Shown here one piece after another: positions 1 to 64,000 of a stretch of DNA of 64,000 nucleotides. Both the position numbers and the translations under genes were made by a program. Source of the stretch: an uncultured Anaerolinea sp. Lineage in GTDB: Bacteria > Chloroflexota > Anaerolineae > Anaerolineales > Villigracilaceae. The stretch lies in contig CAYLZI010000001.1 of assembly GCA_964388215.1 (NCBI GenBank), positions 6,980 to 70,979 of the forward strand, written 5' to 3'. Below the pieces are notes generated by a model. It did no database searches and had not been told where the DNA came from. It worked only from the letters and a program-made list of their open reading frames with translations. Within the stretch, counting starts at the first letter, position 1, and each line of letters begins with the position of its first letter.

Positions 1-2
1 TT

Positions 3-1253
3 TTGCATCGTTTTATGACGGTTGACCAACAGGTCAAACAAGCGCAAAAAGTCAAACGCGCGCGCGGCTTTATCGTTGAAAACCCGTATTCCATCCGCAT
101 TGACGCATCCGTAGCCGAAGCCGCTAACTCCATGCGCCGCCACGATGTCGGCGGGCTGGTAGTAAATGATGAAAACGGCCGCTTTGCAGGGATTGTCTCG
201 CGCCGCGACATTTTGCTATCTCCGCCTGAAAAAAACCTTGTGCGGCAGGTCATGACCAGGCGCAAAAACATCGTCAGCGCGAAACCAGGTGTAACACCGG
301 AGGAAGCCCGCGCTATCCTATACGAACATCGCCTGGAAAAATTGCCCGTGCTGGATGACGACGGCAACCTGCATGGCCTGATAACCGCCCAAGACATCAT
401 CCGCCCCAGAACAACCGCCGCGCTCGATGAAAAAGGCCGCCTGCGGGTGGGAGCGGCAATCGGTGTAACGAGCGGCGAACTGGAGCGGGCCGAAGCCCTG
501 CTCGAAGCCGGAGTCGATGTCCTCGTCCTCGACATCGCGCACGGCCACGCCGACCACTGCATCGAGATGGTCAAATCGATTCGCGCCCGGTTTCCCTCCG
601 CGCAGGTCATTGCCGGAAATGTCGCCACCCTCGAAGGGGCGCGCGACCTGGCCGAAGCGGGCGCGGACGCCATCAAGGTTGGGATTGGTCCCGGCTCCAT
701 CTGCACCACCCGCATCGTAACCGGGTTCGGCGTCCCGCAGTTGACCGCCATCATGGACAGCGTGGCAGGCATCGAAGAATCGGGGCGCGACATCCCAATC
801 ATCGCCGACGGCGGCATCCAGAAGGCGGGCGATATGGTCAAGGCCCTGGCGGCAGGCGCGGAAACGGTCATGATTGGCAGCCTGTTCGCCGGAACGGAAG
901 AATCTCCCGGTTCGGCAGTCATCCGCGATGGGCAGAAGTTCAAGGTGGTGCGCGGCATGGCCTCCCTGGCCGCTACGATGGGTCGCCGCGCCGCCGAAAA
1001 TCGTGGAGATAAGGACGAATCTGCCGAAGACCCCGAAGATTGGGACAAGGTTGTGCCGGAGGGCGTGGAGGCCGTCGTCCCCTATCGCGGGCATGTCGCT
1101 GAGGTGCTGCACCAATTGGTCGGCGGGCTGCGTTCTGGGCTGAGTTATGGCGGGGCGCGCACCATCCACGAGTTGCAGGAAAACGCCGAATTCGTCGAAA
1201 TCTCCCCGGCAGGCATCCGCGAAAGCGGCTCGCATGATGTCGACAGGCTGTAA
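3..1253 (+). CDS. guaB: IMP dehydrogenase (5' end cut by window edge)
   Basis: Open from the window edge. Tandem CBS pair ([44 protein letters not shown]) inserted in a TIM barrel with catalytic loop [11 protein letters not shown] and GGIQKAGD. Confidence 0.9.
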
Positions 1254-1291
1254 CGCGAAATTTATTCGCGCTCTCGCGGTACAACACCCCT

Positions 1292-3112
1292 ATGACTACC
1301 ACCATCGTTCCTCCATCTTACGTCACCCAATCCGAAGAACTCTACGATAAACCCCTCGACCCGCAGGTAGCCCACCGCCTGGTTGGGTTCATCGCTCCCT
1401 ACAAATGGCAGATGCTCTTTGCAGCGTTCCTGATGTTGGGCGCAACCGCTTCAACCGTGATTGGCCCCTATCTGGTCAAAGTTGCCATCGATGACGGCCT
1501 GCTGGCTGGCAACCTGGCCGCCCTGCGCAACGCCGCGCTTATCTACCTGGCGGCGGCCCTTGTCCGCTGGGGGTTCATCTACTTCCGCGTCAACATCATG
1601 GCGCGCGTCGGGCAGTCGGTCATCTATGACCTGCGCAAAGTGTTGTTTGCCCACCTGCAAAAACTCTCGCTCGGTTTCTACAGCCGCTACAGCGTTGGGC
1701 GCGTCATCACGCGCGTGATGAACGATGTCGAAACTCTGCGCGAATTCGTCATCTGGGCTGTGCTGGCTATCGCCCGCGACCTGTTTGCGCTGGTCGGCAT
1801 CGTGATTGCCATGCTGGCCCTCAACGTCAAACTTACGCTCATCACCTTTGCCACCATCCCGCTCATGATTCTCGCCACAGCGATTTACCGGCGCACTGCC
1901 CGCGTGGCTTACCGCCGGGTGCGCGCCGCCATCTCGTGGGTCAACTCAGTGCTTGCCGAGAACATCAACGGCGTTCGCGTTGTCCAGGCCTTCAGCCGAC
2001 AATCCTACAACTACCAGCATTTCAGCGAATTAACCAACCGCTATCACCTGCAAACTGTGATTAGAGCGGCGAAAGTAGCCGCCTCCTTCCTGCCGGTGGT
2101 GGATGTGCTTGGCGCGCTGGCAACTGCCGCCGTCGTCTGGGTTGGGGGAACAGCCGTTTTGGGCGAAAGCATCTCGGCGGGCGTGCTGGTGGCCTTCGTG
2201 CTTTACATCGACCGCTACTTCGACCCCATCCGCGACCTGTCGCGCCGTTTCGACACGCTCCAATCGACTATGGCCGGCGGCGAGCGCATCCTGGCCCTGC
2301 TCGATACTGAAGTAGATGTGAAGGATGCCGAGGACGCCGGGGCTTTGCCGCCGATTAAGGGCGATGTGACCTTCGAGAATCTTTCCTTTCATTATTCCGA
2401 CGACCTGTCATCCCCGCAGAATGCGGGGGCTGCACTGGTCTTGCGTGAGATTAATCTGCATATCCCGGCAGGTTCCACCGTCGCCCTGGTCGGCGAGACC
2501 GGGGCTGGCAAGACCACCCTCGTCAAACTGGTTTCGCGCTTCATGGACCCAACCGAAGGCCGGGTTCTGGTCGATGGCATCGACCTGAAAACCGTCACCC
2601 AGCACAGCTTGCGCTCGCAAATGGGCGTTGTGCTGCAAGACCCCTTCCTGTTCAACGGCACAGTCAAGGAAAACATCCTGTTCGGGCGGCTCGACGCGGC
2701 CGACGCCGAAGTAGAAGCCGCCGCGAAAGCAGTCGGCGCCCACGACTTCATCATGGGGTTGCGCAAAGGCTATGACACCTCGGTCGAGGAGGGCGGCGTG
2801 CTGCTGAGCGTCGGCCAGCGCCAGTTGATTTCCTTCGCCCGCGCCCTGCTGGCCGACCCGCGCATCCTCGTCTTAGACGAGGCCACCTCCAGCGTGGATA
2901 CACAAACCGAACAGGTCATCCAGCGCGCGCTCGTCACCCTCTTTCAGGGGCGCACCAGTTTCGTCATTGCTCACCGACTCTCCACCATCACCAGCGCCGA
3001 TTTAATCGTCGTCATAGACGACGGCAGGGTTGTGGAGCAAGGCGCGCACCAGGACTTGCTCGAAAAACAGGGCATCTATTACGCGCTCTACCAGACCGGG
3101 TTTCAGGAATAA
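1292..3112 (+). CDS. ABC exporter, fused permease/ATPase (MsbA/multidrug type)
   Basis: 606 aa. N-terminal six-helix ABC transmembrane domain, then an NBD with Walker A GETGAGKTT, signature LSVGQRQ and Walker B ILVLDEATS. Confidence 0.9.
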   Translation: MTTTIVPPSYVTQSEELYDKPLDPQVAHRLVGFIAPYKWQMLFAAFLMLGATASTVIGPYLVKVAIDDGLLAGNLAALRNAALIYLAAALVRWGFIYFRVNIMARVGQSVIYDLRKVLFAHLQKLSLGFYSRYSVGRVITRVMNDVETLREFVIWAVLAIARDLFALVGIVIAMLALNVKLTLITFATIPLMILATAIYRRTARVAYRRVRAAISWVNSVLAENINGVRVVQAFSRQSYNYQHFSELTNRYHLQTVIRAAKVAASFLPVVDVLGALATAAVVWVGGTAVLGESISAGVLVAFVLYIDRYFDPIRDLSRRFDTLQSTMAGGERILALLDTEVDVKDAEDAGALPPIKGDVTFENLSFHYSDDLSSPQNAGAALVLREINLHIPAGSTVALVGETGAGKTTLVKLVSRFMDPTEGRVLVDGIDLKTVTQHSLRSQMGVVLQDPFLFNGTVKENILFGRLDAADAEVEAAAKAVGAHDFIMGLRKGYDTSVEEGGVLLSVGQRQLISFARALLADPRILVLDEATSSVDTQTEQVIQRALVTLFQGRTSFVIAHRLSTITSADLIVVIDDGRVVEQGAHQDLLEKQGIYYALYQTGFQE

Positions 3113-3117
3113 ATCCT

Positions 3118-3994
3118 ATGGATATTACCCTCGCCTTAGGCGGCGGGGCGCGCGGCGCACCTGGGCGTGCTGCGCGTACTCGAACAAGAAGGCTACCACA
3201 TCCGCGCAATTGCCGGGACGAGCATCGGCGCGATTGTCGGCGCGTTGTATGCTCGCTTTCAAAACGCGGACGAAGTCACCCGCGTCATGCAATCGGTTGA
3301 CCAATCAAAACTCTATGGCTGGCCGCTGGTGGATGGCCCAGGCTTGCTGGGAGTTCGGGGGGTTCACGATTTCCTGCGCCAGCAATTCGGCGAGGACACC
3401 TTTGCAGAATTAGCCATCCCTTGCGCAGCCGTAGCCGTTGACCTGAACAGCAACCGCGAAATCGTTTTGCAGCAAGGCCGGGTGGTCGATGCCATCATGG
3501 GTTCTATCGCCGTCCCTGGCCTGTTCCCGCCCAAACAATACAACGAATACACCCTCATCGACGGAGGCACGCTCGACCCCGTCCCCACGCGAACCGCACG
3601 CGCCCTCGCGCCCGACCTACCGGTGGTGGCAGTCTCGCTCATGGCCCCACTCGACGCTCCCAAAACGCCCCACAGCCTGCCCCTCCCCGTTCCGCAACCC
3701 CTGGTCGAGCAAATTGCCCGGTTAAGCATCACCCAGGCCGTCAGGGTCTTCGTAGATGCCATAGACATCGGCCAACGCCAAATGACCGAACTGCGCCTGC
3801 AGATAGACAAGCCCGAAGTCATCATCCGCCCAGACGTTGCCGAAATCAACCTGCTCGATAAAGTTGAAATCCCCACAATTGCCCAACGCGGCGAGGTGGC
3901 GGCGCTCAAAAGTTTGCCCGCCCTGCGCCGCGCCGTCTCCTGGCAGTCTCGCATAATGCGCGTCGTCCATCGGACGGTTGGCATTGGCTCATAA
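3118..3994 (+). pseudogene. Patatin-like phospholipase, reading frame broken near nt 3154-3160
   Basis: ATG 3118 (AGGA 9 nt upstream) opens MDITLALGGGARG, the GGGxRG oxyanion hole. The continuation HLGVLRVLEQEGYHIRAIAGTSIG (GxSxG) ... IDGG (catalytic DGG) is in the next frame (ORF 3167-3994). Confidence 0.7.
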
Positions 3995-4595
3995 CCTGCG
4001 CTTTGCCTGGGCCATCCTGCCGTATTGCGCGGTATTTTTTGGGATGCTGACCCTGCGAAGCGCCTGGGGCGCGTTAATTGGCTTTCAGCTGGCCCTCTTA
4101 CCGCTCCTGCTGACGAACCGGGAGCGGATTCATCCGTTGCTTGCTCCCGTTTCGACCCGGGTTCTCCTCCCAGCCGCCCTCGCCGGGCTGGCAGCCGGTC
4201 TTGGACTATGGCTCATCTGGCCGCTGACAGGGATTCCACCCGATTACCCGGCCCGCGTCGAATCGCTCGGCCTGCACGAGGGGACCTGGCTGCCCTTCAT
4301 CGTCTACTTCACCCTCATCAACCCCTTCATCGAAGAAGCCTACTGGCGCGGCAACCTCGGCAGCGATTCGCGCCTGCCCCAACCAGTAGATTTCCTGTTT
4401 GCCGGGTATCACGTCATCATCATCGCCTTATTCGCCTCCCCGCTCTGGTCATTGCTCGGATTTTTAATCCTGGCCGGGGCGGGTTGGCTTTGGCGGCAGA
4501 TTTCGCGCCACGCAAAAAGCCTGCTGCCCGCTGCCCTCTTTCACATGCTGGCCGATTTTTCGATTTTGGTGGCGTTATATCTCAAGGCTGGCTGA
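3978..4595 (+). CDS. CPBP family intramembrane protease (CAAX/Abi type)
   Basis: 205 aa polytopic membrane protein with FIEEAYWRG (EExxxR) and AALFHMLADF (HxxxD/N) motifs. TTG start is uncertain. Confidence 0.65.
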   Translation: MALAHNLRFAWAILPYCAVFFGMLTLRSAWGALIGFQLALLPLLLTNRERIHPLLAPVSTRVLLPAALAGLAAGLGLWLIWPLTGIPPDYPARVESLGLHEGTWLPFIVYFTLINPFIEEAYWRGNLGSDSRLPQPVDFLFAGYHVIIIALFASPLWSLLGFLILAGAGWLWRQISRHAKSLLPAALFHMLADFSILVALYLKAG

Positions 4596-4637
4596 TGGAA
4601 ATACCAACACTGGCGGAAGAGCGTTTCAGCCATCGCG

Positions 4638-5675
4638 CTAACGCACAACCAATATCACATTTGGCCCTAACTGTAGCCGCATTCCCGAATTAATAACATA
4701 AGGGGCCTGGGGCGTGAGTCGGGTGCCGTTCAAAAATGAGCCGTTGGCGCTATTCAAATCTATCACCTGGGCTTGCTTCAAATCTGGGTTGTACCGAAAT
4801 TCTACATGCTGGCGTGAAACTTCCTTTTCGCCAAGTAAGAGCGGGTGCGAGCGTCCAAGAATCGCAGGGAAGGTGTCTATTGTTAATGTGCCGCTGGCGG
4901 CTGCGGCTTTTTCAATAAACAGATGCAACCCAGGTAGAGCCTCTCCCATCATTGTTACATTTTCATCCTGTCTACCAGATGTCAAAGACCCAAAAACCGG
5001 TTCCGATTTGCCAGATTGGGTCTCCAAAAAAGAGGCGGGATGCAGGTGTTGTTGCGCATCCTCTACAGTGGGTTGCATCAAAAAAGTCATTTTAACGTTT
5101 TTGCCAAAGAAAAGAGTATCTTTGTGGCGCAATTCTGCTTTTTGGCCGGGTGCCAACACTTTTTTATTTAAGATGGTTGGGTTGGTGGGGGTTAAAGATT
5201 CGAGATAATATTTGCCATCCTTCATGCTGATTTGGGCATGGCGGCGCGAGATGCTCATACCGTTTGGGTGATTCTGGAAATTGACCGCCAGTAACATGTT
5301 ATGCTCAGCACTGTTGGTTGGCCTGCCTATCAAGGCTGGCGTCCAATCCAAAGCATATTCCCTGTCGGTTTCTTCATCCCGCAGTTTGATGCGCCCGGCG
5401 TCGAGCATCTCACGCAGGTCATCGCGGTTGGCATAGGCCAGGGTCAGTTCGTCTTGAGGCTGGATATCGGCCTTCTCGAGGGTTTGTTCGCGCGGCAGGC
5501 TTTTTTTGCTGCCCTTTAGATATAGAGCATAGCGTTCGGGCGAATCTGCCGGAATATCATCGAATTCCTTCAATATCTCTTCAATCAGCTCTCCCAACCG
5601 AAGCGTTTTTAACACCTGGGCGCGCTGGCCCTGGCGGTCAAAAATATCCAGTCGTATTTCGATATATTCTTCCAT
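4638..5675 (-). CDS. Ubiquitin-like (YukD/EsaB-like) domain fused to two FHA domains
   Basis: The N-terminal ~80 aa beta-grasp-like segment ends in TLEKADIQPQDELTLAYA. FHA 1 is LIGRP...MSISRRHAQISMKDGKYYLESL. FHA 2 is ILGRS...EVSRQHVEFRY...DLNSANGSFLNG. GGAG lies 9 nt upstream of the ATG. Confidence 0.75.
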   Translation of the reverse strand: MEEYIEIRLDIFDRQGQRAQVLKTLRLGELIEEILKEFDDIPADSPERYALYLKGSKKSLPREQTLEKADIQPQDELTLAYANRDDLREMLDAGRIKLRDEETDREYALDWTPALIGRPTNSAEHNMLLAVNFQNHPNGMSISRRHAQISMKDGKYYLESLTPTNPTILNKKVLAPGQKAELRHKDTLFFGKNVKMTFLMQPTVEDAQQHLHPASFLETQSGKSEPVFGSLTSGRQDENVTMMGEALPGLHLFIEKAAAASGTLTIDTFPAILGRSHPLLLGEKEVSRQHVEFRYNPDLKQAQVIDLNSANGSFLNGTRLTPQAPYVINSGMRLQLGPNVILVVR

Positions 5676-5677
5676 GC

Positions 5678-8600
5678 TTATGCTCCATCTTTAGGGGCTG
5701 GTTCAACGGGAAGAAGGCCCATGACGCGTGCATTGTCGAGAATATCGGCATCTGAAAGATGCGAGAGCAGGGCTTCGGGCACCCCACGCTCGAGCAATCC
5801 CTGTTTAAGTACCGCCAGGTCATATTCGGCGGAGGCAGGCATCCCCGAGGTGGGTTGCTCTGTAGCAGCAACTTGTTGCGAGGCCGGGGTGGATGGTGAT
5901 TCGGGGGTGGGCGTCTTCCAGGCCACCTTTTGATTTTGGTATCGCTTTTGGATTTTGCCAACCCAACCATCCAGGGATGCTTCCACATCATCATCTGGGT
6001 AAGGGCTGGCAATTTGGAGCATACTGGTAATGCCTGAACGGATAATGAAGCCTCGCCCCATTGGCAATTCGACCTCCGCAAGGCTGCGCGGGAATTTACC
6101 ATTCAGACGGTTGACCGCCTCTGCGCTCTTTAAGGCAATCCCAAAACTTGGCGCAGCAAAGACGCGGCGAAGGTCATCGGTAGCGCTCATAATGCCTAGC
6201 GAACCTGCTACCACCATGTAAACGCCAGCAGTCTGATATTTGCGAATCAGAGCCGAGGCGTTTTCGAAAAAGGCTGAATTTTTGCGGCTGGATTCTTCTG
6301 TGAAGGCGTCGTAATTGTCAATGAACAGCATAATTTTGCGGCGGCGCGGGTTTTTGTCAAATTCGGCGCATTCTTCTGCCAGATTGGCATAAAAATTATC
6401 CAGTTGGGAGATATCGTCAATGGTTTGGACGACGTGAGGCAGGTTTGCCAGGGAGGTCTGTTCTCCTTTCCAAAGTTTGCGCGAGTAATCTACCAGCACC
6501 ATCATCACTTCATCGGGTGAGTAATGCCAGGCAATCGAGAGCATCATCGTCCGCAGGGTGGTGGTCTTGCCAGAGAAGGGCTGTCCGATGACAACCAGGT
6601 GCGGGCCCTGTCGTTCAATATCAATCAGGGCCGGAGCCAGGCTGCGGTCATCAATACCCATTACAGCATGAATACGACGTACTTGAGGAAGTTTTGATTG
6701 ATGGAGCAAGTTATCGAGCGATGAACGCGCTGGGAGCGTTTCAATGGAGGATGGCTTTTCCCCCGTCCAACGTTCGTCCCACAATTCCTTCATCTCGATG
6801 CACATTTGCTTTGTTCTTGCCAAACCATCTGGGTCGTTTTCGGTTGGGTCAAATGTCAGAGCAGTTTGGAATTCAAGCGGCATATTGCCAACCCGCGCAT
6901 AACCACGCCCAGGGACGGGGCTTAAATCGGCGGGAACGCCGCGCCCGACGATGTCACCATAATCTGATGCGTCTGTCAGTTTGAGTGTCAGCCGCTCAGT
7001 CACCAGGCTGAAGAGTTTGCCGCCTAACGCGCTGGGAGATTCGGCTGAGAAGATGAAATGTACGCCGTAAGCGCGCGATTCGCGAATCAGCGACATGAGC
7101 GGTGACATCAAGCCATCGTAATATTCTTTAAATTCAGCGAAATTATCAATAACCAAAAGCACTGCCGGAAGGCGTTTTTCGGGATAGATGGCATTGTAGG
7201 TGTCCAGGTTAATAACTCCCGCATCGCTAAACAGCACCTGGCGGGCATCAATGATGTCGGTTACCTTTCTCAGGACGCGCAAAACGCGCTCTTCTTCTTC
7301 GGCGGTGATGACGGCCCCAACGTGGGGTAAATCCTGAAAGACAGACAATGCCCGGCCGCCAAAATCAAGGATGTAGATGTGAAGTTCGTCTGGTGAATGG
7401 GAAAGCGCCAGGCCAGAGATGACGGTTCGCAAGAAGGTGGTTTTCCCGCGCCCAGACGCGCCAAAAATGACAGCATGCCCGTTGGGGAAATTAATAGAAA
7501 GGGGCTTCTGAATGGCTTCATAGGGATTGTCTATGATTCCAAGCATTGGGCGCATGGCTGTTTTTCCCCAGCGAGCGCCTTGCCAGTCAAAACGGCCGGA
7601 TAGGCAGGCATTGGCCTGTTCATTCAGGCAAACTCCGTTTGCGTCCTCTGCCCTGCTCATGCGCAGCAGGGATAAATCATCGTCAGTCATGTAGTCCGTG
7701 TCCAGCCTGGTTTGCAGAGAAAGAACGTTTTTGTCTTTTTGCAGAGGCAGGAAGGCGGGCCAGGGTCTCCATTGCGGCTTAGATTCCTGAGTAGAGAGAT
7801 TGTATAGCATCTTGACAATCTCGTCATATAGTTTTGGCGGCTCTTCTTGCTTTTTTGCGTCTGATTTTTTTCGGTCCAGCCAGATGACGTTGGGGTTGCG
7901 CGATTCTTCTTGCGGCCCTTTGTAATCACCGCCTGTATAAGCCGTTTGGATTAATTCGATATTTTCGTTGCCAATCTGCAAATAGCCGCGCCCAGGAATA
8001 CCAGGCGGTAGGAAGGCCGCATCAGAGCGGCGCAAAACCTCGCGGCTGTCATCTGGCGTTTCAACGCGTAAACAGATACGGAATTTGATATTAGCGCGCA
8101 TCTGGTCAGTTACGCCAACGGGGCGCTGGGCCGCCAGGATGAGCGTGACGCCCAATGCGCGCCCAAGCCGGGTGATGCTTTCCAGTTGGGCCTTATACTC
8201 CGCGTTGCCAGAAATCATTTCAGCAAATTCATCAATGATGATAAAAAGATGCGGGTAAGGCTGGCTGTCTTCTTTCAGGTTTAGCCCTCTTTGGCGGTAG
8301 TGAACAATATCTTTCGATGCAGAGTAAGTGTTCAACTTCTGCCGCCGGTCGAGTTCGGCGATGATGGATGCAAAAACGCGCGCAGTAGCCGATTCGTCCA
8401 AATTGGTGACGATATCCACTGCATGAGGAAGTTTTTTGAACGGGTCGAAGGCAGACCCACCCTTGTAATCAACCAATACAAAGTTTAGCACATCTGGGCT
8501 GTAATTAAGCGCCAGGCCGATGATGAGGGTCATTAAGAGTTCGGATTTCCCCGAACCGGTAGAACCAGCGATAATACCATGCACGCCATCTGCTTTGGCC

Positions 8601-10216
8601 GAAAACGTCAGCACGCGCGGCTCATTTCCTGAAAGCAATCCAATTGCCGTTTGAAGCCAATCGGCTTGTCCAGGATTTTTGCTGCGCTGCCAGTTTTCTC
8701 GTGAAAAGTTGCGTAATTCATCCAGTGTAGAAAGGTTGAGCATTTCCAGCAAGGTCACAGTGGATGCCAGGCTTGCGCCGTATCCGCGCCGAAGTTCCTG
8801 TGGTTCAAGGGCGCGGGAATACTGCCGGGCAGTATCCTGGCTGTCTACTAAGGATGTCGTTCCGACATAGCGAATGGTGTTAAAACCGGTTTCGGCGTAA
8901 CGAAAGACCGCCTGTCCATTATCGTCGGCGAACTTGTCCACTTCCAGTATGGCTGAACAACGGCTGGGCACTTTTGAACGTTCAGGAACTAAAAATAATA
9001 TCCCTGCGCCCAACATTTCTCCGTCCATCAGGATGGTTGAAATGGCAGCTTCGCTTTCCAGGTCATGAAGGCACGACCAGCCGGGGGCCGGATGCAAGAC
9101 ATCTACCACAACCAGCAAGAAGGGCAGGCGCACATCCGCGCCACTTTCTTTGTCCTTATCTTGCAAGCGCATTCGCCGGCGTTCCAAAATGGTTCGAATA
9201 TTTTTCCAAAACAAGCGCATCCGGTCTGGCTCATTTTCTCCAGGCTTCTGCTCACTCTCAAATCGCAGAGTTTCAGACTTATCTGATTCTTTGCAGTGCG
9301 GCAAGGCATACGCCCAACGCCAGTCTGCCCGCGCAACAGCAGTTCCTGCGACATAGAGCATCGTATCTTGTGGAGAATGGAAGGTGGCATAATCAACCAG
9401 CATGGTGCGCAGGTAAGCGTAAATTTTTTCTGGGTCGCTGCCCGTAATCCCTATGGAATGCCGGATGGTCACGCCTTTGGCTTCTTGCGCCTGTTCTTCT
9501 TTCTCGCCGTCAGACTGCTGGTCGCGCTTCTTTTCAACTTTTTTGCGTTCTTTTTCATTCAGGCTCAGGTACATTGGGACAGTTACAGGAACCCCATATA
9601 GCAAACGCGAATCTTCTGCCAGGCGGGTCGCTTCGCGCATTAATGGGTTTTCAGGTTTTTCGTCTTCGGAGATTTTGTATATAACTGTAGATTGACGGGT
9701 GCTTAGGCCCAGGCGCAGGTGCAAAAAATCGTGGTCGGTGGGCCGCCGCTCCCACAACCTGGTTCCCGAACGAATAGCCTGTTCCTGTTCTTGGGACGAG
9801 CGATACAAGTCCAGGGCAATGTTGAGAGATTCAGATGGGTTGGGGTAGTTGTAAAAATAATAAATTCTTTGTTGTTCATGTTCGCTTTGCATTTGGCGGC
9901 GTAGTTCGCCCAAACGGCGCAGATAAGCAGCTTTGGCTTCTTCTATCTTCTTGTTTTCCTGAATGTGTGAGTAAACCGAGAGCAAAACCGCGCCAACAAT
10001 GGATATCAACATAGGTATCATCATTGTCATATTACGGCCCTGCCCAAAAATAGATACGAGAAAATACCCCATAATCATAAGCAAGGGCAACATGGCTTGC
10101 TGAAGCAAGCGCATCGGGTCTTTTTCGGTATCTGGCGGGTTAGGAATATCGACAACCCCTGAGGGCAGTTCCGGTTCAATCCGAGGCGGGCGTTCAATAT
10201 AAGATTTTTCAGTCAT
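5678..10216 (-). CDS. EccC/EssC-like type VII secretion ATPase (FtsK/SpoIIIE family, three P-loop modules)
   Basis: 1512 aa. N-terminus is IERPPRIEPELPSG followed by two TM helices. Walker A motifs are GSTGSGKSE, GASGRGKTT and GQPFSGKTT, with Walker B-like IIIDEFAE, LVIDNFAE and LFIDNYDA. Confidence 0.9.
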   Translation of the reverse strand: MTEKSYIERPPRIEPELPSGVVDIPNPPDTEKDPMRLLQQAMLPLLMIMGYFLVSIFGQGRNMTMMIPMLISIVGAVLLSVYSHIQENKKIEEAKAAYLRRLGELRRQMQSEHEQQRIYYFYNYPNPSESLNIALDLYRSSQEQEQAIRSGTRLWERRPTDHDFLHLRLGLSTRQSTVIYKISEDEKPENPLMREATRLAEDSRLLYGVPVTVPMYLSLNEKERKKVEKKRDQQSDGEKEEQAQEAKGVTIRHSIGITGSDPEKIYAYLRTMLVDYATFHSPQDTMLYVAGTAVARADWRWAYALPHCKESDKSETLRFESEQKPGENEPDRMRLFWKNIRTILERRRMRLQDKDKESGADVRLPFLLVVVDVLHPAPGWSCLHDLESEAAISTILMDGEMLGAGILFLVPERSKVPSRCSAILEVDKFADDNGQAVFRYAETGFNTIRYVGTTSLVDSQDTARQYSRALEPQELRRGYGASLASTVTLLEMLNLSTLDELRNFSRENWQRSKNPGQADWLQTAIGLLSGNEPRVLTFSAKADGVHGIIAGSTGSGKSELLMTLIIGLALNYSPDVLNFVLVDYKGGSAFDPFKKLPHAVDIVTNLDESATARVFASIIAELDRRQKLNTYSASKDIVHYRQRGLNLKEDSQPYPHLFIIIDEFAEMISGNAEYKAQLESITRLGRALGVTLILAAQRPVGVTDQMRANIKFRICLRVETPDDSREVLRRSDAAFLPPGIPGRGYLQIGNENIELIQTAYTGGDYKGPQEESRNPNVIWLDRKKSDAKKQEEPPKLYDEIVKMLYNLSTQESKPQWRPWPAFLPLQKDKNVLSLQTRLDTDYMTDDDLSLLRMSRAEDANGVCLNEQANACLSGRFDWQGARWGKTAMRPMLGIIDNPYEAIQKPLSINFPNGHAVIFGASGRGKTTFLRTVISGLALSHSPDELHIYILDFGGRALSVFQDLPHVGAVITAEEEERVLRVLRKVTDIIDARQVLFSDAGVINLDTYNAIYPEKRLPAVLLVIDNFAEFKEYYDGLMSPLMSLIRESRAYGVHFIFSAESPSALGGKLFSLVTERLTLKLTDASDYGDIVGRGVPADLSPVPGRGYARVGNMPLEFQTALTFDPTENDPDGLARTKQMCIEMKELWDERWTGEKPSSIETLPARSSLDNLLHQSKLPQVRRIHAVMGIDDRSLAPALIDIERQGPHLVVIGQPFSGKTTTLRTMMLSIAWHYSPDEVMMVLVDYSRKLWKGEQTSLANLPHVVQTIDDISQLDNFYANLAEECAEFDKNPRRRKIMLFIDNYDAFTEESSRKNSAFFENASALIRKYQTAGVYMVVAGSLGIMSATDDLRRVFAAPSFGIALKSAEAVNRLNGKFPRSLAEVELPMGRGFIIRSGITSMLQIASPYPDDDVEASLDGWVGKIQKRYQNQKVAWKTPTPESPSTPASQQVAATEQPTSGMPASAEYDLAVLKQGLLERGVPEALLSHLSDADILDNARVMGLLPVEPAPKDGA

Positions 10217-10227
10217 CGTTTGTCATC

Positions 10228-11340
10228 CTACACAGGCGAGATAATGAGGGCCAGGCTGAGAATGATGAATATAGCCAGGAGAGCGCCCAAAACAATAAAA
10301 ACCATGCGCCAGTTCATGCGTACGGGCTTTTTTTCCGCAGGAATAGGTGGCAGATTCTTACTCAGATGGTAAGCAAACTCTCTGACATCTGCAAAACGTC
10401 CGTCAGGAAAATGATTAATGGCTCTTTCAGCGATGTTGGGCAGGTCTTTCAGGTCCACTCTACCGGTGGGAGCCGCGCTGTCAGCCAAAACTTTCTGGTA
10501 AACGGCAGAATCGCGCAACAAATGATATTCAAAGGCCGGCTTGCCTGCCAACATTTCGTAAAGCAACAAGCCCAGCCCATAGACGTCTGTCTGCGCGCTG
10601 ACAGGTTTCTCTTGTAAAATCTCAGGGGCAGTATAAGCAGGCAAGTTATAAGAATCGCGCCAGGTTGAGGCAAAGTTTTGGGCGGTATCACCCAAGCCCA
10701 AATCTAATAACATAGCGCGCGGAATACCCTGCTTATCATAACGAACCAAAACAGAATCGGGATTGAGGCAAAGGTGGGATTTCCCGGCCCGGTGTAAATA
10801 AAGGATGACATCGGCAATGCTCAAAGTAATCCAACCGGCATATTGATACCAGGGCTGAGGGTTTTTCAGGAGCAGGTTGCGCAGGATTGTCCCCTCTGCA
10901 AAAGCAAAAACTTCATAATAGCGAATATGACCATTGACGACAATCCATCCATACGGATGCAATTGGCGGCTGCCGTGTATGTGGGCCGGCAGCAAAACCG
11001 GCAAGAGGGGATGCTGCCCCGCTTCTGCCAATTGCAAAAAAGCGCGCGCTTCTCGGCGTAATTTGTCTTCGTTCCCAGTGGTTGCAACCTTGAGGAGGAT
11101 GCGTTCTGTCTCGCGCTGCGCTTCGTAAATAATAAAAGCGCGGGCGATGACAACCGGCTGGATAATTTCGATAGGCCCGAACCACTCACCGTTATCAAAG
11201 ATTTCGGTGGCGTTTTCTGCCGGGCAATCTTTTTGCTGGCACCACAAATTAAAGTCTTGTGAAATAACATTACAACGCTGGCAAATTCGCTTCACATCGC
11301 ACCTCGCGCCAGATTGGTACATGGAATAACAGGAAACCAC
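10228..11340 (-). CDS. Tail-anchored protein-kinase-fold protein, predicted pseudokinase, with N-terminal Cys-rich (zinc-ribbon-like) segment
   Basis: Kinase-fold landmarks are kept: ILLKV, DLG, YTAPE, DVYGLGLLLYEML. HRDLKPxN is replaced by HLCLNPDS and there is no GxGxxG. CQRC-x11-CQQKDC sits at the N-terminus and a single TM helix at the extreme C-terminus. Start may be GTG 11340 or ATG 11322. Confidence 0.7.
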   Translation of the reverse strand: MVSCYSMYQSGARCDVKRICQRCNVISQDFNLWCQQKDCPAENATEIFDNGEWFGPIEIIQPVVIARAFIIYEAQRETERILLKVATTGNEDKLRREARAFLQLAEAGQHPLLPVLLPAHIHGSRQLHPYGWIVVNGHIRYYEVFAFAEGTILRNLLLKNPQPWYQYAGWITLSIADVILYLHRAGKSHLCLNPDSVLVRYDKQGIPRAMLLDLGLGDTAQNFASTWRDSYNLPAYTAPEILQEKPVSAQTDVYGLGLLLYEMLAGKPAFEYHLLRDSAVYQKVLADSAAPTGRVDLKDLPNIAERAINHFPDGRFADVREFAYHLSKNLPPIPAEKKPVRMNWRMVFIVLGALLAIFIILSLALIISPV

Positions 11341-11391
11341 GCCCAGGAAGAAGCCTGGACGTAGTTTCCTGCTTGGGCATCAAGAGCATGA

Positions 11392-11691
11392 TTAACCCAC
11401 AAATCGCTTAGAGCCAGATGTGTCTCCATCACGGTAAGCCGCAATGGCGCTGGTGATGTCCCCCGAAAGTTCCTTCATTTTTTCAGCAAGCCGCTTAATA
11501 TTGGGCAGAATGCGGTCAATAAACATCGCAGCCGCGGCGGTAGCGCCTCCCGAAAGCCAGGCTGTAACCTTCAAAACAATGCTCATTGCTTCAAGCGTTT
11601 TGGCAACCGCATCTAAAATTTCGCCAAAATTGGCAAATTTCTGGCTCATATCCTGCACAGCAGGAATATCCATATAGACTTCTTGTGCCAT
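11392..11691 (-). CDS. WXG100-like small protein (99 aa)
   Basis: Size, predicted two-helix layout, central AWLSGGATAAA turn and C-terminal YRDGD (YxxxD). GAGGAG SD upstream. Lies in the tandem WXG array. Confidence 0.6.
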   Translation of the reverse strand: MAQEVYMDIPAVQDMSQKFANFGEILDAVAKTLEAMSIVLKVTAWLSGGATAAAAMFIDRILPNIKRLAEKMKELSGDITSAIAAYRDGDTSGSKRFVG

Positions 11692-11708
11692 GTTTGCTCC
11701 TCTTTCGT

Positions 11709-12041
11709 TTAGTAAATCTGGCTAAAGACATCAATGAGCGTTTGGGCAGCCTGGGTTGCCTGCCGTTCCGCCTGGCGCATTCGTTCGGCAGACCTGCTGA
11801 TAGCCGAAGCATAGCTCTGGTTGGTATTCATAATGTTGACAAGCATGGGGATGACCTCGCTGGTCATTTCTTCTACAAAACGCACAGAGCCATCACCGCG
11901 CCAAACGCCGCCTACCACCTGGGCCACGATGGCGCGCAGGGGGGCCGTAACGGCATCTTCAATGATTCTGACCTGAGACAAAATTTGCTGCACAACGCCT
12001 TCCAGCAGCCCAAATACCAATTTGAAAAGCCCGCTAAACAT
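11709..12041 (-). CDS. WXG100-like small protein (110 aa)
   Basis: Central VWRGDGSVRFVEEM (W-x-G). AGGAGGTG SD upstream. Confidence 0.6.
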   Translation of the reverse strand: MFSGLFKLVFGLLEGVVQQILSQVRIIEDAVTAPLRAIVAQVVGGVWRGDGSVRFVEEMTSEVIPMLVNIMNTNQSYASAISRSAERMRQAERQATQAAQTLIDVFSQIY

Positions 12042-12057
12042 TATTCACCTCCTGGCT

Positions 12058-12351
12058 TTAATTAAACTTGACGCCCGCTTTGCCATCGGCAGCTTGCATA
12101 TCGGCGATAGCATGGCGGATATCGCTGGCAATTTCACGATATTTCTCGCTTAGTCTGCCTACGCGGTTAGAAAAGATACCCAATGCCATAACATATGTTT
12201 CCCCAGGCGCGCCTTGCAACGCACCGTTTTGCATTTGGGATGCGATTTTCTGGGCAGTGGAAGCAGATTGGGCCAGCCGGGCGGCAGCATTGTCGCATTG
12301 GCGCGCCATATCTTCCATGGCCGGGTAATTGGTACGGATAATATCACTCAT
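12058..12351 (-). CDS. WXG100-like small protein (97 aa), W replaced by L
   Basis: N-terminus MSDIIRTNYPAMEDMA is typical of the family. The central turn is ALQGAPGETY. AAAGGAG SD upstream. Confidence 0.65.
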   Translation of the reverse strand: MSDIIRTNYPAMEDMARQCDNAAARLAQSASTAQKIASQMQNGALQGAPGETYVMALGIFSNRVGRLSEKYREIASDIRHAIADMQAADGKAGVKFN

Positions 12352-12380
12352 TGTTATTTCTCCTTTCAGTTTTTTGCCGG

Positions 12381-12686
12381 TCAGGCCATGTTGGAGAAGT
12401 ACCCTTTGGTCTCTTCATCTGCTTGCTGAACAATTTGCATGATTTGTCCGGCAACGCTGGCAGCGACTTCAAGAGCAGCAATCATTTTTTGGGTGCGCGG
12501 GAGCGCAATGGTATTCATTTCTTCATAGAAGCGGTCAGCACCTTCACCAATCCACTGACTGCCATGCAGCGCGTCGGCCATCTGCTTCGTTTTTTGGTAC
12601 AGTTGTTGGATGTCGGCCTTTTCAGTTTCCAACATGCTGACGATGCTTTGCATTTCTTCATAGTTGACTTGAATCAAGTTAGACAT
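12381..12686 (-). CDS. WXG100 family protein (101 aa)
   Basis: MSNLIQVNYEEMQSI... with canonical central SQWIGEGADRFYEEM. AAGGAG SD upstream. Confidence 0.8.
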   Translation of the reverse strand: MSNLIQVNYEEMQSIVSMLETEKADIQQLYQKTKQMADALHGSQWIGEGADRFYEEMNTIALPRTQKMIAALEVAASVAGQIMQIVQQADEETKGYFSNMA

Positions 12687-12773
12687 TGTTTTTCACTCCT
12701 TGAGAAAAAGCGTGTGGTTCTACAAAACTGTGGATTAGTGCAAAGGTTTTATGATAGATAAATAACCACCTCC

Positions 12774-13664
12774 TTACTCTCGCGATTCTTTTGCTAAATC
12801 TTTGACTTTTTTAGCAGCCGCGCCAATCGCTGCGGCTGCCCCGGCAAGGCCGGCGGCCATGCTCCCGGCAGAAACCCCAGGTTTCTCGGTAAAATCAGGC
12901 TGCAAGGCAGGGTCGGGCGATTCTGTAACTACTGGGGGGTTATTCGATGTAAATAGGTGGTCTGGCATGGGTTGTTCGCCTCCGCTGGTTGCGCTCGTTT
13001 GGGTTGGCTCCGCGCCCAAAGCACTACCAAGCCCATTCAAACTTCCCTGTAAACCAGAGCTGCTCGAACCGCCGCCCCCGCCGCCTCCAGATGATGACGC
13101 CGGATCGGTTGGGGTGGGTTGCTGGCCTCCCAATTTTTGTCCACCAGATGAAGAATTTTCTTGAGCGGCTGATTGCTCAGCAGCCGAAGGTTGATTCGCG
13201 CCTGGTGCTGGGTCGCCTGGCCCACTCCCACCAGAACCAGGGTCACCTGACCCACTACCGCCAGAACCAGAGCCGCCTGCCCCGCTCCCGCTAGAACCGC
13301 CTGATTCTGCGTTCGAAGGGCTGTTCTGCCCTGGCAGGGGATTGTTAGAAGTACCCCCTAAAACGCTTTCAGAAGAAAAATGTTGGGCAATTTCGTCATC
13401 TTCTAATTGAATAATCTGCATTATTTTTCGCAAGGCTTCATCGGCAAGCAAGAGCGCCTCCCCGGCGCGTTTATGGGCAGGCAGAGCAACTTCTTCCATC
13501 TCTTTATAAAACGCATCTGCCGATTTGCCAATCCAATCCTGCCGCAGGGCGTGCATCCGCTGACGCAAGAGAGAATGGTCCTGTAGAAGCGTCTCGCCTT
13601 CATCGCGGAAGATGCGCGCAATTTTGACCAATTCGTCATAGTTCAATTGCAGCAAAGATGACAT
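12774..13664 (-). CDS. WXG100-domain protein with long Gly/Ser/Pro-rich C-terminal extension (296 aa)
   Basis: The N-terminal ~100 aa (LQLNYDELVKIA...QDWIGKSADAFYKEM) is WXG100-like. About 170 aa of G/S/P-rich low complexity follows, then an Ala/Gly-rich hydrophobic stretch MAAGLAGAAAAIGAAA. Confidence 0.75.
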   Translation of the reverse strand: MSSLLQLNYDELVKIARIFRDEGETLLQDHSLLRQRMHALRQDWIGKSADAFYKEMEEVALPAHKRAGEALLLADEALRKIMQIIQLEDDEIAQHFSSESVLGGTSNNPLPGQNSPSNAESGGSSGSGAGGSGSGGSGSGDPGSGGSGPGDPAPGANQPSAAEQSAAQENSSSGGQKLGGQQPTPTDPASSSGGGGGGGSSSSGLQGSLNGLGSALGAEPTQTSATSGGEQPMPDHLFTSNNPPVVTESPDPALQPDFTEKPGVSAGSMAAGLAGAAAAIGAAAKKVKDLAKESRE

Positions 13665-13676
13665 AGCAACTCCCTG

Positions 13677-15929
13677 TTAGCGGGTAATTTCAATCCGAAT
13701 CATAATTTTTGTCCCCAGTCGAACCATCGAACCGGGCTTAATCTCCACTGCCTGCGATGGGATTAATTGGAGGTTATCAACATACGTTCCATTACGACTG
13801 CCCAGGTCGGTTAAGCGATACCCTCGCCGAGCGGGGTCATAATCTATTTGGGCATGACGGCGCGATAGGTGCGGCTCAGGGATTTGCACTTCTCCCTCGG
13901 TACGTCCTATCACAACCGGAAACTGCCTGAGCGGGCGGGGTTGGCGGTCTATCTCGACAGGCGCATCAACAAGAACCAGTGTCAGGGCTGGGAAGACGGA
14001 CTCCATTGTTCTAGCAGTTTCATCCGCTCCCACAAGGGTTTGAGCGGCAATCTGTTCTTTCGCAACCGGAGGAACTTTCACTTCCCTGTTTCTGGGGCGC
14101 GCCACGAAAGGCTCATCTGTCGCAATAGGCAGCCCAGAGCCAGCCCGCAAATTTTTCCCTAATTCACCGCCCATGACAGGCGTGCCGCTGGCTTGTTTTT
14201 GCCTTGCCGAAGTGAACATCAGGAATCCTACCAGGCCAATCACAACTGCCAGGATTGCGAGCAGAAAAACAGGGTTGGCAATCATGGCTGAAGAGAGACG
14301 CTGGAACAGGGTAGGGGCTTTGTAATTCAAATCCTTATATGTATCTATTGAATATTCATTGCCGTCATCAGCCAGCGCGCGTAAAACAAGCGTATATTTT
14401 CCGCTAAGCACGCGGTTGTTTCGGAGTGGAATAATGAGCGGGTCATCGGGCTTCCCCATCATCCGAAATTCAGACCCTTCAACTTTGATGTTGGTATCCT
14501 GATTGACCAGCCAGCCATCTATGCCAGCCACCAGCGCGAGGTTGGTCAACGAAAAATCCACTTCTAAGTCAAAACCTTTTTGGCTGATTGCCTGTATTTT
14601 CAACGTCGGGAATGCCGAAGATGGGTCATAAATGAATTCGTGCCTGATTTCGCTGGCAGGCTTATCATCCTGACGGGTAATCATGAAAGGGGCGTTATCT
14701 GCCAGAGAAATTGCAGAAATTAGCAGGTAGTAACTTCGATTGGTAGTCAGAATGGATGCCGGGATTGAGTAGGTCTTGTTGGAAGATAGGTCCTCGAAAG
14801 GATATTCGCCCATCTTCGAACCGGCACTTTTGTCCCAAACTTCAATTTTGATATATTTGACCAGCTCTGGCGAAGTCATGGATAAATCAACATCATAAGA
14901 CCGGCTGGCAGCGTTGAGCGAAAAGCCCTTTAATTCCACCCTAACCTTGCTCGGCGGGCCAGGGTAGTCGGTATTTGAATTAATCGAAAAGGTTTTGCTG
15001 ATGCTCTGCGAGCCAGGTAAATTAATCGTGAGCAATACCTGGCTTGTCCCGCGCTTTGGGTAAACCTCAACCTGAACCATCCACTGAGATTTCAGCGCGT
15101 CCATGATGTTGCCAAAGGCGCTGGCGAGGTCGTCTTTTTTGACAATCGCAGAACCCCCGCCTGTCGAAGACGCCCACCCTTTGAGTTCAACTTCATTCAA
15201 ATCACCATCTTTAAGCGATAGGCCGATTGTGCTGATGGGAACCTGGCTATCCATGGCAAGATTCATCACTTCATTGAAGTTTCTCTTGCTGCACTGCTTT
15301 CCATCAATTTTTACATCTTTTCCATCAGTGAACACAATCACCGCCCGGCGGCCTACGGGCGCTTTTTGAATCGCTTCGACTGCGCTGTAAGCGGCATCGT
15401 ACAAACAGGTGCCGCCCTGCCTCTTGACAGCATACTGGTCAATGGCAAATGTAACTGCCGGGATATTCTGGGTAAAATCTTGCAGCAGTTTAATTTCGTC
15501 GTTAAATTGCACAACCGAAAAAAATGAATTATTGGGAGTATTCGTCAGCGCGGCTTTCGCGGCGCGCTTCAAATCTGGCTCAAGCCCCCCCATGCTGCCG
15601 CTTGCATCCAACACCAGCGTCACATAAATTGGAATATCAGGCCGGGTAACGGGAGACTGCGCAGTCTGGTTATACTGGGGAAGGCTAATTTCTGCATTTT
15701 GGGGCTGCGGCCCCATCACAGGCAGGCTGGTTTTGGGGTCTAATATGTTGAAGTAAACCTTCATCACCAGACCATCCGGCGTTTCCAGAGTGGAGACCTG
15801 GCTAATGCGAAGTTCCAGGCCAGTGTCTTGCTGGGCCTGCGCAATGCGAGCAAAACAAAGCAAAATCGCTAGAAAAACGACTGTAAAAATCGGCCTTGTA
15901 AGCATTCCACTTCCCTTTGGCGTATACAT
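13677..15929 (-). CDS. Membrane protein: signal peptide, extracytoplasmic VWA domain plus beta-rich region, TM helix, cytoplasmic FHA domain
   Basis: Signal-like ...LLCFARIAQAQQ. MIDAS motif LVLDASGSMGG and VIVFTDGKD. TM helix VFLLAILAVVIGLVGFLMF. C-terminal FHA is VVIGRTEGEVQIPEPHLSRRHAQIDYD...LTDLGSRNGTYVDN. Confidence 0.8.
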   Translation of the reverse strand: MYTPKGSGMLTRPIFTVVFLAILLCFARIAQAQQDTGLELRISQVSTLETPDGLVMKVYFNILDPKTSLPVMGPQPQNAEISLPQYNQTAQSPVTRPDIPIYVTLVLDASGSMGGLEPDLKRAAKAALTNTPNNSFFSVVQFNDEIKLLQDFTQNIPAVTFAIDQYAVKRQGGTCLYDAAYSAVEAIQKAPVGRRAVIVFTDGKDVKIDGKQCSKRNFNEVMNLAMDSQVPISTIGLSLKDGDLNEVELKGWASSTGGGSAIVKKDDLASAFGNIMDALKSQWMVQVEVYPKRGTSQVLLTINLPGSQSISKTFSINSNTDYPGPPSKVRVELKGFSLNAASRSYDVDLSMTSPELVKYIKIEVWDKSAGSKMGEYPFEDLSSNKTYSIPASILTTNRSYYLLISAISLADNAPFMITRQDDKPASEIRHEFIYDPSSAFPTLKIQAISQKGFDLEVDFSLTNLALVAGIDGWLVNQDTNIKVEGSEFRMMGKPDDPLIIPLRNNRVLSGKYTLVLRALADDGNEYSIDTYKDLNYKAPTLFQRLSSAMIANPVFLLAILAVVIGLVGFLMFTSARQKQASGTPVMGGELGKNLRAGSGLPIATDEPFVARPRNREVKVPPVAKEQIAAQTLVGADETARTMESVFPALTLVLVDAPVEIDRQPRPLRQFPVVIGRTEGEVQIPEPHLSRRHAQIDYDPARRGYRLTDLGSRNGTYVDNLQLIPSQAVEIKPGSMVRLGTKIMIRIEITR

Positions 15930-15994
15930 TTGTATATGGAATTATCTTAACAGGAAAAACACTTGTAAGCAACAATGTATTTCTTTGCAAAATT

Positions 15995-16006
15995 GTCAGC
16001 GCTGAC
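15995..16006. promoter_or_regulatory. Perfect 12-bp palindrome GTCAGCGCTGAC upstream of the secretion-locus operon
   Basis: Read directly. Lies 66-90 nt upstream of the two candidate starts of the VWA-FHA gene. Operator function is only a possibility. Confidence 0.3.
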
Positions 16007-16028
16007 TTAACCGCAAGACTTACATTGC

Positions 16029-16051
16029 GCTGGCTGCCTTTGGCAGCCAGC
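16029..16051 (-). terminator. 10-bp stem / 3-nt loop hairpin downstream of the Crp/Fnr gene
   Basis: GCTGGCTGCC-TTT-GGCAGCCAGC is a perfect stem. No U-tract follows on either strand, so terminator function is uncertain. Confidence 0.4.
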
Positions 16052-16134
16052 CGTATTCAAACAAGCATGGCTTCTTGCCCAACAAAACCGTTTTATTGCT
16101 ATATCATACCCACTTTACCAAAGACAATCCACCA

Positions 16135-16833
16135 TTAGTTCCATGGCTGCGCCCACTGTTGCAGCACATCGTTATCTTTGATGAGAATCCGCCGGTTTTC
16201 GACATCAATCGCCCCTGAGCGCTCCAACTCGCGCAGGGAACGCGCCACCACCTCACGCACAGTGCCGAGGCGCGCCGCCAGTTGGTCCTGGGTCCAACGG
16301 GTTGAGCCATCGCCGCGCAAGTCCTCAGGCGGAATCTTGCCAATCAGCCGCGCCAGGCGGTGCGTCACCTGGTAAAAAGCCATCTCGCTGACCAGGTTGA
16401 CGAGGTGGCGCATCATCCGCGAAAAATTTTGGATAGTTTTCCGCATAAACTCTGGGTCGGCGCTCATTAACTCCTGCACCGCATCCGCATCCACCACCCA
16501 GGCGGTTGTTTCCTCCAAGGCTTCCACGTTAACCGGGTTCTCGCCGCCATCGAAAACGGGAACCTCGTTACAAGTATCGCCCTCCTGCATTACACGGATG
16601 ATGTGCTGACGGCCAAGCGGGGAAACGCGAAAAAGTTTGACACTCCCTTTTTGGATGATATGCAACCCGGCGCACGGGTCGCCCTCCCAAAACAGGACTT
16701 CGCCGCGCTCAAAACGCCGAAGCGTGGTTGAAGCAGCTATTTTTTTTAACGAATCTTCACCTAATCCCTGGAAAAAAAGGTTGGAGCGCAGGGCATTCAG
16801 TTTTTCAGATGGGTCGATTTTTAGATGCATCAT
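16135..16833 (-). CDS. Crp/Fnr family transcriptional regulator
   Basis: cNMP-binding beta-roll (GEVLFWEGDPCAGLHIIQKGSVKLF) plus a C-terminal HTH (TQDQLAARLGTVREVVARSLRELE). Confidence 0.85.
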   Translation of the reverse strand: MMHLKIDPSEKLNALRSNLFFQGLGEDSLKKIAASTTLRRFERGEVLFWEGDPCAGLHIIQKGSVKLFRVSPLGRQHIIRVMQEGDTCNEVPVFDGGENPVNVEALEETTAWVVDADAVQELMSADPEFMRKTIQNFSRMMRHLVNLVSEMAFYQVTHRLARLIGKIPPEDLRGDGSTRWTQDQLAARLGTVREVVARSLRELERSGAIDVENRRILIKDNDVLQQWAQPWN

Positions 16834-17002
16834 GGGAGTATTGTACCTGAAATCGCCAAAACGCTGCGCAAAAGTAAATAGACGAGGGTAGAATTATGCC
16901 ATGCACAGCATTTTATGATAAAGTGTATGTGACCAAGCAGAGGGTGTAATCCGCTGCCCATATAGTTTGAGAGATATGCCCATCTGACGTGAGAGGAACA
17001 CC

Positions 17003-17560
17003 ATGAAAGCCATCAAAATACTGCGCGCTGAACAAGAACTGATTGACCGGTTCCTGACTGTCTTTGGCCTGGGGGCTGTCAAAGCGGCCCAAAATAAACC
17101 CGTCCAAGCAGGTTTTTTCATTTATGGTTGCAGTTTCATCAAAGAATTTATCGAAAATAGTTACTTCAAAAAAGAGCAGGTGTTATTCAAAGTGATGGAA
17201 GAAAATGGGCTGGCAACCGATAGCGGGCCGCTCCAGCACATGCTTGAGGAAATCACCGCCAGCCAAGAAATAAGCAGTGACCTGCTCGCAGCAGCACGCC
17301 AATGGCAAGGAGGCGACCTGGGCGGGCGCAACGGCATCATTTGGGCAACCAGCGGCTATACCACCATGCTGCGCCAGCATATTGACCGCTCACGAAGCAT
17401 CATCTTCCCCCTTGCCGAACAGATTATCCCACTAGACGAGCAGTATAAAATTGCCGAAGCCTATAACCAAATCGTATTTGAAGAAGGCGAAACCCACCCG
17501 TTTGAACATTACGAAAAAATCGTCACATCCCTGAAAGACGAAACCGACGACTGGAAATAA
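17003..17560 (+). CDS. Hemerythrin-like domain protein with degenerate metal ligands
   Basis: Spacing and flanking residues match the ~185-aa hemerythrin/HHE family as I recall it (ILRAEQELI, FIKEFIENSYFKKEQVLF, GPLQHMLEE, LRQHIDRSRSIIFPLAE). Most positions expected to be His are Q/Y/F/E. Confidence 0.5.
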   Translation: MKAIKILRAEQELIDRFLTVFGLGAVKAAQNKPVQAGFFIYGCSFIKEFIENSYFKKEQVLFKVMEENGLATDSGPLQHMLEEITASQEISSDLLAAARQWQGGDLGGRNGIIWATSGYTTMLRQHIDRSRSIIFPLAEQIIPLDEQYKIAEAYNQIVFEEGETHPFEHYEKIVTSLKDETDDWK

Positions 17561-17586
17561 GCGCGCCACCAACCCGGAGGAGAATT

Positions 17587-18366
17587 ATGCCAGAGCATCC
17601 TTACCAGCAAATTGAGACCCTTCTCTCCAGCGCAAATGCAGAGAAAATCCATGAAGGGCTAGAACTCGCCCGGAAAGAAATCGCCCGAATTGGCTCGAAA
17701 GAGGCCCGGCCGCTCTTTGAGATAGTGGCGATGCTCTTCCACTTCGACATGCTCGATCGCCCTGACCTGGTACCCGTCTTGAACGAAGCCGTCAGCCTGG
17801 TCGTTGGGTTCGGCGACTGGGTCATCCCCGAACTGTTGCATGAACTGGATGACGGCGACCTGAAAGCCCAACTAACCATTGGTCACGCTCTGGGACGCAT
17901 CGGGGCAGATGCTATCCAACCATTGATTGCCGAATACAACACGACCAGCGATTCAGCGCGGCGCGTCTTCGTATTGTATGCGCTGGGGAAGATAAAATCG
18001 CCTCGCGCCATGGATGCCTTGCCTCTCGCGCTGGATGCCGTCAACTCCGGCGACCAGGAACTGCGTGATACCGCCACGCGGGCGATTGGGAAATTTGTCG
18101 AGTTCGCCCCTTCGCTGTCAGATTCTTTACGCGAGGAAATTATCCAAAAACTCCAACGCAACCTGGCCGATAGCAGCCCAGCCATCCGCGCAAAGGCCGT
18201 CCGCAGCCTGGGCAAGTTGGCAAAATTCGGCCACCTGACACAGGGAGAGCGTCAATCGCTTAAAACCATACTGGAACGGCTGATGGGCATTGACGAAGAT
18301 TACGCATGGGATTACGCCTACATCGTGCGACGCGAAGCCGAAGAGGCCTACCAGTACGTTCAATAA
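17587..18366 (+). CDS. HEAT-repeat protein
   Basis: 259 aa of ~30-aa helical repeats, e.g. QELRDTATRAIGKF and PAIRAKAVRSLGKL. Confidence 0.7.
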   Translation: MPEHPYQQIETLLSSANAEKIHEGLELARKEIARIGSKEARPLFEIVAMLFHFDMLDRPDLVPVLNEAVSLVVGFGDWVIPELLHELDDGDLKAQLTIGHALGRIGADAIQPLIAEYNTTSDSARRVFVLYALGKIKSPRAMDALPLALDAVNSGDQELRDTATRAIGKFVEFAPSLSDSLREEIIQKLQRNLADSSPAIRAKAVRSLGKLAKFGHLTQGERQSLKTILERLMGIDEDYAWDYAYIVRREAEEAYQYVQ

Positions 18367-18424
18367 CTCACCTTACGCAGCCCGCCAAATACTTTCACAG
18401 CCGTCATCACTAACCCCGCCTTCA

Positions 18425-18815
18425 TCACCAGACATTTTTAATGTTGAGCAAGCAAAAAGAGCCGGGCAAGTGCAAATTTAGGTTGAGGCAATAGTCGAGA
18501 AACGCCAAGCCCATGCGAAAAATGCTCCAGTCCGAACGGTCTGTACGGTGAATGAGTCTGTCATAATTGGTTCGCATGGCAGGAATGCCGAGGTAGACGG
18601 GCCACAGGTACGCCAGACAAGCGGCGGCCATCAATCTTGTCAATCGCTTGGGGATTATGGCCGCCGAAGAAAGTTTCAATTTGAAAGCGTTCTTTGTAGC
18701 AGTGCCAGGCCTCATCAGGCAAGTCAAAGTTGGTGACAAGATAAATAGGTTCCGGGCATATTGCAAACGTACCCCCGCTTTTTTGCCGCGCTTGCGTAAA
18801 CAGGCGGATTAGCAA
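18425..18815 (-). mobile_element. Degenerate IS (DDE, IS4-like) transposase C-terminal remnant
   Basis: YKERFQIETFF (YxxRxxIExxF signature) in one frame. A second overlapping ORF (18425-18766) occupies another frame. No intact transposase ORF and no terminal repeats identified. Confidence 0.55.
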
Positions 18816-18833
18816 TCCACCCCACGGCCCTCG

Positions 18834-20246
18834 CTAATCATCATCGCCGCCTTCTTCCTTCTGCCCCGTCGCGTGACAGCGCAGGCAGTCGTTAAAGTCG
18901 GCGATGTTTTCTTTGCGGTGTTCCTGCTCAATTTCGGCGCGGTCGTGGCAGGTGTAGCACGTCCATTGCGCCAGGGTGGGCTGGTGACAGTCGGCGCAGG
19001 TGTTGATGCGCCCCTTTTCCTGCCCGTGATTCATGGGGAAGAGATGCAGGCCGTTATACGGCGCGGGACGCCAGGCGGCGGTAGTGTGACACGCCGAGCA
19101 AGCCTGGCCCACAAATAACCCGCGATGATAGTCCGGGTCGGCGTGGCAGGCGGCGCATTCGGTGGGCGTGCCTTTGTAGGTGTTGTCTTTGTGGCATTGG
19201 GCGCATTCCACGCTCACATGAGCGCCATCGAGCGGGAAGCGGCTGAGGGCGTGGTCAAAGGTCGCGTCTTTCCAGTCGCCGGGGTGGTGGCAGGTTTGGC
19301 AGGCCGCGCCATATTGCTCCTCGTGGGCGTCATCTTGCGCGTGACAGGAGTAGCAATCTTTGGGGGTTCCGGCGTAGCCCTGGGTGTGGCAACTCGCGCA
19401 TTCCACGCCCGTGTGCTTGCCTTCGAGCGGGAAATTGCCCAGGCTGTGGTCAAATTTGGCGGGTTTCCAGGCTTCTGGGCTGTGACAAACGCCGCATTGC
19501 AGGCCAAAATCGCCTTTGTGGGCATCATCTTTGAGATGGCAGGACTCGCACGCCCGGTTTGTGGATTGCAGTTGGGAGATTTCCCGCGCCCCAGCGTGGC
19601 AGGCGGAACACTCTACCCGTGTGTGGGCTCCCGTTAAATCGAACGCGGTCTGGCTGTGGCTGAAATCGCCGTAGCGGTCTATGCCGTCGTGGCAGGCGAG
19701 GCAATTTGCGCCAAAATCGGCGAGGTGTTTTTCGGTGTAGGGCGCGTCGAGGCTGTGGTGACATTCGGCGCAGGTAAGGGCATCGAAGCGGGAGATGCTT
19801 TCGGTGTGGCAATCGCTACAGACGAAGGAAATGCCGGGGGAACGAATCTCATGCGCGATGAGGGCGAAGCCGGTGACCTCGTGGGGGAAGTTGACTGTAT
19901 TCATAACGGTCAGCCCGGCTGAGGGGCCGGCGTGTTCCGTGTGACAGGATTGGCAGGTAGCGTCAGTTCCTTTAACGAGAATCCCGTGCAGGGTGGATGA
20001 ATCTCCCATTTCCCCCTTAATTTCAGTATGACAGACCAGGCAGCGCTCTGTCATGCGCTCGGAACCCCAAAATGGGGCGTGGCATTGTCCACAGTCGTCG
20101 CCAATTTCGGCATGGACGATGTGCAGCGCACCGGGGCTGAACATGGCGTTGCCGTTGATGACTTCCATGACGAGCAGGGCAAAAACGGCCAGGAAGCCGC
20201 TAAAGATGGCGAGGGGGGAGAGACAGCCGAGTTTGTTGTTGTTCAT
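18834..20246 (-). CDS. Multiheme cytochrome c, 18 CxxCH motifs, N-terminal signal anchor
   Basis: Start trimmed to ATG 20246 (MNNNKLGCLSPLAIFSGFLAVFALLV). I counted 18 CxxCH motifs, from CGQCH and CLVCH to CYTCH and CLRCH. The longer tracked ORF reads through a repeat and the upstream gene. Confidence 0.9.
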   Translation of the reverse strand: MNNNKLGCLSPLAIFSGFLAVFALLVMEVINGNAMFSPGALHIVHAEIGDDCGQCHAPFWGSERMTERCLVCHTEIKGEMGDSSTLHGILVKGTDATCQSCHTEHAGPSAGLTVMNTVNFPHEVTGFALIAHEIRSPGISFVCSDCHTESISRFDALTCAECHHSLDAPYTEKHLADFGANCLACHDGIDRYGDFSHSQTAFDLTGAHTRVECSACHAGAREISQLQSTNRACESCHLKDDAHKGDFGLQCGVCHSPEAWKPAKFDHSLGNFPLEGKHTGVECASCHTQGYAGTPKDCYSCHAQDDAHEEQYGAACQTCHHPGDWKDATFDHALSRFPLDGAHVSVECAQCHKDNTYKGTPTECAACHADPDYHRGLFVGQACSACHTTAAWRPAPYNGLHLFPMNHGQEKGRINTCADCHQPTLAQWTCYTCHDRAEIEQEHRKENIADFNDCLRCHATGQKEEGGDDD

Positions 20247-20257
20247 GGAAGACCTTT

Positions 20258-20335
20258 CCCTCACCCTGGCCCTCTCCCGGGGGGAGAGGAGATTTTGCCC
20301 CCTTCTCCCTTCGGGAGAAGGGCTGGGGATGAGGG
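20258..20335. repeat. GC-rich nested-palindrome repeat, family 1 (intergenic copy)
   Basis: CCCTCACCCTGG-CCCTCTCCCGGGGGGAGAGG-...-CCCTTCTCCCTTCGGGAGAAGGG-CTGGGGATGAGGG. Two internal hairpins are closed by an outer inverted repeat. It fills the gap between two minus-strand genes. Confidence 0.85.
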
Positions 20336-20899
20336 TTATTTCAGCAAAGTTGAATAGTAAAGCGCGCCAAGAATGTGGGCAAAAGCGGCGGTGAAGAGCG
20401 CCATGCCGATGGGGATGTGGATGGTGTGCCAGAGCGACATCAGGCGACGGGCGTTGGCGAGGGCGGAGGCTTGCATAACGCCGACCAGACCGGGGTCTTC
20501 GATGCCGTCGGCGGTGCGCGGGATGCGGGTGTAGATGTAGCGCCCGATGAAGCCGCTGACGACAATGATGCCGGTGAACAGCAAGGTGACGCCCGCCAGC
20601 CCGTTGAACTTCCAGGAGGAGTGAAGGAGTACCATGAAGGGGCCAACGATGCCGGTGAAAATGTGGAATTGCAGCCAGCTTGCCATGCGCCCCCAACGGG
20701 CAGAGCGGGTGCGTTTGCGCAGGCTGTAAAGGGTTTCGGTCATCAACATCAGCAGGAAGCCGAGAATACCGATGATGTGTCCGTAGAAGCCGCCCGCGGC
20801 GGGGATTTCGCGGGTGAAGAAGAGCACAGCGGCGTAGGAGGCGGCAATGAGGGCGCAGGCGAGGAAGGCGAGGAGGAGTTCTTTGGAGGAGCGGAGCAT
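20336..20899 (-). CDS. Integral membrane protein with conserved His in TM helices (possible b-type heme carrier)
   Basis: 187 aa with about 4-5 TM helices. Intramembrane His residues occur in YGHIIGILG, QFHIFTG, LLHSSW, WHTIHIPIG and FAHILG. Sits between the oxidoreductase and the cytochrome c gene. Confidence 0.6.
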   Translation of the reverse strand: MLRSSKELLLAFLACALIAASYAAVLFFTREIPAAGGFYGHIIGILGFLLMLMTETLYSLRKRTRSARWGRMASWLQFHIFTGIVGPFMVLLHSSWKFNGLAGVTLLFTGIIVVSGFIGRYIYTRIPRTADGIEDPGLVGVMQASALANARRLMSLWHTIHIPIGMALFTAAFAHILGALYYSTLLK

Positions 20900-20913
20900 A
20901 TCTGTTTCCCTGT

Positions 20914-22320
20914 TTACCTGTTTACCGGTTTTCCCGTTTGACTGACAAATTCCGCCAAAATATCGGCTATCGGCGCGTGGGGGGCGAGGAGTTGGGGGCG
21001 GATGGGGGTGATGTCGGTTTTTTCGCGGATGAGGGTTTGCAGGGAGCCGGAGAGTTTCTGGTCGCCCATGACGATGGCGCCGAGCAGGTGTTTTTCGCCA
21101 ACCATCAGGCGCAGGCGGTTGACTTCAAACCCGCCCTGGGCAACGATGACATCTGGCACTTGCCGCCAGGTTTCGCTGTCGCCGCGCGCGATGCCGAGCA
21201 GGTCGGGGTCTCCCTCACCCCTAACCCCTCTACCCTGGTGGGCACGCGTCCCGGGGGGAGATGGGAAATTGCCCCCTTCTCCCTTTGGGAGAAGGGCTGG
21301 GGATGAGGGAGGAGCCACCGCGCCAATGATGGTGACGGTCAGCCCGGCCAGGCGGGTGACGTTGAAGACAGGCGGCTTGCGGTAGGCTTCGGCGTGGCCG
21401 GTCATGTTGCGGGCGGCGGCACGGCCCTGCTCGCGGGCGGGATTCCACAGGCTGTCGAGCAGGTGTTTGCCACTGGCGGGGTCAAAGACCTGGGCCACAT
21501 CCCCGGCGGCGAAAATATCGGGCTGGCTGGCTTGCATATATTCGTTGACGATGATGCCGCGCTCACAATCCAACCCGGCTGTGCGCGCCAACTCCATGCG
21601 CGGGGCGATGCCGATGGCATACGCCAGCAGGTCGGCTTTGAGCGCGCGTCCGTCCGCCAAGCGCACGGCATTGATTTTGCCGTTTTTGCCGAGAATTTCG
21701 GCAATTTCGCTCTTGTGATGGAGGCTGATGCCCTCCTGCGCCAGCAGGCTTTCGATGATGCCCGATTCCAGTTCGTCCAGCACGCCGGGCCAGTAGCGCG
21801 GAGAGCGCAAAACGTAGTGGACTTTCATCCCGCGCGCCGCCAGCCCTTCGGCCAGTTCCAACGCGGTGATGCCGCCGCCGGTGACGATGGCGGCGCGTCC
21901 GCGTTTGGCGTTTGCCAGCAGGGCGCGCGCGTCGGCGAGATGGTCGAGTTTGTGAACGCCTTTCAACTCCGCGCCGGGGAGGTTGAGCGGCATGGCCTGC
22001 GCGCCGGTGGCAATCAGCAGTTTGTCGTAGGGCAGGCGCGTGCCGTTATCGAGTTCGACCTGTTTTTCGACGGAAAAAATGCGCGTGGCGCGGGCGCGGT
22101 AAAAACGCAGGTTGAGTTTGAGAAAATCTTCCTTGCGATAGGGGTAGAGCAGGGTTTCGTCCAGTTCGCCGGTCAGGTAGTAGGCCAGGCCGGGACGCGA
22201 GTAATAGCCAAAGGGGTCATCGCCCACAAGATGCAATTCCCCGCCGGGGTCGTGGGCGCGGATTTCTTCGGCGGCGGCAATGGCGGCAACGCCCGTGCCG
22301 AGGATGGCATAGCGGGTCAT
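20914..22320 (-). CDS. FAD-dependent pyridine nucleotide-disulfide family oxidoreductase carrying an in-frame repeat insertion
   Basis: FAD fold YAILGTGVAAIAAAEE. Second dinucleotide fold AAIVTGGGITALELAEGL, plus FAAGDVA. The insertion is listed as a separate feature. Confidence 0.85.
   Translation of the reverse strand: MTRYAILGTGVAAIAAAEEIRAHDPGGELHLVGDDPFGYYSRPGLAYYLTGELDETLLYPYRKEDFLKLNLRFYRARATRIFSVEKQVELDNGTRLPYDKLLIATGAQAMPLNLPGAELKGVHKLDHLADARALLANAKRGRAAIVTGGGITALELAEGLAARGMKVHYVLRSPRYWPGVLDELESGIIESLLAQEGISLHHKSEIAEILGKNGKINAVRLADGRALKADLLAYAIGIAPRMELARTAGLDCERGIIVNEYMQASQPDIFAAGDVAQVFDPASGKHLLDSLWNPAREQGRAAARNMTGHAEAYRKPPVFNVTRLAGLTVTIIGAVAPPSSPALLPKGEGGNFPSPPGTRAHQGRGVRGEGDPDLLGIARGDSETWRQVPDVIVAQGGFEVNRLRLMVGEKHLLGAIVMGDQKLSGSLQTLIREKTDITPIRPQLLAPHAPIADILAEFVSQTGKPVNR
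21212..21310. repeat. Family 1 repeat copy inside the oxidoreductase CDS (in frame)
   Basis: On the minus strand the first ~45 nt are near-identical to copy 20258-20335. Translated as PPSSPALLPKGEGGNFPSPPGTRAHQGRGVRGEGDP without a stop. Confidence 0.8.
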
Positions 22321-22580
22321 TTGCCCGCCTCCGCAAACAGGTTGGTGCGCTCAAATTTCAACACCCCGCGCGGGCAACGCGCCACACACTCGCCGCAGGT
22401 CAGGCAGCGGCTGTGGATGACAGGTTCGCCCTGCCAGGCGTGGCGACGCACGTCAATTTCCACCGGGCAGTTGAAGGAGCAAATCCCGCACTGCACACAG
22501 CGGGTCGGGTCGGGGGTCACCTGTCCCTGGGCGCGGCTGATGCGTTGGGAGCGTTCTTTTTGAAAAATGCGGCTGAACAT
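22317..22580 (-). CDS. 2x[4Fe-4S] ferredoxin
   Basis: Start trimmed to ATG 22580. Motifs CVQCGICSFNCP and CLTCGECVARCP. 4-nt overlap with the downstream oxidoreductase. Confidence 0.8.
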   Translation of the reverse strand: MFSRIFQKERSQRISRAQGQVTPDPTRCVQCGICSFNCPVEIDVRRHAWQGEPVIHSRCLTCGECVARCPRGVLKFERTNLFAEAGK

Positions 22581-22584
22581 ACGT

Positions 22585-22770
22585 TTATGATACTCCCAAT
22601 CGTTGAATTGGTGTACCTGCTGAATGAACTGGCTGTTTCCCTCTCCCCTGCGCGCTCCTAATGGCTGCATCCGACAACATCTTTGCTCGCAATACCGCCA
22701 GCCGTTTATCAACTTCCGACTCAATCTCTCGAAAGGTTGCTTTTGGATTCTGCTGCCGCCATTCTACCAT
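22585..22770 (-). pseudogene. Possible transposase N-terminal fragment
   Basis: The 61-aa ORF WRQQNPKATFREIESEVDKRLAVLRAKMLSDAAI resembles N-termini of some IS transposases as I recall them. No catalytic domain follows. Confidence 0.25.
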
Positions 22771-22785
22771 CCCATTGATGACTGT

Positions 22786-25266
22786 TTATTCAGGTTGAAG
22801 CCAGAAAACAACCAGGCTGCTCGCGCCTTCAAAATCGAGACAGACTTTTTGGCCTCCAGGCGCAACCTTCTCCACTGGAAACTCTATTCCATTCAGGGTT
22901 GCCTTTTGAACCCGTACCCCAAAAAGTATCACTTCAATTTGACCTGCCATGTTGTCGGCATGAACCGCCAACCGATTCCCCGTCCGTTGGTAGTGGATGT
23001 GGATTTCGCTGCCATCCCCGTTTTGGACTGTATAACTGCCCCCCTCGCCCGGTAAATAGATTTCCACGGTGAGCGGGTCGCAGGCTTTTTCTCCAACATA
23101 CCGCATGAGCGGAGCGTAGGGGAGGATAGCCCCAGCGCGGACATATAGCGGCAGAACATCCAGTGGGGCGTTGATTTCGAGCCAGCCAGGCCCTTGCAGG
23201 GTGGTCTTTTGCCAGTAATCCACCCACTCACCAGCAGGCAGGTACACTTTGCGCCTATCGCTTTCATCCAAAATGGGCGCAACGAGTAGATTTCGGCCAA
23301 ACATGTATTGGTCTTCGATGGCGAAGGTATTTGGGTCATCCTGGTATTCCAACGCCAGCGCACGCAGCATGGGCAGGCTGGTTCGCCCGCATTCGACGGC
23401 TTCGCTGAAAATGTAAGGCATCAAACGGTAGCGCAGTTCCATGTATTGACGGAAGATGGCTTCGGTCTGCTCACCATATTCCCAGGGTTCGCGCGGCGGC
23501 TGCCCATGACAACGGACATGCGACGAAAACGCGCCGAACTGTATCCAGCGGGCGTACAGGTCGGGGCCGGGCAGCCCGCTGAAGCCGCCGACATCATGAC
23601 TGTAAAACGGGAAACCGCTCAAGCCAAATCCCAGGGCAGCGCGCAAGACGCAGGCCAGGTCTTCGTAACGGGCAATCCCGTCACCAGACCAGTGCAGGGG
23701 GTAACGCTGCGAACCAGCCCAGGCGGAGCGCGCCCAAATCAGGCCCTGTCCTTTGCCGTGAACCTCTTCAGTGGCTTCGAATACCGCCCGGTTGTAAAGC
23801 AGCGGGAACAGGTTGTGCATCGCTTCGCCGGGGACGCTGTGATAGCGCGCATCGGGCGGCAAGCCCTCGCCAAAATCGGCTTTAATGGCGGAAACGCCCA
23901 GTTCGAACAATTCCTTGAACTTCGCTTTTATCCACGCTACCGCTTCAGGGTTGGAATAGTCAATAAATCCTGCATCGCTCAGGAAACCGCTGGCAAGATA
24001 TGGCTTCCCGTAAGGGCGTTTTGCAAGGTAGCCCTTTTCAGCGGCTTCCTTGAATAAAGCGGACTCTATCACCAGGTTGGGTAACTGCCACAGGCAAACG
24101 CGGAATCCCTGTTCGCGCAGGCGGGAGAGCATTGCCCTGGGGTTGGGGAAACGGGTTGGGCTAAACTTCAGGTCGCAGACCCATTCCTGCTCATACCAGC
24201 CGGTGTCAATGTGAATGACATCGCACGGGATGCGATGGGCGCGCAACTGCTCAGCCACCTGTTCGACTTGTTCCTGGTTATCGTAGGTGATGCGCCCCAT
24301 CCACAGACCAAAACTCCAGGGCGGTGGGACAGCGGGCTGGCCGGTGATGGCCGTGTAACGAGGCAGGATGTCTTTGAAGGTGGGTCCGTAGATGAAGTAG
24401 AAATCGAGCAGGTCAGAGTCTTCGACCGTCACCGAGAGCGCGGTGTGTTCGAGATTTCCAATGTTGAATCGAATGGCATTGGATGTGTTGACAAAAAGCC
24501 CATAGCCGCGCGTGCTCATGTAGAAAGGGGTCTGTTTGTAGGATGCCGGGGACGAATTGCCGAATCCTTCTTGAATCCACAACTGCCGCTGAATGTTGCG
24601 TTTGTCCATCCGGCCAAAATCCTCGCCCAGGCCGTAGATGTGTTCATCATGCCGCAGGTCAAACGAGCCAAAGCCAACCTGGTGGCTGTTTGCGCTCAAC
24701 CCGCACGGGTAAGCGTAGCGATGCAAAAAGAGCCAGCGTTCCTGCGGCGGATTCCACTGCACGGCGGGACGACGCAGCGATTCAATATCTACCGGGCGCG
24801 TTGCCCAAACCGCTCGGCTGAGCGTTCGCGGCGAAGCCTGCTCCCCGCTCCGGTCGAAGACCAGAATCTGCCAGGGTTCGCGCAAGATGACCACTCGCAG
24901 AGCGGCAGTCTCCAAAATGACGGTCTCTTTATCTTGCCACATTTGTACACGAACAGGCTCATCGAAATTCGCAACCACCATAGGTGTCTCATGGGCTGGA
25001 ACATCTTCGCCGCGAGAATAGCGCACGCGCATAATTTCGGGCGCGCAAAAATCGAGCCGCGCTGCAATGAGCGAGCCTGGCTGAGGCGCGTCAAAGGTCA
25101 CTTCGCAGCGCGTTCCGTAAAAGTCGTGGATTTGCGGCTCATATCGCAAGGAACGACAGGTCATCAGAACAGAATTTTCTTGCTGGTGGATGTCTTCCAT
25201 TTTAGAGATAAACTCTACAGGCAAGGTCTCAGATAAAAAGGTGGGGAGTTCGTGGGTTTTTGCCAT
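22786..25266 (-). CDS. Glycoside hydrolase family 31 (alpha-glucosidase/alpha-xylosidase type)
   Basis: 826 aa. Nucleophile region GVSAIKADFGE, acid/base region YSHDVGGF and a DVIHIDTGW segment. Confidence 0.9.
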   Translation of the reverse strand: MAKTHELPTFLSETLPVEFISKMEDIHQQENSVLMTCRSLRYEPQIHDFYGTRCEVTFDAPQPGSLIAARLDFCAPEIMRVRYSRGEDVPAHETPMVVANFDEPVRVQMWQDKETVILETAALRVVILREPWQILVFDRSGEQASPRTLSRAVWATRPVDIESLRRPAVQWNPPQERWLFLHRYAYPCGLSANSHQVGFGSFDLRHDEHIYGLGEDFGRMDKRNIQRQLWIQEGFGNSSPASYKQTPFYMSTRGYGLFVNTSNAIRFNIGNLEHTALSVTVEDSDLLDFYFIYGPTFKDILPRYTAITGQPAVPPPWSFGLWMGRITYDNQEQVEQVAEQLRAHRIPCDVIHIDTGWYEQEWVCDLKFSPTRFPNPRAMLSRLREQGFRVCLWQLPNLVIESALFKEAAEKGYLAKRPYGKPYLASGFLSDAGFIDYSNPEAVAWIKAKFKELFELGVSAIKADFGEGLPPDARYHSVPGEAMHNLFPLLYNRAVFEATEEVHGKGQGLIWARSAWAGSQRYPLHWSGDGIARYEDLACVLRAALGFGLSGFPFYSHDVGGFSGLPGPDLYARWIQFGAFSSHVRCHGQPPREPWEYGEQTEAIFRQYMELRYRLMPYIFSEAVECGRTSLPMLRALALEYQDDPNTFAIEDQYMFGRNLLVAPILDESDRRKVYLPAGEWVDYWQKTTLQGPGWLEINAPLDVLPLYVRAGAILPYAPLMRYVGEKACDPLTVEIYLPGEGGSYTVQNGDGSEIHIHYQRTGNRLAVHADNMAGQIEVILFGVRVQKATLNGIEFPVEKVAPGGQKVCLDFEGASSLVVFWLQPE

Positions 25267-25281
25267 GCGATGTTTGCCCTA

Positions 25282-26937
25282 TCAAAACGCGATGATGCAG
25301 CCTTCATTTGAACTGAGTGTGATTTCAGCCAGGTCAACCTTGCCCTGGCGTTCCAGGCAGGTAGACAGGAGAATCTCCCCGCCGCCCGCTTTGGGAATGG
25401 AGAGAGTCTGCTCCTGCCCCGTAAAATTCAAGGTAATCAGCAGCCGCTGTTCAGCCGATTGGCGTTCATAGGCAAACACTTCGGGCGAGCTGGTTTCCAA
25501 TGAGCGATACGCGCCAACCTGGAGCGCGGATGAACCCCGGCGAAGTTCCAACAGCCTGCGATAAAAATTCAGCATGGATTCATGGTCTTCTAGTTGGCGC
25601 GCCACGTTCACTTCAGGGTAGTTCTCGGCCAGCGGCAGCCAGGGCGCGGCTTCAGGTGTGGAAAAACCAGCATGGGGCGAATCGTCCCACTGCATGGGGG
25701 TTCTTTCGGGGTCGCGCCCGACGATATGGGCAATTTCGGGCTGGTTGACGGCCGGCGGGTCTTGCGCCATCTCCGGCGGGATGGGGACGTTTTCCATGCC
25801 GAGTTCATCGCCGTAGTAGCAGGTGGGCGTGCCGCGCAGGGTTAAGAGCAGCATGGCGGCAACCCGCGCCTGTTCCGCGCCAAGGCGGGTTGCCAGGCGA
25901 TGCTGGTCGTGGTTGCCCAATACCCAGTTGGGCCAGGCATCAGCAGGCAGGGCAGATTCGTAATCATCTACCACTTTGCGGACACTGGCCGCATTCCATT
26001 TCGTGCTGATGAGTTGGAAATTAAACGGCAGATGACATTCGCGCGCTTCAGGCGGCCCGTAATATTTGACCAGTTCCTCGTTGGGCAGGTAAATTTCGCC
26101 AACCATCATACGGTCATTGTATTCATCCAGGACGTTTCTCATACCCCGAATCAGGTTGTGGACTTCGGGCAGGTTAGCGGTGTGGATGTGGAGCAGGCTG
26201 TCGAAACGGTTGACGCCGTTCCAGTGGGGGTTGGGCGGCTCGTCACGGAAAAGCGGGTCTTTCATCATCAGCCAGATGACATCCACGCGGAATCCATCCA
26301 CGCCTTTGTCGAGCCAGAAGCGCATGGCGTCGTGCAGGGCTTTTACCACTTCGGGGTTACGATAGTTCAATTCGGGCTGCTGGGTGACGAACTGGTGCAG
26401 GTAATACTGGCCGGTTTGCTCGTCGAAGGTCCAGGCCGGGCCGCCGAAGTAACTGAGCCAGTTGTTGGGCAGTGAACTCTGACCCCCATGCTGGGGGCTT
26501 CCCCCCGCCCCTCTCCCGCTGGGAGAGGGGAGTCCATCGCGCCAGATATACCAATCGCGTTTGGGGTTGTAGCGGCTGGAGCGGCTTTCGATGAACCAGG
26601 GATGCTGGTCGGAAGTGTGATTCGGCACCAGGTCGAGCAGCAGTTTCATGCCGCGTTTGTGAGTCTCGGCCAGCAGGGTGTCAAAATCGGCCATCGAGCC
26701 AAAGAGCGGGTGAATGCCGCAGTAATCGGCCACGTCGTAGCCGAAATCGTGCATGGGCGAAGGGTAGATAGGCGAGAGCCAGACGACATCCACGCCGATG
26801 GTTTCGGAAAGGTAATCGAGGCGGCGCAGGATGCCCGGTAGGTCGCCAACTCCGTCGGCGTTGCTGTCCTGGAAACTGCGCGGGTAGATTTGGTAGATGG
26901 CGCCGGTCTGCCACCAGGAATAGATAGGGTTGTTCAT
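25282..26937 (-). CDS. GH13 alpha-glucosidase / oligo-1,6-glucosidase
   Basis: Start trimmed to ATG 26937 (GAGGAG 7 nt upstream). Motifs WWQTGAIYQIYPRSFQDSNADGVGDL, DGFRVDVIW, VGEIY and GNHDQ. Carries an in-frame repeat-derived insertion. Confidence 0.9.
   Translation of the reverse strand: MNNPIYSWWQTGAIYQIYPRSFQDSNADGVGDLPGILRRLDYLSETIGVDVVWLSPIYPSPMHDFGYDVADYCGIHPLFGSMADFDTLLAETHKRGMKLLLDLVPNHTSDQHPWFIESRSSRYNPKRDWYIWRDGLPSPSGRGAGGSPQHGGQSSLPNNWLSYFGGPAWTFDEQTGQYYLHQFVTQQPELNYRNPEVVKALHDAMRFWLDKGVDGFRVDVIWLMMKDPLFRDEPPNPHWNGVNRFDSLLHIHTANLPEVHNLIRGMRNVLDEYNDRMMVGEIYLPNEELVKYYGPPEARECHLPFNFQLISTKWNAASVRKVVDDYESALPADAWPNWVLGNHDQHRLATRLGAEQARVAAMLLLTLRGTPTCYYGDELGMENVPIPPEMAQDPPAVNQPEIAHIVGRDPERTPMQWDDSPHAGFSTPEAAPWLPLAENYPEVNVARQLEDHESMLNFYRRLLELRRGSSALQVGAYRSLETSSPEVFAYERQSAEQRLLITLNFTGQEQTLSIPKAGGGEILLSTCLERQGKVDLAEITLSSNEGCIIAF
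26495..26535. repeat. Family 1-type hairpin inside the GH13 CDS (in frame)
   Basis: CCCCTCTCCC-GCT-GGGAGAGGGG (26508-26530). Translated as part of LPSPSGRGAGGSPQHGG, between the conserved WYIWRD and PNNWLSYFGG blocks. Confidence 0.7.
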
Positions 26938-26948
26938 GCGTGGTCTCC

Positions 26949-28895
26949 TCAAATGAATTCTTCCAAATCGAACTCTTTCAGAATTGAAGGCGTTGGCGCG
27001 CCGCGCTCGTCCCAGCCGATGCGTTTGTAGTAAACCGGCAGCCAGGCGCGTAGTTCTTCAGGCGTCAGCCCCTTTCCGGCGATGGGTCCATCGGCAAGAT
27101 GGTGATAGGCGCGCGCCGAGAGGGTGTCATCAGCGGCGGTGAAACCTTCGCGCAGCAGGAACAGCCGACCCAGGTTGATGGAGCGCAGGCCGGTAGCGTT
27201 GATGTCATTGGCGCTGATTGGCTCGCCAAAGGCGGCGGAAAGCGCGTCCACCATGTGATGATATTCATACGGGTAGAAATGGCAAATGACCGCGCAGTCG
27301 AAGAAATTTTTGAAGGCAGTTTCGTAGTAGAAGCCCTCGATTTTGCGTTCCGAAATGCCCCACAAGGGCAGCGGGGCCGGAACGCCCATTTCCTTCAGCC
27401 GAGCGGCGATGTCGCCGCCGTCAAAGGTGGCAAAGGTGTCGTTCAGGTTGTGCATGTGGTCGGCGCCGGTGGCGGAGAGGGCATAGCCCATGGCCAGGGT
27501 GTGCTTGAGGCGCGGGTCGTGCAGGGGCAGTTCCTGTCCGCGCGCGACGGCCAGCATCTCCGCCGCGTTGCCGCCAAGTTGGGCGGCCATGCGCGCGCTG
27601 CCTTCGGCCATTTGGTTGCCAAGTCCTTCGCGCCTGGCAATCGAATGGATGCTTTCGATGAGGGAATGTCCGTCGCCGAAGCGCGGGCCGTCAACCAGGC
27701 CCTTTTCCGTTGCCTCCATCGCAAAGGCAATCGTGCCGCCGGTCGAGATGGTGTCCAACCCGTAGGCGGCGCATAGTTCGTTGGCTTTGGCAACCACAAC
27801 CGGGTCGTTGATTTTGCAGAGCGGGCCGAGCGCGCCCAGGCTTTCATATTCCGGGCCGCCGTATTGGGGCGCGATGGTCAAGTCGCCTGCGTGGGCAACG
27901 ACCAGTTTGCAGCGCACCGGACAGCGGCTGCAGGTGTCGCGGTCTTGTAAAATTTTCGGGAAGAAATGACTGGCATCTAGTTGCTCAATGCCCTCGAAAA
28001 CGCCGTCGCGGTAATTGTTGATGGCGGTTGCCCCGGCGTCGTGATTGAACTGCACCGAGCCGGAGGTGCCCGCCGCAATCGCCCAGCCCATCATGCCCTT
28101 GTAATTGGCGTTGACCCATTTCTGGACGGTCTGGAACAGGGCCTTGTTCGCCACGCCAATATTGGTCGAACCACGCGCGGCAATCGCCTTGAGATTTTTG
28201 CTGCCCATCACCGCGCCCATCCCTGAACGCCCGGCGGCGCGGTTGATATCGTGCATGACAGCGGCGAAGCGGGCGAGGTTTTCACCCGCCGGGCCAATCT
28301 GCGCTACGCGAACTTTCCCGCTCCGCTGCGCTACGGGGACTTTCCCGCTCCGCTGCGCTACGGGGACTTTTTCATCATCCAATTCATGCCGAATCATTTC
28401 CTGCGCATCGGTAGTCAACTTTCCCCACAGCAGAGCAGCGTCGCGGATTTCGACTGCCCCGTCTCGAATCCACACATAGACCGGCTTTTCAGCTTTGCCC
28501 TGAATAACCACCGCGTCATACCCGGCGCGTTTGAGTTCCGCGCCCCACCAGCCACCCGCCTCGCAACTGCCCAGCGCCCCCGTCAACGGGGATTTGCCGC
28601 CAACAGCGTGCCGCCCGGTTCCGGGCAGGGCCGTTCCGGTCAGCAGGCCGGGGGCGAAGATGAGCAGGTTTTCGGGGCCAAGCGGGTCGGCGTTGGCTGG
28701 CATTTCAGTCAGCAGATAATGCAGGATGAAGTTGCGCCCGCCAATGTATTTGCGATAAAACGACGCTTCCGGTTTGTCTACCCAAATTTTTCCGCTCGAT
28801 AAATCCACGCGCAAAATCTGCCCGGCGCAGGGGCTTTGCCCGGCGAGAAATTCGGGGTTGGGCTGGCTGAAAAAATAGATGGTGTTAGCGGGCAT
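26949..28895 (-). CDS. Aldehyde:ferredoxin oxidoreductase family (tungstopterin) enzyme
   Basis: Start trimmed to ATG 28895 (AGGAG 9 nt upstream). Motifs GQILRVDLSSGKI, IGPAGENLARFAAVM, GMGAVMGSKNLKAIA, GGPEYES and LDTISTGG. Confidence 0.9.
   Translation of the reverse strand: MPANTIYFFSQPNPEFLAGQSPCAGQILRVDLSSGKIWVDKPEASFYRKYIGGRNFILHYLLTEMPANADPLGPENLLIFAPGLLTGTALPGTGRHAVGGKSPLTGALGSCEAGGWWGAELKRAGYDAVVIQGKAEKPVYVWIRDGAVEIRDAALLWGKLTTDAQEMIRHELDDEKVPVAQRSGKVPVAQRSGKVRVAQIGPAGENLARFAAVMHDINRAAGRSGMGAVMGSKNLKAIAARGSTNIGVANKALFQTVQKWVNANYKGMMGWAIAAGTSGSVQFNHDAGATAINNYRDGVFEGIEQLDASHFFPKILQDRDTCSRCPVRCKLVVAHAGDLTIAPQYGGPEYESLGALGPLCKINDPVVVAKANELCAAYGLDTISTGGTIAFAMEATEKGLVDGPRFGDGHSLIESIHSIARREGLGNQMAEGSARMAAQLGGNAAEMLAVARGQELPLHDPRLKHTLAMGYALSATGADHMHNLNDTFATFDGGDIAARLKEMGVPAPLPLWGISERKIEGFYYETAFKNFFDCAVICHFYPYEYHHMVDALSAAFGEPISANDINATGLRSINLGRLFLLREGFTAADDTLSARAYHHLADGPIAGKGLTPEELRAWLPVYYKRIGWDERGAPTPSILKEFDLEEFI
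28301..28372. repeat. 27-nt tandem repeat (about 2.6 copies), family 2, in frame inside the AOR gene
   Basis: GCGCTACG(C/G)G(A/G)ACTTTCCCGCTCCGCT units, translated as KVPVAQRSG-KVPVAQRSG-KVRVAQ. Confidence 0.85.
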
Positions 28896-29187
28896 AAAAC
28901 GAGACTCCTGCAATCTGAAATAAAAAGCGAACATTATCCCCTGGTTGTAAAACATGGTTCAAGTCGCTGACCAGGCCGCTGCTCGTGCCCTGCGGCTTGA
29001 CCAGTGCAATGACGGCCCTGGGCAGGCGGATTCCCTCGGCTTCGAGCGCCTGGCGGATAGTTTGCCCGGCAGCGACAGGGATATTTTTTGTATCGCTGTC
29101 CGCGCCCCAAATTACCTGGCTGGTGGTTGCGTCGAAGCGGAGAATCGCTTGAGCAGGGTGCATTGAGTCTCTTGAAAAGCGCTTCAT
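28885..29187 (-). CDS. Small hypothetical protein, weakly ThiS/MoaD-like in layout
   Basis: The ORF overlaps the AOR start by 11 nt. No strong motif and no C-terminal GG. Start is ambiguous (29196, 29187 or 29163). Confidence 0.35.
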   Translation of the reverse strand: MKRFSRDSMHPAQAILRFDATTSQVIWGADSDTKNIPVAAGQTIRQALEAEGIRLPRAVIALVKPQGTSSGLVSDLNHVLQPGDNVRFLFQIAGVSFYAR

Positions 29188-29189
29188 TG

Positions 29190-29369
29190 CCCTCACCCTG
29201 GCCCTCTCCCGGTGGGAGAGGGGAAAATCCCGTAAACTGGGAAGCTCCCTTCTCCCGGCGGAGAGGGGAAAATCCCGTAAACTGGGAAGCTCCCTTCTCT
29301 CGGTGGAGAGGGGAAAATCCCGTAAACTGGGAAGCTCCCTTCTCTCGGTGGGGGAGGGCGTAGGGTGAG
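29190..29369. repeat. Family 1 repeat expanded to 3.5 tandem 45-bp units
   Basis: Units start at 29202, 29247, 29292 and 29337 (partial): CCCTTCTCYCGGYGGAGAGGGGAAAATCCCGTAAACTGGGAAGCT. Bracketed by CCCTCACCCTG ... TAGGGTGAG. Intergenic. Confidence 0.9.
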
Positions 29370-29382
29370 ATAACGAATGCTA

Positions 29383-30375
29383 TTACAGTCGTCCGCCCAT
29401 CGTCAGGGCCATCAGCGCCTTCTGGATGTGCATGCGGTTTTCGGCTTCGTCATAAATGACCGATTGCGGGCCATCCACCACCGCATCGGTGGCTTCGTAG
29501 CCGCGGTCAATCGGCATACAGTGCATGTAGATGGCTTCCTTCTTGGCCAGACCCATCATGCGCTCATCGCAAATCCAGTCTTTGTGCTGGTCGCACATGG
29601 CCTGCACTTCTTTCGGCTCTTCAGTGACCATGATGGGTCCCCAAGATTTAGCGTAGACGATGTCGGCGTCTTCGGCCCCGGTGTCCATATCATCTACAAT
29701 TTCAAATTTGGTGCCGTTTTCGGCGGCGTGTTTCTGGGCCAATTCCAGGCACTTGGGCATCATCTCGAATCCTTTGGGGTGCGAGAGGGTGACATCCATG
29801 CCAAAGCGGGTCATCAGCATAATAAGAGCCTGCGGCACCGAGAGCGGGCGGACGTACTTCGGCGCGTAAGTCCACGAGATGACAAATTTGCGCCCGCGCA
29901 GGTTGTCCCCAAACTTCTCGCGGATGGTCATCAGGTCGGCCATCGCCTGGCAGGGGTGGTCCACATCGTCCTGCATCGAGATGACCGGAATGTTCATGTA
30001 TTTTGCCAGTTCGTACTGATAGGCCTGCCCAATGCCGGTGCGGCAATCACGCAGCGCCAGTCCGTGACCGTAGCGTTCGAGCACCATGCCGGTATCTTTG
30101 GGGCTTTCGCCATGCCCAACCTGGGTGGCGGCGGGGGTCAGGTAAATGGCGTGGCCGCCGAGTTGGGCCATGCCGGCCTCGAAACTGTTGCGGGTGCGGG
30201 TCGATTCTTCGAAAAAGAGCATATAAAGAATGCGGCTGCGCAGGATGTGGTCGTGCTGTTCGCCAAAGGCAAAGCGGCGCTTGAGTTCATCGGCGGCGTC
30301 GAGCATGGCGGTCAGTTCGTCCACGCTCCAATCTTCAGTGGTGATAAAGTCTTTTCCGAACAGGGTGGTTTTCAT
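29383..30375 (-). CDS. YgeW-like carbamoyltransferase (ATCase/OTCase superfamily)
   Basis: STRTR and HPCQ motifs. LSVPQALIMLMTRFGMDVTLSHP, DADIVYAKSW, QHKDWICDE and YMHCMP closely track E. coli YgeW as I recall it. Confidence 0.8.
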   Translation of the reverse strand: MKTTLFGKDFITTEDWSVDELTAMLDAADELKRRFAFGEQHDHILRSRILYMLFFEESTRTRNSFEAGMAQLGGHAIYLTPAATQVGHGESPKDTGMVLERYGHGLALRDCRTGIGQAYQYELAKYMNIPVISMQDDVDHPCQAMADLMTIREKFGDNLRGRKFVISWTYAPKYVRPLSVPQALIMLMTRFGMDVTLSHPKGFEMMPKCLELAQKHAAENGTKFEIVDDMDTGAEDADIVYAKSWGPIMVTEEPKEVQAMCDQHKDWICDERMMGLAKKEAIYMHCMPIDRGYEATDAVVDGPQSVIYDEAENRMHIQKALMALTMGGRL

Positions 30376-30427
30376 TTTCGTTTCTCCTTAAATTATTTTT
30401 GACTCTACCGCAAAAACCAATTAACCA

Positions 30428-30497
30428 TGAAGGTCACGAAGGAACGCAAAGGAAATGCTCTTCACCTTTAACCTTCGTGTACTTTGCGCCCTTTGTG
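30428..30497. repeat. Intergenic palindromic segment (CACGAAGG / CCTTCGTG, CGCAAAG / CTTTGCG)
   Basis: Inverted 7-8-mers at 30435-30442/30472-30479 and 30445-30451/30482-30488 allow alternative hairpins between two co-directional genes. Confidence 0.5.
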
Positions 30498-30517
30498 TTT
30501 AAAGGTTTGCAGCGGAT

Positions 30518-31729
30518 TCATTTTTGATTTGCGTACATGAACGGGAACAGCGCATAAAACATGGCAGCCCGCTTCACTTTTTCGAGATTGACCTGGTCTT
30601 CCTGGGTGTGGACGTATTTCTCTTGCTGCGGCCCAAAGCCCAGGGTGGGGATTCCGGCGGCCCCGGCGGAATACGTTCCATCGGTGCTGAACTTCCAGAC
30701 AGCGACTTCAGCGGGCTTTTTCCACAAGGCTTGATAGGTGGCCTGTCCCGCTGCCAGCAGCGGGCTGTTTTCATCCAGCAGCCAGCCGGGGAAAAAGGCC
30801 TGGTCGTCGAGATTGAGTCCGGTATGGGCGCGGACGGCTTGAAACGGGATTTCGACCGTTGCTCCGAGCGGTTCGACCACCCGGAGAAGTGATTCCGTGA
30901 CCGAGGCGGGCGTCTCGCCCGGAACCAGCCGCCGGTCGAGGGCGATTTCGCACCAGCCCGGCACCGAGTTGGGGGTATGCGGCCCCAAAATCAGCGTGAC
31001 AACCTGATTCCCTTGCCCGAAGGTGGGGTCAACCGGCAGGCTGGCGTTCATCTTTTCGACTGCTTCGATGACGGGCAGCATTTTCAGGATTGCATTTTCG
31101 CCCAGGTTGGGCGTGGAGGCGTGGGCCGCCTTGCCTTTGGCGCGCACACGCACTTCGCAGCGCCCGCGATGACCGCGCCGCAGGGTCAGGTCGGTGGCTT
31201 CGGCCAGCAACACGGCGTCGGGGCGCAATCCGTCGCGCTCGACCAGTGAGCGCAGGGCAAAACCCTCGGCGTCTTCTTCGAGGGTCGCGCCCATCACCAC
31301 CACCGAACAGCCGGGGTCAATTCCCAACTGCTTGAGAATCGCCGCGCCGTAGACGATGGCCGCCACGCCCGCTTTGCAGTCGGAAGCGCCCAGACCGTAG
31401 AGCGTGCCGTCCACGATGACCGCGTCAAGGGGTGGGTAGGGCCATTCCTTTTCATCGGCGATTTCGTTGGTGTCGAGGTGGGCGTTGTAGAGCAGGACGG
31501 GTTTGCCTGCGCCGATTTGACCGAGGGCATTCCCGGCAGAGTCCATCCAGACCTTGTCACAGCCGATGGCGCGTAACTCGGCCAGGGTGCGCTCGACGGC
31601 CGGGCCTTCCTCGCCGGTGTAGGTGCGGATACGCACGATGTCCGCGAGAAATTTCACCATGTCCGGGAACAGGGTTTCGGCGGTTTGTTCAATTTGCTGG
31701 GCGAGTTTTTCCAAATCGTAATTTTGCAT
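30518..31729 (-). CDS. YgeY-like M20 family peptidase/deacylase
   Basis: Start trimmed to ATG 31729 (GGAG upstream), giving 403 aa. Motifs NAHLDT, GASDCKAG, LEEDAEG and WKFSTDGTYSAGAAGIPTLGFGP resemble E. coli YgeY as recalled. Confidence 0.8.
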   Translation of the reverse strand: MQNYDLEKLAQQIEQTAETLFPDMVKFLADIVRIRTYTGEEGPAVERTLAELRAIGCDKVWMDSAGNALGQIGAGKPVLLYNAHLDTNEIADEKEWPYPPLDAVIVDGTLYGLGASDCKAGVAAIVYGAAILKQLGIDPGCSVVVMGATLEEDAEGFALRSLVERDGLRPDAVLLAEATDLTLRRGHRGRCEVRVRAKGKAAHASTPNLGENAILKMLPVIEAVEKMNASLPVDPTFGQGNQVVTLILGPHTPNSVPGWCEIALDRRLVPGETPASVTESLLRVVEPLGATVEIPFQAVRAHTGLNLDDQAFFPGWLLDENSPLLAAGQATYQALWKKPAEVAVWKFSTDGTYSAGAAGIPTLGFGPQQEKYVHTQEDQVNLEKVKRAAMFYALFPFMYANQK

Positions 31730-31795
31730 ATTGCTCCGTACTGCAGCATTCATGCCGCAAACACCAGGCGACATAAATGTCGCGCTACAAGCCCG

Positions 31796-32821
31796 TTAGG
31801 CAACCCGGTATTTCAACGGTTGACCTGTGAGAACGGCAAGCAGGTTGTCGTAATCCATATTGCGCCTGAATTCCGCTCCGGTTGCCGCCTCGGCCCCCGC
31901 AGCGGTGTGCGGGGTGAGCAGCAGGTTGACTTGCGGATTTCGAGCGAGACTCACCAGCGGGTCATCGGGACGAATAGGTTCCCAGTTGAAAGTATCGAGC
32001 GCCGCGCCGCCCAGTTGACCGGAGCGCAGGGCTGAGGCAACCGCTTCTGCATCCGCCGTCGTCCCGCCTCCGGCGTGTACCAGCAGCAGGCCGGGCTTGC
32101 AGACGGCAAAGAATTTGGCGTCCAATAGGCGATGGGTTTCGGGGAAGTCCGGCAGCAGGTTGAGCAGGATGTCTGCATGTTGCTGGATGTCTGCGATGCT
32201 GGCGTATTCGATTTCGAGTTCAGCCTCCGCATGGGCTGAAATGCGCTGGCGTTTGTTGTAAATCACCTGGCAGTCGAAGGCGCGCAGGCGGCGGGCCAGT
32301 TCAATCCCGATTTCGCCGAATCCCAAAATGCCGACCGTTTTGCCAAAGATTCCGCCGATGTTGTCGCGGCGCGACCAGTTGTAGGCGAAGTAGTCCTCGG
32401 TACATTCCTGGGGCTGGCCCCAATCGGGCGCGGCTTGTTCGGCGATTTGGGTCACTTCACGCAGGCGTTTGACCAGGGCCAGGGCGGCCATCAGCATGTG
32501 TTCGGCCACCAACTGACAGCCGGAGACGGGGTTGGCGCAGGCGGGAATCCCCGCCGCTTTCGCCGCATCCAGGTCAATGTCCCAGGTCTGGCGTCCGAGG
32601 CGTTGAATCAGTTTAAGATTGTGTCCAGCCTCGATGAGTTCCGCATCCAGCGCGCCAACCCGCTCGCTGATGAGAAAATCCACCTGCGGCAGCAGTTCCA
32701 GCATTTCGGCGCGGGAGGGGTTGCGGCGCATGATGATTTTCAATCCCGGCGGGGCGGAGTCAATCGCTGCTTGCTGGTGACGCAATCCGCGCTGGGTGGT
32801 GAACAGGACTGTATATTTCAT
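31796..32821 (-). CDS. D-isomer-specific 2-hydroxyacid dehydrogenase family
   Basis: Start trimmed to ATG 32821 (TAATG overlap with the upstream stop). NAD fold GILGFGEIGIELARRL. Catalytic-region LLTPHTAAG. Confidence 0.85.
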   Translation of the reverse strand: MKYTVLFTTQRGLRHQQAAIDSAPPGLKIIMRRNPSRAEMLELLPQVDFLISERVGALDAELIEAGHNLKLIQRLGRQTWDIDLDAAKAAGIPACANPVSGCQLVAEHMLMAALALVKRLREVTQIAEQAAPDWGQPQECTEDYFAYNWSRRDNIGGIFGKTVGILGFGEIGIELARRLRAFDCQVIYNKRQRISAHAEAELEIEYASIADIQQHADILLNLLPDFPETHRLLDAKFFAVCKPGLLLVHAGGGTTADAEAVASALRSGQLGGAALDTFNWEPIRPDDPLVSLARNPQVNLLLTPHTAAGAEAATGAEFRRNMDYDNLLAVLTGQPLKYRVA

Positions 32822-33843
32822 TACGGCTCCCAATCGGCGAAGGCGTCTACCACCGGTTTGATGTCGTCCATCATCGGGTAGAGAATCGGGCAGGTCACGC
32901 CCGCTTCGATGTATTCCTTCACTTTGGCGCGGCACTCGTCCGAAGTGCCGACCGCCATCAGGTTGCGCACCACGTCATCGGGGATGACCTTGCTGGTGCG
33001 GATGTAGTCTTCCTCGGTGGCGGGCCAGCTCATCATGGATTGTACTTTCGCAAGCAGTTCCTCGCTGACGCCGGAGGCCTTCATGATGTGCGGCTCGGTC
33101 GCCAGGTAGTAAGAGACCAGTTTCTTGCCCTCGGCCATCGCCGCGTCGGGGTCTTTGTCTGATAGACAGCAGACCAGCAGTTCGGGGCGGTCAACGTGGG
33201 CCAGGGTTTTGCCAGATTTTTGAGCGCCTTTTTCAACCAACTCCACCGCCCTGCGAATGTAATCCACCGAGACGACGTAATTTAGCACCACGCCATCGCA
33301 AATTTCGCCGGCCAGTTCGAGCATTTTGTCGCCGGTGGCACCGATGTAGAGCGGAATGTCGCGGGGCGAGGCGTCGCCAAAGGCCACATCCAAACGGATG
33401 CGGTCGAGGTTGACAAATTCGCCCTGATAGGTGACTTCCTCCATCGTGAACAACCGGCGGATGGATTCGATGTGTTCGCGCATGGCCTTGAGCGGTTTCT
33501 CGCGTTTGACGCCCACGCGCCCGGCAATCGGCTCCCACCACGCGCCCAGGCCGAGCATGACGCGCCCGCGCCCGTCCACCTTGCCGCCCAGTTCCCACAT
33601 CGTGCTCCACGAAGCGGCAATCACCGCCGGGTTGCGCGTCCAGATGGGCAGCACGCCGGAGCCAAAGCGCAGGCGTTTGGTGTGGTTTAAGAAGGCGCTC
33701 ATCATCACGATGCAGTCGCGCGCCAGGCGGGTATCGGCCTGCCAGATTTCGCTGAAGCCGCGTTCCTCGGCATAGCGGGCAATTTCCAGTTCGTACTGGA
33801 TGTTGTGCTTGTCTTGCATGTAAAGAGCCATTCGTTGCGCCAT
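32821..33843 (-). CDS. Luciferase-like (LLM class) flavin/F420-dependent oxidoreductase
   Basis: 340 aa. [21 protein letters not shown] and following TIM-barrel blocks are typical of the LLM family. The cofactor cannot be assigned by eye. Confidence 0.75.
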
Positions 33844-33869
33844 ATTCTTTACTCCAGGCTTGTCTCGAA

Positions 33870-35231
33870 TTATGAGAGATAGGATTTCAGGTTGACCATT
33901 GGATATGTGACGCGCTCGCCATACGGGCGGCGCTCTGGCTTATACGTCGCGTCTATGCCCATTTTGTTCTGTACGCCGCGCATATCGGCGGTCGGGTCCA
34001 TTTCGTGGCCCTGCGCGCCGGGGACGAGGAAGGTGTCCTTGCCCCAATCCACGCGATTGGTCAGCGCCCACAGCACATCGGCGGGGTCGTAGATATTCAC
34101 ATCGGGGTCAACTATGATGACTTTGGCAATGTTGACGTGCGCGGTGAAAGCCGCCATGGCCGCGTTCTTGGGTTCGCCGGGGTTGGTCTTTGCCAGTTGG
34201 ACAATTGCCAAAAACCCATTGCCATAGGGCGGAATGTGCAGGGCGGTCACGTTGCGGCTGACGTGGCGCACAAAGCGCAGCAGCAGCGGCTCGCGCGGCA
34301 GGACGTTGCCGATGTAGATATGCTCATCCCAGCCGGGGACGATGGTCTGGTAAATCGGGTTATCGCGGAAGCAGATGGCGGTCACTTCAAACGTGGGCGA
34401 TTCCCACAACTCGCCGTAGTAGCCGTGAAATTCGGCCAGCGGCCCTTCGGCGTGACGGATGTGCGGCGGCAGGCAGCCTTCGATGACAATTTCACTGTAG
34501 AACGGCACGCGCACATCCACGGTCACGCCCTTGCAAGTTTTGACCGGTTCGCCGCGCAGCGCCCCGGCAATTGCCAGTTCGTCATCGTCATAACGCGCCC
34601 CGGCAGCAATCATAATGGCCGGGTCGAGGCCAATGGCAATGGCAATTTGGAGCGACTCATCTTTGGCCTGGTGATGTTTGTAAAACTGCATGACATGCCG
34701 CCACTCGTTGACATTGAACCCAAAGGTATGCGGGCCAAGAATCTGCATTCGGTTGTAAGAAAGGTTGCCGCGCCCTGAAACCGGGTCGGTACAGACCGTC
34801 ACGCCGCCGGTGATGAAGGGGCCGCCATCGTGTTCACCGTGCGTGGGGATGGGCAGTTGGTACAGGTTGATTTGGTCGCCAGTGATGATGTTCTGCTTCC
34901 AGGCGGAAGTCTCGCCCACCAACTGCGGCTGAATCCCGTTACCGATTTCGAGCGACTTGCCCATTTGGTTAGGAACTTCGCCTGTGGCGCATTGCAGTGC
35001 CAGCGCCGCGCTGGACGGGCTGACCACCGCGTTGGCAAAAACCGGCCAGGGGAGTGTATCCGCCGCGCGGGCGGGCTGCTCAAAAACGACAGGCCCTTGT
35101 CCCTGCCTGGCCAGGGTCGCGGCGACGTTGGCGAGTTCGTGTTCCAGGTGAACCGGCTTGCGGATGCGGGTCATCTGGCGGGCTTCTTCCAAAACTTCGA
35201 TGTAACTTCTCAGGTCATAAATACGGTTCAT
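33870..35231 (-). CDS. UbiD family (prFMN-dependent) decarboxylase
   Basis: 453 aa. Family-typical N-terminus [22 protein letters not shown], plus [15 protein letters not shown] and AIAIGLDP blocks. Confidence 0.8.
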
Positions 35232-35295
35232 GGTTGCCTCGCTAAATTGCTAAACTCCAAAGTCTCCCGACTTTGGAACATCAACAAACTCCGCA

Positions 35296-36471
35296 TTATC
35301 GAATCGGATAACCACCCACTTCACGGGCGGTTTCGAGCATGGCGAGGTAATATTCCGGCACTACTCCCAGATGGATGGAATTGCTGGACGAAAGCAGGAA
35401 GCCTCCACCGGGCGCGGCGGCGCGGATGACGCGGGCGGTTTCTTCTTTGACCGCTTCCACCGGCCCATTTACCAGCACAGTCGAGCAATCCACGTTGCCA
35501 ATCAGCGTCAGGCGGTCGCCGTATTGCTTTTTGATGGCGGCGATGTCCATCCCGGCGCGAGGTTCGATGGACTGGAAGGCATCCACACCCGAATCAATCA
35601 TCCCTTCGAGCAGGCTGTTGACGTTGCCGTCGGTGTGTTTGACGTACACTCCGCCGTAGCGGTGACACAAGTCAGTAATTTGTTTGAGGCGCGGGAAGAC
35701 GAATTTGCGAAAATGGCGCGGCGAAAAGATGGGCGCGCGCGAAGCCGCCCAATCGTAACCGCCGTGCAGGCCGTCCACGCCGCGCTGGAGCAGGGCTTCG
35801 CCAAGCATGAGGGTGGTTTTTAACTGGACATCCAGGTAGCGTTCGATTAAATTTGGGGCTTGCACCAGGCCGATGAGGAAGGTCTCCGCCCAATCGTAGG
35901 TGGAACCGATATGCACATCCGCCGAACCGAGAATCATGCGCTCGTTTCCAAACTCGGTAAGGACGCGGTCAACGATGGAAAAATCCCAATCTTCGAGGCG
36001 TGGCTCGCTGGCTTCCATGATGGAGGTCACGCGCTCCAGCTCTTCCAGCCCGCCGCGCTTCAAACTGGAATCAATCTGGTCGTAGGTGTCGCTATCGGGG
36101 GCGTAACGGCATAGGCCCCAAACGCCGTTAGAATCCTCGAATCGCCAGGTGACTTCGTCCACCTGTTCGGGAACCAGCGGGTTGGCCGGGAAGGGGTCAC
36201 AGTCAACGAGGGGGAAAACATCCAGGTCGAGCGTCCGCCAAAGTTCGATGTCGTCAGTAGCGAGCTGTTCTCGATATTGCTTGAATTGGCCTGCCATCAG
36301 CGCCTGGTTTTGTTTGACGCCCCGCGAAAGCCCGCCGAAGCCACACAGGGTTTCGCGCCCCAACACATGAGCAGCGGTAGGGTTATCAATCGTCAGTTCA
36401 AAAACCGGGACGCGGTCTGCTTCCTGGTGGGCAAATGCCAGTTTGGCGCGTTCTTTGCCGAAGGCGTTCAT
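35296..36471 (-). CDS. Uroporphyrinogen decarboxylase (URO-D) fold family protein
   Basis: 391 aa. The C-terminal half (VYVKHTDGNV...GVDAFQSIEP...LIGNVDCSTVL...GGGFLLSSSNSI) matches the URO-D/MtaA-type layout. Confidence 0.7.
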   Translation of the reverse strand: MNAFGKERAKLAFAHQEADRVPVFELTIDNPTAAHVLGRETLCGFGGLSRGVKQNQALMAGQFKQYREQLATDDIELWRTLDLDVFPLVDCDPFPANPLVPEQVDEVTWRFEDSNGVWGLCRYAPDSDTYDQIDSSLKRGGLEELERVTSIMEASEPRLEDWDFSIVDRVLTEFGNERMILGSADVHIGSTYDWAETFLIGLVQAPNLIERYLDVQLKTTLMLGEALLQRGVDGLHGGYDWAASRAPIFSPRHFRKFVFPRLKQITDLCHRYGGVYVKHTDGNVNSLLEGMIDSGVDAFQSIEPRAGMDIAAIKKQYGDRLTLIGNVDCSTVLVNGPVEAVKEETARVIRAAAPGGGFLLSSSNSIHLGVVPEYYLAMLETAREVGGYPIR

Positions 36472-37757
36472 AAGTCCAATCCTGCCTTTTTTCGTAAAAT
36501 TTTTATTGCGCTTTGCGCTTCCTTGAGAATGGCTGCTTCATCGAGCATGATGAGTTTGCCCTCTTGCATGAGCCAGTCGCCGCCCACCATCAGGGCTTGC
36601 GCGTCGCTGGCGCGGGCGCATAAAGCCAGGGTCGAGTCAAGGTCATGCGCGGGGGCCGACCAGACCGAATCGAGGTTGACCAGGCACAGGTCGGCGGGCT
36701 GGCCGACGGTCAATCCGCTGCTTGTCGTTGCCATTTCCAAAGCCTGGCGCGGAGCAATGGCAGCGGCGTCCAAACTGGAAGCGCGCGCCAGCATGAGCGC
36801 CGTTTTCATGTTCTCGAAGCAATCCTGCGTGTCGTTGGAGGCCGGGCCGTCGGTGCCTAGCCGCAGGTTGATTCCTTTTCTGAGCATGGTCTTGACAGGC
36901 GCAATGCCCGAACCAAGCACCGCGTTGCTGACCGGGCAATGCACCACCGGCGCGCCGCGTTCGGTCAGTAAATCCATTTCGGCCTCCTCCACCCAGACAG
37001 CGTGGACGATTTGACAGCAAGGGTCGAGAATGCCCAGGCTTTCGAGCCAGGCCACCGGGCGCAGGCCGGTTTCCTTAAGGGTCATTTCCACTTCGTCAGC
37101 AGTTTCCGAGACGTGGACGTGGGTAAACGAGTCGAATTGGCGGGCGAGGGCGTGGGTCTTGACAAGGGTTTCCGCCGAGGCGCGCCAGGGAGTCAGCGGG
37201 CCGCTGGCAAACTTGACGAGTTCGGTTTCCTGCCCGAAGAAATATTCGAGTTCTTCCAGAATGGCTTGGGGCGCTTCGGCCCCGTTGCCCCGGTCTGACC
37301 AGGCGCGGGCAATGGTGACGCGCAGACCCGATTTTTTCGCGGCGCGGATAACGGCTTCGGTAAACCCTGGCGCGCGGGTGATTTTCTGGTGATCAACCAC
37401 CGTTCCGGCCCCGCTGCGAATGTTTTCGGCCAACCCAATCAGGGCGGCCAGTTCCAAAACTTCCTCCGACATAGCGTCTTGCAGCGGCCAGATGAGTTCC
37501 TTCAGCCAGCGCAAAAGCGGACGCCCGCCAGCCAACCCGCGCATGAAGGTTTGCGAAAGGTGGGTATGCCCATTGACCAGGGCGGGGAGGGCGGCCATGC
37601 CGCGAGCGTCAAAGCAGCGGCGGGGCCAAGTGTCCGCCCCAGCCGGCGGCGGAATTTCTCCAATCGCGGCGATGCGCCCATCTTGAATCAGGAGGTCGCC
37701 GGTTTGCCAGCCGCCGGGGACGAGGATGTGGGCGTTTGTGATTAATGTGTCAGGCAC
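36468..37757 (-). CDS. Amidohydrolase, TRZ/ATZ / nucleobase-deaminase type
   Basis: Motifs LVNGHTHLSQTFMRG (HxH), HVHVSET, VHAVW and LGTDGPASN. Confidence 0.85.
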   Translation of the reverse strand: MPDTLITNAHILVPGGWQTGDLLIQDGRIAAIGEIPPPAGADTWPRRCFDARGMAALPALVNGHTHLSQTFMRGLAGGRPLLRWLKELIWPLQDAMSEEVLELAALIGLAENIRSGAGTVVDHQKITRAPGFTEAVIRAAKKSGLRVTIARAWSDRGNGAEAPQAILEELEYFFGQETELVKFASGPLTPWRASAETLVKTHALARQFDSFTHVHVSETADEVEMTLKETGLRPVAWLESLGILDPCCQIVHAVWVEEAEMDLLTERGAPVVHCPVSNAVLGSGIAPVKTMLRKGINLRLGTDGPASNDTQDCFENMKTALMLARASSLDAAAIAPRQALEMATTSSGLTVGQPADLCLVNLDSVWSAPAHDLDSTLALCARASDAQALMVGGDWLMQEGKLIMLDEAAILKEAQSAIKILRKKAGLDL

Positions 37758-38892
37758 GAGTCAACTCATCGAAGGCGCGTTCGGCTTCTTCCTGGGTCAT
37801 GTCGTCAGTGATTTCAAAAGCAAAGCCTTTGCCGCCAAGTTCGTTGATGATTTTTCGCGCGCCGCTGAGACTGGTATAGACCTGGCACAATTTCCCGCCC
37901 TCGCGGATGCGCCGGAGCAGGTCGAGCCATTCCTCGGCAGGAGGCGCTCCGGCACCGGCAATCCATTGGATGCCGCGCAGTTTTTCGAGCGACAGAAGTT
38001 GGTCGAGGTGGCGAATCTGACCCTTGCCATCCAGATGATAGAAGGGATAGGCAATCTCGTCACAACATTCTTGCAAATCTGGCATAACAAAGCGTTTGAA
38101 CATGGCGGGCGAAATCATGTAGGCAAAGTCGCTTTGCAGCATGTACATTCCCCGCTGGAAATCGCGGGATAAGGGCTGAGGCGCCCACAGGCAAGACCAA
38201 CCGCTGCTGCCCATACCGGCCTGGTCGAGCAGGCGGTGCTGGATTTTGTAACATTCCAGCCAGGCGCGCCGAATCTGACCACATAAGCGTTCCACTTCGG
38301 CGGGTTGGTCGAGCATTTCCACCGCCAGCCGCTGCGCCCCAACCAACGAGGCCAAAACGTCGAGGTTGCCGCCGAGGTCGGTGATGCCGTAGGTGAGTTG
38401 ATTGCCCCAGCGTTCGATTCCGGATTCAGTCAGGGTGTAGATGCGCCGCCAGAGCGGGTGTTCCAGGTTCAGGGTCAGGTCAATCTCTTTGAGCGGAATC
38501 TTCTCCCAGGATACGCCGTCTGCATTGGTTGAAGGAGAGAACCAGGTGCTGCCATCCACAAATTCGTATTCCGAGCCGAGCAAGGCGGCCAACACGCCGG
38601 GGCCAATGTTGATGTAGAACTTTGGCAGGCCGTCGCCAAGATAATAGGCGGCTTCGATGATGTCCTGGTAGCGGTTCAGCACTTCTTCGACCGGCATACC
38701 GAGCGGATAAAAGCCAGCAAAAGTCCAATTGGGCTTGGAACCGGCGTCGAGCCGGGTTTTGTGCCAGCCAAATTGACGATATCCCTCGCAAACCACCATT
38801 GGCCGTTGGAGCGAGCCATCCCACCAGGCCTGCCAGTTGACGCGGGCTTGCTGCCATTCTTTTTGTCCAAATTCAAGGTTGAGGGGTTTCAT
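37750..38892 (-). CDS. Hypothetical protein, possibly a distant URO-D-fold relative
   Basis: 380 aa. Translationally coupled on both sides (4- and 8-nt overlaps). The C-terminal FYHLDGKGQIRHLDQLL...GIQWIAGAG layout is reminiscent of URO-D family C-termini. No firm motif. Confidence 0.55.
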   Translation of the reverse strand: MKPLNLEFGQKEWQQARVNWQAWWDGSLQRPMVVCEGYRQFGWHKTRLDAGSKPNWTFAGFYPLGMPVEEVLNRYQDIIEAAYYLGDGLPKFYINIGPGVLAALLGSEYEFVDGSTWFSPSTNADGVSWEKIPLKEIDLTLNLEHPLWRRIYTLTESGIERWGNQLTYGITDLGGNLDVLASLVGAQRLAVEMLDQPAEVERLCGQIRRAWLECYKIQHRLLDQAGMGSSGWSCLWAPQPLSRDFQRGMYMLQSDFAYMISPAMFKRFVMPDLQECCDEIAYPFYHLDGKGQIRHLDQLLSLEKLRGIQWIAGAGAPPAEEWLDLLRRIREGGKLCQVYTSLSGARKIINELGGKGFAFEITDDMTQEEAERAFDELTRA

Positions 38893-41690
38893 CGCAGTTT
38901 TTTTCCTATCGCAAGCGGGATGATACGCTGGCGTTTGCCGGTGGCCTGGAAAACAGCGTTGGCAATGGCGGGCGCAATGGCTATCAGGGCCGGTTCGGCC
39001 AGGCCTTTGGCACCAAACGGCCCTTCAGGCTGGATGGTGTCGAGGTAGGTCAGGTCAACTTCGGGCATGTCTAGGGCGGTGGGCATGGTGTACTCGCGCA
39101 GGCTCAGTTTGTCGGGGCAGCCATTGGTGAAGGTGAAATCTTCGGTGACGGCGTAGCCCAAACCCTGGGCGATGCCGCCAAGCATTTGTCCCTTTGCGCC
39201 GCCGGGGAAGATGATTTTGCCTCCGTCATGCGCCGCCCAGACTTTGATGACCTTCAGGTCGCCGGTGCGCGTGTTGACCTCGACTTCGGCCACCTGCGCG
39301 CCATAGCAGTAGGCGTAGTAGGGGACGCCGGTGCCAGTTTTAAAGTCCCAGTGGATTTCGGGCAGCTGCCAATAGCCCTGAGCCGAAAGCGGCAGGCTCA
39401 TCTCATGGGCATGGTCAACGACCTGCTCGAAAGCGGCCTCGTTTTCGCTGGCGCTGATGTAATGCCCCCCCAGGCAGTGAATTTCTTCGGGAGCGCAGCC
39501 GAGCAAATCGGCGGCAGCCAGCAGCAGGGTCTGGCGCAGTTTTTCAGATGTCACTTTGACGGCGTTGCCGCCAACGAAGGTGGCGCGCGAGGCAACCGTA
39601 GGGCCAGATTCGATGGCGGTCTGGGTATCAGGACGCAGCATTTTGATGCGGTCGGGCGTGATTCCAAGCACTTCAGCGGCCACCAGGGTAAAGATGGTGC
39701 GGCTGCCTTGCCCGTAGTCGGTCATACCATGTTGCAGGGTCAGGGTGTAGTCAGATTCGATGCGCAGGGTGGCGTTGGCGTAATCCAGCCCTTCGCCGCC
39801 GAGTCCACTGCCGTGGAAGTAGCAAGCCACCCCCAACCCGCGCCGAATTTCCTGTTCGGCGGGCTGGGCCGCGAATTGGGCGCGTTTCTTATCCCAACCC
39901 GAGCGCTGGCGCACCCATTCGAGGCTGCGAGTCAGGTAGACATCATGTTCGATGGTGTTGCCGGTAAAGGCGCAGTCGCCTTTATGCAGGACGTTTTGCA
40001 GGCGAAAGTCAATTGGGTCGCGCCCCACCTGGGCGGCCAGTTCGTCAATCGCCATTTCGATGGCGGCGCAGGCCTGCGGGTTGCCAAATCCGCGAAATGC
40101 GCCAGAGTAGCCGTTGTTGGTGTAGACGATGTCAGTATCGACGGTGGCGGCTTCGTAACGGTAGCATCCGGCAGCGTGCATGGTAGCGCGCCAGGCTGAA
40201 AGGGTAGACATCGAAGCAAATGCCCCGCTATCAGAGAGCAGGTCGGCGTGGGCGGCGCGCAGGCGTCCATCAGAATCGGCGCCCAGACGCAGGCGAATTT
40301 CCATCCACTCACGCTTGTAGGAGGCCGCCATAGATTCGCTGCGGTCGAGCACCAGCCGCACTGGACGCCCAGAAAGCAGCGCCAGCTTACCGACCTGGGC
40401 CGAAATCTGGTAGCCGATGTCGTCCTTGCCGCCGAAAGAACCGCCCACCGGTGGCTGGATGATGCGGACTTTGTCCTGCGGGAGGCCGAGCAGGGAGGCA
40501 GCGTTGTTGCGGTTAACAAAGGGGCTTTGGTCGTTGGCGTAAATGGTGATACTGCCATCCACGCCGGGGACAGCCAGCGCGGCTTCGGTCTCGACGTAGG
40601 CGTGTTCCTGGTGTTGGAAGGTGTAGGTCTGGTCGAGTTTTTGGGGACATTCGGCCAGGATGGGCTGCGGGTCGCCGTTGCGGACGATGTGGCGTTCACA
40701 CAGGTTGCTGCCCTGCCCTGAATTTTCGGGGATGACGACCCCAGCGGAAAGCGCCGTATGCGGGTCGCTGACGACTGGCAGGGGTTCAAGCTCAAGTTGA
40801 ATGGCGCGGACGCCCTCCAGCGCGGCGGCTTCGCTTTCGGCGGCGACAACGGCAACCGCCTCGCCGACATGGCGCGTTTTCTCGTGCGCCACCACAAAAG
40901 CGTCGCGCACCGGCCACCCAAACAGGCCGTTATTGACAAAATCGGCGCTGGTGATGACGGCCTTGACGCCGGGAATCGCGCGCGCCGGGGCCACATCCAG
41001 CCTTTTGATGCGGGCATGAGGCAACGGGCTGCGCAGGGTTTTGGCGTATAACATGCCGGGGAATTTCATGTCGCCGATGTATTTTGCCTTGCCGAGCACT
41101 TTTTCGTAGCCATCGGCTGCCGGGGCTTTGGGGTTGCCGATATAGCGGTAGGTGCTTTCTGCGGGTGGGGAATCAGGGTGGACACGCAGGTCCACCCCTA
41201 CGCTGCGGCTGTGGGCGACTTCTTCAAGGGCGTCCACAATCTGCTGGTAGCCGGTACAGCGGCACAGGACGGGATGGATGGCTACCTTGATGTCGTCGCG
41301 GGCCGGGGCCGGGTTGTGGCGCAGCAGGGCTTCACCCGCCAGCACCATAGCCGGGATGCAGAACCCGCACTGGGTGGTGCCGTGACGCAGGAAAGCCTGC
41401 TGGATGTCGCCGGGGCCGCCGTTCGGGGCGTGAACGCCTTCGATGGTGGTGACAGATTTCCCAGCCACGTTAACGGCTTTGGTCTGGCAAGACTTAATCA
41501 GTTGGTCGTCCACGATGACCGAACACGCGCCACAATCGCCACACTCGCAGCCGATTTTCGTGCCGGTTAACCCGAGTTGGTTGCGCAGCAGGTTTGCCAG
41601 GCTGGTTTCCGAATCGACCTGGCAGGTGACGGATTCCCCGTTAAGGGTGAAAGTTAACTGTTGCATGGTTGTCGAGCCTTGTCGAGACAT
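38889..41690 (-). CDS. XdhD/MOP-like molybdenum hydroxylase: fused 2x[2Fe-2S] and molybdopterin subunits, no FAD domain
   Basis: 933 aa. N-terminal GCECGDCGACSV and CRCTGYQQIV, then xanthine dehydrogenase-family Moco domains (GGSFGGKDD, GFGNPQ). No CoxM/XdhB-type FAD subunit in the window. Confidence 0.9.
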   Translation of the reverse strand: MSRQGSTTMQQLTFTLNGESVTCQVDSETSLANLLRNQLGLTGTKIGCECGDCGACSVIVDDQLIKSCQTKAVNVAGKSVTTIEGVHAPNGGPGDIQQAFLRHGTTQCGFCIPAMVLAGEALLRHNPAPARDDIKVAIHPVLCRCTGYQQIVDALEEVAHSRSVGVDLRVHPDSPPAESTYRYIGNPKAPAADGYEKVLGKAKYIGDMKFPGMLYAKTLRSPLPHARIKRLDVAPARAIPGVKAVITSADFVNNGLFGWPVRDAFVVAHEKTRHVGEAVAVVAAESEAAALEGVRAIQLELEPLPVVSDPHTALSAGVVIPENSGQGSNLCERHIVRNGDPQPILAECPQKLDQTYTFQHQEHAYVETEAALAVPGVDGSITIYANDQSPFVNRNNAASLLGLPQDKVRIIQPPVGGSFGGKDDIGYQISAQVGKLALLSGRPVRLVLDRSESMAASYKREWMEIRLRLGADSDGRLRAAHADLLSDSGAFASMSTLSAWRATMHAAGCYRYEAATVDTDIVYTNNGYSGAFRGFGNPQACAAIEMAIDELAAQVGRDPIDFRLQNVLHKGDCAFTGNTIEHDVYLTRSLEWVRQRSGWDKKRAQFAAQPAEQEIRRGLGVACYFHGSGLGGEGLDYANATLRIESDYTLTLQHGMTDYGQGSRTIFTLVAAEVLGITPDRIKMLRPDTQTAIESGPTVASRATFVGGNAVKVTSEKLRQTLLLAAADLLGCAPEEIHCLGGHYISASENEAAFEQVVDHAHEMSLPLSAQGYWQLPEIHWDFKTGTGVPYYAYCYGAQVAEVEVNTRTGDLKVIKVWAAHDGGKIIFPGGAKGQMLGGIAQGLGYAVTEDFTFTNGCPDKLSLREYTMPTALDMPEVDLTYLDTIQPEGPFGAKGLAEPALIAIAPAIANAVFQATGKRQRIIPLAIGKKLR

Positions 41691-41711
41691 TGTGGCTTCC
41701 TTTCTTTCAAA

Positions 41712-42443
41712 CTACACCAACGCCCTGCCGCCATCCACAAAATAGACCGCGCCGGTGGTGAAGTCATTTTCAATCAGAAAAACGGTCAGTTGGGCCACAT
41801 CTTGCGGCGAGCCGACCCGTTTGACCAGCGAGTTATCCACCGCCCAGGCCACTTTCTCCGGGCTGGGGTTGGGCGGCAGCAGGACAGTTCCGGGCGCAAT
41901 CGCGTTGACGCGCACATGCGGCGCGAGTTCGACGGCCAGCGATTTGGTCAGCGAAACCAGGCCGGCCTTGCTGGCGGCGTGGTGGGCGTATCCACTCCAG
42001 ACCTGGAAGGCCGACAGGTCGGTGATGTTGAGAATAACGCCGCGCTCCTGTTTCAGCATGGCCGGGGCAACGGCCTGGGCGCACAGAAATGGGCCTTTCA
42101 GGTTGACATCCAGTGCCATGTCCCAGTCGGCTTCACTGATTTCGAGAAAGGGCGATTTGAGCCAAACGGAGGCATTATTAATCAGCGCGTCAATTCGGCC
42201 ATATTCGGCCAGGGTTTTGTTCACAAAAGCCTGCACCTGGGCAGAATCGCGCACTTCGACCTGACCGGCCAGGCAGCGCGCGCCCAGGGCTTCGAGTTCG
42301 GCGCGGGTTTCTCGCCAGGGTTCGTCGTCGGCGTAGTAGGTGAAGGCAATATGCGCGCCTTTTTCGGCCAGCGTGAGGGCCACTTCGCGCCCAACGCGAG
42401 TGGCCGCGCCGGTAATCAAGATGACACTGTCTTTGATTTGCAT
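41712..42443 (-). CDS. SDR, FolM/pteridine-reductase-like
   Basis: Start trimmed to ATG 42443 (AGGAG upstream). Motifs ILITGAATRVG, NNASVW, YAHHAASK and FVDGGRAL. Confidence 0.8.
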   Translation of the reverse strand: MQIKDSVILITGAATRVGREVALTLAEKGAHIAFTYYADDEPWRETRAELEALGARCLAGQVEVRDSAQVQAFVNKTLAEYGRIDALINNASVWLKSPFLEISEADWDMALDVNLKGPFLCAQAVAPAMLKQERGVILNITDLSAFQVWSGYAHHAASKAGLVSLTKSLAVELAPHVRVNAIAPGTVLLPPNPSPEKVAWAVDNSLVKRVGSPQDVAQLTVFLIENDFTTGAVYFVDGGRALV

Positions 42444-42513
42444 AATTTCTCTCCTGTTAGAGTCCAACGACTCCTGGCGTTGGTCAAAAGCCAGAGACTT
42501 TTGACTCCCTGAA

Positions 42514-43251
42514 TTACATCGTCACGCCGCCTTCGACGATAATCATCTGCCCGGTGACGAAATCAGAGAGCATAAGAAACTCGAGGGCGCGGCAGATGTC
42601 TTGCGGACTGCCGACTTTTTTCAGCGGAGATTTTTCCGCAATCGCAGCCCATTGTTCGTCTGTGTAATCGGGCGGCTTCAAAACCGCTCCCGGCAGAATG
42701 GCATTAACGCGGATTTTGGGCCCTAGCCGCAACGCGGAAAGGCGGGTAACCGCCCATAATGCCGTTTTAGAGACGCCGTGGTCGGGGTATTGCAAGGTGG
42801 GGCGTTTAACGCTTTCATCAATGATGTTGACAATGGAACCTCCCTCCCCCTCAATCATGTGACGGGCTACCTGTTGAGTAAAGAAGAATGGCCCGCGCGC
42901 ATTGGTGTTCAAAACGTTGTCCCAATCATTGGGGTTGATATCGAAGAAATCACGCTCTTCAAAGTTGGATGCACTGTTGACCAATACATTGACCTTGCCG
43001 AAGCGGGTCAGAATGGCCTCCACGGCAGGTTTAATCTCGTTTGCGTTAGATTGGTCGCAGCGGATGGCAAAGCACTGGCGTCCGAGAGCCTCAATTTCGG
43101 CACGGGTTTCCTCAGCGGGTTTGGCCGAGGAGCGGTAAGTAATGGCAACGCGCATCCCCAGGCGGGCAGCGTGCAAGGCCATGGCTTTGCCCAGGCGAAT
43201 CGCGCCGCCGGTGATGAGGATGACTTTATCTCTTAGATCGGATGGTTCCAC
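42514..43251 (-). CDS. SDR, FolM/pteridine-reductase-like (paralogue)
   Basis: Motifs ILITGGAIRLG, NSASNF, YPDHGVSK and IVEGGVTM. Confidence 0.8.
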   Translation of the reverse strand: MEPSDLRDKVILITGGAIRLGKAMALHAARLGMRVAITYRSSAKPAEETRAEIEALGRQCFAIRCDQSNANEIKPAVEAILTRFGKVNVLVNSASNFEERDFFDINPNDWDNVLNTNARGPFFFTQQVARHMIEGEGGSIVNIIDESVKRPTLQYPDHGVSKTALWAVTRLSALRLGPKIRVNAILPGAVLKPPDYTDEQWAAIAEKSPLKKVGSPQDICRALEFLMLSDFVTGQMIIVEGGVTM

Positions 43252-43351
43252 GGGCTCCTCTTTTCTGAATGGAGTCGAAAGTCTCCAAACGTTCGCGCAA
43301 AATCGGGAGATTCTTGCGCCCGTCTGGGTATTGCACTCCAGCCCAAACTAC

Positions 43352-44686
43352 TTATAACGCCAGCGCAAACGGGCGTTCAATGAGTTGCTTCACGCGCTGG
43401 AGGAATTTCGCGGCGGGCGCGCCGTCTACCAAACGGTGGTCGAAGGACAGGCTGAGCGCCATCATCTCACGCAGGATAATTTGCCCGTTCAAGCCGACCG
43501 GTTTCGAGGCAATCCGACCAACGCCCAGGATGGCGCATTCGGGCGGGTTGATGAGCGGGGTGAAGGCGTCAATTTCGTACGCGCCCAAGTTGGTGATGGT
43601 GAAGGTTCCGCCGCTCAATTCGTCGGGCAGGCTGCGGCTTTGGGTGGCGCGCTCGGCCAGGCTGTTGATTTCCTGATTAATCTGGCGCAGACTTTTAGCG
43701 GGGACCTCGCGCACGACCGGCACGAGCAACCCGCGCGGGGTATCCACCGCCAGGCCCAGGTTGATGCCCGGCATGGTTTGCAGGCCGGTTTCGGTCAGTT
43801 GGGCGTTGAGATTGGGATGTTCAGCCAGGGCGAGGGCGACGAGGCGCATGAGCAGGGCGTTGTAGGAAATTTTCTCGTTTTGAGCGGCCATCTCAGCGTT
43901 GAGTTGCTGGCGGGCGGCCACCAGGTTGGTGGCGTCGGCTTCGGTGGTCAGGGTCACTTGCGGTCGTTCGCGCCAACTCTGCGAAAGGCGCTCGGCGATA
44001 ATGCCGCGCAGTCCGCTCAGGGGAAACGGGGCGGATGGGGCGGGCTTGCCGACGAGTGCTTTTTCGACATCCCCGCGCATGATGCGTCCACCCGCGCCGC
44101 TGCCGGGCACGGAGGCCAAATCCAGCCCGGCTTGTTCGGCGGCGCGCTGGGCGACAGGCGAGGCTTTGACTGTGGGTTTTGTCTCGACGTTGCTCGACAA
44201 CCGTGCTGCAGCGCGTTGGACATCCTCCGTCACAATCATGCCGCGAATCCCGCTGCCACTGATTTCTTCTAATGAGATGTTCAACTTCCGCGCCAGAGTC
44301 CGCGCTTTGGGGCTGGCGGGCGAGGTGTCAGGTGATGAGGTGTCAGGCTTGCCCTGAGACTGGTCGAAGGGTGTCAGGGAGGGAATGTCGGATGTTGGAT
44401 TTTCACCGCTGACGGCGTGATGTCCGCTGACGGTTCCGCCGCTTAACGTTCCCACCGGGGAAAGCACCGGCACAGTCACATCCACCGGGGTCGAAATTTT
44501 CAAATAGCCATTGGCAGGCGCTTCGATTTCGACGGTGGACTTTTCATTTTCGATGATGAAAAGCGTCTCGCCTTTGTTGGCCCACTCGCCATCGGCTTTG
44601 ACCCATTCGATGATTTTGCCTTCGGTCATGGTCAGGCCCAGGCGGGGCATGACCACTTGATAGACTGCTGTATCTTTTTCTGCCAT
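43352..44686 (-). CDS. 2-oxoacid dehydrogenase E2 (dihydrolipoamide acyltransferase) with one lipoyl and two subunit-binding domains
   Basis: Lipoyl domain IIENEKSTVEIEAP. PSBD 1 is SPKARTLARKLNISLEEISGSGIRGMI. PSBD 2 is SPVAQRAAEQAGLDLASVPGSGAGGRI. Catalytic SFDHRLVDGA. Confidence 0.9.
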   Translation of the reverse strand: MAEKDTAVYQVVMPRLGLTMTEGKIIEWVKADGEWANKGETLFIIENEKSTVEIEAPANGYLKISTPVDVTVPVLSPVGTLSGGTVSGHHAVSGENPTSDIPSLTPFDQSQGKPDTSSPDTSPASPKARTLARKLNISLEEISGSGIRGMIVTEDVQRAAARLSSNVETKPTVKASPVAQRAAEQAGLDLASVPGSGAGGRIMRGDVEKALVGKPAPSAPFPLSGLRGIIAERLSQSWRERPQVTLTTEADATNLVAARQQLNAEMAAQNEKISYNALLMRLVALALAEHPNLNAQLTETGLQTMPGINLGLAVDTPRGLLVPVVREVPAKSLRQINQEINSLAERATQSRSLPDELSGGTFTITNLGAYEIDAFTPLINPPECAILGVGRIASKPVGLNGQIILREMMALSLSFDHRLVDGAPAAKFLQRVKQLIERPFALAL

Positions 44687-44689
44687 GGT

Positions 44690-45532
44690 TTACTCCGGGT
44701 GGACACCTGGAACCACAGGGTGGACACTTGGGTCCACCCCGACGAATATTTGTTTGACGCGCTCGAAGGCGGCGGTTTCGTTGTCAGAGGGGCTGAATTC
44801 CATGCCAATCAGGCCGTCGAAACCCAGTTGGCGCAGTTTGCGGGCCAGGTTGGGGAAGTTGATTTCGCCGGTGCCTGGTTCCTGGCGGGTAGGCGAATCG
44901 CCGATGTGGAAGGTGGGATACAGACCCCAGTAGGCTTCCATGCCGTACATCAGGTTGCCGGCGGTGCGCTGTTGGTGATAACAATCGAAAGATAGCCGCA
45001 ACTGGGGATGGTTAAATCGCCGCACCCAATCCGCCGCCAGGTCATGGTCATGCACCAGTACGCCGCCCTGGATGTGGAACTCGTTGAGGGCCTCGACCCA
45101 CACCTCGACCTTCGTCTGTTCGACCAGTTTCATAATTTTCTCGGTCTGGTTGAGCAGGTTGGCGTATTGCTCGGCCTCGGTCACGTTACGCGACAGGCGG
45201 CGGGTCCACTCTTTGCCGTCCACGATGTCAATTTGATTGGAAAAGATGAAAAGGTGTTCCACGCTGTAGCGTTCAGCCATTTCGAGGCTTTCGGCCCACG
45301 AGCGCAGGGTCTTTTCGTTATCTGCCGGGTCGGCCAGCGAACCCATGTCCTCGTCGAAGGTCGAGTTGATGATTCCGCCCAGGCGCTTGCATTCCGCAGA
45401 AAGTTCGGCAATGGGCGCGCTGCGCCAGCACCAGACATCGTAACGTTTGACGCCCAAATCCATGAAGGGAGCGACGCGCTCGACCATCGGGCGGTCTTTG
45501 AACCAGAAATCAAGGTAGCCGGTGAATTCCAT
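44690..45532 (-). CDS. Xylose isomerase-like TIM-barrel protein (hydroxypyruvate isomerase/sugar-phosphate epimerase family)
   Basis: 280 aa. The family layout (MEFTGYLDFWF..., NEFHIQG, HIGDSP, EINF) sits between the E1 beta and E2 genes. Confidence 0.75.
   Translation of the reverse strand: MEFTGYLDFWFKDRPMVERVAPFMDLGVKRYDVWCWRSAPIAELSAECKRLGGIINSTFDEDMGSLADPADNEKTLRSWAESLEMAERYSVEHLFIFSNQIDIVDGKEWTRRLSRNVTEAEQYANLLNQTEKIMKLVEQTKVEVWVEALNEFHIQGGVLVHDHDLAADWVRRFNHPQLRLSFDCYHQQRTAGNLMYGMEAYWGLYPTFHIGDSPTRQEPGTGEINFPNLARKLRQLGFDGLIGMEFSPSDNETAAFERVKQIFVGVDPSVHPVVPGVHPE
44697..44739. repeat. Direct repeat GGGTGGACAC(C/T)TGG x2 plus hairpin GGGTGGAC/GTCCACCC just upstream of the E2 start
   Basis: Repeats at 44697-44710 and 44718-44731; inverted arm at 44732-44739. 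Encodes the C-terminal tail VHPVVPGVHPE of the upstream gene. Confidence 0.7.
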
Positions 45533-45585
45533 GTATATCTCATCCTTTCGGGCAGATACATAGGTCTGCCCCTACGGGCCCGCCG

Positions 45586-46566
45586 TTATTTGTTCCAAAA
45601 ACTGCGCGCAGCCCTGACGACATCCTCCACGCCCGGCAGAACGTTTTGCTCCAGTTCGGGGCTGTAGGGCAAGGGGACGTTTTTCGCGCCAACGCGCAGG
45701 ATGGGGCCGTCGAGATATTCGATGGCGCGTTCAGCCAGTACTGCGGCGATTTCCGCACCCGGCCCAGAGCGGACGTGCGCTTCGTGGGCAATGACCACCC
45801 GTCCGGTTTTTGCGACCGAGTCAATCAGGCCTTGGGCGTCGAGCGGGACGAGAGTGCGTGGGTCAATCACCTCGGCGTCAATTCCCTCGGCTGCCAATTT
45901 TTCGGCGGCTTGCAGGGCTTTCTGTACCATAATGCCGATTCCAATGATGGTCACGTCTTTGCCGGAGCGCAGGATGTTGGCTTTGCCAAACGGCACGCTG
46001 AAATCGGGGTCGGTGGGGACATCGCCTTTCAAACCATAGAGCATTTTGTGTTCAAAGAACAGCACCGGGTCTTGCCCGCGCAGGGCGGTTTTGAGCAGGC
46101 CTTTGGCATCGGCAGCGGTGGCGGGGACAACAATTTTCAGTCCCGGCACGTTCATAAACCACGATTCAGGGCTTTGCGAGTGCTGGGCGGCAGCGGAACC
46201 GGGCGAGCCGCTGGTAACTCGGATGGTGAGCGGCACATTGGCCTTGCCACCGCTCATAAAGCGCGCTTTGGCTACCTGGTTGACAATCTGGTCTCCCGCG
46301 CACATCAGGAAGTCGCCGAACATGATTTCAGCAATCGGGCGCATCCCGCTCATTGCGGCTCCCAGCGCGCTGCCGATGATGGCAATTTCAGAAATAGCGG
46401 TGTCGCGCACTCGCTCTGGCCCAAACTCTTCCAACATGCCGTTGGAGACGCCCCACACCCCGTTAAATATGCCCACATCTTCGCCCATCAGGAAGACGTT
46501 CGGAACGCTGCGCATTTCTTCGCACATCGCTTCGCGGATTGCTTCGGAAAAAGTAATTTCACGCAT
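45586..46566 (-). CDS. 2-oxoacid dehydrogenase E1 beta subunit
   Basis: 326 aa. EAIREAMCEEMRSVPNVFLMGEDVG, VRDTAISE and the transketolase-like C-terminal domain. Confidence 0.9.
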   Translation of the reverse strand: MREITFSEAIREAMCEEMRSVPNVFLMGEDVGIFNGVWGVSNGMLEEFGPERVRDTAISEIAIIGSALGAAMSGMRPIAEIMFGDFLMCAGDQIVNQVAKARFMSGGKANVPLTIRVTSGSPGSAAAQHSQSPESWFMNVPGLKIVVPATAADAKGLLKTALRGQDPVLFFEHKMLYGLKGDVPTDPDFSVPFGKANILRSGKDVTIIGIGIMVQKALQAAEKLAAEGIDAEVIDPRTLVPLDAQGLIDSVAKTGRVVIAHEAHVRSGPGAEIAAVLAERAIEYLDGPILRVGAKNVPLPYSPELEQNVLPGVEDVVRAARSFWNK

Positions 46567-46578
46567 TGTTTTCCTCGC

Positions 46579-47601
46579 TTAAAAAACCAGTCCATCGTGG
46601 GTGTCGGCATAGACACCCGCTAAGGCGTCTTCGGGCGCGAGACGGGGGGCAGCGGCGGCAAAGGCCACCGCTTCATTGAGCGCGGCAAAGACCTGGCCCT
46701 GAATTTCCTCCAGATGGCCGTCATCCAAAACACCGGCTTTAAGCACCTGGGCGCGGAAGGCGGCAATCGCATCGCGGGCTTTCCAGGATTCGATTTCCTC
46801 GACGCTGCGATAAACCTGGGGGTCGCCCTCGTAGTGTCCGCGCCAGCGGTAGGTTTTGGCCTCGATGAAGGTCGGCCCCTGCCCGGAACGGGCGCGCTCG
46901 GCGGCGGCGCGGACGGCTTCATAAACCGCCAGCACATCGTTGCCGTCCACAATCACGCCGGGCATGCCGTAACCAGCAGCGCGGACGGCCAAATCGGTGA
47001 CCGGTGTGCAGCGATGCATGGCCGTGCCTTCGCCGTACAGGTTATTTTCACAGAAAAAGATGACCGGCAGTTTCCAAACCCCGGCCTGGTTGGCCGCTTC
47101 GTGGAAGGCGCCTTCGTTGGTGGCGCCATCGCCGAAGAAAGCCAGGGCGAGGTGGGGCTGTTTTCGCATGGAAAAAGCCAAAGCCGCGCCCACCGCAATC
47201 GGGATACCGCCGCCGACGATTCCGTTCGCTCCCAAGATGCCGAGGTCGAAATCGGCCATGTGCAGCGAACCGCCGCGTCCCAGGCAGTAACCAGGCGAAC
47301 GGGCGGCCAGTTCGGCCATCATGTATTTCGGGTCGCCGCCTTTGGCAACCAGGTGGCCGTGTCCGCGATGCGTGCTGGTAATCACATCGTCTTTGGTGAG
47401 TGCCAGGCACGCGCCCACAGCGGTGGCTTCCTGCCCAACGCAGGAGTGGATGAAGCCGGGAATCAGGCCGCCGTGCCGTTCCTCAATGGCGCGCAGTTCA
47501 AACTCGCGCGCCATGTTCATGCGCCGGAACATCTCGGCCAGCAATTCCACGGGGTATCTCGTCCCCATGCTTTTTTGGGGGTGGGTAAGGGGATTGTCCA
47601 T
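46579..47601 (-). CDS. 2-oxoacid dehydrogenase E1 alpha subunit (TPP-binding)
   Basis: Start trimmed to ATG 47601 (AAGGAG upstream). TPP motif GDGATNEG...NN, plus YRWRGH. Confidence 0.9.
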   Translation of the reverse strand: MDNPLTHPQKSMGTRYPVELLAEMFRRMNMAREFELRAIEERHGGLIPGFIHSCVGQEATAVGACLALTKDDVITSTHRGHGHLVAKGGDPKYMMAELAARSPGYCLGRGGSLHMADFDLGILGANGIVGGGIPIAVGAALAFSMRKQPHLALAFFGDGATNEGAFHEAANQAGVWKLPVIFFCENNLYGEGTAMHRCTPVTDLAVRAAGYGMPGVIVDGNDVLAVYEAVRAAAERARSGQGPTFIEAKTYRWRGHYEGDPQVYRSVEEIESWKARDAIAAFRAQVLKAGVLDDGHLEEIQGQVFAALNEAVAFAAAAPRLAPEDALAGVYADTHDGLVF

Positions 47602-47645
47602 GTTGCTCCTTGATTCGGGCGGATACACAATCCGTCCCTGCTTGG

Positions 47646-48989
47646 TTAGGCCGCCCACAGCCGTTTGGCGGCGGCGCGCGCGTTTGCTTTGAGTTCAGTC
47701 CAGTCTACATTCAACACCTGTCCATCACGCATGAGCGTTTTGCCCGCCACAACGGTGGCCTTTACATCGGAGGCGTGACAGTAGAGCAGGAGTTGGTCGT
47801 ACAGGTTATGCTCTTCGAGCGGGGTGGGTAAATCGGGGACGATGAGCTGGAAATCGGCCTGCCAGCCGGGTTCCAGCCGCCCAACCCCTTCCAGGCTGAT
47901 GGCTTTTGCGCCGCCCTCGGTCGCCATATACCAGACTTCGTGAGCGGGCATGACCTGCGGGTTGAGATGAGCGGCCTTGTGAATTAAGAATGCTCCGCGC
48001 ATGACCTCGAAGAAATCGTGGATGTAGCCGTCGCTGCCCAGCCCGACGGTAATACCGGCCTGCAACAGTTGCGGCACAGGGGCAATCCCGCCGCCGACTT
48101 CGCAGTTCGAGAGCGGCATGTGGGTAGCGCTGACCCCTCGCGCGGCCATCAACTCAATTTCATCGGGCGAGAGTTGCACGCATTGCGAGGCCAACATCCC
48201 ACTCCGCTGCGCTTCGGGGACTTTGCCCGGCCCCAGTACGCCCAGGCTGTCATAATAGAACATCGGGCGCATTCCAAATTTCTCGAGGCAGTATTTCGGC
48301 TCATAGACGCCCTCCGAAACATGGGCATGAGTCAGCGCGCCACGTTTCAAAGCCATCTCGAATGCCTGGCGGATGAAATCGGCATTGCAGGTGAAGGTGG
48401 TGTGGAAACACATCATCCCGGTCAGCAGCGAACCGACTGGACGCGAATCGATAAATTCAGCGTTTTCGCGCAGGCCGAGTTGGGCATTTGCTTCCGAAAC
48501 GCGCTGGGTGGCCTCGAAGGACAGGATTCCGCGCAGGCCGCGTTTTTCGAGCAGATTGGCCTGGGCCTTCAAGATTCCCGGCAGGGCGTTGGGGGCTTCC
48601 TGGCAGTCGTAAAAGGAGGTGATTCCGCTCTGTACCATGCGCGCGGTCTGAATGTCGGTGGCAGCGCAAATCATCTCGATATCGAGGCGGTTTTCGATGC
48701 GAGGCCACCAGAATTCTTCAAGGAAGTCCCAAAAGCCGATGGGGACTGATTGCATGGGAATCCCATGCGCCAGGACTCCATACAGGTGGGTGTGGGCGTC
48801 CACGAAACCGGGGGCCAGCACCCGTCCGGGCGCGTCCCAGACTTCATCGTCGGGGTAGTGCTGGCGCAGGTCGGCGTGGGGGGCCACGTCGCTGACGCGG
48901 TCAGATTCAACGCGAATCCCCCAGCCCTTGCGCGGGGACTCACGGGGGGAGGTGATTACCCACTCGGGCAGGACAATTAAATTTGGCAT
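47646..48989 (-). CDS. SsnA-like amidohydrolase
   Basis: Start trimmed to ATG 48989. Motifs GFVDAHTHLY, FWWPRIENRLD...SGITSFYDCQEAP...LRGILSFEATQR and GSDGYIHD track E. coli SsnA as recalled. Contains a 9-codon family 2 insertion. Confidence 0.8.
   Translation of the reverse strand: MPNLIVLPEWVITSPRESPRKGWGIRVESDRVSDVAPHADLRQHYPDDEVWDAPGRVLAPGFVDAHTHLYGVLAHGIPMQSVPIGFWDFLEEFWWPRIENRLDIEMICAATDIQTARMVQSGITSFYDCQEAPNALPGILKAQANLLEKRGLRGILSFEATQRVSEANAQLGLRENAEFIDSRPVGSLLTGMMCFHTTFTCNADFIRQAFEMALKRGALTHAHVSEGVYEPKYCLEKFGMRPMFYYDSLGVLGPGKVPEAQRSGMLASQCVQLSPDEIELMAARGVSATHMPLSNCEVGGGIAPVPQLLQAGITVGLGSDGYIHDFFEVMRGAFLIHKAAHLNPQVMPAHEVWYMATEGGAKAISLEGVGRLEPGWQADFQLIVPDLPTPLEEHNLYDQLLLYCHASDVKATVVAGKTLMRDGQVLNVDWTELKANARAAAKRLWAA
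48198..48228. repeat. Family 2 element, single copy, in frame inside the SsnA-like gene
   Basis: CCCACTCCGCTGCGCTTCGGGGACTTTGCCC versus CCCGCTCCGCTGCGCTACGGGGACTTTCCCG in the AOR gene, 28 of 31 identical. Translated KVPEAQRSG. Confidence 0.8.
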
Positions 48990-50133
48990 GAAAATTGCCT
49001 CGCTTCTTGATACTTGCGTCCAAATTTGCAAAAGGAGTGCGCGGGGCCAGGTTGTTGCCCTCGCGCAGGACAAAACGCCCGCCCTCGCAGATACCTGAGT
49101 TCAGGATGCGCCGGGTTTCCTCGCGGACGGCATCGGGGGTTCCGTTGAGCAGCAGCATGATGTTCGGGCCGCCGTGAATCAGCACTTCCGGACCAAGTTC
49201 CTGCCTGAGTTTTCCGAAGTCAACCGGGAAGCCGGTTTCGAATTCCCGGGCGTTGATTTCATCGCGCAGGGTTTTGAAGTGGCGGGTCGCGTCGCCGCAT
49301 AAGTGAACTTTGACGCGGCTTGGAGAACCGAGCCCAACGATGAGCTTGCGATAAACCGGGACGAGGAATTCCCGCAGCATTTTAGTCGAAATCAACTGAA
49401 TAGAATCGTCGGCAAAGAATAGTTCCTGCCCGGAGGCCGACAAACCGAAAAACTGCATGTGGGCGCGGATGCGCTGGATGGTGCCTTCGGTGATGTAATC
49501 GAGCAGGTCGCGGGCGTATTGCGGGTCTTCGTACAGGTCGGTCAGGAAATCGCCGCCGCGCAGGGCAATCGCCAGCGTAAACGGGCCAGAAGTCCAGATG
49601 CCGAAGGGCGCCATGCGGATGGGGCTTCCATGATAGGTTGGATTCCGATGGATGCGCTCGCTCATCTCGTCGAAGATTTGATGGGCTTTGGCATACCAGC
49701 CGCCTTTGAGCGGGTCGGGCAGTCCCAAATCTTTGAAAGCATTTTTGTGTTCACCGTCGAAAATAGGTTTGGTATCTGGAACCTGGTTGGGGAGAAATAC
49801 CACCGGAGCGCCGAAATAGGCAGCTTCGTCGTAGTTCTGCAAATCAACCTTGGCGAGGAACTCATCCGGCAACCCGATGGGGTCGTCGCAATAGGGGGCA
49901 ATCTTCTCGACGCGCCAGGCCTGGCTGCGCAACTGGAAACCGAGCATGGTCGCGGCCTCGGTCGAGTAAGACTCAAAAGTGACCGCTTCGCCAGGGTTCA
50001 GGTCGTCGTTGAAGATGAAGAACTGGGTCGCTGTACCTAACTGTACCGGCGGGCGTATCGGCTGCCCAGCACGGAAGGCTTCCAAAATGGCTCTGGATTC
50101 TTCATTGTGCTTTGCGTTCTCTGCAATGTACAT
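48940..50133 (-). CDS. URO-D fold family protein (paralogue)
   Basis: Start trimmed to ATG 50133, because the longer ORF overlaps the regulator gene. Motifs VKVHLCGDATRHF, LIHGGPNIMLL and GGRFVLREGNNL. Its 3' end overlaps the next gene by 50 nt. Confidence 0.7.
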   Translation of the reverse strand: MYIAENAKHNEESRAILEAFRAGQPIRPPVQLGTATQFFIFNDDLNPGEAVTFESYSTEAATMLGFQLRSQAWRVEKIAPYCDDPIGLPDEFLAKVDLQNYDEAAYFGAPVVFLPNQVPDTKPIFDGEHKNAFKDLGLPDPLKGGWYAKAHQIFDEMSERIHRNPTYHGSPIRMAPFGIWTSGPFTLAIALRGGDFLTDLYEDPQYARDLLDYITEGTIQRIRAHMQFFGLSASGQELFFADDSIQLISTKMLREFLVPVYRKLIVGLGSPSRVKVHLCGDATRHFKTLRDEINAREFETGFPVDFGKLRQELGPEVLIHGGPNIMLLLNGTPDAVREETRRILNSGICEGGRFVLREGNNLAPRTPFANLDASIKKRGNFHAKFNCPARVGNHLPP

Positions 50134-50158
50134 AGTCCTGTGAATACCTTTTGATGGT

Positions 50159-50710
50159 TTAGAACACCGGCGGGGTGATAACTGAAATCCAGCGCGTGCC
50201 GCACTCACAAGCGCAGCGGATTTCGAGCAGTTGAGCGCCGTTAAAGTAGACAGAGTCGCCCGCTTCAAGGGTATATCGCCCGTCATCCAAGCCGACAATG
50301 AGCGAGCCTTCCAAGACAAAAATCATTTCTTCGGTTTCGACACTCAGGCGGCGGGCGATGTTCTCGCTGTTGTATTTGATATGCCCAATGATGGATTCAA
50401 ATTTACCAGTCAGGTCAGGAGTCAGCAGTTCGTAAGAGACACGTTCGTCATCCAGGTCTATCATTGGGCGGTTATCGGCGCGCACAACGGGCAATTCGGA
50501 GTGGGGTTCAGTGAGAAAATACATCATGGGAACGTTGAGCGCGTCTGAAATTTTTTGCAGCGAAGCAAGCGAAGCGTTGGTGACGCCGCGTTCAAGCTGG
50601 CTAAGAAAAGAGGCCGTCAAGTCAGTTTTTTCGGCCAGCTCGCGCAATGAAAGCCCCAGAATAGCGCGCCGACGGTTAAGCCGCTTTCCAATGACAAGCA
50701 TATCAGTCAT
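50159..50710 (-). CDS. XRE-family HTH regulator with C-terminal cupin domain
   Basis: HTH LSLRELAEKTDLTASFLSQLERG. Cupin IFVLEGSLIVGLDDGRYTLEAGDSVYF. First gene of the co-directional island. Confidence 0.85.
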   Translation of the reverse strand: MTDMLVIGKRLNRRRAILGLSLRELAEKTDLTASFLSQLERGVTNASLASLQKISDALNVPMMYFLTEPHSELPVVRADNRPMIDLDDERVSYELLTPDLTGKFESIIGHIKYNSENIARRLSVETEEMIFVLEGSLIVGLDDGRYTLEAGDSVYFNGAQLLEIRCACECGTRWISVITPPVF

Positions 50711-50881
50711 AAATTCCTCCTTGCTTTACGTTTGTAAAGTATAACTTTACTTTTGTATTATATCAAGATTGAAATTAAATTCAATAGCCTACGGCATCGT
50801 GGGCAGGGCTTTCTCAAGAAAGCAAGCTTCTTCATCCCACCTGCCCCTCTACCCTGGCATCATGGTAAACTACAGGAAGAA

Positions 50882-51041
50882 ACTTTTATCTAGCCACCGT
50901 ACAGTTTCAAAATTGGACGCGGACGAGCGCCGATAAACGCGGAAAAATCATTTTTATTCCGAAGAAAGTTAAGAAAAATTCCGCGTTTTCAGCGTCAATC
51001 CGCGTCCGAAAAACAAAGTGTCTGGTGGCTAGACTTTTATC
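50882..51041. mobile_element. MITE-like palindromic element (142 bp) with 9-bp direct target-site duplication
   Basis: ACTTTTATC at 50882-50890 and 51033-51041. Termini are TAGCCACC ... GGTGGCTA. Nested inverted repeats are GGACGCGGA/TCCGCGTCC and AAACGCGGAA/TTCCGCGTTT. No coding capacity. Confidence 0.65.
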
Positions 51042-51052
51042 AGGAGCAAACA

Positions 51053-51772
51053 ATGACCCACCTGTTATATCAGACTGATGCGTATCTCAAGGAATTTAGC
51101 GCAAACATCACAGATGTTGATGAAGCCGCGCGCGCAGTCATCCTCGACCAATCGGCATTTTACCCCGGCGGGGGCGGCCAGCCCTACGATTTGGGGACGC
51201 TGGTCATTGACGGCGCGACATACCCCGTAACACAAGTTAAAAAACCAGGCTCAGACACGCTGCACTTTCTTGTTGGAGATGCGAATCTGCCGGCAGTTGG
51301 CGCGGCTGTAACAGGTTTCATTGATTGGGAACGCCGCTACAATCTGATGCGTACGCACACCGCCCTGCACATCCTATGCGGATGCGTATTCCGCGATTAT
51401 GGCGCGCTGGTAACGGGCGGCAACATGGACCCACTCGAAGGGCGCATGGATTTCGAATTCGAGACCCTGCGCGGAGAGTTGGTCGGTGAAATCGAGGCCG
51501 CCATCAACCGCGAGGTGGCTGCTGCGCGCGCGGTGCGCGTCAAAATCTTGCCGCGCGAAGAAGCCTTCCAAATCCCTGACCTGATTCGCACAAAAATCAA
51601 CCTGCTGCCCGAGGGAATAACCGAAGTGCGCACCGTCGAAATCATCGGACTAGATTTGCAAGCCGATGGCGGCACGCACGTCCAAAATACATCTGAAGTA
51701 GGCAGCATCAAGGTGATAGATTACAAGTCAAAAGGCGCAATCAATAAACGGATTTACATCAAAATTCTGTAA
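51053..51772 (+). CDS. alaX: AlaX-type alanyl-tRNA editing protein (tRNA synthetase second additional domain)
   Basis: 239 aa. Motifs LYQTDAYLKEF, FYPGGGGQP, RTHTALHIL (HxxxH) and DGGTHV. Confidence 0.8.
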   Translation: MTHLLYQTDAYLKEFSANITDVDEAARAVILDQSAFYPGGGGQPYDLGTLVIDGATYPVTQVKKPGSDTLHFLVGDANLPAVGAAVTGFIDWERRYNLMRTHTALHILCGCVFRDYGALVTGGNMDPLEGRMDFEFETLRGELVGEIEAAINREVAAARAVRVKILPREEAFQIPDLIRTKINLLPEGITEVRTVEIIGLDLQADGGTHVQNTSEVGSIKVIDYKSKGAINKRIYIKIL

Positions 51773-51836
51773 CGCGAATTTTTTCGCGCCGCAACCCGAT
51801 AAAAACTTTGCGATAGACCTGTTTGCGCAAGGAAAC

Positions 51837-52448
51837 ATGAAACGATTTTTCATATTTTCTCTTTTTTTGTTGGCTTTCACAGTCTCCTGTGCCTCGCCTA
51901 CCCCAAACCCACAGGCGCAAATCCAGGCGGCGGTGGCTGCTACCCTGGCAGCCATTCCGCCCAACACGCCTGCCCCCATCCCCACACCCTACCCAACCTC
52001 AACGCCAGTTTCACTGGTCAACCTGTTTTGCTCATACCGCTTCTGCATCGGCCACCCGCAAGATGCTTACCTGATTGACCAGGGAGCGCGGCGCAATCCA
52101 CCCATCCCCAGCACCTACGATTACGGCGTTTTGTTCAGTTACAGCACCAACCTATTCCTGCAAATGGCCTGGACTCTCAGCGGGCCATCTTTTGACCCGC
52201 AGGGCGCAATGCGTTTAATTATGGATGAAACCGAGCAATTTCAGGGCGGGATGGAGACCATCCTGACACCGACCCTGAATATTTTTTACATCCCCATTAA
52301 TATTTCCAGCCAATCCACGCTGCCCTTTGGCGGGATGGCTGCCTGGCAATGCGGCGGGCGCAATTTTGTCTGGAAGATTTACACGCTGCAAGACGGCATG
52401 GCGCCGGGCTTGCTGAAGCAAGCAGTAGACCAGTTCCGGTGTGAGTGA
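51837..52448 (+). CDS. Putative lipoprotein, unknown function
   Basis: Signal peptide with lipobox-like LAFTVSC, followed by a Pro/Thr-rich linker. Confidence 0.55.
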   Translation: MKRFFIFSLFLLAFTVSCASPTPNPQAQIQAAVAATLAAIPPNTPAPIPTPYPTSTPVSLVNLFCSYRFCIGHPQDAYLIDQGARRNPPIPSTYDYGVLFSYSTNLFLQMAWTLSGPSFDPQGAMRLIMDETEQFQGGMETILTPTLNIFYIPINISSQSTLPFGGMAAWQCGGRNFVWKIYTLQDGMAPGLLKQAVDQFRCE

Positions 52449-52453
52449 AAAAG

Positions 52454-52487
52454 AAACGTCCCGAAGATATAAGCCTTCGGGACGTTT
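52454..52487. terminator. Bidirectional rho-independent terminator between convergent genes
   Basis: 13-bp stem AAACGTCCCGAAG / CTTCGGGACGTTT with an 8-nt loop. T-runs follow on both strands. Confidence 0.8.
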
Positions 52488-52489
52488 TA

Positions 52490-53686
52490 TCACGCCAAAA
52501 CTGCTGCCCTTGCCTGCCTGAAATGCGCTCGGTCGTGTTCCACCATAAACCCGGCCAATTCGCGCAGGTGGGTTGGCCCAAAGATGGTGTGCCTGGCTGG
52601 GCGATCCCACTCTTGCAGAGAGAGTATTTTCAGCCTTTCCACCAGGCGGGCACGGGCGGTCACAAACTGCTGGAAGGCCAACGCACCATCTTGCTCAATA
52701 TAGCGGCGCTCCTCGGCCCAGGGGTCGGTATTTTGCCCGGCAACGACCGGGTTTTCTCCGCCCAAAACCGCCTCGACGCGCAGCAGATTCACTTCGGCAT
52801 CCACATCGCGCAGGTGACAGAGAATCTCGTTCAAGGCCCATTCTCCCGGCGCGGGGCGGCGATGCCACTTTTCTGGCGGGGTGATGCGGGTAAGGTGGTG
52901 CATCAGCGCGGGCGCGGCATGGAGCGCAGCAACCAGGGCTGAGGGGGAGGAAAAATCGGCTTTTAGCGCGGATACATCTGTCGTTTCGAGGAATGCCCTT
53001 AAGTCGGATAATGTCCCCTGTGGGATTCCTTCCGCATCGGGCGAGGACTGCCCATTGGTCTTGAGCCAGAAAACAGGGATGCCAGCCTGACGAGCAGGGA
53101 TAACATCCCGCTCGATGCTGTCTCCAACCATCAGCAGAGGACTCTCTCCATTCCAACCCAGGTGGCCGAGGAATTCGCCAAAATAGGCCACCGAGGCTTT
53201 GGCAAAGTGGAAGGTTTGGAAGTCGGAAACCAGGCGAAAGGGGTAGGTTTCGGGGGCCAGTTCAGCCCAACGCAGGCGGTGCAGAATGGCTTTGCGTGGG
53301 AAGAGCGGGTCGGTGGCAACCGATACGTCCCAGCCGCGTGAGAGCGCCCATTCGACCAGTGATATGGCTTCGGGGCGCGGCTGGGTAAGCGGCTGGAGCG
53401 TGGGGAAAATCTCGTCGTAGAATTGTTCAATTTGGTCGGCGACGGCTTCGCGGGTTGTCCCCAGTGGCGGGTAAAATTGTTCGCTGAAGACTTGTTCGAG
53501 GGTTTGGTCGACGCGGGTGCTGCGGTACATCGCCATTGTGGAACGCATGAGTTCCTGAAGCATTTGCTGGGGCGGCACGAAATCGGCCAGGTGCGCAGCC
53601 AGTTTTTGAAAATAAATTGGAACAAGGGATTCAATGTTTGAATCAAGCAGGGTGTCGTCGAGGTCGAAGAGCAGGTGGAAGGTCAT
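52490..53686 (-). CDS. HAD-superfamily hydrolase fused to a DinB-like domain
   Basis: Start trimmed to ATG 53686. HAD motif I LLFDLDDTLL, with GDSIERD late. The C-terminal ~150 aa has DinB-type His landmarks (ILCHLRDVD, VEHDRAHFRQ). Confidence 0.75.
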   Translation of the reverse strand: MTFHLLFDLDDTLLDSNIESLVPIYFQKLAAHLADFVPPQQMLQELMRSTMAMYRSTRVDQTLEQVFSEQFYPPLGTTREAVADQIEQFYDEIFPTLQPLTQPRPEAISLVEWALSRGWDVSVATDPLFPRKAILHRLRWAELAPETYPFRLVSDFQTFHFAKASVAYFGEFLGHLGWNGESPLLMVGDSIERDVIPARQAGIPVFWLKTNGQSSPDAEGIPQGTLSDLRAFLETTDVSALKADFSSPSALVAALHAAPALMHHLTRITPPEKWHRRPAPGEWALNEILCHLRDVDAEVNLLRVEAVLGGENPVVAGQNTDPWAEERRYIEQDGALAFQQFVTARARLVERLKILSLQEWDRPARHTIFGPTHLRELAGFMVEHDRAHFRQARAAVLA

Positions 53687-54012
53687 GGTTTCACGTCGAA
53701 GATGGGGGGCAAAGGGTGGCATTCGCCGCAGCCAACGTGCGGCTCTTTAACATTGCGTTTGGTTTTGCTGCAATAGGCTGCGATTTGTACGCGGCGCATG
53801 AACATGGCGCTGAAGGGGCGGGCAACGCTTGGTTTAAGTTGCTGGTGTTCACAGGCGTTGGCGCGGACGATGCCGAGCACGGGGCAAGTTTTGCACAGGT
53901 CGGGCGACCAATCTTGCCCGGCGGCTTTGAGCAGGCGGCATTCTTCTACGGTGCGCCCGCGAAAGTAGTCGCCATAAAAATAGGTGCAGTCAATGCCAGA
54001 GGGAGTGCGCAT
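53683..54012 (-). CDS. Small Cys-rich protein (8 Cys, two CxxC), unknown function
   Basis: 109 aa. CKTC and CGEC pairs plus 4 further Cys. ATGA overlap with the downstream HAD-DinB gene. Confidence 0.5.
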   Translation of the reverse strand: MRTPSGIDCTYFYGDYFRGRTVEECRLLKAAGQDWSPDLCKTCPVLGIVRANACEHQQLKPSVARPFSAMFMRRVQIAAYCSKTKRNVKEPHVGCGECHPLPPIFDVKP

Positions 54013-54014
54013 GG

Positions 54015-54076
54015 GGATTTACGATTTACGATTTTGGATTTTCGGTTTGTCGAGTAACGATTTTCGATTTCGGATT
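54015..54076. repeat. Heptanucleotide-type repeats (CGATTT[T/A] units) in the leader region
   Basis: GGATTTACGATTTACGATTTTGGATTTTCGG (54015-54045) and CGATTTTCGATTTCGGATT (54058-54076). Confidence 0.6.
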
Positions 54077-54084
54077 GTAACATC

Positions 54085-54116
54085 AAAGCGAAAGCCCCGG
54101 GCGCAAATCCCAGGGC
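54085..54116 (-). terminator. Rho-independent terminator of efp
   Basis: Minus strand reads GCCCUGGG-AUUUGCG-CCCGGGGC (one G-U pair) followed by UUUCGCUUU, 38 nt after the efp stop. Confidence 0.55.
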
Positions 54117-54153
54117 TATTCTTCAAATTTTCTTCAACCTTTAACGCTGCGGT

Positions 54154-54711
54154 TCAGACGCGGGTGACGTATTCGCCAGTGCGGGTGTCAACGCGGATGA
54201 CGTCGCCTGTTTTAACGAAGTTGGGACACTGCACTTCAACGCCGGTCTCGGTGCGGACTTTTTTGGTGACGCCGGTGGCGGTGTCGCCGCGCACGGCGGT
54301 TTCGGCGTATTCAACCAGCAGGTCTACGGTAATGGGCATTTCGACATCCAGCGGCTCGCCTTTGTAGAAGGTCAGTTTGCATTCCATGCCTTCTTTCAGG
54401 AATTGCGCGCTATCGCCGAGCACGTCAGCCTTGACGGCAGGCTGGTCAAAGGTGTCGTTATCCATGAAGTAGTACAAATCGCCGTCGCTATAAAGATATT
54501 GCGAGTTGTGAAAATCCAGGTTGGCTTCTGGCACGCGGTCGCCAGACTGGAAGGTTTTTTCAATATTCGAACCACTGCGCAGGTTGCGGGCTTTGATGCG
54601 GATGCTGGCATTGCCGCGCCCCGATTTGTTGTGGCTATAATCCAACACCTTAAAAAGTTGGCCGTCCAGTTCAAAGGTGACGCCTTTGCGTAAATCGTTT
54701 ACATCAATCAT
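54154..54711 (-). CDS. efp: Elongation factor P
   Basis: 185 aa. Full-length colinearity with EF-P (DLRKGVTFELDG..., KSGRGNA loop, VDTRTGEYVTRV end). Confidence 0.95.
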   Translation of the reverse strand: MIDVNDLRKGVTFELDGQLFKVLDYSHNKSGRGNASIRIKARNLRSGSNIEKTFQSGDRVPEANLDFHNSQYLYSDGDLYYFMDNDTFDQPAVKADVLGDSAQFLKEGMECKLTFYKGEPLDVEMPITVDLLVEYAETAVRGDTATGVTKKVRTETGVEVQCPNFVKTGDVIRVDTRTGEYVTRV

Positions 54712-54840
54712 GTCTTTCCTCTTTTTGCTTGCGGGTGAAATTGAGCGGCGGGATTATAGCATTGGAGGGGCGGGCTTGGCAAGGTGACCAAAAATCCGTC
54801 GCTTTTTGCGTAAGGGTTTTTCTTTTCCAACATCTTCAAA

Positions 54841-55080
54841 TCAAAGAATCGCTATCTTTCCCGTTACAAACAGCACGGCCACGCCAATCAGGCAAATCAC
54901 CAGGAACAACAATGTGGAAAGGACAAAGCGCTGCGCTGCTGTCATGCCCAAGATTTTCTTGCTTTTTTTCTTTCTAACCACCGGGCGGTTGGAAACAGCC
55001 AGGACAGGCTGGGGCTTATCTACCTGCTCGCCTTCAAAAATTGGTTGGCTGCTATCGCGTAAATCGTCAAACATGTTCAC
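54841..55080 (-). CDS. Small single-pass membrane protein
   Basis: 79 aa with GAGGTG SD. A basic stretch (RKKKSKK) precedes one TM helix. Confidence 0.45.
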   Translation of the reverse strand: MNMFDDLRDSSQPIFEGEQVDKPQPVLAVSNRPVVRKKKSKKILGMTAAQRFVLSTLLFLVICLIGVAVLFVTGKIAIL

Positions 55081-55103
55081 CTCGCGGGTCAGAGTATATC
55101 ATA

Positions 55104-55138
55104 CAGGTTTGGGCCAAAAAATTTCCAGGTTTGGGCCA
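55104..55138. repeat. 13-nt direct repeat CAGGTTTGGGCCA x2, spaced 9 nt
   Basis: Copies at 55104-55116 and 55126-55138, just upstream of the small membrane-protein gene. Confidence 0.6.
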
Positions 55139-55164
55139 GAGTTGGGAGATTTCGGGCTTCATCA

Positions 55165-55980
55165 TCACACAGGGCGCAGATGGACTTCGCCGAAATGGAT
55201 GATTTTTACCACTCCTTCGGGCAATCTCAACTGCAAACTGCCATCCGGTTCGAGGCCATGCGCCTGCCCGATGAGTGTCTCGGCTTCGCTTACCCAGACA
55301 CGCACAGTTTCACCGCGAAAGGCCAGCGCAGACTCCCAGTCGCGCAGGAATATGCCTGATGCCAACATGCCCCTGCGGCGTTGAATCGCTTCGAGCAGAG
55401 TCTTAAGCAGGGTAGCGCGCGAGATAAGGACCTGCCCTTCGGCGTGAACGCAGGTGGCAGGGTAGTTCAATCCTTCAGGAGGCGGGACCGAGCCTGGGCT
55501 AACGTTGATTCCTATTCCCAGAACTACGCTCTCCGCGTCCATCCCCACCCAAACGGTTTCGGCTAAAATTCCGGCCACTTTTTTACGCCGAATCAGCACA
55601 TCATTCGGCCATTTGACCTGCGCTTCAATACCGTGTTGTTTAAGCGCATCTACTAACGCCAGCGCTCCCAGGCCAGAAAACAGGCCAATTTTTTTACGTT
55701 CGATGCCTGTTGGGCGCAAAACCAGGCTAAAGGCGAGCGCGGAGCCGGGCGGGGTAAACCAGCGCCGGCCCTGGCGGCCTCGTCCGTTGGTTTGTTCGTC
55801 GGCAAGGACGAGCGAGAAATCGGGCGCACCTGCTGAGGCCCAGGCCAGGGCTTCGTCGTTGGTAGAGCCGATGGATGCGAAAAATCGCAAACCGCCCGGC
55901 AGGAGTCCCTGCAAGGCGGTCGTAAATTCGGTTTCGTGGGAGTTACTGGAAGATGCCCCAGGGGTTGATATATGCGCCAT
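55165..55980 (-). CDS. birA: Biotin--[acetyl-CoA-carboxylase] ligase (no N-terminal HTH)
   Basis: Motifs TNGRGRQGRRW and KWPNDVLI..KKVAGILAE. The ATG 55980 start is uncertain. Confidence 0.8.
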   Translation of the reverse strand: MAHISTPGASSSNSHETEFTTALQGLLPGGLRFFASIGSTNDEALAWASAGAPDFSLVLADEQTNGRGRQGRRWFTPPGSALAFSLVLRPTGIERKKIGLFSGLGALALVDALKQHGIEAQVKWPNDVLIRRKKVAGILAETVWVGMDAESVVLGIGINVSPGSVPPPEGLNYPATCVHAEGQVLISRATLLKTLLEAIQRRRGMLASGIFLRDWESALAFRGETVRVWVSEAETLIGQAHGLEPDGSLQLRLPEGVVKIIHFGEVHLRPV

Positions 55981-57049
55981 TTCTCCGCGCCTCAAAGTGT
56001 AGGTGCGCTCCAAAGGAATTACCAGTGTTGCCCGATGCGCCAATGACCGCGCCGCGCCCGACTACCGTGCCAACCGATACGTTGATGACGCTCAGGTGGG
56101 CGTAGAGGGTGGTGTAGCCGTTACAGTGGTCTATTACGATGTAGTTGCCGTAGCCATTGTTCCAGCCCCCGGCGGCTTTGGTGACGACGCCGCTGGCGGC
56201 GGCATAGATGGGCGCGCCTTCAACAGCCGCAATATCTATGGCATAGTGACCGGGGAAGTAGTCATTGCCTGAAAGGTAGGTTTCGCCCGCCGGCCATCCA
56301 AACCCGCTGAATGAGACTTTGCAAGTGCCAGGTGCTACGCTGCCGACATCCACGCTGGGGGCTTTCGATTCGCGCCAGCCGCCGGGAATCATAACCCATT
56401 GGCTCAGATTCGGCTGTGGGTTGCTCAAATCCAGGGCGTTGCCCGGCCAATTGATGATGTCTTGGGGGCTGGCGCGATATTCGGCTGCGATTTTTTCAAT
56501 GGTGTCGCCGCCTTTCCACTGGTAGAGCAAGCCATCGGTGGGTGGAATTTGCAATTCCTGACCGGGTTTAAGGCCGTGCGGGTCATCGTTTAAGACGTCG
56601 AAATTTGCCCAGAGCAGGGTTTCGGGTTTGATGTTGAACTCGGTGGCAATCCGATACAAGGCATCTCCGCGCCGCACGGTGTGATTGAGCACTGCGTATT
56701 GTGGGCGCTGCGGGATGATGGTTTCCAGTTTCAGGTCTCGGTCTATAGAGGGCAGGGCAAGCATGGAAACAGCAGGTCCTGGCGCAACCACCCCCATCGG
56801 CGGCTGGGCGCTGACCTGGGTTGGAGCAGCCGTTGGCGGCAGGCTCGGCTCGGTGCTGGCTGAAACGTTGCGGCGCGAAGCGTGCCAATAAGCGAAAATG
56901 CCCAGGCAAAGCACAATCAGCAGTGTAATTCCCCAACTGATAAGGTTAAACCGATAAGAGGATGAAGGGCGTTGCATAGGTTGATATTCGTTATTCAATA
57001 TTCGAGACACATTACTGGATGGTCGAGTTATCGAATATCGCGTTTTCAC
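55943..57049 (-). CDS. LysM-domain M23 family metallopeptidase
   Basis: N-terminal TM helix and two LysM repeats (HTVRRGDALYRIATEF, WKGGDTIEKIAAEY). M23 motifs HYAIDIAA and GNSFGAHLHFE. Confidence 0.85.
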   Translation of the reverse strand: MKTRYSITRPSSNVSRILNNEYQPMQRPSSSYRFNLISWGITLLIVLCLGIFAYWHASRRNVSASTEPSLPPTAAPTQVSAQPPMGVVAPGPAVSMLALPSIDRDLKLETIIPQRPQYAVLNHTVRRGDALYRIATEFNIKPETLLWANFDVLNDDPHGLKPGQELQIPPTDGLLYQWKGGDTIEKIAAEYRASPQDIINWPGNALDLSNPQPNLSQWVMIPGGWRESKAPSVDVGSVAPGTCKVSFSGFGWPAGETYLSGNDYFPGHYAIDIAAVEGAPIYAAASGVVTKAAGGWNNGYGNYIVIDHCNGYTTLYAHLSVINVSVGTVVGRGAVIGASGNTGNSFGAHLHFEARRNGAYINPWGIFQ

Positions 57050-58329
57050 ATACTTTCATGAAGGGTTTCTAAGAAATCTTGGTTGTTCTTGGTTTTGGAC
57101 ATGCGGGTGATAATGGCTTCGGTTGCCACAGTTTGGTCCATGCCTGCGCCCTGCGGCGGGTTGGAGGTCATCTGCCCATACATGCGGCGCATCGTCCAAA
57201 CGCGCTGGAGGATGTCTGGCCCAAGCAACAGGTCTTCGCGGCGGGTGGAGGAGCGTTCGATATCCACTGCCGGGAAGATGCGCCGCTCTTGCAGTTTGCG
57301 CGAGAGGTGCAGCTCCATGTTGCCGGTGCCTTTGAATTCTTCGTAAACGACATCATCGAGCCGGGAGCCGGTATCTACCAGGCAAGTGGCGATGATGGTG
57401 AGTGAGCCACCTTCTTCAATATTACGCGCCGCGCCAAAAAAATGTTTGGGCGGGTAAAGCGCGGAGGGATCCATGCCGCCAGAGAGGGTGCGGCCAGAGG
57501 GGTTCACCGTCAGGTTGTAGGCGCGCGCGAGGCGGGTGATAGAATCCATCAAGATGACGACATGGCGACCAATTTCCACCAGGCGTTTGGCGCGGTCGAG
57601 CGCAATTTCAGCGGTGCGGACGTGTGACGTCACCGGCTCATCAAAAGTGGAGGCAATCACTTCGGCATCCACCGAGCGGTCCATATCGGTCACTTCTTCG
57701 GGGCGTTCGCCAATCAGCGCCACCATCAGGTGAACATCGGGGTACTGGGTCGAAATGGCGTTCGCAATCTGCTTCAAAATGGTGGTTTTCCCGGCTTTGG
57801 GTGGAGAAACAATCAGGCCGCGCTGCCCGCGCCCAATGGGGGTAATCAAGTTAATCACGCGAGTCGCGAGAATATCTCCCCTTGTCTCCAGGTCAAATCG
57901 TTTTTCAGGGAAAATTGGGGTCAGCGATTCAAACTTTGGGCGGCGGCGTGCGTCTTCAGGGTCAACGCCATTGACAGATTCAACCTTCAACATTCCCCAG
58001 TGCCGCTCCGATTCACGCGGCGGGCGCGCGTGACCCAAAATTAGGTCGCCAGAGCGCAGTTCATAACGCCGCAATTGGGCCTGTGAAACGTAAACATCAT
58101 CATCGCTGATGCTGTAACGCGCTGAACGAAGGAAACCGATTCCCTCATCCATAATTTCCAAAATGCCGCCGCGAATTTCAAGTCCTTCGCGCTGGGCTTC
58201 CTCCTGGCGCAAACGAAGCACCAGGGCCTCCTTCTTCAACCGGTTGGCATTCTGGATGCCAAACTCTTTAATTGCCATGTGGCGAAGGTCAGCAAGAGGT
58301 TTACTTTCAAGTTCAAGGATATTCATCAT
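57046..58329 (-). CDS. rho: Transcription termination factor Rho
   Basis: Start trimmed to ATG 58329. Rho N-terminal and RNA-binding domains (GILEIMDEGIGFLR), Walker A SPPKAGKTT, full-length colinearity. Confidence 0.95.
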   Translation of the reverse strand: MMNILELESKPLADLRHMAIKEFGIQNANRLKKEALVLRLRQEEAQREGLEIRGGILEIMDEGIGFLRSARYSISDDDVYVSQAQLRRYELRSGDLILGHARPPRESERHWGMLKVESVNGVDPEDARRRPKFESLTPIFPEKRFDLETRGDILATRVINLITPIGRGQRGLIVSPPKAGKTTILKQIANAISTQYPDVHLMVALIGERPEEVTDMDRSVDAEVIASTFDEPVTSHVRTAEIALDRAKRLVEIGRHVVILMDSITRLARAYNLTVNPSGRTLSGGMDPSALYPPKHFFGAARNIEEGGSLTIIATCLVDTGSRLDDVVYEEFKGTGNMELHLSRKLQERRIFPAVDIERSSTRREDLLLGPDILQRVWTMRRMYGQMTSNPPQGAGMDQTVATEAIITRMSKTKNNQDFLETLHESM

Positions 58330-58567
58330 GGGTTTTTCTCTGCTTGGGAAATGGGATGTGGCAAACAAAAGCCCCGTCCCAGGAATAAGGACGTGGTGAA
58401 GGTTTTAATTTTTAGAATCGGGAAATCTTCTCATGAAACCTGGCCCCGCGGCCACCCTTGTTACAATTTTATTTTCAACCGTTCGGGGAATTGCATTGAT
58501 TATAGCACGATTTTTTCATGTGGAATGACAATTTCATGACGTCGTTGCCAACCTGAAACAGGCTCCG

Positions 58568-60205
58568 TCAAATAAGCGTCATCGCGCACCCATCGGCGCG
58601 AGGGTCGCTCCCCGCTAAAAGCGTGCCGCCGCTATCACGGAGAATCACCTGTCCCCGGCCAAAGAGCGCCCGCCCCCAACCGCTAACCGGGCGGACGAGA
58701 TGCCCCATATCAGCCAGGGAAGCCATCGTCTGAAGCGGAATCCCCTCTTCGAGCGCTACCGCATCTGATGACTTGCCGTCCTCCAAACAAAAACGCGGCA
58801 TGTCGAGAGCAGATTGCGGGTCGAGGCCATCGGCCATGAGCGCCAGACCAACCTGGACGTGTCCCTGCGGCTGCATAAATCCGCCCATCACGCCGAATGG
58901 GCCAAAAAGCGAGCCATCCGCCTCGCAAGTGATCAGGCCAGGGATAATCGTGTGGTAGGGCCGCTTGCGAGGTTCCAGGCGATTGGGGTGGGCCGGGTCG
59001 AGGCTGAAGTTGTGTCCCCGGTTCTGGAGGGTAAATCCCCAGCCCTGAGGAACAATTCCCGTGCCGAATCCCATGTAATTGCTGTTGATGAAGGAGCATG
59101 CGTTGCCCCACTTATCGGCAACGCAGAAGTAAACCGTATCCGACGAGGCAAACGGGCGTCCGCGCTTCTGGTTGAGGGTGGCGCATTTGGGATTTATTAG
59201 TTTGCGCCGTTCAGTGGCGTATTCTTTGGAGAGTAACCACTGCCAACCGGAGTCCAACGTCTCCTGACGTTGGAAAGATGGGTCGGCGACATACCAGCGT
59301 GTATCGGCAAAGGCCAGCCGCAAGGATTCGATTTCGAGATGCAGTCGTTCAACCGAGAGTGGATTCAGCCCGGCGAGGTCGAATCCCTCCAGCAGGTTGA
59401 GCGCTAACAATGCAGTAATCCCCTGCCCGCTGGGTGGGCATTCATAGACACGAAAATCGCCAAAGGTGACGCTGGCGGGCGTCTCCCAAGTGGATTTGTG
59501 CGTAACAAGGTCCTCGGCGGTCATGCAGCCGCCCACGCTTTGCAAGACTTTCAGAATGGCTTCGGCAATTTCGCCCTCGTAAAAAGCCTGCTTGCCGCCC
59601 TCGGCAATCGTTTTAAGGGTACGCGCCAGGCCAGGGTTGCGGAAAATCTCCCCGGCGCGAGGCCCGCGCCCCTCGATGGTCAGTTCGTGGCCGTTGGGGG
59701 CAGTTTTTAATTGTCGTTCCGCGCCGCGCCCCCAAAAATAGGAGGTGAGTGGGGCAACCGGGAATCCATGTTCAGCCAGGAGAACCGCCGGGGAAAGGAT
59801 TTCGGACATTGCAAGCGTGCCATGCCGCGCGATGAGGTCACACCAGCCAGCACATGCCCCAGGTACGGTAACAGTATGCGGGTGGAAGGCGGGCAGGTCA
59901 GAACCCAGCCCCTCGCGCCGGAGGCGTTCGAGCGTCAATCCGGATGGAGCGCGGCCTGAGCCATTTAGCGCCGTCACTTGTTGAGTCTGGGAATTGTAGA
60001 ACAGCGCGAACATATCACCGCCCAAGCCGGTGGAGATTGGCTCGGTGACATTAAGCGCAGCGGCGACGGCGACAGCCGCATCGGCGGCGTTACCGCCCCG
60101 CGCCAATATTTCTAACCCGGCGGCAGTGGCTAACGGCTGGGAGGCGGCCACCATGCCGCCCCTGCCATAAATTGTGGAGCGTTGCGAGTTGAATTCTGGG
60201 TTCAT
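58568..60205 (-). CDS. ggt: Gamma-glutamyltranspeptidase
   Basis: Motifs GGNAADAAVAVAAALNVTEP and GLGGDMF. Autoprocessing/nucleophile region SSDTVYF. GGFMQPQG. Confidence 0.9.
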   Translation of the reverse strand: MNPEFNSQRSTIYGRGGMVAASQPLATAAGLEILARGGNAADAAVAVAAALNVTEPISTGLGGDMFALFYNSQTQQVTALNGSGRAPSGLTLERLRREGLGSDLPAFHPHTVTVPGACAGWCDLIARHGTLAMSEILSPAVLLAEHGFPVAPLTSYFWGRGAERQLKTAPNGHELTIEGRGPRAGEIFRNPGLARTLKTIAEGGKQAFYEGEIAEAILKVLQSVGGCMTAEDLVTHKSTWETPASVTFGDFRVYECPPSGQGITALLALNLLEGFDLAGLNPLSVERLHLEIESLRLAFADTRWYVADPSFQRQETLDSGWQWLLSKEYATERRKLINPKCATLNQKRGRPFASSDTVYFCVADKWGNACSFINSNYMGFGTGIVPQGWGFTLQNRGHNFSLDPAHPNRLEPRKRPYHTIIPGLITCEADGSLFGPFGVMGGFMQPQGHVQVGLALMADGLDPQSALDMPRFCLEDGKSSDAVALEEGIPLQTMASLADMGHLVRPVSGWGRALFGRGQVILRDSGGTLLAGSDPRADGCAMTLI

Positions 60206-60208
60206 TTT

Positions 60209-61489
60209 TTAAATCTGCTTGAGAGACACCATAACCTTATCCACGCGGTTGCCGTCCATATCCATTACCTCGAAGCGCAGCCCCCCCCACTCGAACATGT
60301 CGGATTCGTGCGGCACACTGCCCAGGTGGTTCATGATAAAGCCGCCTAGAGTTTCGTATTCGTCCTCATCGGGAAGGTGGCGGATGTTGAAAATTTCCTT
60401 AAAGTCTTCAACATCCAGCATTCCATCGAGCAGCCACGAACCATCTTGACGTTGGGTGGCTTGCGGCTCGCCATCTTGAATATCGCCCACAATTTCCTCG
60501 AGGATGTCGCTGATGGTCAGCAAGCCTTCCACCGAGCCAAATTCATCAACGACAATGAGCATTTCTGCTTCACCTGCTTTGAAAACTTCGAGCGCGCGCG
60601 AGGCGTGCGCAGTTTCGGGGACGTAAGTGACCGATTGCAAGTTCAATTTCAAGCGCAGGGGCGCGCCATGCAGGCTTTCGAGCAACAGGTCGCGGGCTTT
60701 GATGACGCCCAGCACCGTATCGAGGCTGTCTTCGCAGACCGGGAATTGGGAGAAAGGGCTTTCTTCGATGACCTTTTTGATTTCTTCGGGCGAATCATTC
60801 ACATCCAGCCAGACGATTTCGGAGCGCGGGGTCATTAATGAGAACACCCGCCGGTCGTGCAAGCGGAAAACGCCCTCGACCATATCCTGTTCCACTTCGC
60901 CAAAAACACCCGCTTGAGTGCCTTGGTCTAGTTGTACCAGAAGTTCCTCTTCTGTCACCGGCGGCTCCAGGTTGGGTTTAACGCCCAACAGGCGCAGCAT
61001 CAGGTCTGTCGAAGCGCCTAGTAGCCATACCAGCGGAGAAAACAGGCGCGAGACGAACAGCATTGGCCCGGCAACAATCATTGCTGCCCGCTCTGGGTTA
61101 TGGAGCGCGAGCCGCTTGGGAACCAACTCGCCCAGCACCAAAGACAGGCTGGTGATAACCAATACGACGCTGCCCAGGGCAATTGAACCGGCATGTTCTG
61201 CCAGCCAGGGCACGTCGTCTATCCATGCCGCCACTGGTTCAGCGATTGCCGCGCCACCGACCGCGCCAGCCAGCACGCCGATAAGCGTAATCCCGATTTG
61301 TACTGTTGATAGAAAAGCATTGGGGCTTTCTGCCAGATGCAGAGCTGTTTTTGCGCCCAGGTCGCCTTCATTGACCCTCTGTTGAAGGCGCGCCTTGCGA
61401 GATGAAACAACTGCCATTTCTGAAAGTGCAAAAACACCGTTGAGAACAATGAGTAGAAAGACGATTAGTATTTCTAGGCTTACATCCAT
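60209..61489 (-). CDS. Hemolysin/CNNM family protein (DUF21-CBS pair-CorC_HlyC)
   Basis: N-terminal DUF21 membrane domain (LNGVFALSEMAVVSSRK), a CBS pair, and a C-terminal CorC/HlyC transporter-associated domain. Confidence 0.85.
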   Translation of the reverse strand: MDVSLEILIVFLLIVLNGVFALSEMAVVSSRKARLQQRVNEGDLGAKTALHLAESPNAFLSTVQIGITLIGVLAGAVGGAAIAEPVAAWIDDVPWLAEHAGSIALGSVVLVITSLSLVLGELVPKRLALHNPERAAMIVAGPMLFVSRLFSPLVWLLGASTDLMLRLLGVKPNLEPPVTEEELLVQLDQGTQAGVFGEVEQDMVEGVFRLHDRRVFSLMTPRSEIVWLDVNDSPEEIKKVIEESPFSQFPVCEDSLDTVLGVIKARDLLLESLHGAPLRLKLNLQSVTYVPETAHASRALEVFKAGEAEMLIVVDEFGSVEGLLTISDILEEIVGDIQDGEPQATQRQDGSWLLDGMLDVEDFKEIFNIRHLPDEDEYETLGGFIMNHLGSVPHESDMFEWGGLRFEVMDMDGNRVDKVMVSLKQI

Positions 61490-61548
61490 TTTGCTTGTTT
61501 TACCTCGAGGAATTCAACGTACTTCACCCAAAATTTTGGTGTTTCATT

Positions 61549-62613
61549 TTACCGTACAACGTCAATTCCTGCGCCTTCGGCAACCTCGCCCACCACCCAA
61601 ATCGGCTGATTCAATTCACGCGCGCGTTTCTCAAAGAGAGAGAGTTTCTCGGCTGAAACGGAAAGCAACAGCCCGCCGCTGGTTTGGGCATCGAACAGGA
61701 GCATTTGTTCCATTTCGCTGATTCCTTCGTCAAAATGGACGTATTCGCCATAAAACAGGCGATTGTCTGCCGAGCCGCCGGGGAAAATCCATTGTTCGGC
61801 ATATTTGCGGGCGCAGGAAATGAATGGAATTTTGTCAAATTCGAGGCGGAAGCGGGACCCCGAAGCGTTAGACATCTCCCATCCATGCCCGAGCAGGCTG
61901 AAGCCGGTAATATCGGTTCCGGCGCGGATTTCAAACTCATTCGCCAATTGCCCGGCCTTTGCGTTGAGGCTGCTCATCCAGCCGGTGGCCTCGTTCACAT
62001 CCTCCGGCGCGGCCACTCCGCGCTTGAGGGCAGTGGTCGTCACGCCAAAACCGAGCGGTTTGGTCAATATTAGAAAGTCGCCAGGTTTTGCGCCGCCTTT
62101 GGTCATCATTTTTTGCGGATGAACAAAACCAAGCGCCACCAGCCCAAATTTCGGTTCTTTATCTTGAACCGTGTGCCCGCCCGCCACCACCACGCCCGCT
62201 TCGCGGCATTTTTCCGCGCCGCCGCGCAAAATTTCACTGGCAAATTCGGTAGGCAAATCGGGCGGCAGGGCGGCAATGTTGAGAGCCAGGAAGGGCTGCC
62301 CGCCCATGGCGTAAATATCTGAAAGCGAGTTGGCTGCCGCAATCGCGCCGTATTCGTAGGGCGAATCGACCACTGGAGTAAAGAAATCGGTCGTCACCAC
62401 CAGGGCGCGCGCGTCATCCAGCCGCCAGACCGCCGCATCGTCGGGGCCAGCCAGCCCAACCAGCAAATCCGGGTACTCGCCCGGCTGGAACAAATTAGAG
62501 ACAGGGCGCAGAACCTGCGCCAGCGTTTCCGCATTAAGTTTAGATGCTCAACCAGCGCAGCTGGAAAGCGTCGTAAGGCGGATTTGACGCCCAGAAGTGG
62601 CATTTTCATTCAT
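61549..62613 (-). CDS. selD: Selenide, water dikinase (selenophosphate synthetase) with in-frame UGA (Sec) at codon 22
   Basis: Tracked ORF 61549-62493 (...LLVGLAGPDDAAVWRL, TTDFFTPVVD, SDIYAMGG) lacks the N-terminus. The same frame upstream reads MNENATSGRQIRLTTLSSCAG-TGA-ASKLNAETLAQVLRPVSN from ATG 62613. The TGA (62548-62550) aligns with the Cys/Sec of the GAGCGCK motif. Confidence 0.85.
62505..62521 (-). promoter_or_regulatory. Candidate SECIS stem-loop for selD
   Basis: Minus strand reads GGCGCAG-GUU-CUGCGCC (7-bp perfect stem), starting 26 nt downstream of the UGA. Confidence 0.5.
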
Positions 62614-62772
62614 TGATAAACTCCAAAGCGATATCAGGTTTTTATTTTACTCCAGCAAACCGGCTGACCGATTACTTTTTCTCGAATCGATAGGCCTTGA
62701 CCTGCGCCTTTTCCAACGTCACCAGCCCGGCAGAGATGCGCGGGGCAACGATACCGAGCAGGTTTACTGGCA

Positions 62773-63642
62773 TTATTCGCCACTCCCGCCCAAATTTATT
62801 TCAGGAATGTGGACGGTTTTCTCCTTGCCCAATTCAATCGAACGTTCGTAGGCTGCCCAGATGGCGCGCGAGACGGCAGTGCGAAAACCGGCTTTTTCGA
62901 GATAGTATAACGCCTGGGCAGTCGTCCCACCGGGGGATGTGACCTGGTTGCGAAGGGTTGCGACGTGCGCCTGGTCTCTCTGATTGCGCGACTCAAAATA
63001 GGCCACCGAGCCTTTGAGCGTCTCCACCACCAACCGCTCTGAAACCTGACGCGAAAAGCCCATGTGAACACCCGCATCAATCATTGCTTCCATGAATAGG
63101 AAAATATAGGCTGGCCCCGTGCCTGAAAGCGCGGTCGCCATATCAAGATAATTCTCATCATCCACCTCGACCTGCTCTCCTAACGCGCCAATGACCGCCC
63201 GCGCCAGTTCCTTCTGCGCCTGGCTGGCCGCGGGGGAGGACATCCAGACAGTAATGCCCTGGCCGATTTGGGCGGGTGTATTAGGCATTGAACGCACAAT
63301 CGCTTCATGGCCCAGTCCATGACCAATTTTGGTAATTTTTGCCCCAGCCACAATTGAAAGAACCAGGGCATGAGGGGCAATTGCGCCTCGCAGGCCTTTG
63401 AGCACTTCGGTCAGACGCTGCGGCTTAACCGAGAGAACTACCAGGTCGGCGCCCTCAACGGCGAGACGATTATCGGTAAATGGCCGGGTCCCATAGCGCT
63501 CGCGCAAGTCTTCCACACGCTGGGCATGAACATCCGCTGTCAACATATCTGCAGGATTCGCCAACCCCTGACGGATGAGTCCGGCGATCATGGCTTCGCC
63601 CATTGCGCCTGAACCGATAAAAGCAATTTTTTTATTCAGCAT
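62773..63642 (-). CDS. proC: Pyrroline-5-carboxylate reductase
   Basis: Motifs KIAFIGSGAMGEAMIAGL, SVKPQ, MPNTPA and SPGGTT. Confidence 0.9.
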   Translation of the reverse strand: MLNKKIAFIGSGAMGEAMIAGLIRQGLANPADMLTADVHAQRVEDLRERYGTRPFTDNRLAVEGADLVVLSVKPQRLTEVLKGLRGAIAPHALVLSIVAGAKITKIGHGLGHEAIVRSMPNTPAQIGQGITVWMSSPAASQAQKELARAVIGALGEQVEVDDENYLDMATALSGTGPAYIFLFMEAMIDAGVHMGFSRQVSERLVVETLKGSVAYFESRNQRDQAHVATLRNQVTSPGGTTAQALYYLEKAGFRTAVSRAIWAAYERSIELGKEKTVHIPEINLGGSGE

Positions 63643-63681
63643 TTTTTACTCCTATAGCAGGCTGCATGGATATTTCTCCAT

Positions 63682-63707
63682 AAAAAAGCGGAAGCAAGCT
63701 TCCGCGC
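63682..63707 (-). terminator. Rho-independent terminator of ruvA
   Basis: Minus strand reads GCGGAAG-CUUG-CUUCCGC followed by UUUUUUAU, about 25 nt after the ruvA stop. Confidence 0.75.
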
Positions 63708-63731
63708 TCAAGACTGCTCACTGATTACTGA

Positions 63732-64000
63732 TTACTGGAAATACCCCAGCGCCATCCGCAACTTCTCTTCCACATCGTCAGGGGCGTCCTTGGGTAAAGA
63801 TTGCAGCGCCGACTGGGCTTCGATGACCGAGTAGCCGAGCGCGGTCAGGGCGGCCAGTACTTCTGAATCGGTATCAGACATAGCGGCGATTTTTTCCAAC
63901 CCGCTGGCAGGTTTGAGCCGGTCTTTGAGATAGAGTAACATCTTTTGGGCGGTTTTCTTGCCCACGCCAGGGACGCGGCTGAGCAAGTCTGCTTCTTCAC
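63732..64000 (-). CDS. ruvA: Holliday junction helicase subunit RuvA (3' part; start beyond window)
   Basis: Helix-hairpin-helix LSRVPGVGKKTAQKMLLYLKDRL and C-terminal domain III (LTALGYSVIEAQSAL). The frame stays open to the window end. Confidence 0.85.
   Translation of the reverse strand, partial: EEADLLSRVPGVGKKTAQKMLLYLKDRLKPASGLEKIAAMSDTDSEVLAALTALGYSVIEAQSALQSLPKDAPDDVEEKLRMALGYFQ

Follow-up and report, generated by a model that had tools for sequence, protein, structure and literature searches.

A putative type VII-like protein secretion cassette of the Anaerolineae (Chloroflexota)

Gene content and organization

Within the window, i.e., the whole 64-kb stretch of DNA analyzed here, nine co-directional ORFs occupy the minus strand between positions 4638 and 15929 (Table 1), where the initial annotation had placed them. 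From p9 to p1 they are separated by 12, 87, 29, 16, 17, 96, 11, and 2 nt; the gaps of 2 and 87 nt first reported as extremes are both present, but the largest is 96 nt with the revised start of p3. AGGAG-type Shine-Dalgarno sequences, previously ascribed to most of the small genes, are indeed seen upstream of each of p4 to p8.

Two gene starts were revised. For p3, a GTG at 11295 is more likely, because it yields a 355-aa product identical to entry P0121 and is also where the homologues of alignment A1 begin. Similarly, an ATG at 15905 is the more likely start of p9 (742 aa) since the Shine-Dalgarno sequence AAGGGAAG precedes it, the ORF itself being open to 15929. Promoter-like sites across the region showed no enrichment relative to shuffled sequences.

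Table 1. Features of the cassette, with the evidence for each assignment.
Feature	Position	Strand	Evidence
p1, soluble Ubl-FHA-FHA adaptor	4638..5675	-	Pfam FHA 4.5e-27 (two FHA); AF2
p2, EccC-type ATPase	5678..10216	-	Pfam, NCBIfam, and PDB sequence matches; motifs conserved in 46 orthologues
p3, zinc-ribbon tail-anchored pseudokinase	10228..11295	-	Pfam Pkinase 1.1e-14; A1 alignment; AF2
p4, WXG100-like	11392..11691	-	Pfam 1.8e-05 (25.4 bits, sub-threshold); TIGR03930 1.3e-05
p5, WXG100-like	11709..12041	-	Pfam 3.9e-05 (24.3 bits, sub-threshold); TIGR03930 1.6e-07
p6, WXG100/EspC-like hairpin	12058..12351	-	Pfam WXG100 1.8e-08 (35.0 bits); T7SS_ESX_EspC 1.6e-3
p7, canonical WXG100	12381..12686	-	Pfam 2.4e-08 (34.6 bits); TIGR03930 7.9e-14, above cut-off
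p8, WXG100-headed protein	12774..13664	-	Pfam 28.1 bits; TIGR03930 2.3e-10
p9, type I membrane protein	13677..15905	-	Pfam VWA_2 2e-12, VWA 3.6e-10, FHA 4.3e-15
Sigma-70-like promoter match	15941..15969	-	9/12 matches; just upstream of p9; supported by position only

The ATPase and the WXG100-like proteins

The ATPase p2 begins with an ERPPRIEP motif and two TM segments (aa 40-58 and 63-81), followed by a D0 domain and, according to Pfam, three FtsK_SpoIIIE stretches. Its Walker A and B motifs read GSTGSGKS and DE in D1, GASGRGKT and DN in D2, and GQPFSGKT and DN in D3, an intact Walker B Asp-Glu being found in D1 only. D3 is followed by a variable linker, beyond which the C-terminus is extended by about 50 additional conserved residues. 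The NCBIfam models EssC (3e-206), EccCa (2e-142), and EccCb (4e-110, above its cut-off) all match p2, whose closest PDB sequences are T. curvata EccC, EccC5, and YukB. The N-terminus is of the EccC style, as had been proposed: it bears no FHA domain and aa 12-198 match EccC3.

The Pfam cut-off for WXG100 is 27.3 bits, which p6, p7, and p8 exceed and p4 and p5 just miss. The earlier claim of five WXG100-like genes is thus borne out by Pfam and TIGR03930 matches for all five, although two of them remain below the Pfam threshold. Together with the NCBIfam scores of p2, these matches support the assignment of the locus to an EccC-type ATPase plus WXG100 core. The W-x-G and C-terminal HxxxD/ExxhxxxH motifs are complementary among the five proteins and conserved over about 50 genomes. 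In p4, a W-x-S-x-G turn is accompanied by a conserved C-terminal Y-x-x-G-D-x-S-G-S-x-R-F that fits both YxxxD/E and HxxxD/ExxhxxxH and occurs in 52 of the 53 orthologues, compared with 10% of shuffled tails; its orthologue profile matched EsxA weakly among PDB sequences (E 0.68). The conserved turn of p5 is W-K/R-G-D-G, without a C-terminal signal motif (W-x-G in 47/53 orthologues), and its orthologue profile aligned over near full length with Geobacillus EsxA (3zbh), also weakly (E 0.042). W-x-G is absent from p6, which carries a C-terminal M-x-x-x-D...F motif in 50 of 51 orthologues. Among 52 orthologues of p7, 49 have W-x-G and 41 the C-terminal HxxxD/ExxhxxxH.

The WXG100 domain of p8 is N-terminal and bears both W-x-G and the C-terminal HxxxD/ExxhxxxH motif. 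Beyond it extend about 150-250 aa of low complexity, rich in G, S, and P; next come a hydrophobic segment with a conserved Gly/Ala small-xxx-small pattern and, last, a tail rich in K/R. This tail architecture is kept in 43/44 orthologues. A repeat of three 30-nt units is located at 13210-13299, inside p8.

The accessory proteins

The first accessory protein, p1, has two FHA domains, FHA1 at about aa 95-200 and FHA2 at about 250-345, joined by a disordered linker (210-243); ahead of them, aa 1-81 are folded as a beta-grasp domain in the AF2 model (mean pLDDT 86.8). This N-terminal domain appears to be YukD-like, as suggested by its fold topology, by matches within the sub-family, and by a weak hhalign alignment. 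Indeed, YukD Pfam matches were obtained in 15 of 40 p1 homologues (best 2.2e-5) and none in the p1 of the window itself; hhalign aligned p1 with B. subtilis YukD colinearly over its full length with a weak score (E 0.016, probability 2.8%), and YukD was not among the PDB sequences retrieved with a p1 profile. The FHA domains had initially been likened to those of EssC. On the contrary, those of p1 keep the phosphothreonine-binding residues, GR, SxxH, and N(G) being invariant in both, and their nearest Foldseek structures are OdhI, GarA, and FhaA.

The tail-anchored p3 combines a zinc ribbon (C5, C8, C19, and C24), a kinase fold, and a C-terminal TM anchor (aa 334-352), without extracellular domain. 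Its AF2 model (pTM 0.72) has PknB as top Foldseek match (1e-13). HRD is replaced by H-L-C, the Gly-rich loop is missing, and the catalytic-loop Asn is lost; in alignment A1, H174-L175-C176 is invariant, while K69, E82, and D198-L-G are retained. The catalytic Asp position is occupied by C, S, A, N, G, K, or another residue in twelve distant relatives, but never by Asp. Judged by these residues, p3 is an independently degenerate, catalytically dead pseudokinase of the Hanks-type fold. The proposal that it represents EssB/YukC was rejected by every test run: no YukC Pfam match was found in p3, which by structure comes closest to Hanks kinases such as PknB.

In p9, an N-terminal signal-like segment is followed by an extracellular beta domain, the VWA domain, a beta-rich region that is probably Ig-like, a TM segment (aa 554-572), and an FHA domain. 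The VWA domain contains a conserved pair of Cys and a MIDAS motif, DASGSM; the hydrophobic segments, the MIDAS, the Cys pair, and the GR/SRRH/NG residues of the FHA domain are conserved in 45 orthologues. All three FHA domains of the cassette are therefore predicted to be competent for pThr binding.

Distribution and synteny

The cassette was found in 57 species-level genomes, every one of them a MAG and all but one labelled as Anaerolineae or other Chloroflexota. The synteny survey of these 57 loci, proposed at the outset, retrieved the canonical gene order in 44 of the 45 complete loci, representing at least 44 Anaerolineae species, among unrelated flanking genes. The grouping is far beyond chance, since the nine genes recur in identical order in the other genomes. 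EccC is 65-75% identical over more than 100 protein clusters, and the five WXG100-like proteins are distinct conserved orthologues, each a single-copy core gene.

No additional gene adjoins the cassette in a conserved manner except an active Hanks kinase, present at 17/45 loci at a median of 457 bp and absent from this window; the two longest of these kinases scanned carry a PD40/DPPIV beta-propeller. EccB, EccD, EccE, MycP, EsaA, and EssA had been reported missing from the locus, and both the Pfam search of the nine products and the flanks of the 45 loci agree. Distant loci keep a core of pseudokinase, EccC, Ubl/FHA, WXG, and VWA genes, to which PP2C phosphatases and active kinases are added, e.g., a PP2C, a VWA-FHA-FHA protein, and a Pkinase-FHA-FHA protein in locus L064.

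Comparison with known type VII systems

The T7SSa-j classification of Garrett, Higginson and Palmer (2024) spans only Bacillota and Actinomycetota (PMC11217815), and ESX/WXG100 genes of Chloroflexi receive only passing mentions in the literature searched (PMC4010439, PMC3935865, PMC10765036). With the T7SSb of Bacillota, the cassette shares a YukD-like fold, two FHA domains, a membrane kinase-fold pseudoenzyme, an EssC/EccC ATPase, and HxxxD/ExxhxxxH-bearing WXG100 proteins. However, the FHA domains are fused to the ATPase in T7SSb, where EssC lacks the pThr-binding residues (PMC10765036), whereas in the cassette they retain these residues and sit on the separate soluble, Ubl-fused p1. Furthermore, p3 is not of the YukC/EssB family, possesses a zinc ribbon and lacks an extracellular domain, no EsaA/EssA family is matched, and five WXG100 paralogues replace one. 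The T7SSa/ESX systems resemble the cassette by the EccC N-terminus with its two TM segments, the EccCb score, multiple non-identical WXG100 proteins, and a YxxxD-type motif as in p4. They differ by EccB, EccD, EccE, and MycP, families unmatched by the cassette products, and by a Ubl domain fused to the polytopic EccD; in the cassette, Ubl is fused to FHA and EccC is one polypeptide.

Compared by description only, T7SSc (TscA-G; Bacillus anthracis, Paenibacillus) also has an FHA-less ATPase that clusters nearer EccC, a membrane-anchored kinase-fold protein, a VWA component, a YukD-like protein, and WXG100 proteins. Yet the active site of TscD is conserved and part of the protein is extracellular, whereas p3 is degenerate and tail-anchored, and the VWA of TscE is predicted to be cytoplasmic where that of p9 is extracellular and linked to a TM segment and FHA; the PPM phosphatase TscF and the EspG-like TscG are absent from the cassette, and the phylum differs. 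In T7SSh (TshA, TshB, TshC, TshG, TshM), TshC, like p2, is without FHA domains, and TshM is described as weakly kinase-like, anchored by one C-terminal TM segment and devoid of an extracellular domain; unlike the cassette, T7SSh includes the EspG-like TshG, lacks a VWA-FHA protein, and adjoins Tad pilus genes. T7SSe/f/j similarly possess separate FHA components with conserved pThr motifs (TseJ, TsfJ), which are DUF6382-FHA proteins whereas p1 is Ubl-FHA-FHA. T7SSh, e, f, and j all belong to Bacillota.

The T7SSb modules (Ubl, FHA, kinase fold) do lie on separate polypeptides, p1 and p3 being apart from the ATPase p2, as first suggested; the "hybrid" of T7SSa and T7SSb, however, is better described as a further combination, specific to this lineage, of accessory modules that recur among T7SS. 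The statement that no characterized system has this composition stands, because the exact composition and the phylum are absent from the 2024 classification, but any broader novelty was overstated: kinases, PPM phosphatases, stand-alone FHA proteins, the VWA protein TscE, and the tail-anchored kinase-like TshM are already included in T7SSc-j (PMC11217815). The accessory parts of the cassette differ from those of every described subtype, and the cassette is a variant of a known machine rather than a new kind of machine.

Proposed function and alternative readings

We consider the cassette to be a chromosomal type VII-like protein secretion system forming a lineage-specific Anaerolineae (Chloroflexota) subtype, with a probability of about 0.75. 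The EccC ATPase, the five WXG100-like hairpins, and the three-accessory cassette are established by sequence and structure prediction, and every protein-protein contact in the model below is one that we infer. In type VII systems, the EccC hexamer is motor and channel, and WXG100 dimers, which dock on the ATPase through their C-terminal motif, are substrates and co-substrates. By extension, EccC would export p4 to p8, including p8 with its long disordered extension; the WXG100 proteins would probably pair as homo- or heterodimers, the signal-bearing p4, p6, p7, and p8 with the signal-less p5.

In the T7SSb core unit of B. subtilis, YukD bridges the FHA and DUF domains of YukB, and the YukC pseudokinase binds FHA2 (PMC12637312). 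By analogy, p1 and p3, as separate polypeptides, may reconstitute this assembly hub in the cytoplasm around an FHA-less EccC; for p3 the analogy with YukC is functional only, as the two are not homologous by any test run. Assembly or activation may be gated by threonine phosphorylation, given the intact pThr residues of the three FHA domains, the beta-propeller Hanks kinases at 17/45 loci, and the PP2C and kinase-FHA genes of distant relatives. Since p3 seems catalytically dead, the phosphate would come from a kinase encoded elsewhere in the host genome. Finally, p9 could be either an envelope-spanning or outer component, in the role of EsaA/TsdI, or a sensor of ligands or contact with a direct link to the hub.

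A possible, if rather doubtful, alternative is that p1, p3, and p9 are mainly sensory and regulatory, so that an external cue, relayed by the extracellular VWA receptor and the FHA outputs, would turn on a minimal EccC-WXG100 exporter. Such a scheme is modeled on Esr, a pathway of vWA, MoxR, kinase, and FHA proteins that controls Esx in Actinomycetales: a 2026 preprint ties vWA, Ser/Thr kinase, and FHA-output proteins to T7SS and reports EsrG(FHA)-EccC fusions (PMC13622651). The predicted pThr competence, the kinases adjoining some Anaerolineae loci, whose beta-propellers recall the Esr sensor domains, and the gene content of L064 all point the same way. However, Esr comprises MoxR, a kinase/phosphatase pair, and a filamentous beta-propeller sensor, whereas no MoxR-type (AAA) or phosphatase family was matched by Pfam among the nine products or recurs adjacent to them, the cassette's own kinase-fold protein appears inactive, and p9 joins an extracellular VWA to a cytoplasmic FHA. 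Moreover, p1, p3, and p9 are conserved and syntenic as strictly as EccC (44/45 loci), which is typical of core parts, and the Ubl, FHA, and pseudokinase modules are structural in T7SSb (PMC12637312). The structural and regulatory readings of these three proteins are mutually compatible.

The role of the exported proteins is a separate matter. Streptomyces EsxAB affect development, and the cassette might tentatively be seen as a non-weapon, surface or developmental exporter of filamentous Anaerolineae, with p8 and the small WXG100 proteins as main cargo with a building or signaling role at the envelope, sheath, or septa, a reading that we hold to be somewhat improbable. Its favorable points are the conserved p8 architecture, the single-copy core status of the five WXG100 proteins, which are not variable cargo, and the flanks of the 45 loci, where the Hanks kinase is the sole recurrent family and no gene for a toxin, LXG, Rhs, or immunity protein was identified next to the cassette or recurs. 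Yet this reasoning is drawn purely from the absence of toxins nearby, and T7SS toxins are often encoded elsewhere. The Gly-zipper tail of p8 might just as well serve as a membrane-active effector motif, as is reportedly the case in TelE.

The assignment of p2 to EccC/EssC rather than to FtsK-like proteins was upheld, and its reading as a FtsK, SpoIIIE, or TraB-type translocase that moves DNA in conjugation or segregation, with unrelated small genes, is effectively refuted: FtsK_SpoIIIE is the only Pfam family naming p2 and several source annotations call its homologues "DNA segregation ATPase FtsK/SpoIIIE," but no relaxase, replication, or integrase family was matched by Pfam among the nine products, five WXG100-family genes are invariably adjacent, three tandem P-loop domains follow an EccC3-like N-terminus, and the EssC/EccC models outscore FtsK (2e-19) and TraB (1e-7) about 10^120- to 10^185-fold.

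Gene Organization and Conservation of the Cassette

All nine minus-strand ORFs claimed by the initial annotation were found at 4638-15929, and they are named here p1 to p9 from low to high coordinate. Their extents hold, except that two starts, those of the kinase-fold gene (p3) and of the VWA gene (p9), should be moved. The start of p3 is most likely the GTG at 11295, since the predicted 355-aa product is identical to database entry P0121 and since the homologues in alignment A1 begin there too; an exact database look-up with the 370-aa ORF returned no match, the 355-aa form being the recorded one. Similarly, p9 most likely starts at the ATG at 15905 (742 aa predicted), as the gene call on an identical contig agrees and a AAGGGAAG Shine-Dalgarno sequence is present. 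With these revised starts the intergenic gaps are 12, 87, 29, 16, 17, 96, 11, and 2 nt, and AGGAG-type ribosome-binding sites precede all five small genes. Promoter and terminator matches in the region were no commoner than in shuffles.

The synteny survey suggested together with the initial annotation was run across genomes, and the order p9-p8-p7-p6-p5-p4-p3-p2-p1 was exact in 44 of the 45 complete loci, the exception (L038) bearing a tandem duplication of the p6-p5 pair. Homologues of p2 at 65-75% identity form more than 100 clusters (90% identity) that, where named, belong to Anaerolineae, Anaerolineales or Chloroflexota MAGs. A scan with the pseudokinase profile, which requires exact peptide patterns and covers one genome per GTDB species, retrieved 57 loci, and no named isolate was among the matches to these patterns. 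By record title all are Chloroflexota MAGs, except L006 (JAGXRB010000116.1), labelled "Bacteroidetes," a label that is probably a binning error rather than a sign of cross-phylum transfer. Of all loci, the one on this 7.5-kb contig is nearest to that of the window, with 89% identity across the pseudokinase match. At another locus, L055, the genes for EccC, p3, and p9 are split into many ORFs, reflecting either decay or poor long-read assembly.

The flanks of the cassette vary from genome to genome, and an all-against-all comparison of flanking ORFs in the 45 loci yielded a sole recurrent neighbor, an active Hanks kinase with intact HRD, present in 17 of them at a median distance of 457 bp. Three such kinases were scanned; those of 722 and 777 aa end in a C-terminal PD40/DPPIV beta-propeller and that of 501 aa showed the kinase domain only. 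No active Hanks kinase was found in the 64-kb window. Searching the full library with the p3 profile gave about 199 clusters (50% identity) at E < 1e-30, most of 340-410 aa and matched end to end. All four distant pseudokinase relatives that could be placed in contigs (L062-L065) lie in related loci, and the core of this wider family is made of a pseudokinase, EccC, Ubl/FHA, WXG100, and VWA proteins. Judging from the content of these four loci, the Anaerolineae cassette is a compact and highly conserved member of the family. That the cassette is a real and widespread unit under purifying selection, recorded so far only in MAGs, is well supported.

Features of the cassette, of its surroundings and of related loci on other contigs (window positions unless a locus is named)
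Feature	Locus	Position	Strand	Description
Rce1-like CAAX protease gene	window	3978-4595	plus	converges on cassette 3' end; also on identical Logan contig L004
p2	window	5678-10216	minus	1512 aa, EccC/EssC-family ATPase
p8	window	12774-13664	minus	WXG100 domain, then G/S/P-rich stretch, Gly/Ala segment, Lys/Arg tail
Crp/Fnr regulator	window	16135-16833	minus	in low-GC block
Hemerythrin-like gene	window	17003-17560	plus	in low-GC block
HEAT-repeat gene	window	17587-18366	plus	in low-GC block
Multihaem cytochrome c gene	window	18834-20696	minus	620 aa; just outside low-GC block
Hanks kinase with beta-propeller	L026	17168-19336		beside cassette
Hanks kinase with beta-propeller	L036	2794-5127		beside cassette
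Related locus	L062			2302-aa EccC, FHA protein, WXG100 fusions
Related locus	L063			196-aa protein matching both YukD and FHA; 1341-aa EccC
Related locus	L064	1-17668		EccC, FHA protein, four small proteins (one WXG100 match), PP2C, VWA-FHA-FHA (1126 aa), Pkinase-FHA-FHA
Related locus	L065			2199-aa EccC, pseudokinase, FHA protein, WXG100 fusion, VWA protein

The ATPase and the WXG100-Like Proteins

The cassette encodes what generically characterizes a type VII secretion system (T7SS), namely a membrane-bound, FtsK-like ATPase of the EccC/EssC family with multiple P-loops (p2) and, beside it, proteins of the WXG100 family. Among NCBIfam models, p2 matches EssC (3e-206), EccCa (2e-142), and EccCb (4e-110), the EccCb score lying above its curated cut-off. 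These matches are full-length, whereas the models of DNA translocases (FtsK 2e-19, plasmid TraB 1e-7) each cover a single P-loop domain. The reading of p2 as an FtsK/SpoIIIE/TraB protein devoted to DNA translocation or conjugation was rejected on EssC/EccC scores far above those of FtsK and TraB, in line with the assignment first proposed. The closest solved structures are Thermomonospora curvata EccC (4nh0), EccC5, and B. subtilis YukB. Residues 12-198, which include two TM segments (aa 40-58 and 63-81), align with the N-terminus of EccC3; domain searches detected no FHA domain on p2, whose N-terminus is EccC-like. Three Walker A motifs are invariant in 46 orthologues, in which Walker B is Asp-Glu in D1 only and Asp-Asn in D2 and D3. 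A Walker B intact in D1 alone is the pattern described for EccC. Beyond D3 and a variable linker, p2 continues with some 50 additional conserved residues (aa 1461-1512; window 5678-5833) with the consensus YD.p.LK..L.E.GLPE.ML.LFSD.DIVENARAMGLL, for which we know of no equivalent in EccC or EssC.

The five WXG100-like genes claimed were recovered by both Pfam WXG100 (24.3-35.0 bits for p4-p8, cut-off 27.3) and TIGR03930 (1e-5 to 8e-14), although in Pfam only p6, p7, and p8 exceed the gathering score, p4 and p5 lying slightly under it. Each of the five forms a separate conserved orthologue group, and p5, p7, and p8 present the W-x-G turn. The C-terminal HxxxD/ExxhxxxH pattern, taken from PMC3935865, occurs in 52/53 orthologues of p4, 50/51 of p6, 41/52 of p7, and 32/44 of p8 (in its WXG domain) versus 5-10% of shuffled tails; p5 lacks it (1/53). 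Profiles of p4 and p5 gave marginal matches to EsxA in the PDB and their mutual hhalign comparison was not significant, and both are probable, if unproven, members of the family. The G/S/P-rich stretch of p8 extends over 150-250 residues, and the tail that follows, made of a small-xxx-small Gly/Ala hydrophobic segment and a Lys/Arg-rich end, is kept in 43 of 44 orthologues, so that virtually all orthologues have the three parts. The Gly/Ala segment might anchor the protein weakly in the membrane or act on membranes in the manner of a glycine zipper. The p8 extension also holds a 3 x 30-nt tandem repeat at 13210-13299.

The Pseudokinase

The p3 protein combines a kinase fold with a zinc ribbon of four Cys and a TM segment at the C-terminus; it stops three residues past this segment, whereas EssB/YukC of T7SSb (Ess/Yuk) has an extracellular domain. 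Foldseek ranks PknB and further Hanks kinases highest (1e-13), the top 50 consisting of Hanks and Aurora kinases. The beta3 Lys (K69), the alphaC Glu (E82), and the Asp of DLG are retained. Nevertheless, His-Leu-Cys stands in place of the HRD triplet in all of 23 orthologues, and both the GxGxxG Gly-rich loop and the Asn of the catalytic loop are missing, which, with the lack of the catalytic Asp, rules out an active Hanks-type Ser/Thr kinase. None of 12 more distant relatives has the catalytic Asp, its place being taken by C, S, A, N, G, K or some other residue. The active site being degenerate in orthologues and distant relatives alike, p3 represents a pseudokinase family. Homology to EssB was rejected on the absence of a match to the Pfam YukC/EssB family and on the structural matches to Hanks kinases; the description of a tail-anchored kinase-fold protein thus stands for the fold and the C-terminal TM segment, and its resemblance to EssB was overstated.

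Ubiquitin-Like, FHA and VWA Modules

The AF2 model of p1 (345 aa) is confident (mean pLDDT 86.8) and displays a beta-beta-alpha-beta-beta grasp at aa 1-81, then two FHA domains with a disordered linker between them. The Pfam family YukD (PF08817) matches 15 of 40 p1 homologues (best 2.2e-5), p1 of the window being unmatched, and one source annotation calls a p1 homologue ubiquitin-like. The hhalign comparison of the p1 N-terminal profile with B. subtilis YukD, a sequence identical to 9qks_A and 2bps_A, was colinear over the full length and weak (E 0.016). The same profile did not recover YukD among PDB sequences; its only matches there, designed helical repeat proteins, were judged spurious. 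This N-terminal domain is the only candidate in the cassette for an EsaB/YukD-type ubiquitin-like module. Foldseek with the full model best retrieves OdhI, GarA, FhaA, and DgcB, all phosphothreonine-binding FHA proteins, and is uninformative on the ubiquitin-like domain because the FHA domains dominate the matches.

Residues G117 R118, S143 H146, and N165 of FHA1 and G274 R275, S287 H290, and N311 G312 of FHA2 are invariant in 40 p1 sequences, and the FHA domain of p9 conserves GR, SRRH, and NG. By these binding residues, all FHA domains of p1 and p9 look competent to bind phosphothreonine (pThr), in contrast to T7SSb.

The N-terminus of p9 resembles a signal peptide ending in AQA, and is followed by a VWA domain in which the MIDAS motif (DxSxS) is intact and a pair of cysteines is conserved, then by a beta-rich region. 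Since the VWA domain sits behind the signal peptide and ahead of the TM segment, it is predicted to lie outside the cell, with the FHA domain inside. The p9 protein may be an envelope-spanning component, as proposed for EsaA/TsdI, or a receptor whose FHA domain is plugged into a cytoplasmic hub, a role with a thematic parallel in the Actinomycetales Esr pathway (PMC13622651).

Comparison with Described Type VII Systems

Among the nine products, no Pfam or NCBIfam match was obtained for EccB, EccD, EccE or MycP of T7SSa (ESX), nor any Pfam match for EsaA or EssA, and no further conserved gene lies beside the cassette. T7SSb carries two FHA domains at the N-terminus of EssC; here the FHA domains are on p1 and p9. 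The T7SSc system comprises an active membrane kinase (TscD), a cytoplasmic VWA protein (TscE), a PPM phosphatase (TscF), and an EspG-like protein (TscG; PMC11217815). With respect to this system, which is known by description, p3 lacks the catalytic Asp of an active kinase such as TscD, the VWA domain of p9 is predicted to be extracellular unlike that of TscE, and the cassette products do not match the Pfam PP2C and EspG families, unlike TscF and TscG.

Garrett, Higginson and Palmer defined T7SSc-j in Bacillota and Actinomycetota only. Membrane kinases, PPM phosphatases, FHA proteins standing alone, the cytoplasmic VWA protein TscE, and TshM, which is tail-anchored and weakly kinase-like, are already represented among these variants (PMC11217815). 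The initial interpretation as a hybrid and minimal type VII-like locus was right in outline, but the terms hybrid and EssB-like and the degree of novelty went too far. What is absent from both the T7SSc-j classification and the Iyer et al. survey of ubiquitin-like proteins (PMC11217815; PMC1779556) is Chloroflexota as a phylum, the Ubl-FHA-FHA fusion, the zinc-ribbon H-L-C pseudokinase, the extracellular VWA-TM-FHA protein, a constant complement of five WXG100 paralogues, p8 with its long tail among them, and a cassette deprived of any phosphatase or EspG-like gene; the cassette is set apart from T7SSc-j components on the basis of their descriptions. ESX or WXG100 genes of Chloroflexi receive passing mentions (PMC4010439; PMC3935865; PMC10765036), and the literature searched nowhere treats type VII secretion in Anaerolineae or Chloroflexota substantively.

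Proposed Mechanism and Significance

The sequence analysis shows which domains the proteins contain, how they are placed in the membrane, that the kinase site is degenerate and the FHA sites intact, and that the cassette is conserved as a whole; the mechanism is inferred by comparison with known systems. According to established T7SS biology, an EccC hexamer would form the motor and the channel, and the WXG100 proteins would leave the cell as dimers that contact the ATPase through their C-terminal motif (PMC10765036; PMC11217815). The coexistence of signal-bearing p4, p6, p7, and p8 with signal-less p5 suggests hetero-pairs. These five proteins are the only invariant export candidates, and no toxin or immunity gene was identified beside the cassette.

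In the B. subtilis core unit, YukD is clasped by the FHA domains of YukB, its DUF domain and the D1 hairpin, and a YukC pseudokinase dimer binds FHA2 (PMC12637312). The cassette has the same three types of modules in another partition, with a soluble Ubl-FHA-FHA protein, a tail-anchored pseudokinase and an ATPase without FHA domain. On the simplest reading, p1 and p3 would build on EccC a cytoplasmic platform for assembly equivalent to that of B. subtilis. FHA domains that look pThr-competent, adjacent active kinases and PP2C in distant loci together point to assembly or activation gated by phosphothreonine, a possibility put forward before for T7SSd, e, f, and j in PMC11217815, which also cites its demonstration in T6SS. 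The conserved TGTPV that follows the p9 TM segment and PPDT in the N-terminus of EccC would be candidate acceptor sites.

A broader and rather unlikely reading, to which we give roughly one chance in four, is that the cassette is the first representative of a third branch of T7SS at the level of a phylum, consisting of a Chloroflexota type and the wider zinc-ribbon-pseudokinase family. Its ubiquitin-like, FHA, and pseudokinase modules, which T7SSb has in fused or partly fused form, would be free, a phosphothreonine switch would control it, and an extracellular VWA/MIDAS receptor would be coupled through its own FHA domain to the motor, so that a minimal nine-protein machine would secrete upon ligand binding or contact. 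If this third-branch reading were true, the cassette might also retain an ancestral condition that connects EccC-type with EssC-type systems.

T7SS have been studied and classified (T7SSa-j) almost wholly in Actinomycetota and Bacillota, and the cassette provides a compact, conserved version from a third phylum, in Anaerolineae, abundant filamentous bacteria that live in sediments, sludge, and soils and are for the most part uncultured. Unlike known systems, it fuses the ubiquitin-like domain to pThr-competent-looking FHA domains, places a zinc ribbon on a tail-anchored pseudokinase and connects a predicted extracellular VWA domain to a cytoplasmic FHA domain. This arrangement represents a natural dissection of the Ubl/FHA/pseudokinase hub recently seen in the B. 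subtilis T7SSb structure and a candidate for T7SS assembly gated by phosphorylation. The cassette would broaden the classification, with the H-L-C pseudokinase family as a marker for related loci, and would leave the working principle of T7SS unchanged.

Genomic Context in the Window

There is no evidence linking the CAAX protease or the multihaem cytochrome c gene to the system. The nine genes are contained in a block (4300-18700) with sharp edges and a GC content of about 0.50-0.53, against a background of 0.58-0.62; neither tRNA genes nor flanking direct repeats were found to mark it. Cassette and flanks have equal GC content in 41 other genomes (mean difference 0.003), and the low-GC block of the window has the look of a recent acquisition from a relative of lower GC content.

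Follow-up and report, generated by a model that had tools for sequence, protein, structure and literature searches.

A predicted membrane-tethered pseudokinase encoded beside EssC in a conserved T7SS locus of Chloroflexota

The window analysed here, a 64-kb stretch of DNA from an uncultured Anaerolinea sp. (Chloroflexota), carries nine genes on its minus strand that together resemble a T7SS locus. The first encodes a VWA-FHA protein (13677..15929), and is followed by five WXG100 genes: one for a protein of 296 aa with a long Gly/Ser/Pro-rich extension (12774..13664; WXG100 2.5e-6, TIGR03930 2.3e-10) and four small ones (12381-12686, 12058-12351, 11709-12041 and 11392-11691; WXG100 or TIGR03930 matches), the order of which is kept in related loci. 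Then come the gene for a kinase-like protein, which is our subject, an EssC/EccC-type T7SS ATPase gene (5678..10216) and a gene for a YukD-FHA-FHA protein (4638..5675). The ATPase, of 1512 aa, matches FtsK_SpoIIIE three times (7.8e-75) and the EssC model TIGR03928 (3e-206), and exceeds the cut-off of the EccCb model; a profile search found no FHA domain in it, at the N-terminus or elsewhere. On sequence, the combination of a predicted membrane ATPase with three P-loop FtsK/SpoIIIE domains and WXG100 proteins identifies a T7SS locus.

To ask how fixed this arrangement is, we compared Anaerolineae loci at the species level. The nine-gene order was identical in all 59 loci that lie on a sufficiently long contig, and these nine genes are the only part that the 59 loci conserve. 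The kinase-like gene lies directly upstream of essC, which starts 11 nt past its stop. The first-pass annotation of this DNA had already assigned the protein to one operon with three FHA domains; the comparison shows that in this T7SS-like operon EssC is its obligate neighbour. Four of five divergent family members also sit in a T7SS context, with EssC, WXG100 and/or FHA genes adjoining; the fifth (P0340) is on a 2.3-kb contig that is too short for context and holds only an unannotated 99-aa gene besides. We considered whether the locus is a T7SSb, the Bacillota type, and rejected this: EsaA, EssA and EssB had no match among the nine genes in Pfam or NCBIfam searches, and the EssC is without FHA domains, in contrast to a genuine T7SSb locus (L067) in our set. 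The gene content and synteny thus indicate that the kinase-like protein is a constant component of a Chloroflexota version of the T7SS that had not been described, and that the locus defines a conserved variant. To our knowledge, T7SS architecture is understood for Actinomycetota (T7SSa) and Bacillota (T7SSb) alone, and we know of no experimental demonstration so far of T7SS function in Chloroflexota. Eight more T7SS variants were catalogued in 2024, all from those same two phyla (Garrett & Palmer, PMC11217815).

The kinase-like gene occupies 10228..11295 on the minus strand and encodes 355 aa from a GTG start. An open reading frame had earlier been placed at 10228-11340; it does exist on the minus strand, but its 5' end was wrong. 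Homologues of 355-356 aa begin with MKRICQRC, which sets the real start at the GTG at 11295 rather than at 11340, and a GAGG Shine-Dalgarno sequence lies 6 nt 5' of that codon. A plus-strand reading of the same interval was dropped, as it contains many stops. From N- to C-terminus the protein consists of a putative C4 zinc ribbon, a complete Hanks-type kinase fold, a TM helix and a tail of three residues. The cysteine segment that had been noticed ahead of the kinase domain is present at residues 5-24 (11224..11283), with the spacing CQRC-x10-CQQKDC and not x11 as first read. Its four cysteines are invariant in 23 of 23 close homologues and are all aligned in 102 of 125 family representatives, taken at the 50% identity level from a family of about 190 clusters at that identity. 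The motif suggests a zinc-ribbon fold, in a region where the confidence of the AlphaFold model is low. At the other end, sequence and the modelled helix agree on a TM segment at residues 329-352 (10240..10311), with EKKPVRMNWR ahead of it and nothing but SPV after it. The protein is therefore tail-anchored with almost no extracytoplasmic part, as initially described, and most of the 125 representatives likewise have a tail of 0-7 residues past the TM-like segment.

The kinase-like domain (residues ~36-315; 10351..11190) matches Pfam Pkinase (PF00069) with an E-value of 1.1e-14, its score of 54.9 bits clearing the cut-off of 31.7. All 23 homologues match the same profile, and phmmer matched 748 PDB kinase sequences at E<=0.01, so that the sequence match is far above chance. 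The Pfam match is limited to profile positions 74-199. A complete two-lobed domain, at about residues 36-324, nevertheless emerges from the AlphaFold model (pLDDT 77.9) and from hhalign, which gives a probability of 99.6% over 265 columns in the comparison with an active bacterial STK. Foldseek searches with the model returned Aurora, PknB, PknA and CaMKII at target TM-scores of 0.65-0.79, and the best 50 PDB matches listed were all active protein kinases. Profiles and model alike place the protein in the Hanks-type Ser/Thr kinase superfamily.

We mapped the kinase motifs by phmmer against CaMK1D and by hhalign against an active bacterial STK, and the two gave the same result. ILLK corresponds to VAIK, with the kept beta3 Lys69 at 11089..11091; RREA supplies the alphaC Glu; DLG (residues 198-200; 10696..10704) corresponds to DFG, and APE to APE. 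The catalytic loop HRDxKPxN is represented by HLCLNPDS (residues 174-181; 10753..10776), in which Cys176 replaces the Asp, Asn178 the Lys and Ser181 the Asn. The beta1-beta2 hairpin, VVIARAFIIY, has no Gly at all and hence no Gly-rich loop. Each landmark quoted in the first-pass annotation (ILLKV, HLCLNPDS, DLG, YTAPE and DVYGLGLLLYEML) was found, the profile alignments agree with it that all three catalytic-loop residues are replaced and the Gly-rich loop is missing, and none of them puts a catalytic Asp elsewhere. The residues of a catalytically active kinase being absent, we predict that the protein is a pseudokinase.

The pattern of loss and retention holds across the family. At the catalytic-Asp position the 125 representatives have Asn (41), Ala (32), Gly (16), Ser (11), Cys (9) or Thr (4), and only two have Asp; 106 have no Gly in the Gly-loop region, and the Mg-binding Asn position is variable. 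The beta3 Lys (123/125), the alphaC Glu (124/125) and the DFG Asp (119/125) are nevertheless 95-99% conserved, and the DFG Gly is present in 118 representatives. Because this triad survives although the catalytic base is lost, the pseudokinase may bind nucleotide. The retained triad, which is unusual for a pure scaffold given that EssB and MviN have lost it, could also mean residual or alternative catalysis. This leads to a reading in which the protein is an atypical active enzyme (a kinase without the HRD Asp, or an enzyme of AMPylation as SelO or of glutamylation as SidJ) that makes FHA ligands on T7SS components. Besides the triad, an Asp or Glu is conserved at catalytic-loop position 180 (100/125), which we take to be the position of the Asp in the 'TDN' of SelO, and the gene is the only kinase-like one in the nine-gene core, beside three FHA domains that appear competent to bind pThr. 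The SelO comparison at this position draws in part on Table 1 of PMC12599244. We nonetheless regard such an enzyme as distinctly improbable: its catalytic-base position varies freely, unlike an essential catalytic site, the Mg-binding Asn is not maintained and the Gly-rich loop is absent, Glu at position 180 is also frequent in ordinary kinases (HRDLKPEN), and genuine STKs are at hand beside many loci. A broader proposal, of a kinase-fold enzyme or ATP-gated switch with a new catalytic loop that would use the Lys-Glu-Asp triad and the position-180 Asp/Glu to modify or gate the T7SS, for example by making FHA ligands, seems to us quite unlikely. If the enzyme or switch reading were true, Chloroflexota would have a self-contained, phosphorylation-like activation circuit inside a secretion machine. 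In a weaker form of the proposal, the family might represent a less-degraded ancestral state that gave rise to EssB-type pseudokinases.

The three FHA domains of the locus reside in two proteins. The YukD-FHA-FHA protein (345 aa) has a YukD-like ubiquitin-like domain at residues 1-82, followed by two FHA domains (4.5e-27). Pfam YukD matches were found in 12 of 25 orthologues (best 2.6e-5) and the AlphaFold model has a beta-grasp at the N-terminus; hhalign found no similarity between this domain and a single EsaB sequence, so the YukD assignment rests on the Pfam matches and the modelled fold. Among the Foldseek matches listed for the model, the closest were the phosphothreonine-binding FHA proteins OdhI, GarA and FhaA; all were FHA matches, with no EssC FHA or YukD among them. 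The VWA-FHA protein (750 aa) comprises a signal peptide, a VWA domain (VWA_2 2e-12), a beta-rich ectodomain, a TM helix (551-572), a linker and a cytoplasmic FHA domain (4.3e-15). Within the linker, the segment AAQTLVGADETARTMES (13998..14048) contains two conserved Thr motifs, DATΦΦA...ATΦΦA, whose Thr are present in 37 and 39 of 43 orthologues while the rest of the linker is variable; similar motifs occur in divergent loci too. These Thr are candidate phospho-acceptors.

We reasoned that FHA domains that read phosphothreonine should keep the residues of the pocket. In the YukD-FHA-FHA protein, GR, SxxH and N are invariant in both FHA domains across 25 orthologues, and GR, SRxH and NG are at least 90% conserved in the VWA-FHA protein (42 orthologues). 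The same pocket residues (Gly-Arg, Ser-x-x-His, Asn) are absent from the FHA domains of a T7SSb EssC, that of B. mycoides. All three FHA domains of the locus are thus predicted to bind pThr. Canonical active STKs flank 17 of 44 orthologous loci (39%), and two receptor STKs lie inside a divergent locus (L062); a search of the window for an active kinase or phosphatase found none. The N-terminus of EssC contained only the usual RPPR/PPD motifs when examined for a phospho-acceptor, and within the pseudokinase no conserved Thr was found: Thr30 and Thr222 are not kept family-wide, and with Thr222 in just 47 of 125 representatives there is no obvious phospho-docking site there. Together with the conserved Thr motifs and the active kinases nearby, the intact FHA pockets point to a phospho-regulated assembly, as in T6SS. 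The suggestion in the first-pass annotation that the pseudokinase recruits the FHA domains without phosphotransfer is therefore doubtful, given the retained pThr residues and the flanking STKs.

That suggestion corresponds to a purely structural scaffold which binds FHA domains constitutively, as YukC/EssB binds those of EssC, independently of phosphorylation and with no role for nucleotide. The family-wide loss of catalytic residues, the strict synteny with EssC, the T7SSb precedent (PMC9600267, PMC12637312) and a nine-gene core that, in this window as elsewhere, is without an active kinase would all fit it. We find it fairly unlikely, since the FHA domains keep every pThr-binding residue, unlike those of T7SSb EssC, active STKs adjoin 39% of the loci, and the conservation of the Lys-Glu-Asp triad is unexpected for a functionless pocket.

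The STKs could instead be the direct partners. The pseudokinase would then be an allosteric partner or membrane anchor of a genuine receptor STK, the two forming a pseudokinase-kinase pair that regulates the T7SS rather than a part of the machine. Beside or inside related loci lie genes for active receptor STKs that carry TM and sensor domains, and among the best 50 Foldseek matches the fold is closest to that of PknB/PknA-type kinases. Kinases of this type are activated by dimerisation. In Actinomycetales, moreover, sensing modules of vWA, STK, FHA and beta-propeller proteins are tied to Esx (PMC13622651). Such a pair seems very improbable, however, because the pseudokinase is present in every locus but an STK adjoins only 17 of 44, and because its position and the 11-nt gap suggest co-assembly with EssC.

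The protein had been likened to EssB/YukC of T7SSb. Like EssB/YukC, it has a cytoplasmic kinase-fold domain devoid of catalytic residues followed by one TM helix, and it is encoded beside EssC, a YukD-like Ubl, tandem FHA domains and WXG100 genes. Membership of the EssB/YukC family was rejected all the same. None of 23 members matched Pfam YukC (PF10140) at E<=10, the NCBIfam EssB model (TIGR03926) did not match the pseudokinase, and hhalign gave 0.2% against the B. mycoides EssB sequence and 0.5% profile against profile, compared with 97-99.6% against an active STK, so that no sequence relationship beyond the kinase superfold is detectable. EssB is equally remote from ordinary kinases (hhalign 8.7%), and the low EssB score is therefore compatible with a very ancient link. 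The architectures differ as well: EssB has a large extracellular helical domain where the pseudokinase has its three-residue tail, and the zinc ribbon is a further difference. In EssB, VAIK, HRD and DFG are all lost and the activation loop is shortened (PMC12599244); the pseudokinase here, unlike EssB, keeps Lys, Glu, the DFG Asp, APE and a full-length domain. Its FHA partners retain their pThr pockets and are separate from EssC, whereas in T7SSb the FHA domains are on EssC and the pockets are lost.

EssB/YukC dimerises and binds the FHA domains and the linker of EssC. In B. subtilis, YukD and the FHA domains of YukB are joined with the YukC pseudokinase in a single building block, in whose structure the alphaC/N-lobe face of YukC contacts FHA2 (PMC12637312). 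The predicted counterparts of the T7SSb core unit (EssC, tandem FHA, YukD-like Ubl and membrane pseudokinase) are all encoded in the Chloroflexota locus, differently wired, and the YukD-FHA-FHA fusion gives Rosetta-stone support to the YukD-FHA contact from cryo-EM. Because all parts are present, the part of the earlier proposal that concerned an EssB-like scaffolding role remains plausible, by analogy from synteny and from the YukD-FHA fusion.

Our favoured interpretation, which we hold with moderate confidence, is that the pseudokinase belongs to a Chloroflexota-specific T7SS as a kinase-fold subunit that is tethered to the membrane and does no catalysis, and that it works on the cytoplasmic side of the EssC channel, either as an adaptor or as a switch; it probably helps to assemble or switch on the T7SS rather than phosphorylating anything. 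The C-terminal helix would place it beside EssC in the membrane, and the kinase-like domain, perhaps with the zinc ribbon, would serve as a docking platform linking EssC with the soluble YukD-FHA-FHA protein and with the cytoplasmic FHA tail of the VWA-FHA protein, a job that in T7SSb falls to YukC/EssB, the EssC FHA domains and YukD. Unlike in T7SSb, assembly would probably depend on phosphorylation: conserved Thr, such as those of the VWA-FHA linker, would be phosphorylated by a genuine STK, of the kind that this genome encodes elsewhere and that adjoins many loci, and would then be recognised by the intact FHA pockets. The lack of a conserved Thr in the pseudokinase and of an active kinase or phosphatase in the window weighs against this picture. 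The pseudokinase itself may retain nucleotide binding as a conformational switch, or pair with an active kinase. A membrane pseudokinase recurs here without any sequence relationship to EssB, which suggests that adaptors with a kinase fold are a general feature of FHA-containing T7SS. The family, with its triad kept and its catalytic loop lost, is also a large and clean addition to a little-studied group, the bacterial pseudokinases, and a good test case for kinase folds that bind nucleotide without catalysis.

Several other systems invite comparison. Non-canonical T7SS have membrane kinase-like components, TshM in T7SSh and TscD, TsdD and TseD in T7SSc-e, and their loci also encode FHA, vWA and YukD-like proteins; TshM resembles the protein studied here in that its one TM helix is C-terminal and an extracellular domain is absent (PMC11217815). 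These systems are described in Bacillota and Actinomycetota only. TscD and TsdD differ in keeping their active site and in having extracellular regions, TshM is set apart by its description as weakly kinase-like, and neither a zinc ribbon nor a YukD-FHA-FHA fusion is reported for any of the four (PMC11217815).

Mycobacterium tuberculosis has a comparable trio, in which the membrane-tethered pseudokinase domain of MviN (Rv3910) works with the FHA protein FhaA and with PknB, a genuine STK; the FhaA-MviN complex (3oun) is among the structural matches of our FHA model. In MviN, however, none of the three catalytic motifs survives, the pseudokinase domain is joined to a lipid II flippase, and phosphorylation falls on the protein itself, in cell-wall synthesis; the pseudokinase here has no conserved Thr and a secretion context. 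In T6SS, assembly of the machine is similarly controlled through threonine phosphorylation by PpkA, a kinase-fold protein of the membrane, together with the FHA protein Fha and with TssL, a membrane component that has a phospho-Thr site; PpkA differs in being catalytically active, and the secretion cores are not homologous. The NCBIfam TagH (VI_FHA) model gives a weak match to the YukD-FHA-FHA protein.

The interval 10228-11340 contains a single long ORF, on the minus strand; its plus-strand reading is ruled out by many stops. All motifs quoted in the first-pass annotation, which had placed the gene at 10228-11340, are found in this ORF. In more than 600 homologues, 355-356 aa long, the sequence starts with MKRICQRC, and the equivalent start in the window is a GTG at 11295 with GAGG upstream at a spacing of 6 nt. 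We therefore place the gene at 10228-11295 (minus strand). Its N-terminal cysteine motif is CQRC-x10-CQQKDC, one residue shorter than the x11 spacing given earlier.

The protein matches Pfam Pkinase (E 1.1e-14, 54.9 bits against a cut-off of 31.7) over profile positions 74-199 only. We mapped its residues with three independent alignments: phmmer to CaMK1D, and hhalign of a 23-sequence and of a 125-sequence family alignment, both to the same active bacterial Ser/Thr kinase (STK). The 125-sequence comparison spans both lobes (probability 99.6%, E 3e-24, 265 columns), and the mapping was the same in all three. ILLK69 aligns to VAIK (beta3 Lys), Glu82 to the alphaC Glu, D198-L-G to DFG, A-P-E225 to APE, Asp237 to the alphaF Asp and Arg300 to the subdomain XI Arg. 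The segment aligned to the catalytic loop H-R-D-x-K-P-x-N is H174-L-C176-L-N178-P-D-S181, and the Gly-rich-loop region reads VVIARAFIIY. None of the three alignments offers an alternative catalytic Asp, and the catalytic-loop substitutions noted at first pass are thus borne out. In an AlphaFold2 model (pLDDT 77.9, pTM 0.75), the N-lobe has the standard five strands and alphaC helix, and the C-lobe is helical. The 50 PDB entries that match this model best are without exception bona fide kinases (Aurora A/B/C, PknB, PknA, CaMKII, PKA).

This pattern extends to the protein's relatives. A set of 1.84 billion representative proteins, searched with a profile, gave 192 clusters at E<=1e-30, and the 125-sequence alignment comprises 124 representatives of 300-450 aa from these clusters plus the window protein. 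The beta3 Lys is kept in 123/125, the alphaC Glu in 124/125, the DFG Asp in 119/125 and the APE Glu in 114/125. The catalytic-Asp position is occupied by N (41), A (32), G (16), S (11), C (9), T (4) or D (2); the catalytic-loop Lys is for the most part replaced by S, N or T, the Asn position is variable, and Gly is absent from the Gly-rich-loop region in 106 sequences. Cys176 is a trait of the Anaerolineae subclade only, and the family at large does not require Cys there. All four N-terminal Cys align in 102 members, and in most the tail past the C-terminal TM-like segment is 0-7 residues. By its residue pattern, then, the entire family is a predicted pseudokinase class, and one that retains the nucleotide/metal-binding triad. 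EssB, in contrast, has lost VAIK, HRD and DFG (PMC12599244, Table 1). An atypical active enzyme strikes us as improbable.

The pseudokinase gene stands seventh in a run of nine genes that share one direction. The first encodes a 750-aa signal peptide-VWA-ectodomain-TM-FHA protein (VWA-FHA; 13677-15929, minus strand), the second a WXG100 protein whose tail is rich in Gly, Ser and Pro, the third to sixth four small WXG100 proteins, the eighth a 1512-aa EssC/EccC ATPase that starts 11 nt downstream of the pseudokinase gene, and the ninth a 345-aa two-FHA protein. Scanning one genome for each species yielded 59 loci, in Chloroflexota MAGs, mostly Anaerolineae, with the sole exception of one contig labelled 'Bacteroidetes bacterium CROMO_A_64' (L002, JAGXRB010000116.1). 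That contig carries the closest homologue (89% identity) in the same WXG/VWA-FHA synteny and has most likely been mis-binned from Chloroflexota. By tblastn, all of the 59 loci whose contig has sufficient length carry the identical nine genes in identical order, and when every ORF of 44 long loci was clustered, only these nine proved conserved. The stretch directly upstream of the window operon (16135-20696) encodes, besides a Crp/Fnr-type regulator (16135-16833, minus strand) and a multihaem cytochrome c of 620 aa (18834-20696, minus strand), one hemerythrin-like and one HEAT-repeat protein; related loci showed no tie between these genes and the T7SS.

The neighbourhoods of four out of five divergent family members that we looked up are likewise clusters of T7SS type: L062 (Aggregatilineaceae; VWA-FHA, two kinases, YukD-FHA, EssC, pseudokinase, WXG100), L064 (VWA-FHA, 2788-aa EssC, FHA, pseudokinase), L065 (2932-aa EssC, WXG100 genes, pseudokinase, 707-aa FHA protein, kinase) and L066 (pseudokinase, WXG100-toxin fusions, VWA-FHA). 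The fifth, P0340, is on contigs of ~2 kb (L060/L061), where the sole visible neighbour is an unannotated 99-aa gene downstream. This synteny marks the family as a signature component of T7SS-like loci in Chloroflexota.

We next considered the proposal that the protein is an EssB/YukC analogue. Membership of the EssB/YukC family is rejected (hhalign probability of family versus EssB, 0.5%); EssB versus ordinary kinases reaches 8.7%, so that EssB is remote from both alike and common descent is neither shown nor excluded. An EssB-like role is plausible, and the argument for it comes from the ninth gene (4638-5675, minus strand). The N-terminus of its product is modelled as a beta-grasp (residues 4-81, pLDDT ~90), and Pfam YukD matches 12 of 25 orthologues (best E 2.6e-5) and the L062 orthologue (2.9e-6). 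The protein is thus a YukD/EsaB-like ubiquitin-like domain (Ubl) fused with two FHA domains, and EssC (5678-10216, minus strand) has none. In the B. subtilis T7SSb core unit, YukB has two N-terminal FHA domains clamped by the Ubl YukD, and the YukC pseudokinase binds FHA2 (PMC12637312). Every ingredient of that unit is also present here, but it is the Ubl rather than EssC to which the tandem FHA is joined, as if the pair had in effect shifted from EssC onto the Ubl protein. The fusion gives Rosetta-stone-type support to a conserved Ubl-FHA module and, by extension, the pseudokinase may occupy the YukC position. Directly before its TM helix (residues 316-328) is a conserved [FY]G-x-[VI]-P-x-E-[KR]-[KR] motif, discernible throughout the broad family and with Pro316, Pro319 and Glu321 invariant among close homologues, and the EssC stalk may contact the protein there.

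The first-pass annotation further proposed that FHA domains are recruited without phosphotransfer, which now appears doubtful. All three FHA domains of the locus keep the canonical Gly-Arg, Ser-x-x-His and Asn(-Gly), and the phosphothreonine-pocket residues are invariant in 25 YukD-FHA-FHA orthologues and at least 90% conserved in 42 VWA-FHA orthologues. A genuine T7SSb EssC (B. mycoides pBMX_1) has FHA domains without these residues, in line with PMC11217815. The solved structures nearest to the FHA model are phosphothreonine-dependent (OdhI, GarA, FhaA, DgcB). In 17 of 44 loci a canonical full-length STK directly adjoins the nine-gene core (L010:2772-4385 and 16 others, e.g. L014:2686-4848, L021:17168-19336), with HRDxKPxN, DFG and Gly-rich loop all present (Pfam Pkinase E 1.6e-58). 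The otherwise variable cytoplasmic Pro/Ser/Ala-rich linker before the VWA-FHA FHA domain carries two conserved motifs, D-A-T-[ML]-[IV]-A and A-T-[ML]-[IV]-[AS] (13998-14048, minus strand; residues 628-644), whose Thr are kept in 37/43 and 39/43 sequences. Similar motifs occur in divergent loci (ATLIME in L066, PTMVEQ in L065), and these Thr are candidate phospho-acceptor sites or FHA ligands. Taken together, intact pockets, flanking STKs and linker Thr make phospho-regulated assembly likelier than phosphorylation-free recruitment, and a pure, phospho-independent scaffold is accordingly unlikely. No active kinase or phosphatase was found within the 64-kb window, and the phosphorylating kinase would thus need a gene in another part of this genome. 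The Aggregatilineaceae locus holds two receptor STKs (L062:1351-5200), one with PD40/Tricorn propellers. That the pseudokinase is the partner of a receptor STK seems to us very improbable. The original observation is confirmed and its interpretation partly supported. The pseudokinase is probably a non-catalytic adaptor or switch subunit, possibly still nucleotide-binding, of a Chloroflexota T7SS in which phosphothreonine-binding FHA domains would read out assembly.

Among published systems, the nearest analogues are kinase-like membrane components of T7SSc-j variants, namely TscD/TsdD, which are active, and TshM, which is tail-anchored and weakly kinase-like (PMC11217815). These variants are described for Bacillota and Actinomycetota only, and the string 'Chloroflex' occurs 0 times in that text. 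In the literature searched, what is mentioned for Chloroflexi is limited to WXG100/FtsK pairs and WXG toxins (PMC10765036, PMC3482391), and the present architecture does not appear. A 2026 preprint ties vWA/STK/FHA/beta-propeller sensing modules to Esx in Actinomycetales (PMC13622651), a parallel to the VWA-FHA and propeller-STK genes of these loci.

The EssC-like ATPases of L064 (920-9286) and L065 (1-8189) are about twice the usual size and have additional FtsK/NACHT-type P-loop matches. In the window, the fifth WXG100 gene (12774-13664, minus strand) encodes 296 aa with a long Gly/Ser/Pro-rich low-complexity region followed by an Ala/Gly-rich C-terminus. The matching region of L066 (3321-8367) encodes WXG100 fused to toxin domains (Tox-HNH-HHH, CDI_toxin_EC869_like), and these T7SS-like systems probably secrete polymorphic toxins.

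Follow-up and report, generated by a model that had tools for sequence, protein, structure and literature searches.

Why does a palindromic repeat that lies between two genes recur, without breaking the reading frame, inside a conserved enzyme gene 974 bp away? This question is raised by the gene for an FAD-dependent oxidoreductase in the 64-kb stretch of Anaerolineales (Chloroflexota) DNA analysed here (the window). We compared the window with seven orthologous loci (L001–L007) and 120 cross-phylum loci. The features of the gene and its repeat, with the intergenic copy, are as follows.

20914–22320, minus strand: host gene, a 468-residue FAD/NAD(P)-dependent oxidoreductase of the pyridine-nucleotide-disulphide type (Pyr_redox_2, PF07992, E 2e-50; PDB relatives include 8c0z_E)
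21212–21309, minus strand: intragenic repeat, triplex-motif units as an inverted pair; translation PSSPALLPKGEGGNFPSPPGTRAHQGRGVRGE
21212–21221, plus strand: third strand CCCTCACCCC of this copy, followed by the loop TAA
21225–21265, plus strand: hairpin 2 of this copy, split by an 18-nt insert
21232–21249, minus strand: the secondary insertion in hairpin 2, 18 nt or six codons, placed by DNA alignment of the orthologous genes
21274–21309, plus strand: intact unit of this copy, CCCTTCTCCC-TTT-GGGAGAAGGG-CT-GGGGATGAGGG
20258–20335, no strand assigned: intergenic 78-nt dimer, CCCTCACCC-TGG-CCCTCTCCC-hairpin, spacer, CCCTTCTCCC-TTC-GGGAGAAGGG-CT-GGGGATGAGGG

The first-pass annotation had reported that a 45-mer of the intergenic element lies on the minus strand within the oxidoreductase coding sequence and is translated without a stop. 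The 45-mer is indeed present there, and the frame is open through all 468 residues, which include ...GAVAPPSSPALLPKGEGGNFPSPPGTRAHQGRGVRGEGDPDLL...; the element had been placed at 21212–21310, and its boundaries are refined here to 21212–21309. Its closest relative is the intergenic dimer, which occupies the gap between the stop codon of a 187-residue gene (20336–20338) and the start codon of a multihaem cytochrome gene (20244–20246). The two share 92% identity across 61 nt (21249–21309 against 20275–20335, from a repeat search of the window), and the FAD copy can be described as the canonical 78-nt dimer with an in-frame 18-nt insertion in its second hairpin. This insertion is common to L001 and missing from L003, L004 and L006. 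The intergenic dimer folds with −28.1 kcal/mol (z −4.8) and the FAD copy, as single-stranded DNA, with −27 to −28 kcal/mol (z −3.2 to −3.7), these calculations covering Watson–Crick hairpins only.

In the protein, the repeat corresponds to residues ∼335–372. These have a pLDDT below 50 in the AF2 model and are flanked by strands at residues 327–333 and 376–381; the insert is predicted to form a disordered loop separating the two β-strands, which fits placement in a surface loop.

The repeat belongs to a family that has already been described. Each unit opens with a 9–10-bp homopyrimidine/homopurine hairpin (CCCTCTCCC...GGGAGAGGG), after which comes a third block, GGGTGAGGG, mirroring the purine arm. 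Two units in inverted orientation make up the canonical element of this DNA, 78 nt in length. This is the layout of the BoxC/PIT/TM-ECO elements (Hoyne/Maher 2000, as cited in PMC4666352), for which Holder et al. (2015, NAR 43:10126, PMC4666352) published the intrastrand triplex motif CCCTCNCCC-N3-6-GGGNGAGGG-N3-GGGNGAGGG, allowing up to one mismatch. The minus strand of 20258–20290 matches this motif with one mismatch, 29190–29224 and 26496–26529 differ from it by three mismatches each, and 20300–20335 and 21274–21309 fit a variant with 10-nt blocks exactly; 50 shuffles gave no match. With a relaxed pattern we found five units at four loci in the window (none in 50 shuffles), and two of the four loci, the FAD oxidoreductase and a GH13 enzyme, lie within open reading frames. 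No curated RNA family matched positions 19500–30000 in Rfam, and a scan with an E-value threshold over the same range gave only chance miRNA-hairpin matches, far under gathering scores. A weak group II intron match at 23878–24022 (E 0.54) was taken as chance.

The canonical purine arm is its own mirror image and is uninformative as to whether the third block is a mirror or a direct copy of the arm. The asymmetric variant (arm GGGAGAAGGG, third block GGGGATGAGGG) does separate the two: its third block matches the mirror, GGGAAGAGGG, bar one A-to-T change and follows the mirror rule (G·G, A·A and T·A triplets), and a direct copy of the arm is mismatched at two positions. Across 156 copies, third strand and arm pair as C/C in 142, T/T in 11, C/T in 3 and T/C in none. 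Such covariation of arm and third strand could also come from shared descent of two subfamilies. We regard it as very probable that the repeat is this known triplex motif, copied in frame into the loops of two enzymes and now carried there as a passenger.

The remaining family loci of the window, and the second host gene, are listed below.

25282–26952, minus strand: host gene, a GH13 enzyme of the α-glucosidase/oligo-1,6-glucosidase type (PF00128, E 4e-141), also placed by alignment with PDB 3wy1
26494–26535, minus strand: single triplex-motif unit, CCCCTCTCCC-AGC-GGGAGAGGGG-CG-GGGGGAAGCC, third strand decayed
29187–29360, plus strand: intergenic family member, in which a triplex-motif unit (29190–29224) heads an array of three 45-nt tandem repeats
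50844–50857, plus strand: isolated intergenic 14-mer CCCCTCTACCCTGG, common to the intragenic copy

A single hairpin, CCCCTCTCCC-GCT-GGGAGAGGGG at 26508–26530, had been noted earlier in the GH13 gene as adding GLPSPSGRGAGGSPQHGGQSSL between the conserved WYIWRD and PNNW blocks. Both the hairpin and the added residues stand, but it is part of a full triplex-motif unit and not a bare hairpin; a small CCCCC/GGGGG hairpin comes after the unit, which is translated as GLPSPSGRGAGGSP.... Between the two blocks, the loop exceeds that of the closest orthologue by 15 residues (alignment A2), and L208 supplies the DNA of the empty site. Compared with that allele, the GH13 loop codons show partial replacement by a single repeat unit, with no duplication. 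Presumably this short loop lies in domain B of the fold. The structure model of the GH13 enzyme has a mean pLDDT of 58 and is low throughout the presumed domain B (residues ∼105–185); since it was too poor to place the insert, we relied on the PDB sequence alignment instead.

In the tandem array at 29187–29360, the repeated element is a hairpin plus its spacer. The 14-mer, as had been observed, recurs at 50844–50857 from its position at 21225–21238, and these are its only two sites in the window; 100 shuffles gave no match even with one mismatch allowed. At 50844–50857 it lacks a partner for a hairpin and probably represents the decayed remains of a copy.

Comparison of empty and filled sites shows how these loci change. 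The closest orthologues (84–90% identical) are without the FAD and GH13 segments and carry short loops instead (alignments A1 and A2), as is expected if palindromic DNA was inserted in frame into conserved enzymes. The ancestral FAD loop has four residues, G-N-Q-S; this length is retained in the outgroups and in P0006, P0010, P0014, P0017, P0020 and P0024, and other sequences of alignment A1 have 11–63 residues of P, S, G, E and R in its place. The inserted Gly/Pro/Ser-rich peptide is encoded by repeat DNA in an open frame, and not by unrelated DNA. In the DNA of the orthologous genes, filled FAD sites have 7–12 nt replaced relative to empty ones. Comparing empty and filled alleles, we found no target-site duplication at the FAD and GH13 inserts and just a 2-nt ambiguity (AT) at the intergenic site, with no target sequence common to the three empty sites. 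The intergenic element is also polymorphic: a co-occurring strain lacks 20245–20337, with 20244 joined to 20338 in runs X1 and X12.

At the FAD locus there are six allelic states among orthologues that are mutually 84–90% identical at the nucleotide level. Every insert has a length divisible by three, none uses the single frame of the three in which GGG-TGA-GGG would be read, and the residues flanking the FAD insert are invariant (alignment A1). Turnover is rapid: a half-element of 48 nt separates L003 from L004, which are 99.57% identical over 3 kb (98.5% in the orthologue comparison). At the insertion site L007 carries four units and, like 29215–29358, it contains 42–45-nt tandem duplications. 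Read in this way, the alleles show the FAD locus to evolve by gains and losses in multiples of three and by tandem duplication of units, in which the hairpins are kept and the peptide is not. The first-pass annotation had proposed that translation of the repeat is either tolerated or selected for. Nothing here speaks for selection, since the peptides vary even between near-identical strains and the hairpins persist; because the peptide is not conserved, the insert appears to be tolerated.

How might such copies arise? The FAD insert would have been copied in from elsewhere, its nearest relative being the dimer 974 bp away, probably during break repair or by template switching via CCC/GGG microhomology in the Pro/Gly codons of the loop; cut-and-paste transposition is not favoured. 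Selection would then have purged intragenic copies that disrupted the frame or fell in structured parts of a protein, leaving those in loops and linkers as putatively neutral passengers. The same loop has been filled in several lineages with at least two junction types, and this repeated filling could reflect a mutational hot spot and not a pure selection filter.

The best-surviving alternative is that the inserts are of local, non-mobile origin, the CCN/GGN loop codons acting as proto-palindromes that expand by slippage or hairpin templating and converge on the same form. Before insertion, both loops were Pro/Asp/Gly turns (GH13, D-P-D-P-E-G-G; FAD, G-N-Q-S-D-P-D), the same loops have been filled repeatedly in different lineages, tandem duplications of 42–45 nt do occur, and the unit in GH13 is a short one whose third strand has decayed; that unit may have arisen locally by slippage. 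For the family as a whole, we consider this origin unlikely, since the 61-nt match of the FAD copy to the dimer takes in the rarer 10-nt-block variant and the spacer, the ∼35-nt sequence is the same across phyla, the empty alleles contain no intermediate expansions, and loose ends in the read assembly already point to many near-identical 78-nt dimer copies with unrelated flanks.

The breadth of the family is evident from a pattern scan, which recovered at least 120 triplex-motif stretches from many phyla, with the same ∼35-nt sequence recurring across them. The repeat had been described as a family in this genome, to which the scan shows it is not confined. Pfam verified further in-frame copies in MetRS, in LigA, in a mutase resembling IcmF and in a protein of the YgiQ family, where they occupy linkers or loops. 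Between 20 and 29 of the 156 motif copies fall in long open frames, an upper bound only, because GC-rich DNA has long chance ORFs; among ten open-frame candidates checked, four were clearly in genes and five were without a domain. The motif arms cannot encode stops, but one frame of the outer block contains TGA. We also considered that the repeat is stop-free by composition and set this aside: the dimer is open in four of its six frames, and so likewise are 44% of random 78-nt windows of the genome.

The cross-phylum copies are associated with genes for DUF559, a Vsr-like endonuclease. A motif unit lies within 250 nt at 64 of 80 DUF559 loci, and motif density is 3.9 per kb near DUF559 against 0.056 per kb farther off, an enrichment of ∼70-fold. 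At 4 of the 120 motif loci, DUF559 sits directly between units. Flanking with hairpin-GGGTGAGGG upstream and CCCTCACCC-hairpin downstream holds for the 64 loci, for L022, L025, L050 and L059 and for E. coli ycjD; in L025 the whole cassette lies within a MetRS gene. DUF559 reading frames usually end inside a motif unit, and in E. coli a unit is found ∼170 nt downstream of ycjD, a DUF559 gene. The DUF559 profile matches PDB 3r3p, described as a ‘mobile intron protein’, and in a large protein search it returned mostly Acinetobacter proteins.

Because motif and DUF559 are associated in both directions, DUF559 is a candidate mobilising enzyme. We tentatively suggest, as a possibility somewhat short of an even chance, that BoxC repeats are the flanking repeats or solo remnants of a pan-bacterial selfish cassette encoding the homing-endonuclease-related DUF559 nuclease, and that the Anaerolineales inserts are among its products. 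The family might have been spread by, or derived from, small cassettes in which units flank a DUF559 gene, with the 78-nt dimers as their solo remnants. Neither the 64-kb window nor L001–L007 contains a DUF559 gene, so the window copies would be solo derivatives at most. A cassette whose frame natively ends in the repeat would account for the repeat being translatable and, if this is true, essential genes can receive in-frame insertions of DUF559 cassettes or of what remains of them.

An HUH tyrosine transposase (RAYT/TIRYT) acting in trans on REP- or MITE-like passengers, in place of DUF559, seems improbable to us. The lead came from the outer block GGGGTGAG, which fits the GGGGWSAS motif that Di Nocera et al. 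(2013, PMC3733652) describe for the inverted repeats on either side of TIRYT genes, and IS200/IS605-type enzymes use hairpins and leave no target duplication, as is the case here. However, the GTAG/CGTC tag of RAYT-associated REPs is absent, the local enrichment of the motif is at DUF559, and our scan of neighbours gave no support: among the 25 families listed, of 64 Pfam families in 150 ORFs within 150 nt of the motif, there was no transposase, only housekeeping families and DUF559.

More doubtful again is a selected function for the Pro/Ser/Gly segments, whether the peptide serves as a flexible linker or as a loop for interactions, or the mRNA forms a G-quadruplex or hairpin that tunes translation. 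Insert alleles with intact frames do persist in many lineages, and the G-rich half carries four GGG tracts, a G-quadruplex motif having been reported for the E. coli copies (bioRxiv 10.1101/032615); against this, the insert spans 11–63 residues and is unlike in sequence even between 99.6%-identical contigs, close relatives live without it, the DNA palindrome is conserved where the peptide is not, and the AF2 model shows the insert without structure. That the intragenic copies are assembly chimeras, or their hosts pseudogenes open by chance, is scarcely credible: such repeats break short-read assemblies, and depth over this one is inflated 5–10-fold by other copies, but the FAD insert is not an assembly artefact, because an independent per-run unitig from public run X1 (267 nt, 21070–21336) crosses the element and both flanks with no differences, NCBI, ENA and JGI assemblies hold allelic inserts at the site, and four other assemblies from different projects have in-frame inserts at the same codon, all of them multiples of three between invariant residues.

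Taking the inserts as copied triplex-motif passengers, a known but unexplained repeat is extended from the intergenic DNA of Proteobacteria to many phyla, and from non-coding to protein-coding DNA, where its copies generate loop length polymorphism in enzymes of otherwise near-identical strains. Segments of P, S, G, E and R resembling PSPxGRGxGGEG in bacterial proteins will often be read-through repeat DNA and not domain features, and gene callers will extend or fuse ORFs over motif repeats. Although BoxC repeats have been on record in E. coli since the 1990s, they are not known to have a function or a mobilising enzyme. The DUF559 link gives this long-orphan repeat a testable partner, for which E. 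coli K-12, with ycjD and its 23 copies, offers a ready system.

Several known systems bear comparison. The Rickettsia palindromic elements (RPE; Ogata et al. 2000) are, in the accounts given in PMC10969869 and PMC3733652, ∼100–150 bp in length and found in Rickettsia only. As those accounts describe them, they resemble the present repeat as a palindromic family that is both intergenic and in frame in conserved genes, where it adds a fold-compatible peptide; by the same accounts, RPE families encode a conserved peptide, whereas here the peptide is not conserved. The unit here is also ∼35 nt and spread over many phyla, and the likeness is functional only.

REP/TIR sequences are likewise short GC-rich stem-loops, often in head-to-head pairs, and a minority of REPs lie wholly inside ORFs, including those for polymerases, ligase and tRNA synthetases (Di Nocera et al. 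2013, PMC3733652). The outer block here fits the GGGGWSAS of some TIRYT repeats, but no GTAG or CGTC tag abuts the stems, the elements ending CCCTCA... and ...TGAGGG; REPs lack the third, mirror-image block, and no tyrosine transposase stands among the listed neighbours of 150 copies. MITEs also occur within genes as in-frame fusions, among them ERIC (Delihas 2007/2011) and the Coxiella QMITEs (PMC5896051). They share with the present elements a small, non-autonomous form, inverted ends (here CCCTCA(C/T)CCC ... GGG(G/A)TGAGGG, which the fold pairs), open frames and peptides added to their hosts; unlike here, MITEs usually have a target-site duplication and an identifiable parent IS.

The closest likeness is to the E. 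coli motif itself, with its C-rich arm, loop, GGGAGAGGG, 2–3-nt loop (TTA or CCN) and GGGTGAGGG. The dimers at 20258–20335 and 21212–21309 have their units inverted and the third blocks outermost, a layout shared with BoxC, of which K-12 has five such pairs. In both, target duplication is absent, no transposase is seen nearby (here, among the 25 families listed) and the loci are hypervariable between close strains, in E. coli through deletions that leave a hairpin. Holder et al. (PMC4666352) showed that the E. coli sequence, as a single-stranded oligonucleotide, forms a triplex in vitro; they saw none in duplex DNA or in vivo and no link of the motif to mobile elements. The differences are the 10-nt-block variant (CCCTTCTCCC/GGGAGAAGGG/GGGGATGAGGG), the host, the published census being of proteobacterial genomes (PMC4666352), and the genomic setting, as all 23 K-12 copies are intergenic whereas two of the four loci here are in frame within enzymes. 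The motif itself was already known; new here are its in-frame copies in two enzymes of this Anaerolineales genome and its association with DUF559, which the work of Holder et al. 2015 does not mention.

The first-pass annotation had described a GC-rich palindromic repeat lying in frame inside an FAD-oxidoreductase gene and a GH13 gene. That observation holds up, and the evidence supports how it was interpreted. The main features are:

20914–22320, minus strand: FAD/NAD(P) oxidoreductase ORF, 468 aa (Pyr_redox_2)
25282–26952, minus strand: GH13 gene, carrying CCCCTCTCCC-GCT-GGGAGAGGGG at 26508–26530
29187–29360: fourth family locus, one triplex-motif unit, then three 45-nt tandem copies

The repeat at 20275–20335 lies between two genes, 974 bp from the copy at 21249–21309 inside the oxidoreductase ORF, whose relatives include ferredoxin and rubredoxin reductases. 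The two are 92% identical over 61 nt (family D6), bearing out the claim that the intergenic element recurs in this CDS. The 14-mer reported to link the intragenic FAD copy with 50844–50857 is also real and recurs beyond chance; the latter occurrence is solitary and intergenic. At 29215–29358, a hairpin-plus-spacer unit repeats in tandem (3 × 45 nt, 91–100% identical) with a triplex-motif unit at its head, in the gap between ORFs 26949–28955 and 29383–30375 (both minus strand). A different repeat family, TCCCGCTCCGCTGCGCTACGGGGACTTT, has three tandem copies at 27-nt spacing (28289–28373) inside or beside ORF 26949–28955, and a 90% copy 20 kb away at 48197–48227. The hairpin CAGGGTGGACAC...GTCCACCCC, present at 41174–41202 and 44716–44744 (86% identical), may be a further palindromic family.

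The 78-nt intergenic element comprises five parts that read alike from either strand: an outer block CCCTCA(C/T)CCC, a hairpin, a short spacer, a second hairpin, and GGG(G/A)TGAGGG, the complement of the outer block. Each hairpin has one all-pyrimidine and one all-purine arm, and single-strand folds are far under shuffled controls (z of -3.2 to -4.8). A hairpin with its outer block forms one unit (triplex motif), and the inverted pair a dimer. The FAD-gene copy is this element with 18 extra nt (21232–21249) within the second hairpin. The GH13 copy, described earlier as a single hairpin, does have one at 26508–26530, and after it come an outer block that has decayed and another small hairpin. 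We rejected the idea that the element is unusually stop-free, as four of six open frames are typical of this genome; on either strand, the TGA in the outer block shuts one of the three frames.

We aligned 32 oxidoreductase orthologues, mostly from Anaerolineae/Anaerolineales metagenome bins. Every distant orthologue and six close ones (84–90% identity) have a four-residue turn, GAV-G-x-x-x-DPDL, and the remainder carry 11 to 63 residues of Pro, Ser, Gly, Glu and Arg at precisely the same point. The empty site reads GTG GGC AAC CAG TCC GAC CCC, of which repeat DNA replaces 7–12 bases in filled alleles; no target duplication was seen when filled FAD sites were compared with empty ones. Two junction types (A-P-P-S... 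and G-L/V-S-P-L-P...G-V-R-S) indicate at least two separate insertion events, and empty and filled alleles are intermixed on a neighbour-joining tree computed without the insert columns. Judged from these alignments, the segment is an insertion. As a check for assembly chimerism, a 267-nt unitig, assembled independently from a single run of a subsurface metagenome, was found to span 21070–21336 with zero differences, and allelic inserts are also present in assemblies from other projects. AlphaFold modelling of the oxidoreductase gave a mean pLDDT of 74.5, with residues 335–372 below 50 and flanked by strands 327–333 and 376–381. The insert is real and, on this model, located in a loop.

For GH13, the seven closest orthologues (78–88% identity) read D-P-x-P-x-G-G-x-P-N-N-W, to which the window copy adds 15 residues; in lineages farther off, this loop holds comparable or different inserts of hairpin type. 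The structure model was too poor for placing the insert, so placement came from alignment to PDB 3wy1, which assigns it to the short loop that joins the WxxWxD block to PNNW, presumably part of domain B.

The element is also polymorphic between strains. A related strain in the same metagenome runs lacks the 93-nt intergenic element, joining 20244 to 20338, which restores an ATGA stop/start overlap between a 187-aa gene and a multihaem cytochrome gene; the orthologous locus L001 has the same overlap. The outer block GGGTGAGGGAAAGG of the window element occupies the expected ribosome-binding site position of the cytochrome gene. In a close relative, L003 (4345–4400), the same intergenic site holds another triplex-type variant, CCCCCTTCCC-TGCC-AGGGAAGGGGG-CA-GGGGGGAAAGG, its third block again approximately mirroring its own purine arm. 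L003 and L004, 99.57% identical over 3 kb, differ by 48 nt, a two-unit element versus a single unit, and just past the insertion site identity falls to 97% with six gaps. L001 has an additional small hairpin within hairpin 1. In another Anaerolineales bin (L007, 11012–11187), four units encode 63 aa in the same FAD loop, three of them as a 42-nt tandem series, making the loop a nest for the repeat family. Every length change at the FAD site is a multiple of three and keeps the DNA palindromes, and the insert peptides have no conserved sequence, which argues for structure-prone DNA tolerated by a permissive loop, not a selected peptide. Of the annotation's two suggestions, tolerance or selection of the translated repeat, the data favour tolerance, with nothing in support of selection.

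The window units fit the pattern of TM-ECO, formerly BoxC or PIT, CCCTCNCCC-N3-6-GGGNGAGGG-N3-GGGNGAGGG (Holder et al. 2015, PMC4666352), and by sequence the element is a member of this family. TM-ECO has 3610 copies across 262 proteobacterial genomes, no transposon link, and loci unusually variable from strain to strain; in E. coli K-12, all 23 copies are intergenic, with five inverted pairs (PMC4666352). Its triplex is stable in vitro but was not found in duplex DNA or in vivo (PMC4666352). The same sequence has been interpreted as a G-quadruplex motif (bioRxiv 10.1101/032615) and, in Enterobacter, as terminator-like hairpins. We scanned across phyla (one genome per species) for the outer block with an adjacent hairpin and found at least 120 stretches; hosts among the matches listed include Planctomycetota, Chloroflexota, Acidobacteriota, Pseudomonas, Acinetobacter, Xanthomonas, Enterobacteriaceae, Cyanobacteria, Verrucomicrobiota and candidate phyla. 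An asymmetric variant, in which the third block mirrors the purine arm and is not a direct copy, allows the triplex logic to be tested properly: variant third strand and variant arm agree in 153 of the 156 copies.

With about nine-tenths of bacterial DNA given over to coding sequence, the finding of 20–29 of the 156 copies within long open reading frames means that the repeat is depleted in genes as a whole. Pfam verified four unambiguous copies inside genes, each in a linker or within a stretched domain:

L016: IcmF-like MeaB-mutase fusion
L025, 1777–4515, minus strand: betaproteobacterial MetRS
L074: NAD-dependent DNA ligase
L121: YgiQ-type radical-SAM protein

In MetRS, two units, an entire DUF559 domain and a further unit are inserted in frame, separating the anticodon-binding domain from the C-terminal tRNA-binding domain. 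A tblastn search with this DUF559 domain found three further DUF559 genes in 932 kb of motif loci, each directly between units, and none in the 64-kb window. Motif-flanked DUF559 loci include:

L022, 780–1500
L050, 5560–6060
L059, 5060–5600
L210, 11040–11840: E. coli K-12 ycjD

In reverse, among 80 metagenome loci of DUF559 (a Vsr-like endonuclease; L128–L207), a unit lies within 250 nt at 64, and 40 are flanked on both sides. Motif density is 3.9 per kb near DUF559 versus 0.056 per kb beyond 400 nt, a local enrichment of ~70-fold. Orientation is fixed, with hairpin-GGGTGAGGG upstream and CCCTCACCC-hairpin downstream, and in most cases the DUF559 ORF terminates within the downstream unit. At ycjD, a decayed hairpin sits at the stop and TM-ECO ~170 nt downstream; what remains of a second DUF559 3' end lies in between. 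The DUF559 profile matched PDB 3hrl and, weakly, the 'mobile intron protein' PDB 3r3p. DUF559 occurs in four of the at least 120 motif loci, with ordinary genes as neighbours elsewhere, and transposases are absent among the listed families of adjoining genes. DUF559 is a candidate partner enzyme, and the dimer-ORF-dimer layout hints at recombination between flanking dimers as a possible source of solo dimers.

Among the searched papers that mention DUF559, none ties it to triplex-motif repeats; this association, the intragenic and polymorphic occurrence of the TM-ECO/BoxC family, and its breadth across phyla are new. The window units share with TM-ECO both sequence pattern and variability between strains (L003/L004 and the element-less strain) but, unlike the entirely intergenic copies of E. 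coli K-12, also occur in frame within genes. In this they resemble RPEs, intragenic REPs and MITEs, palindromic repeats already known to survive in frame.
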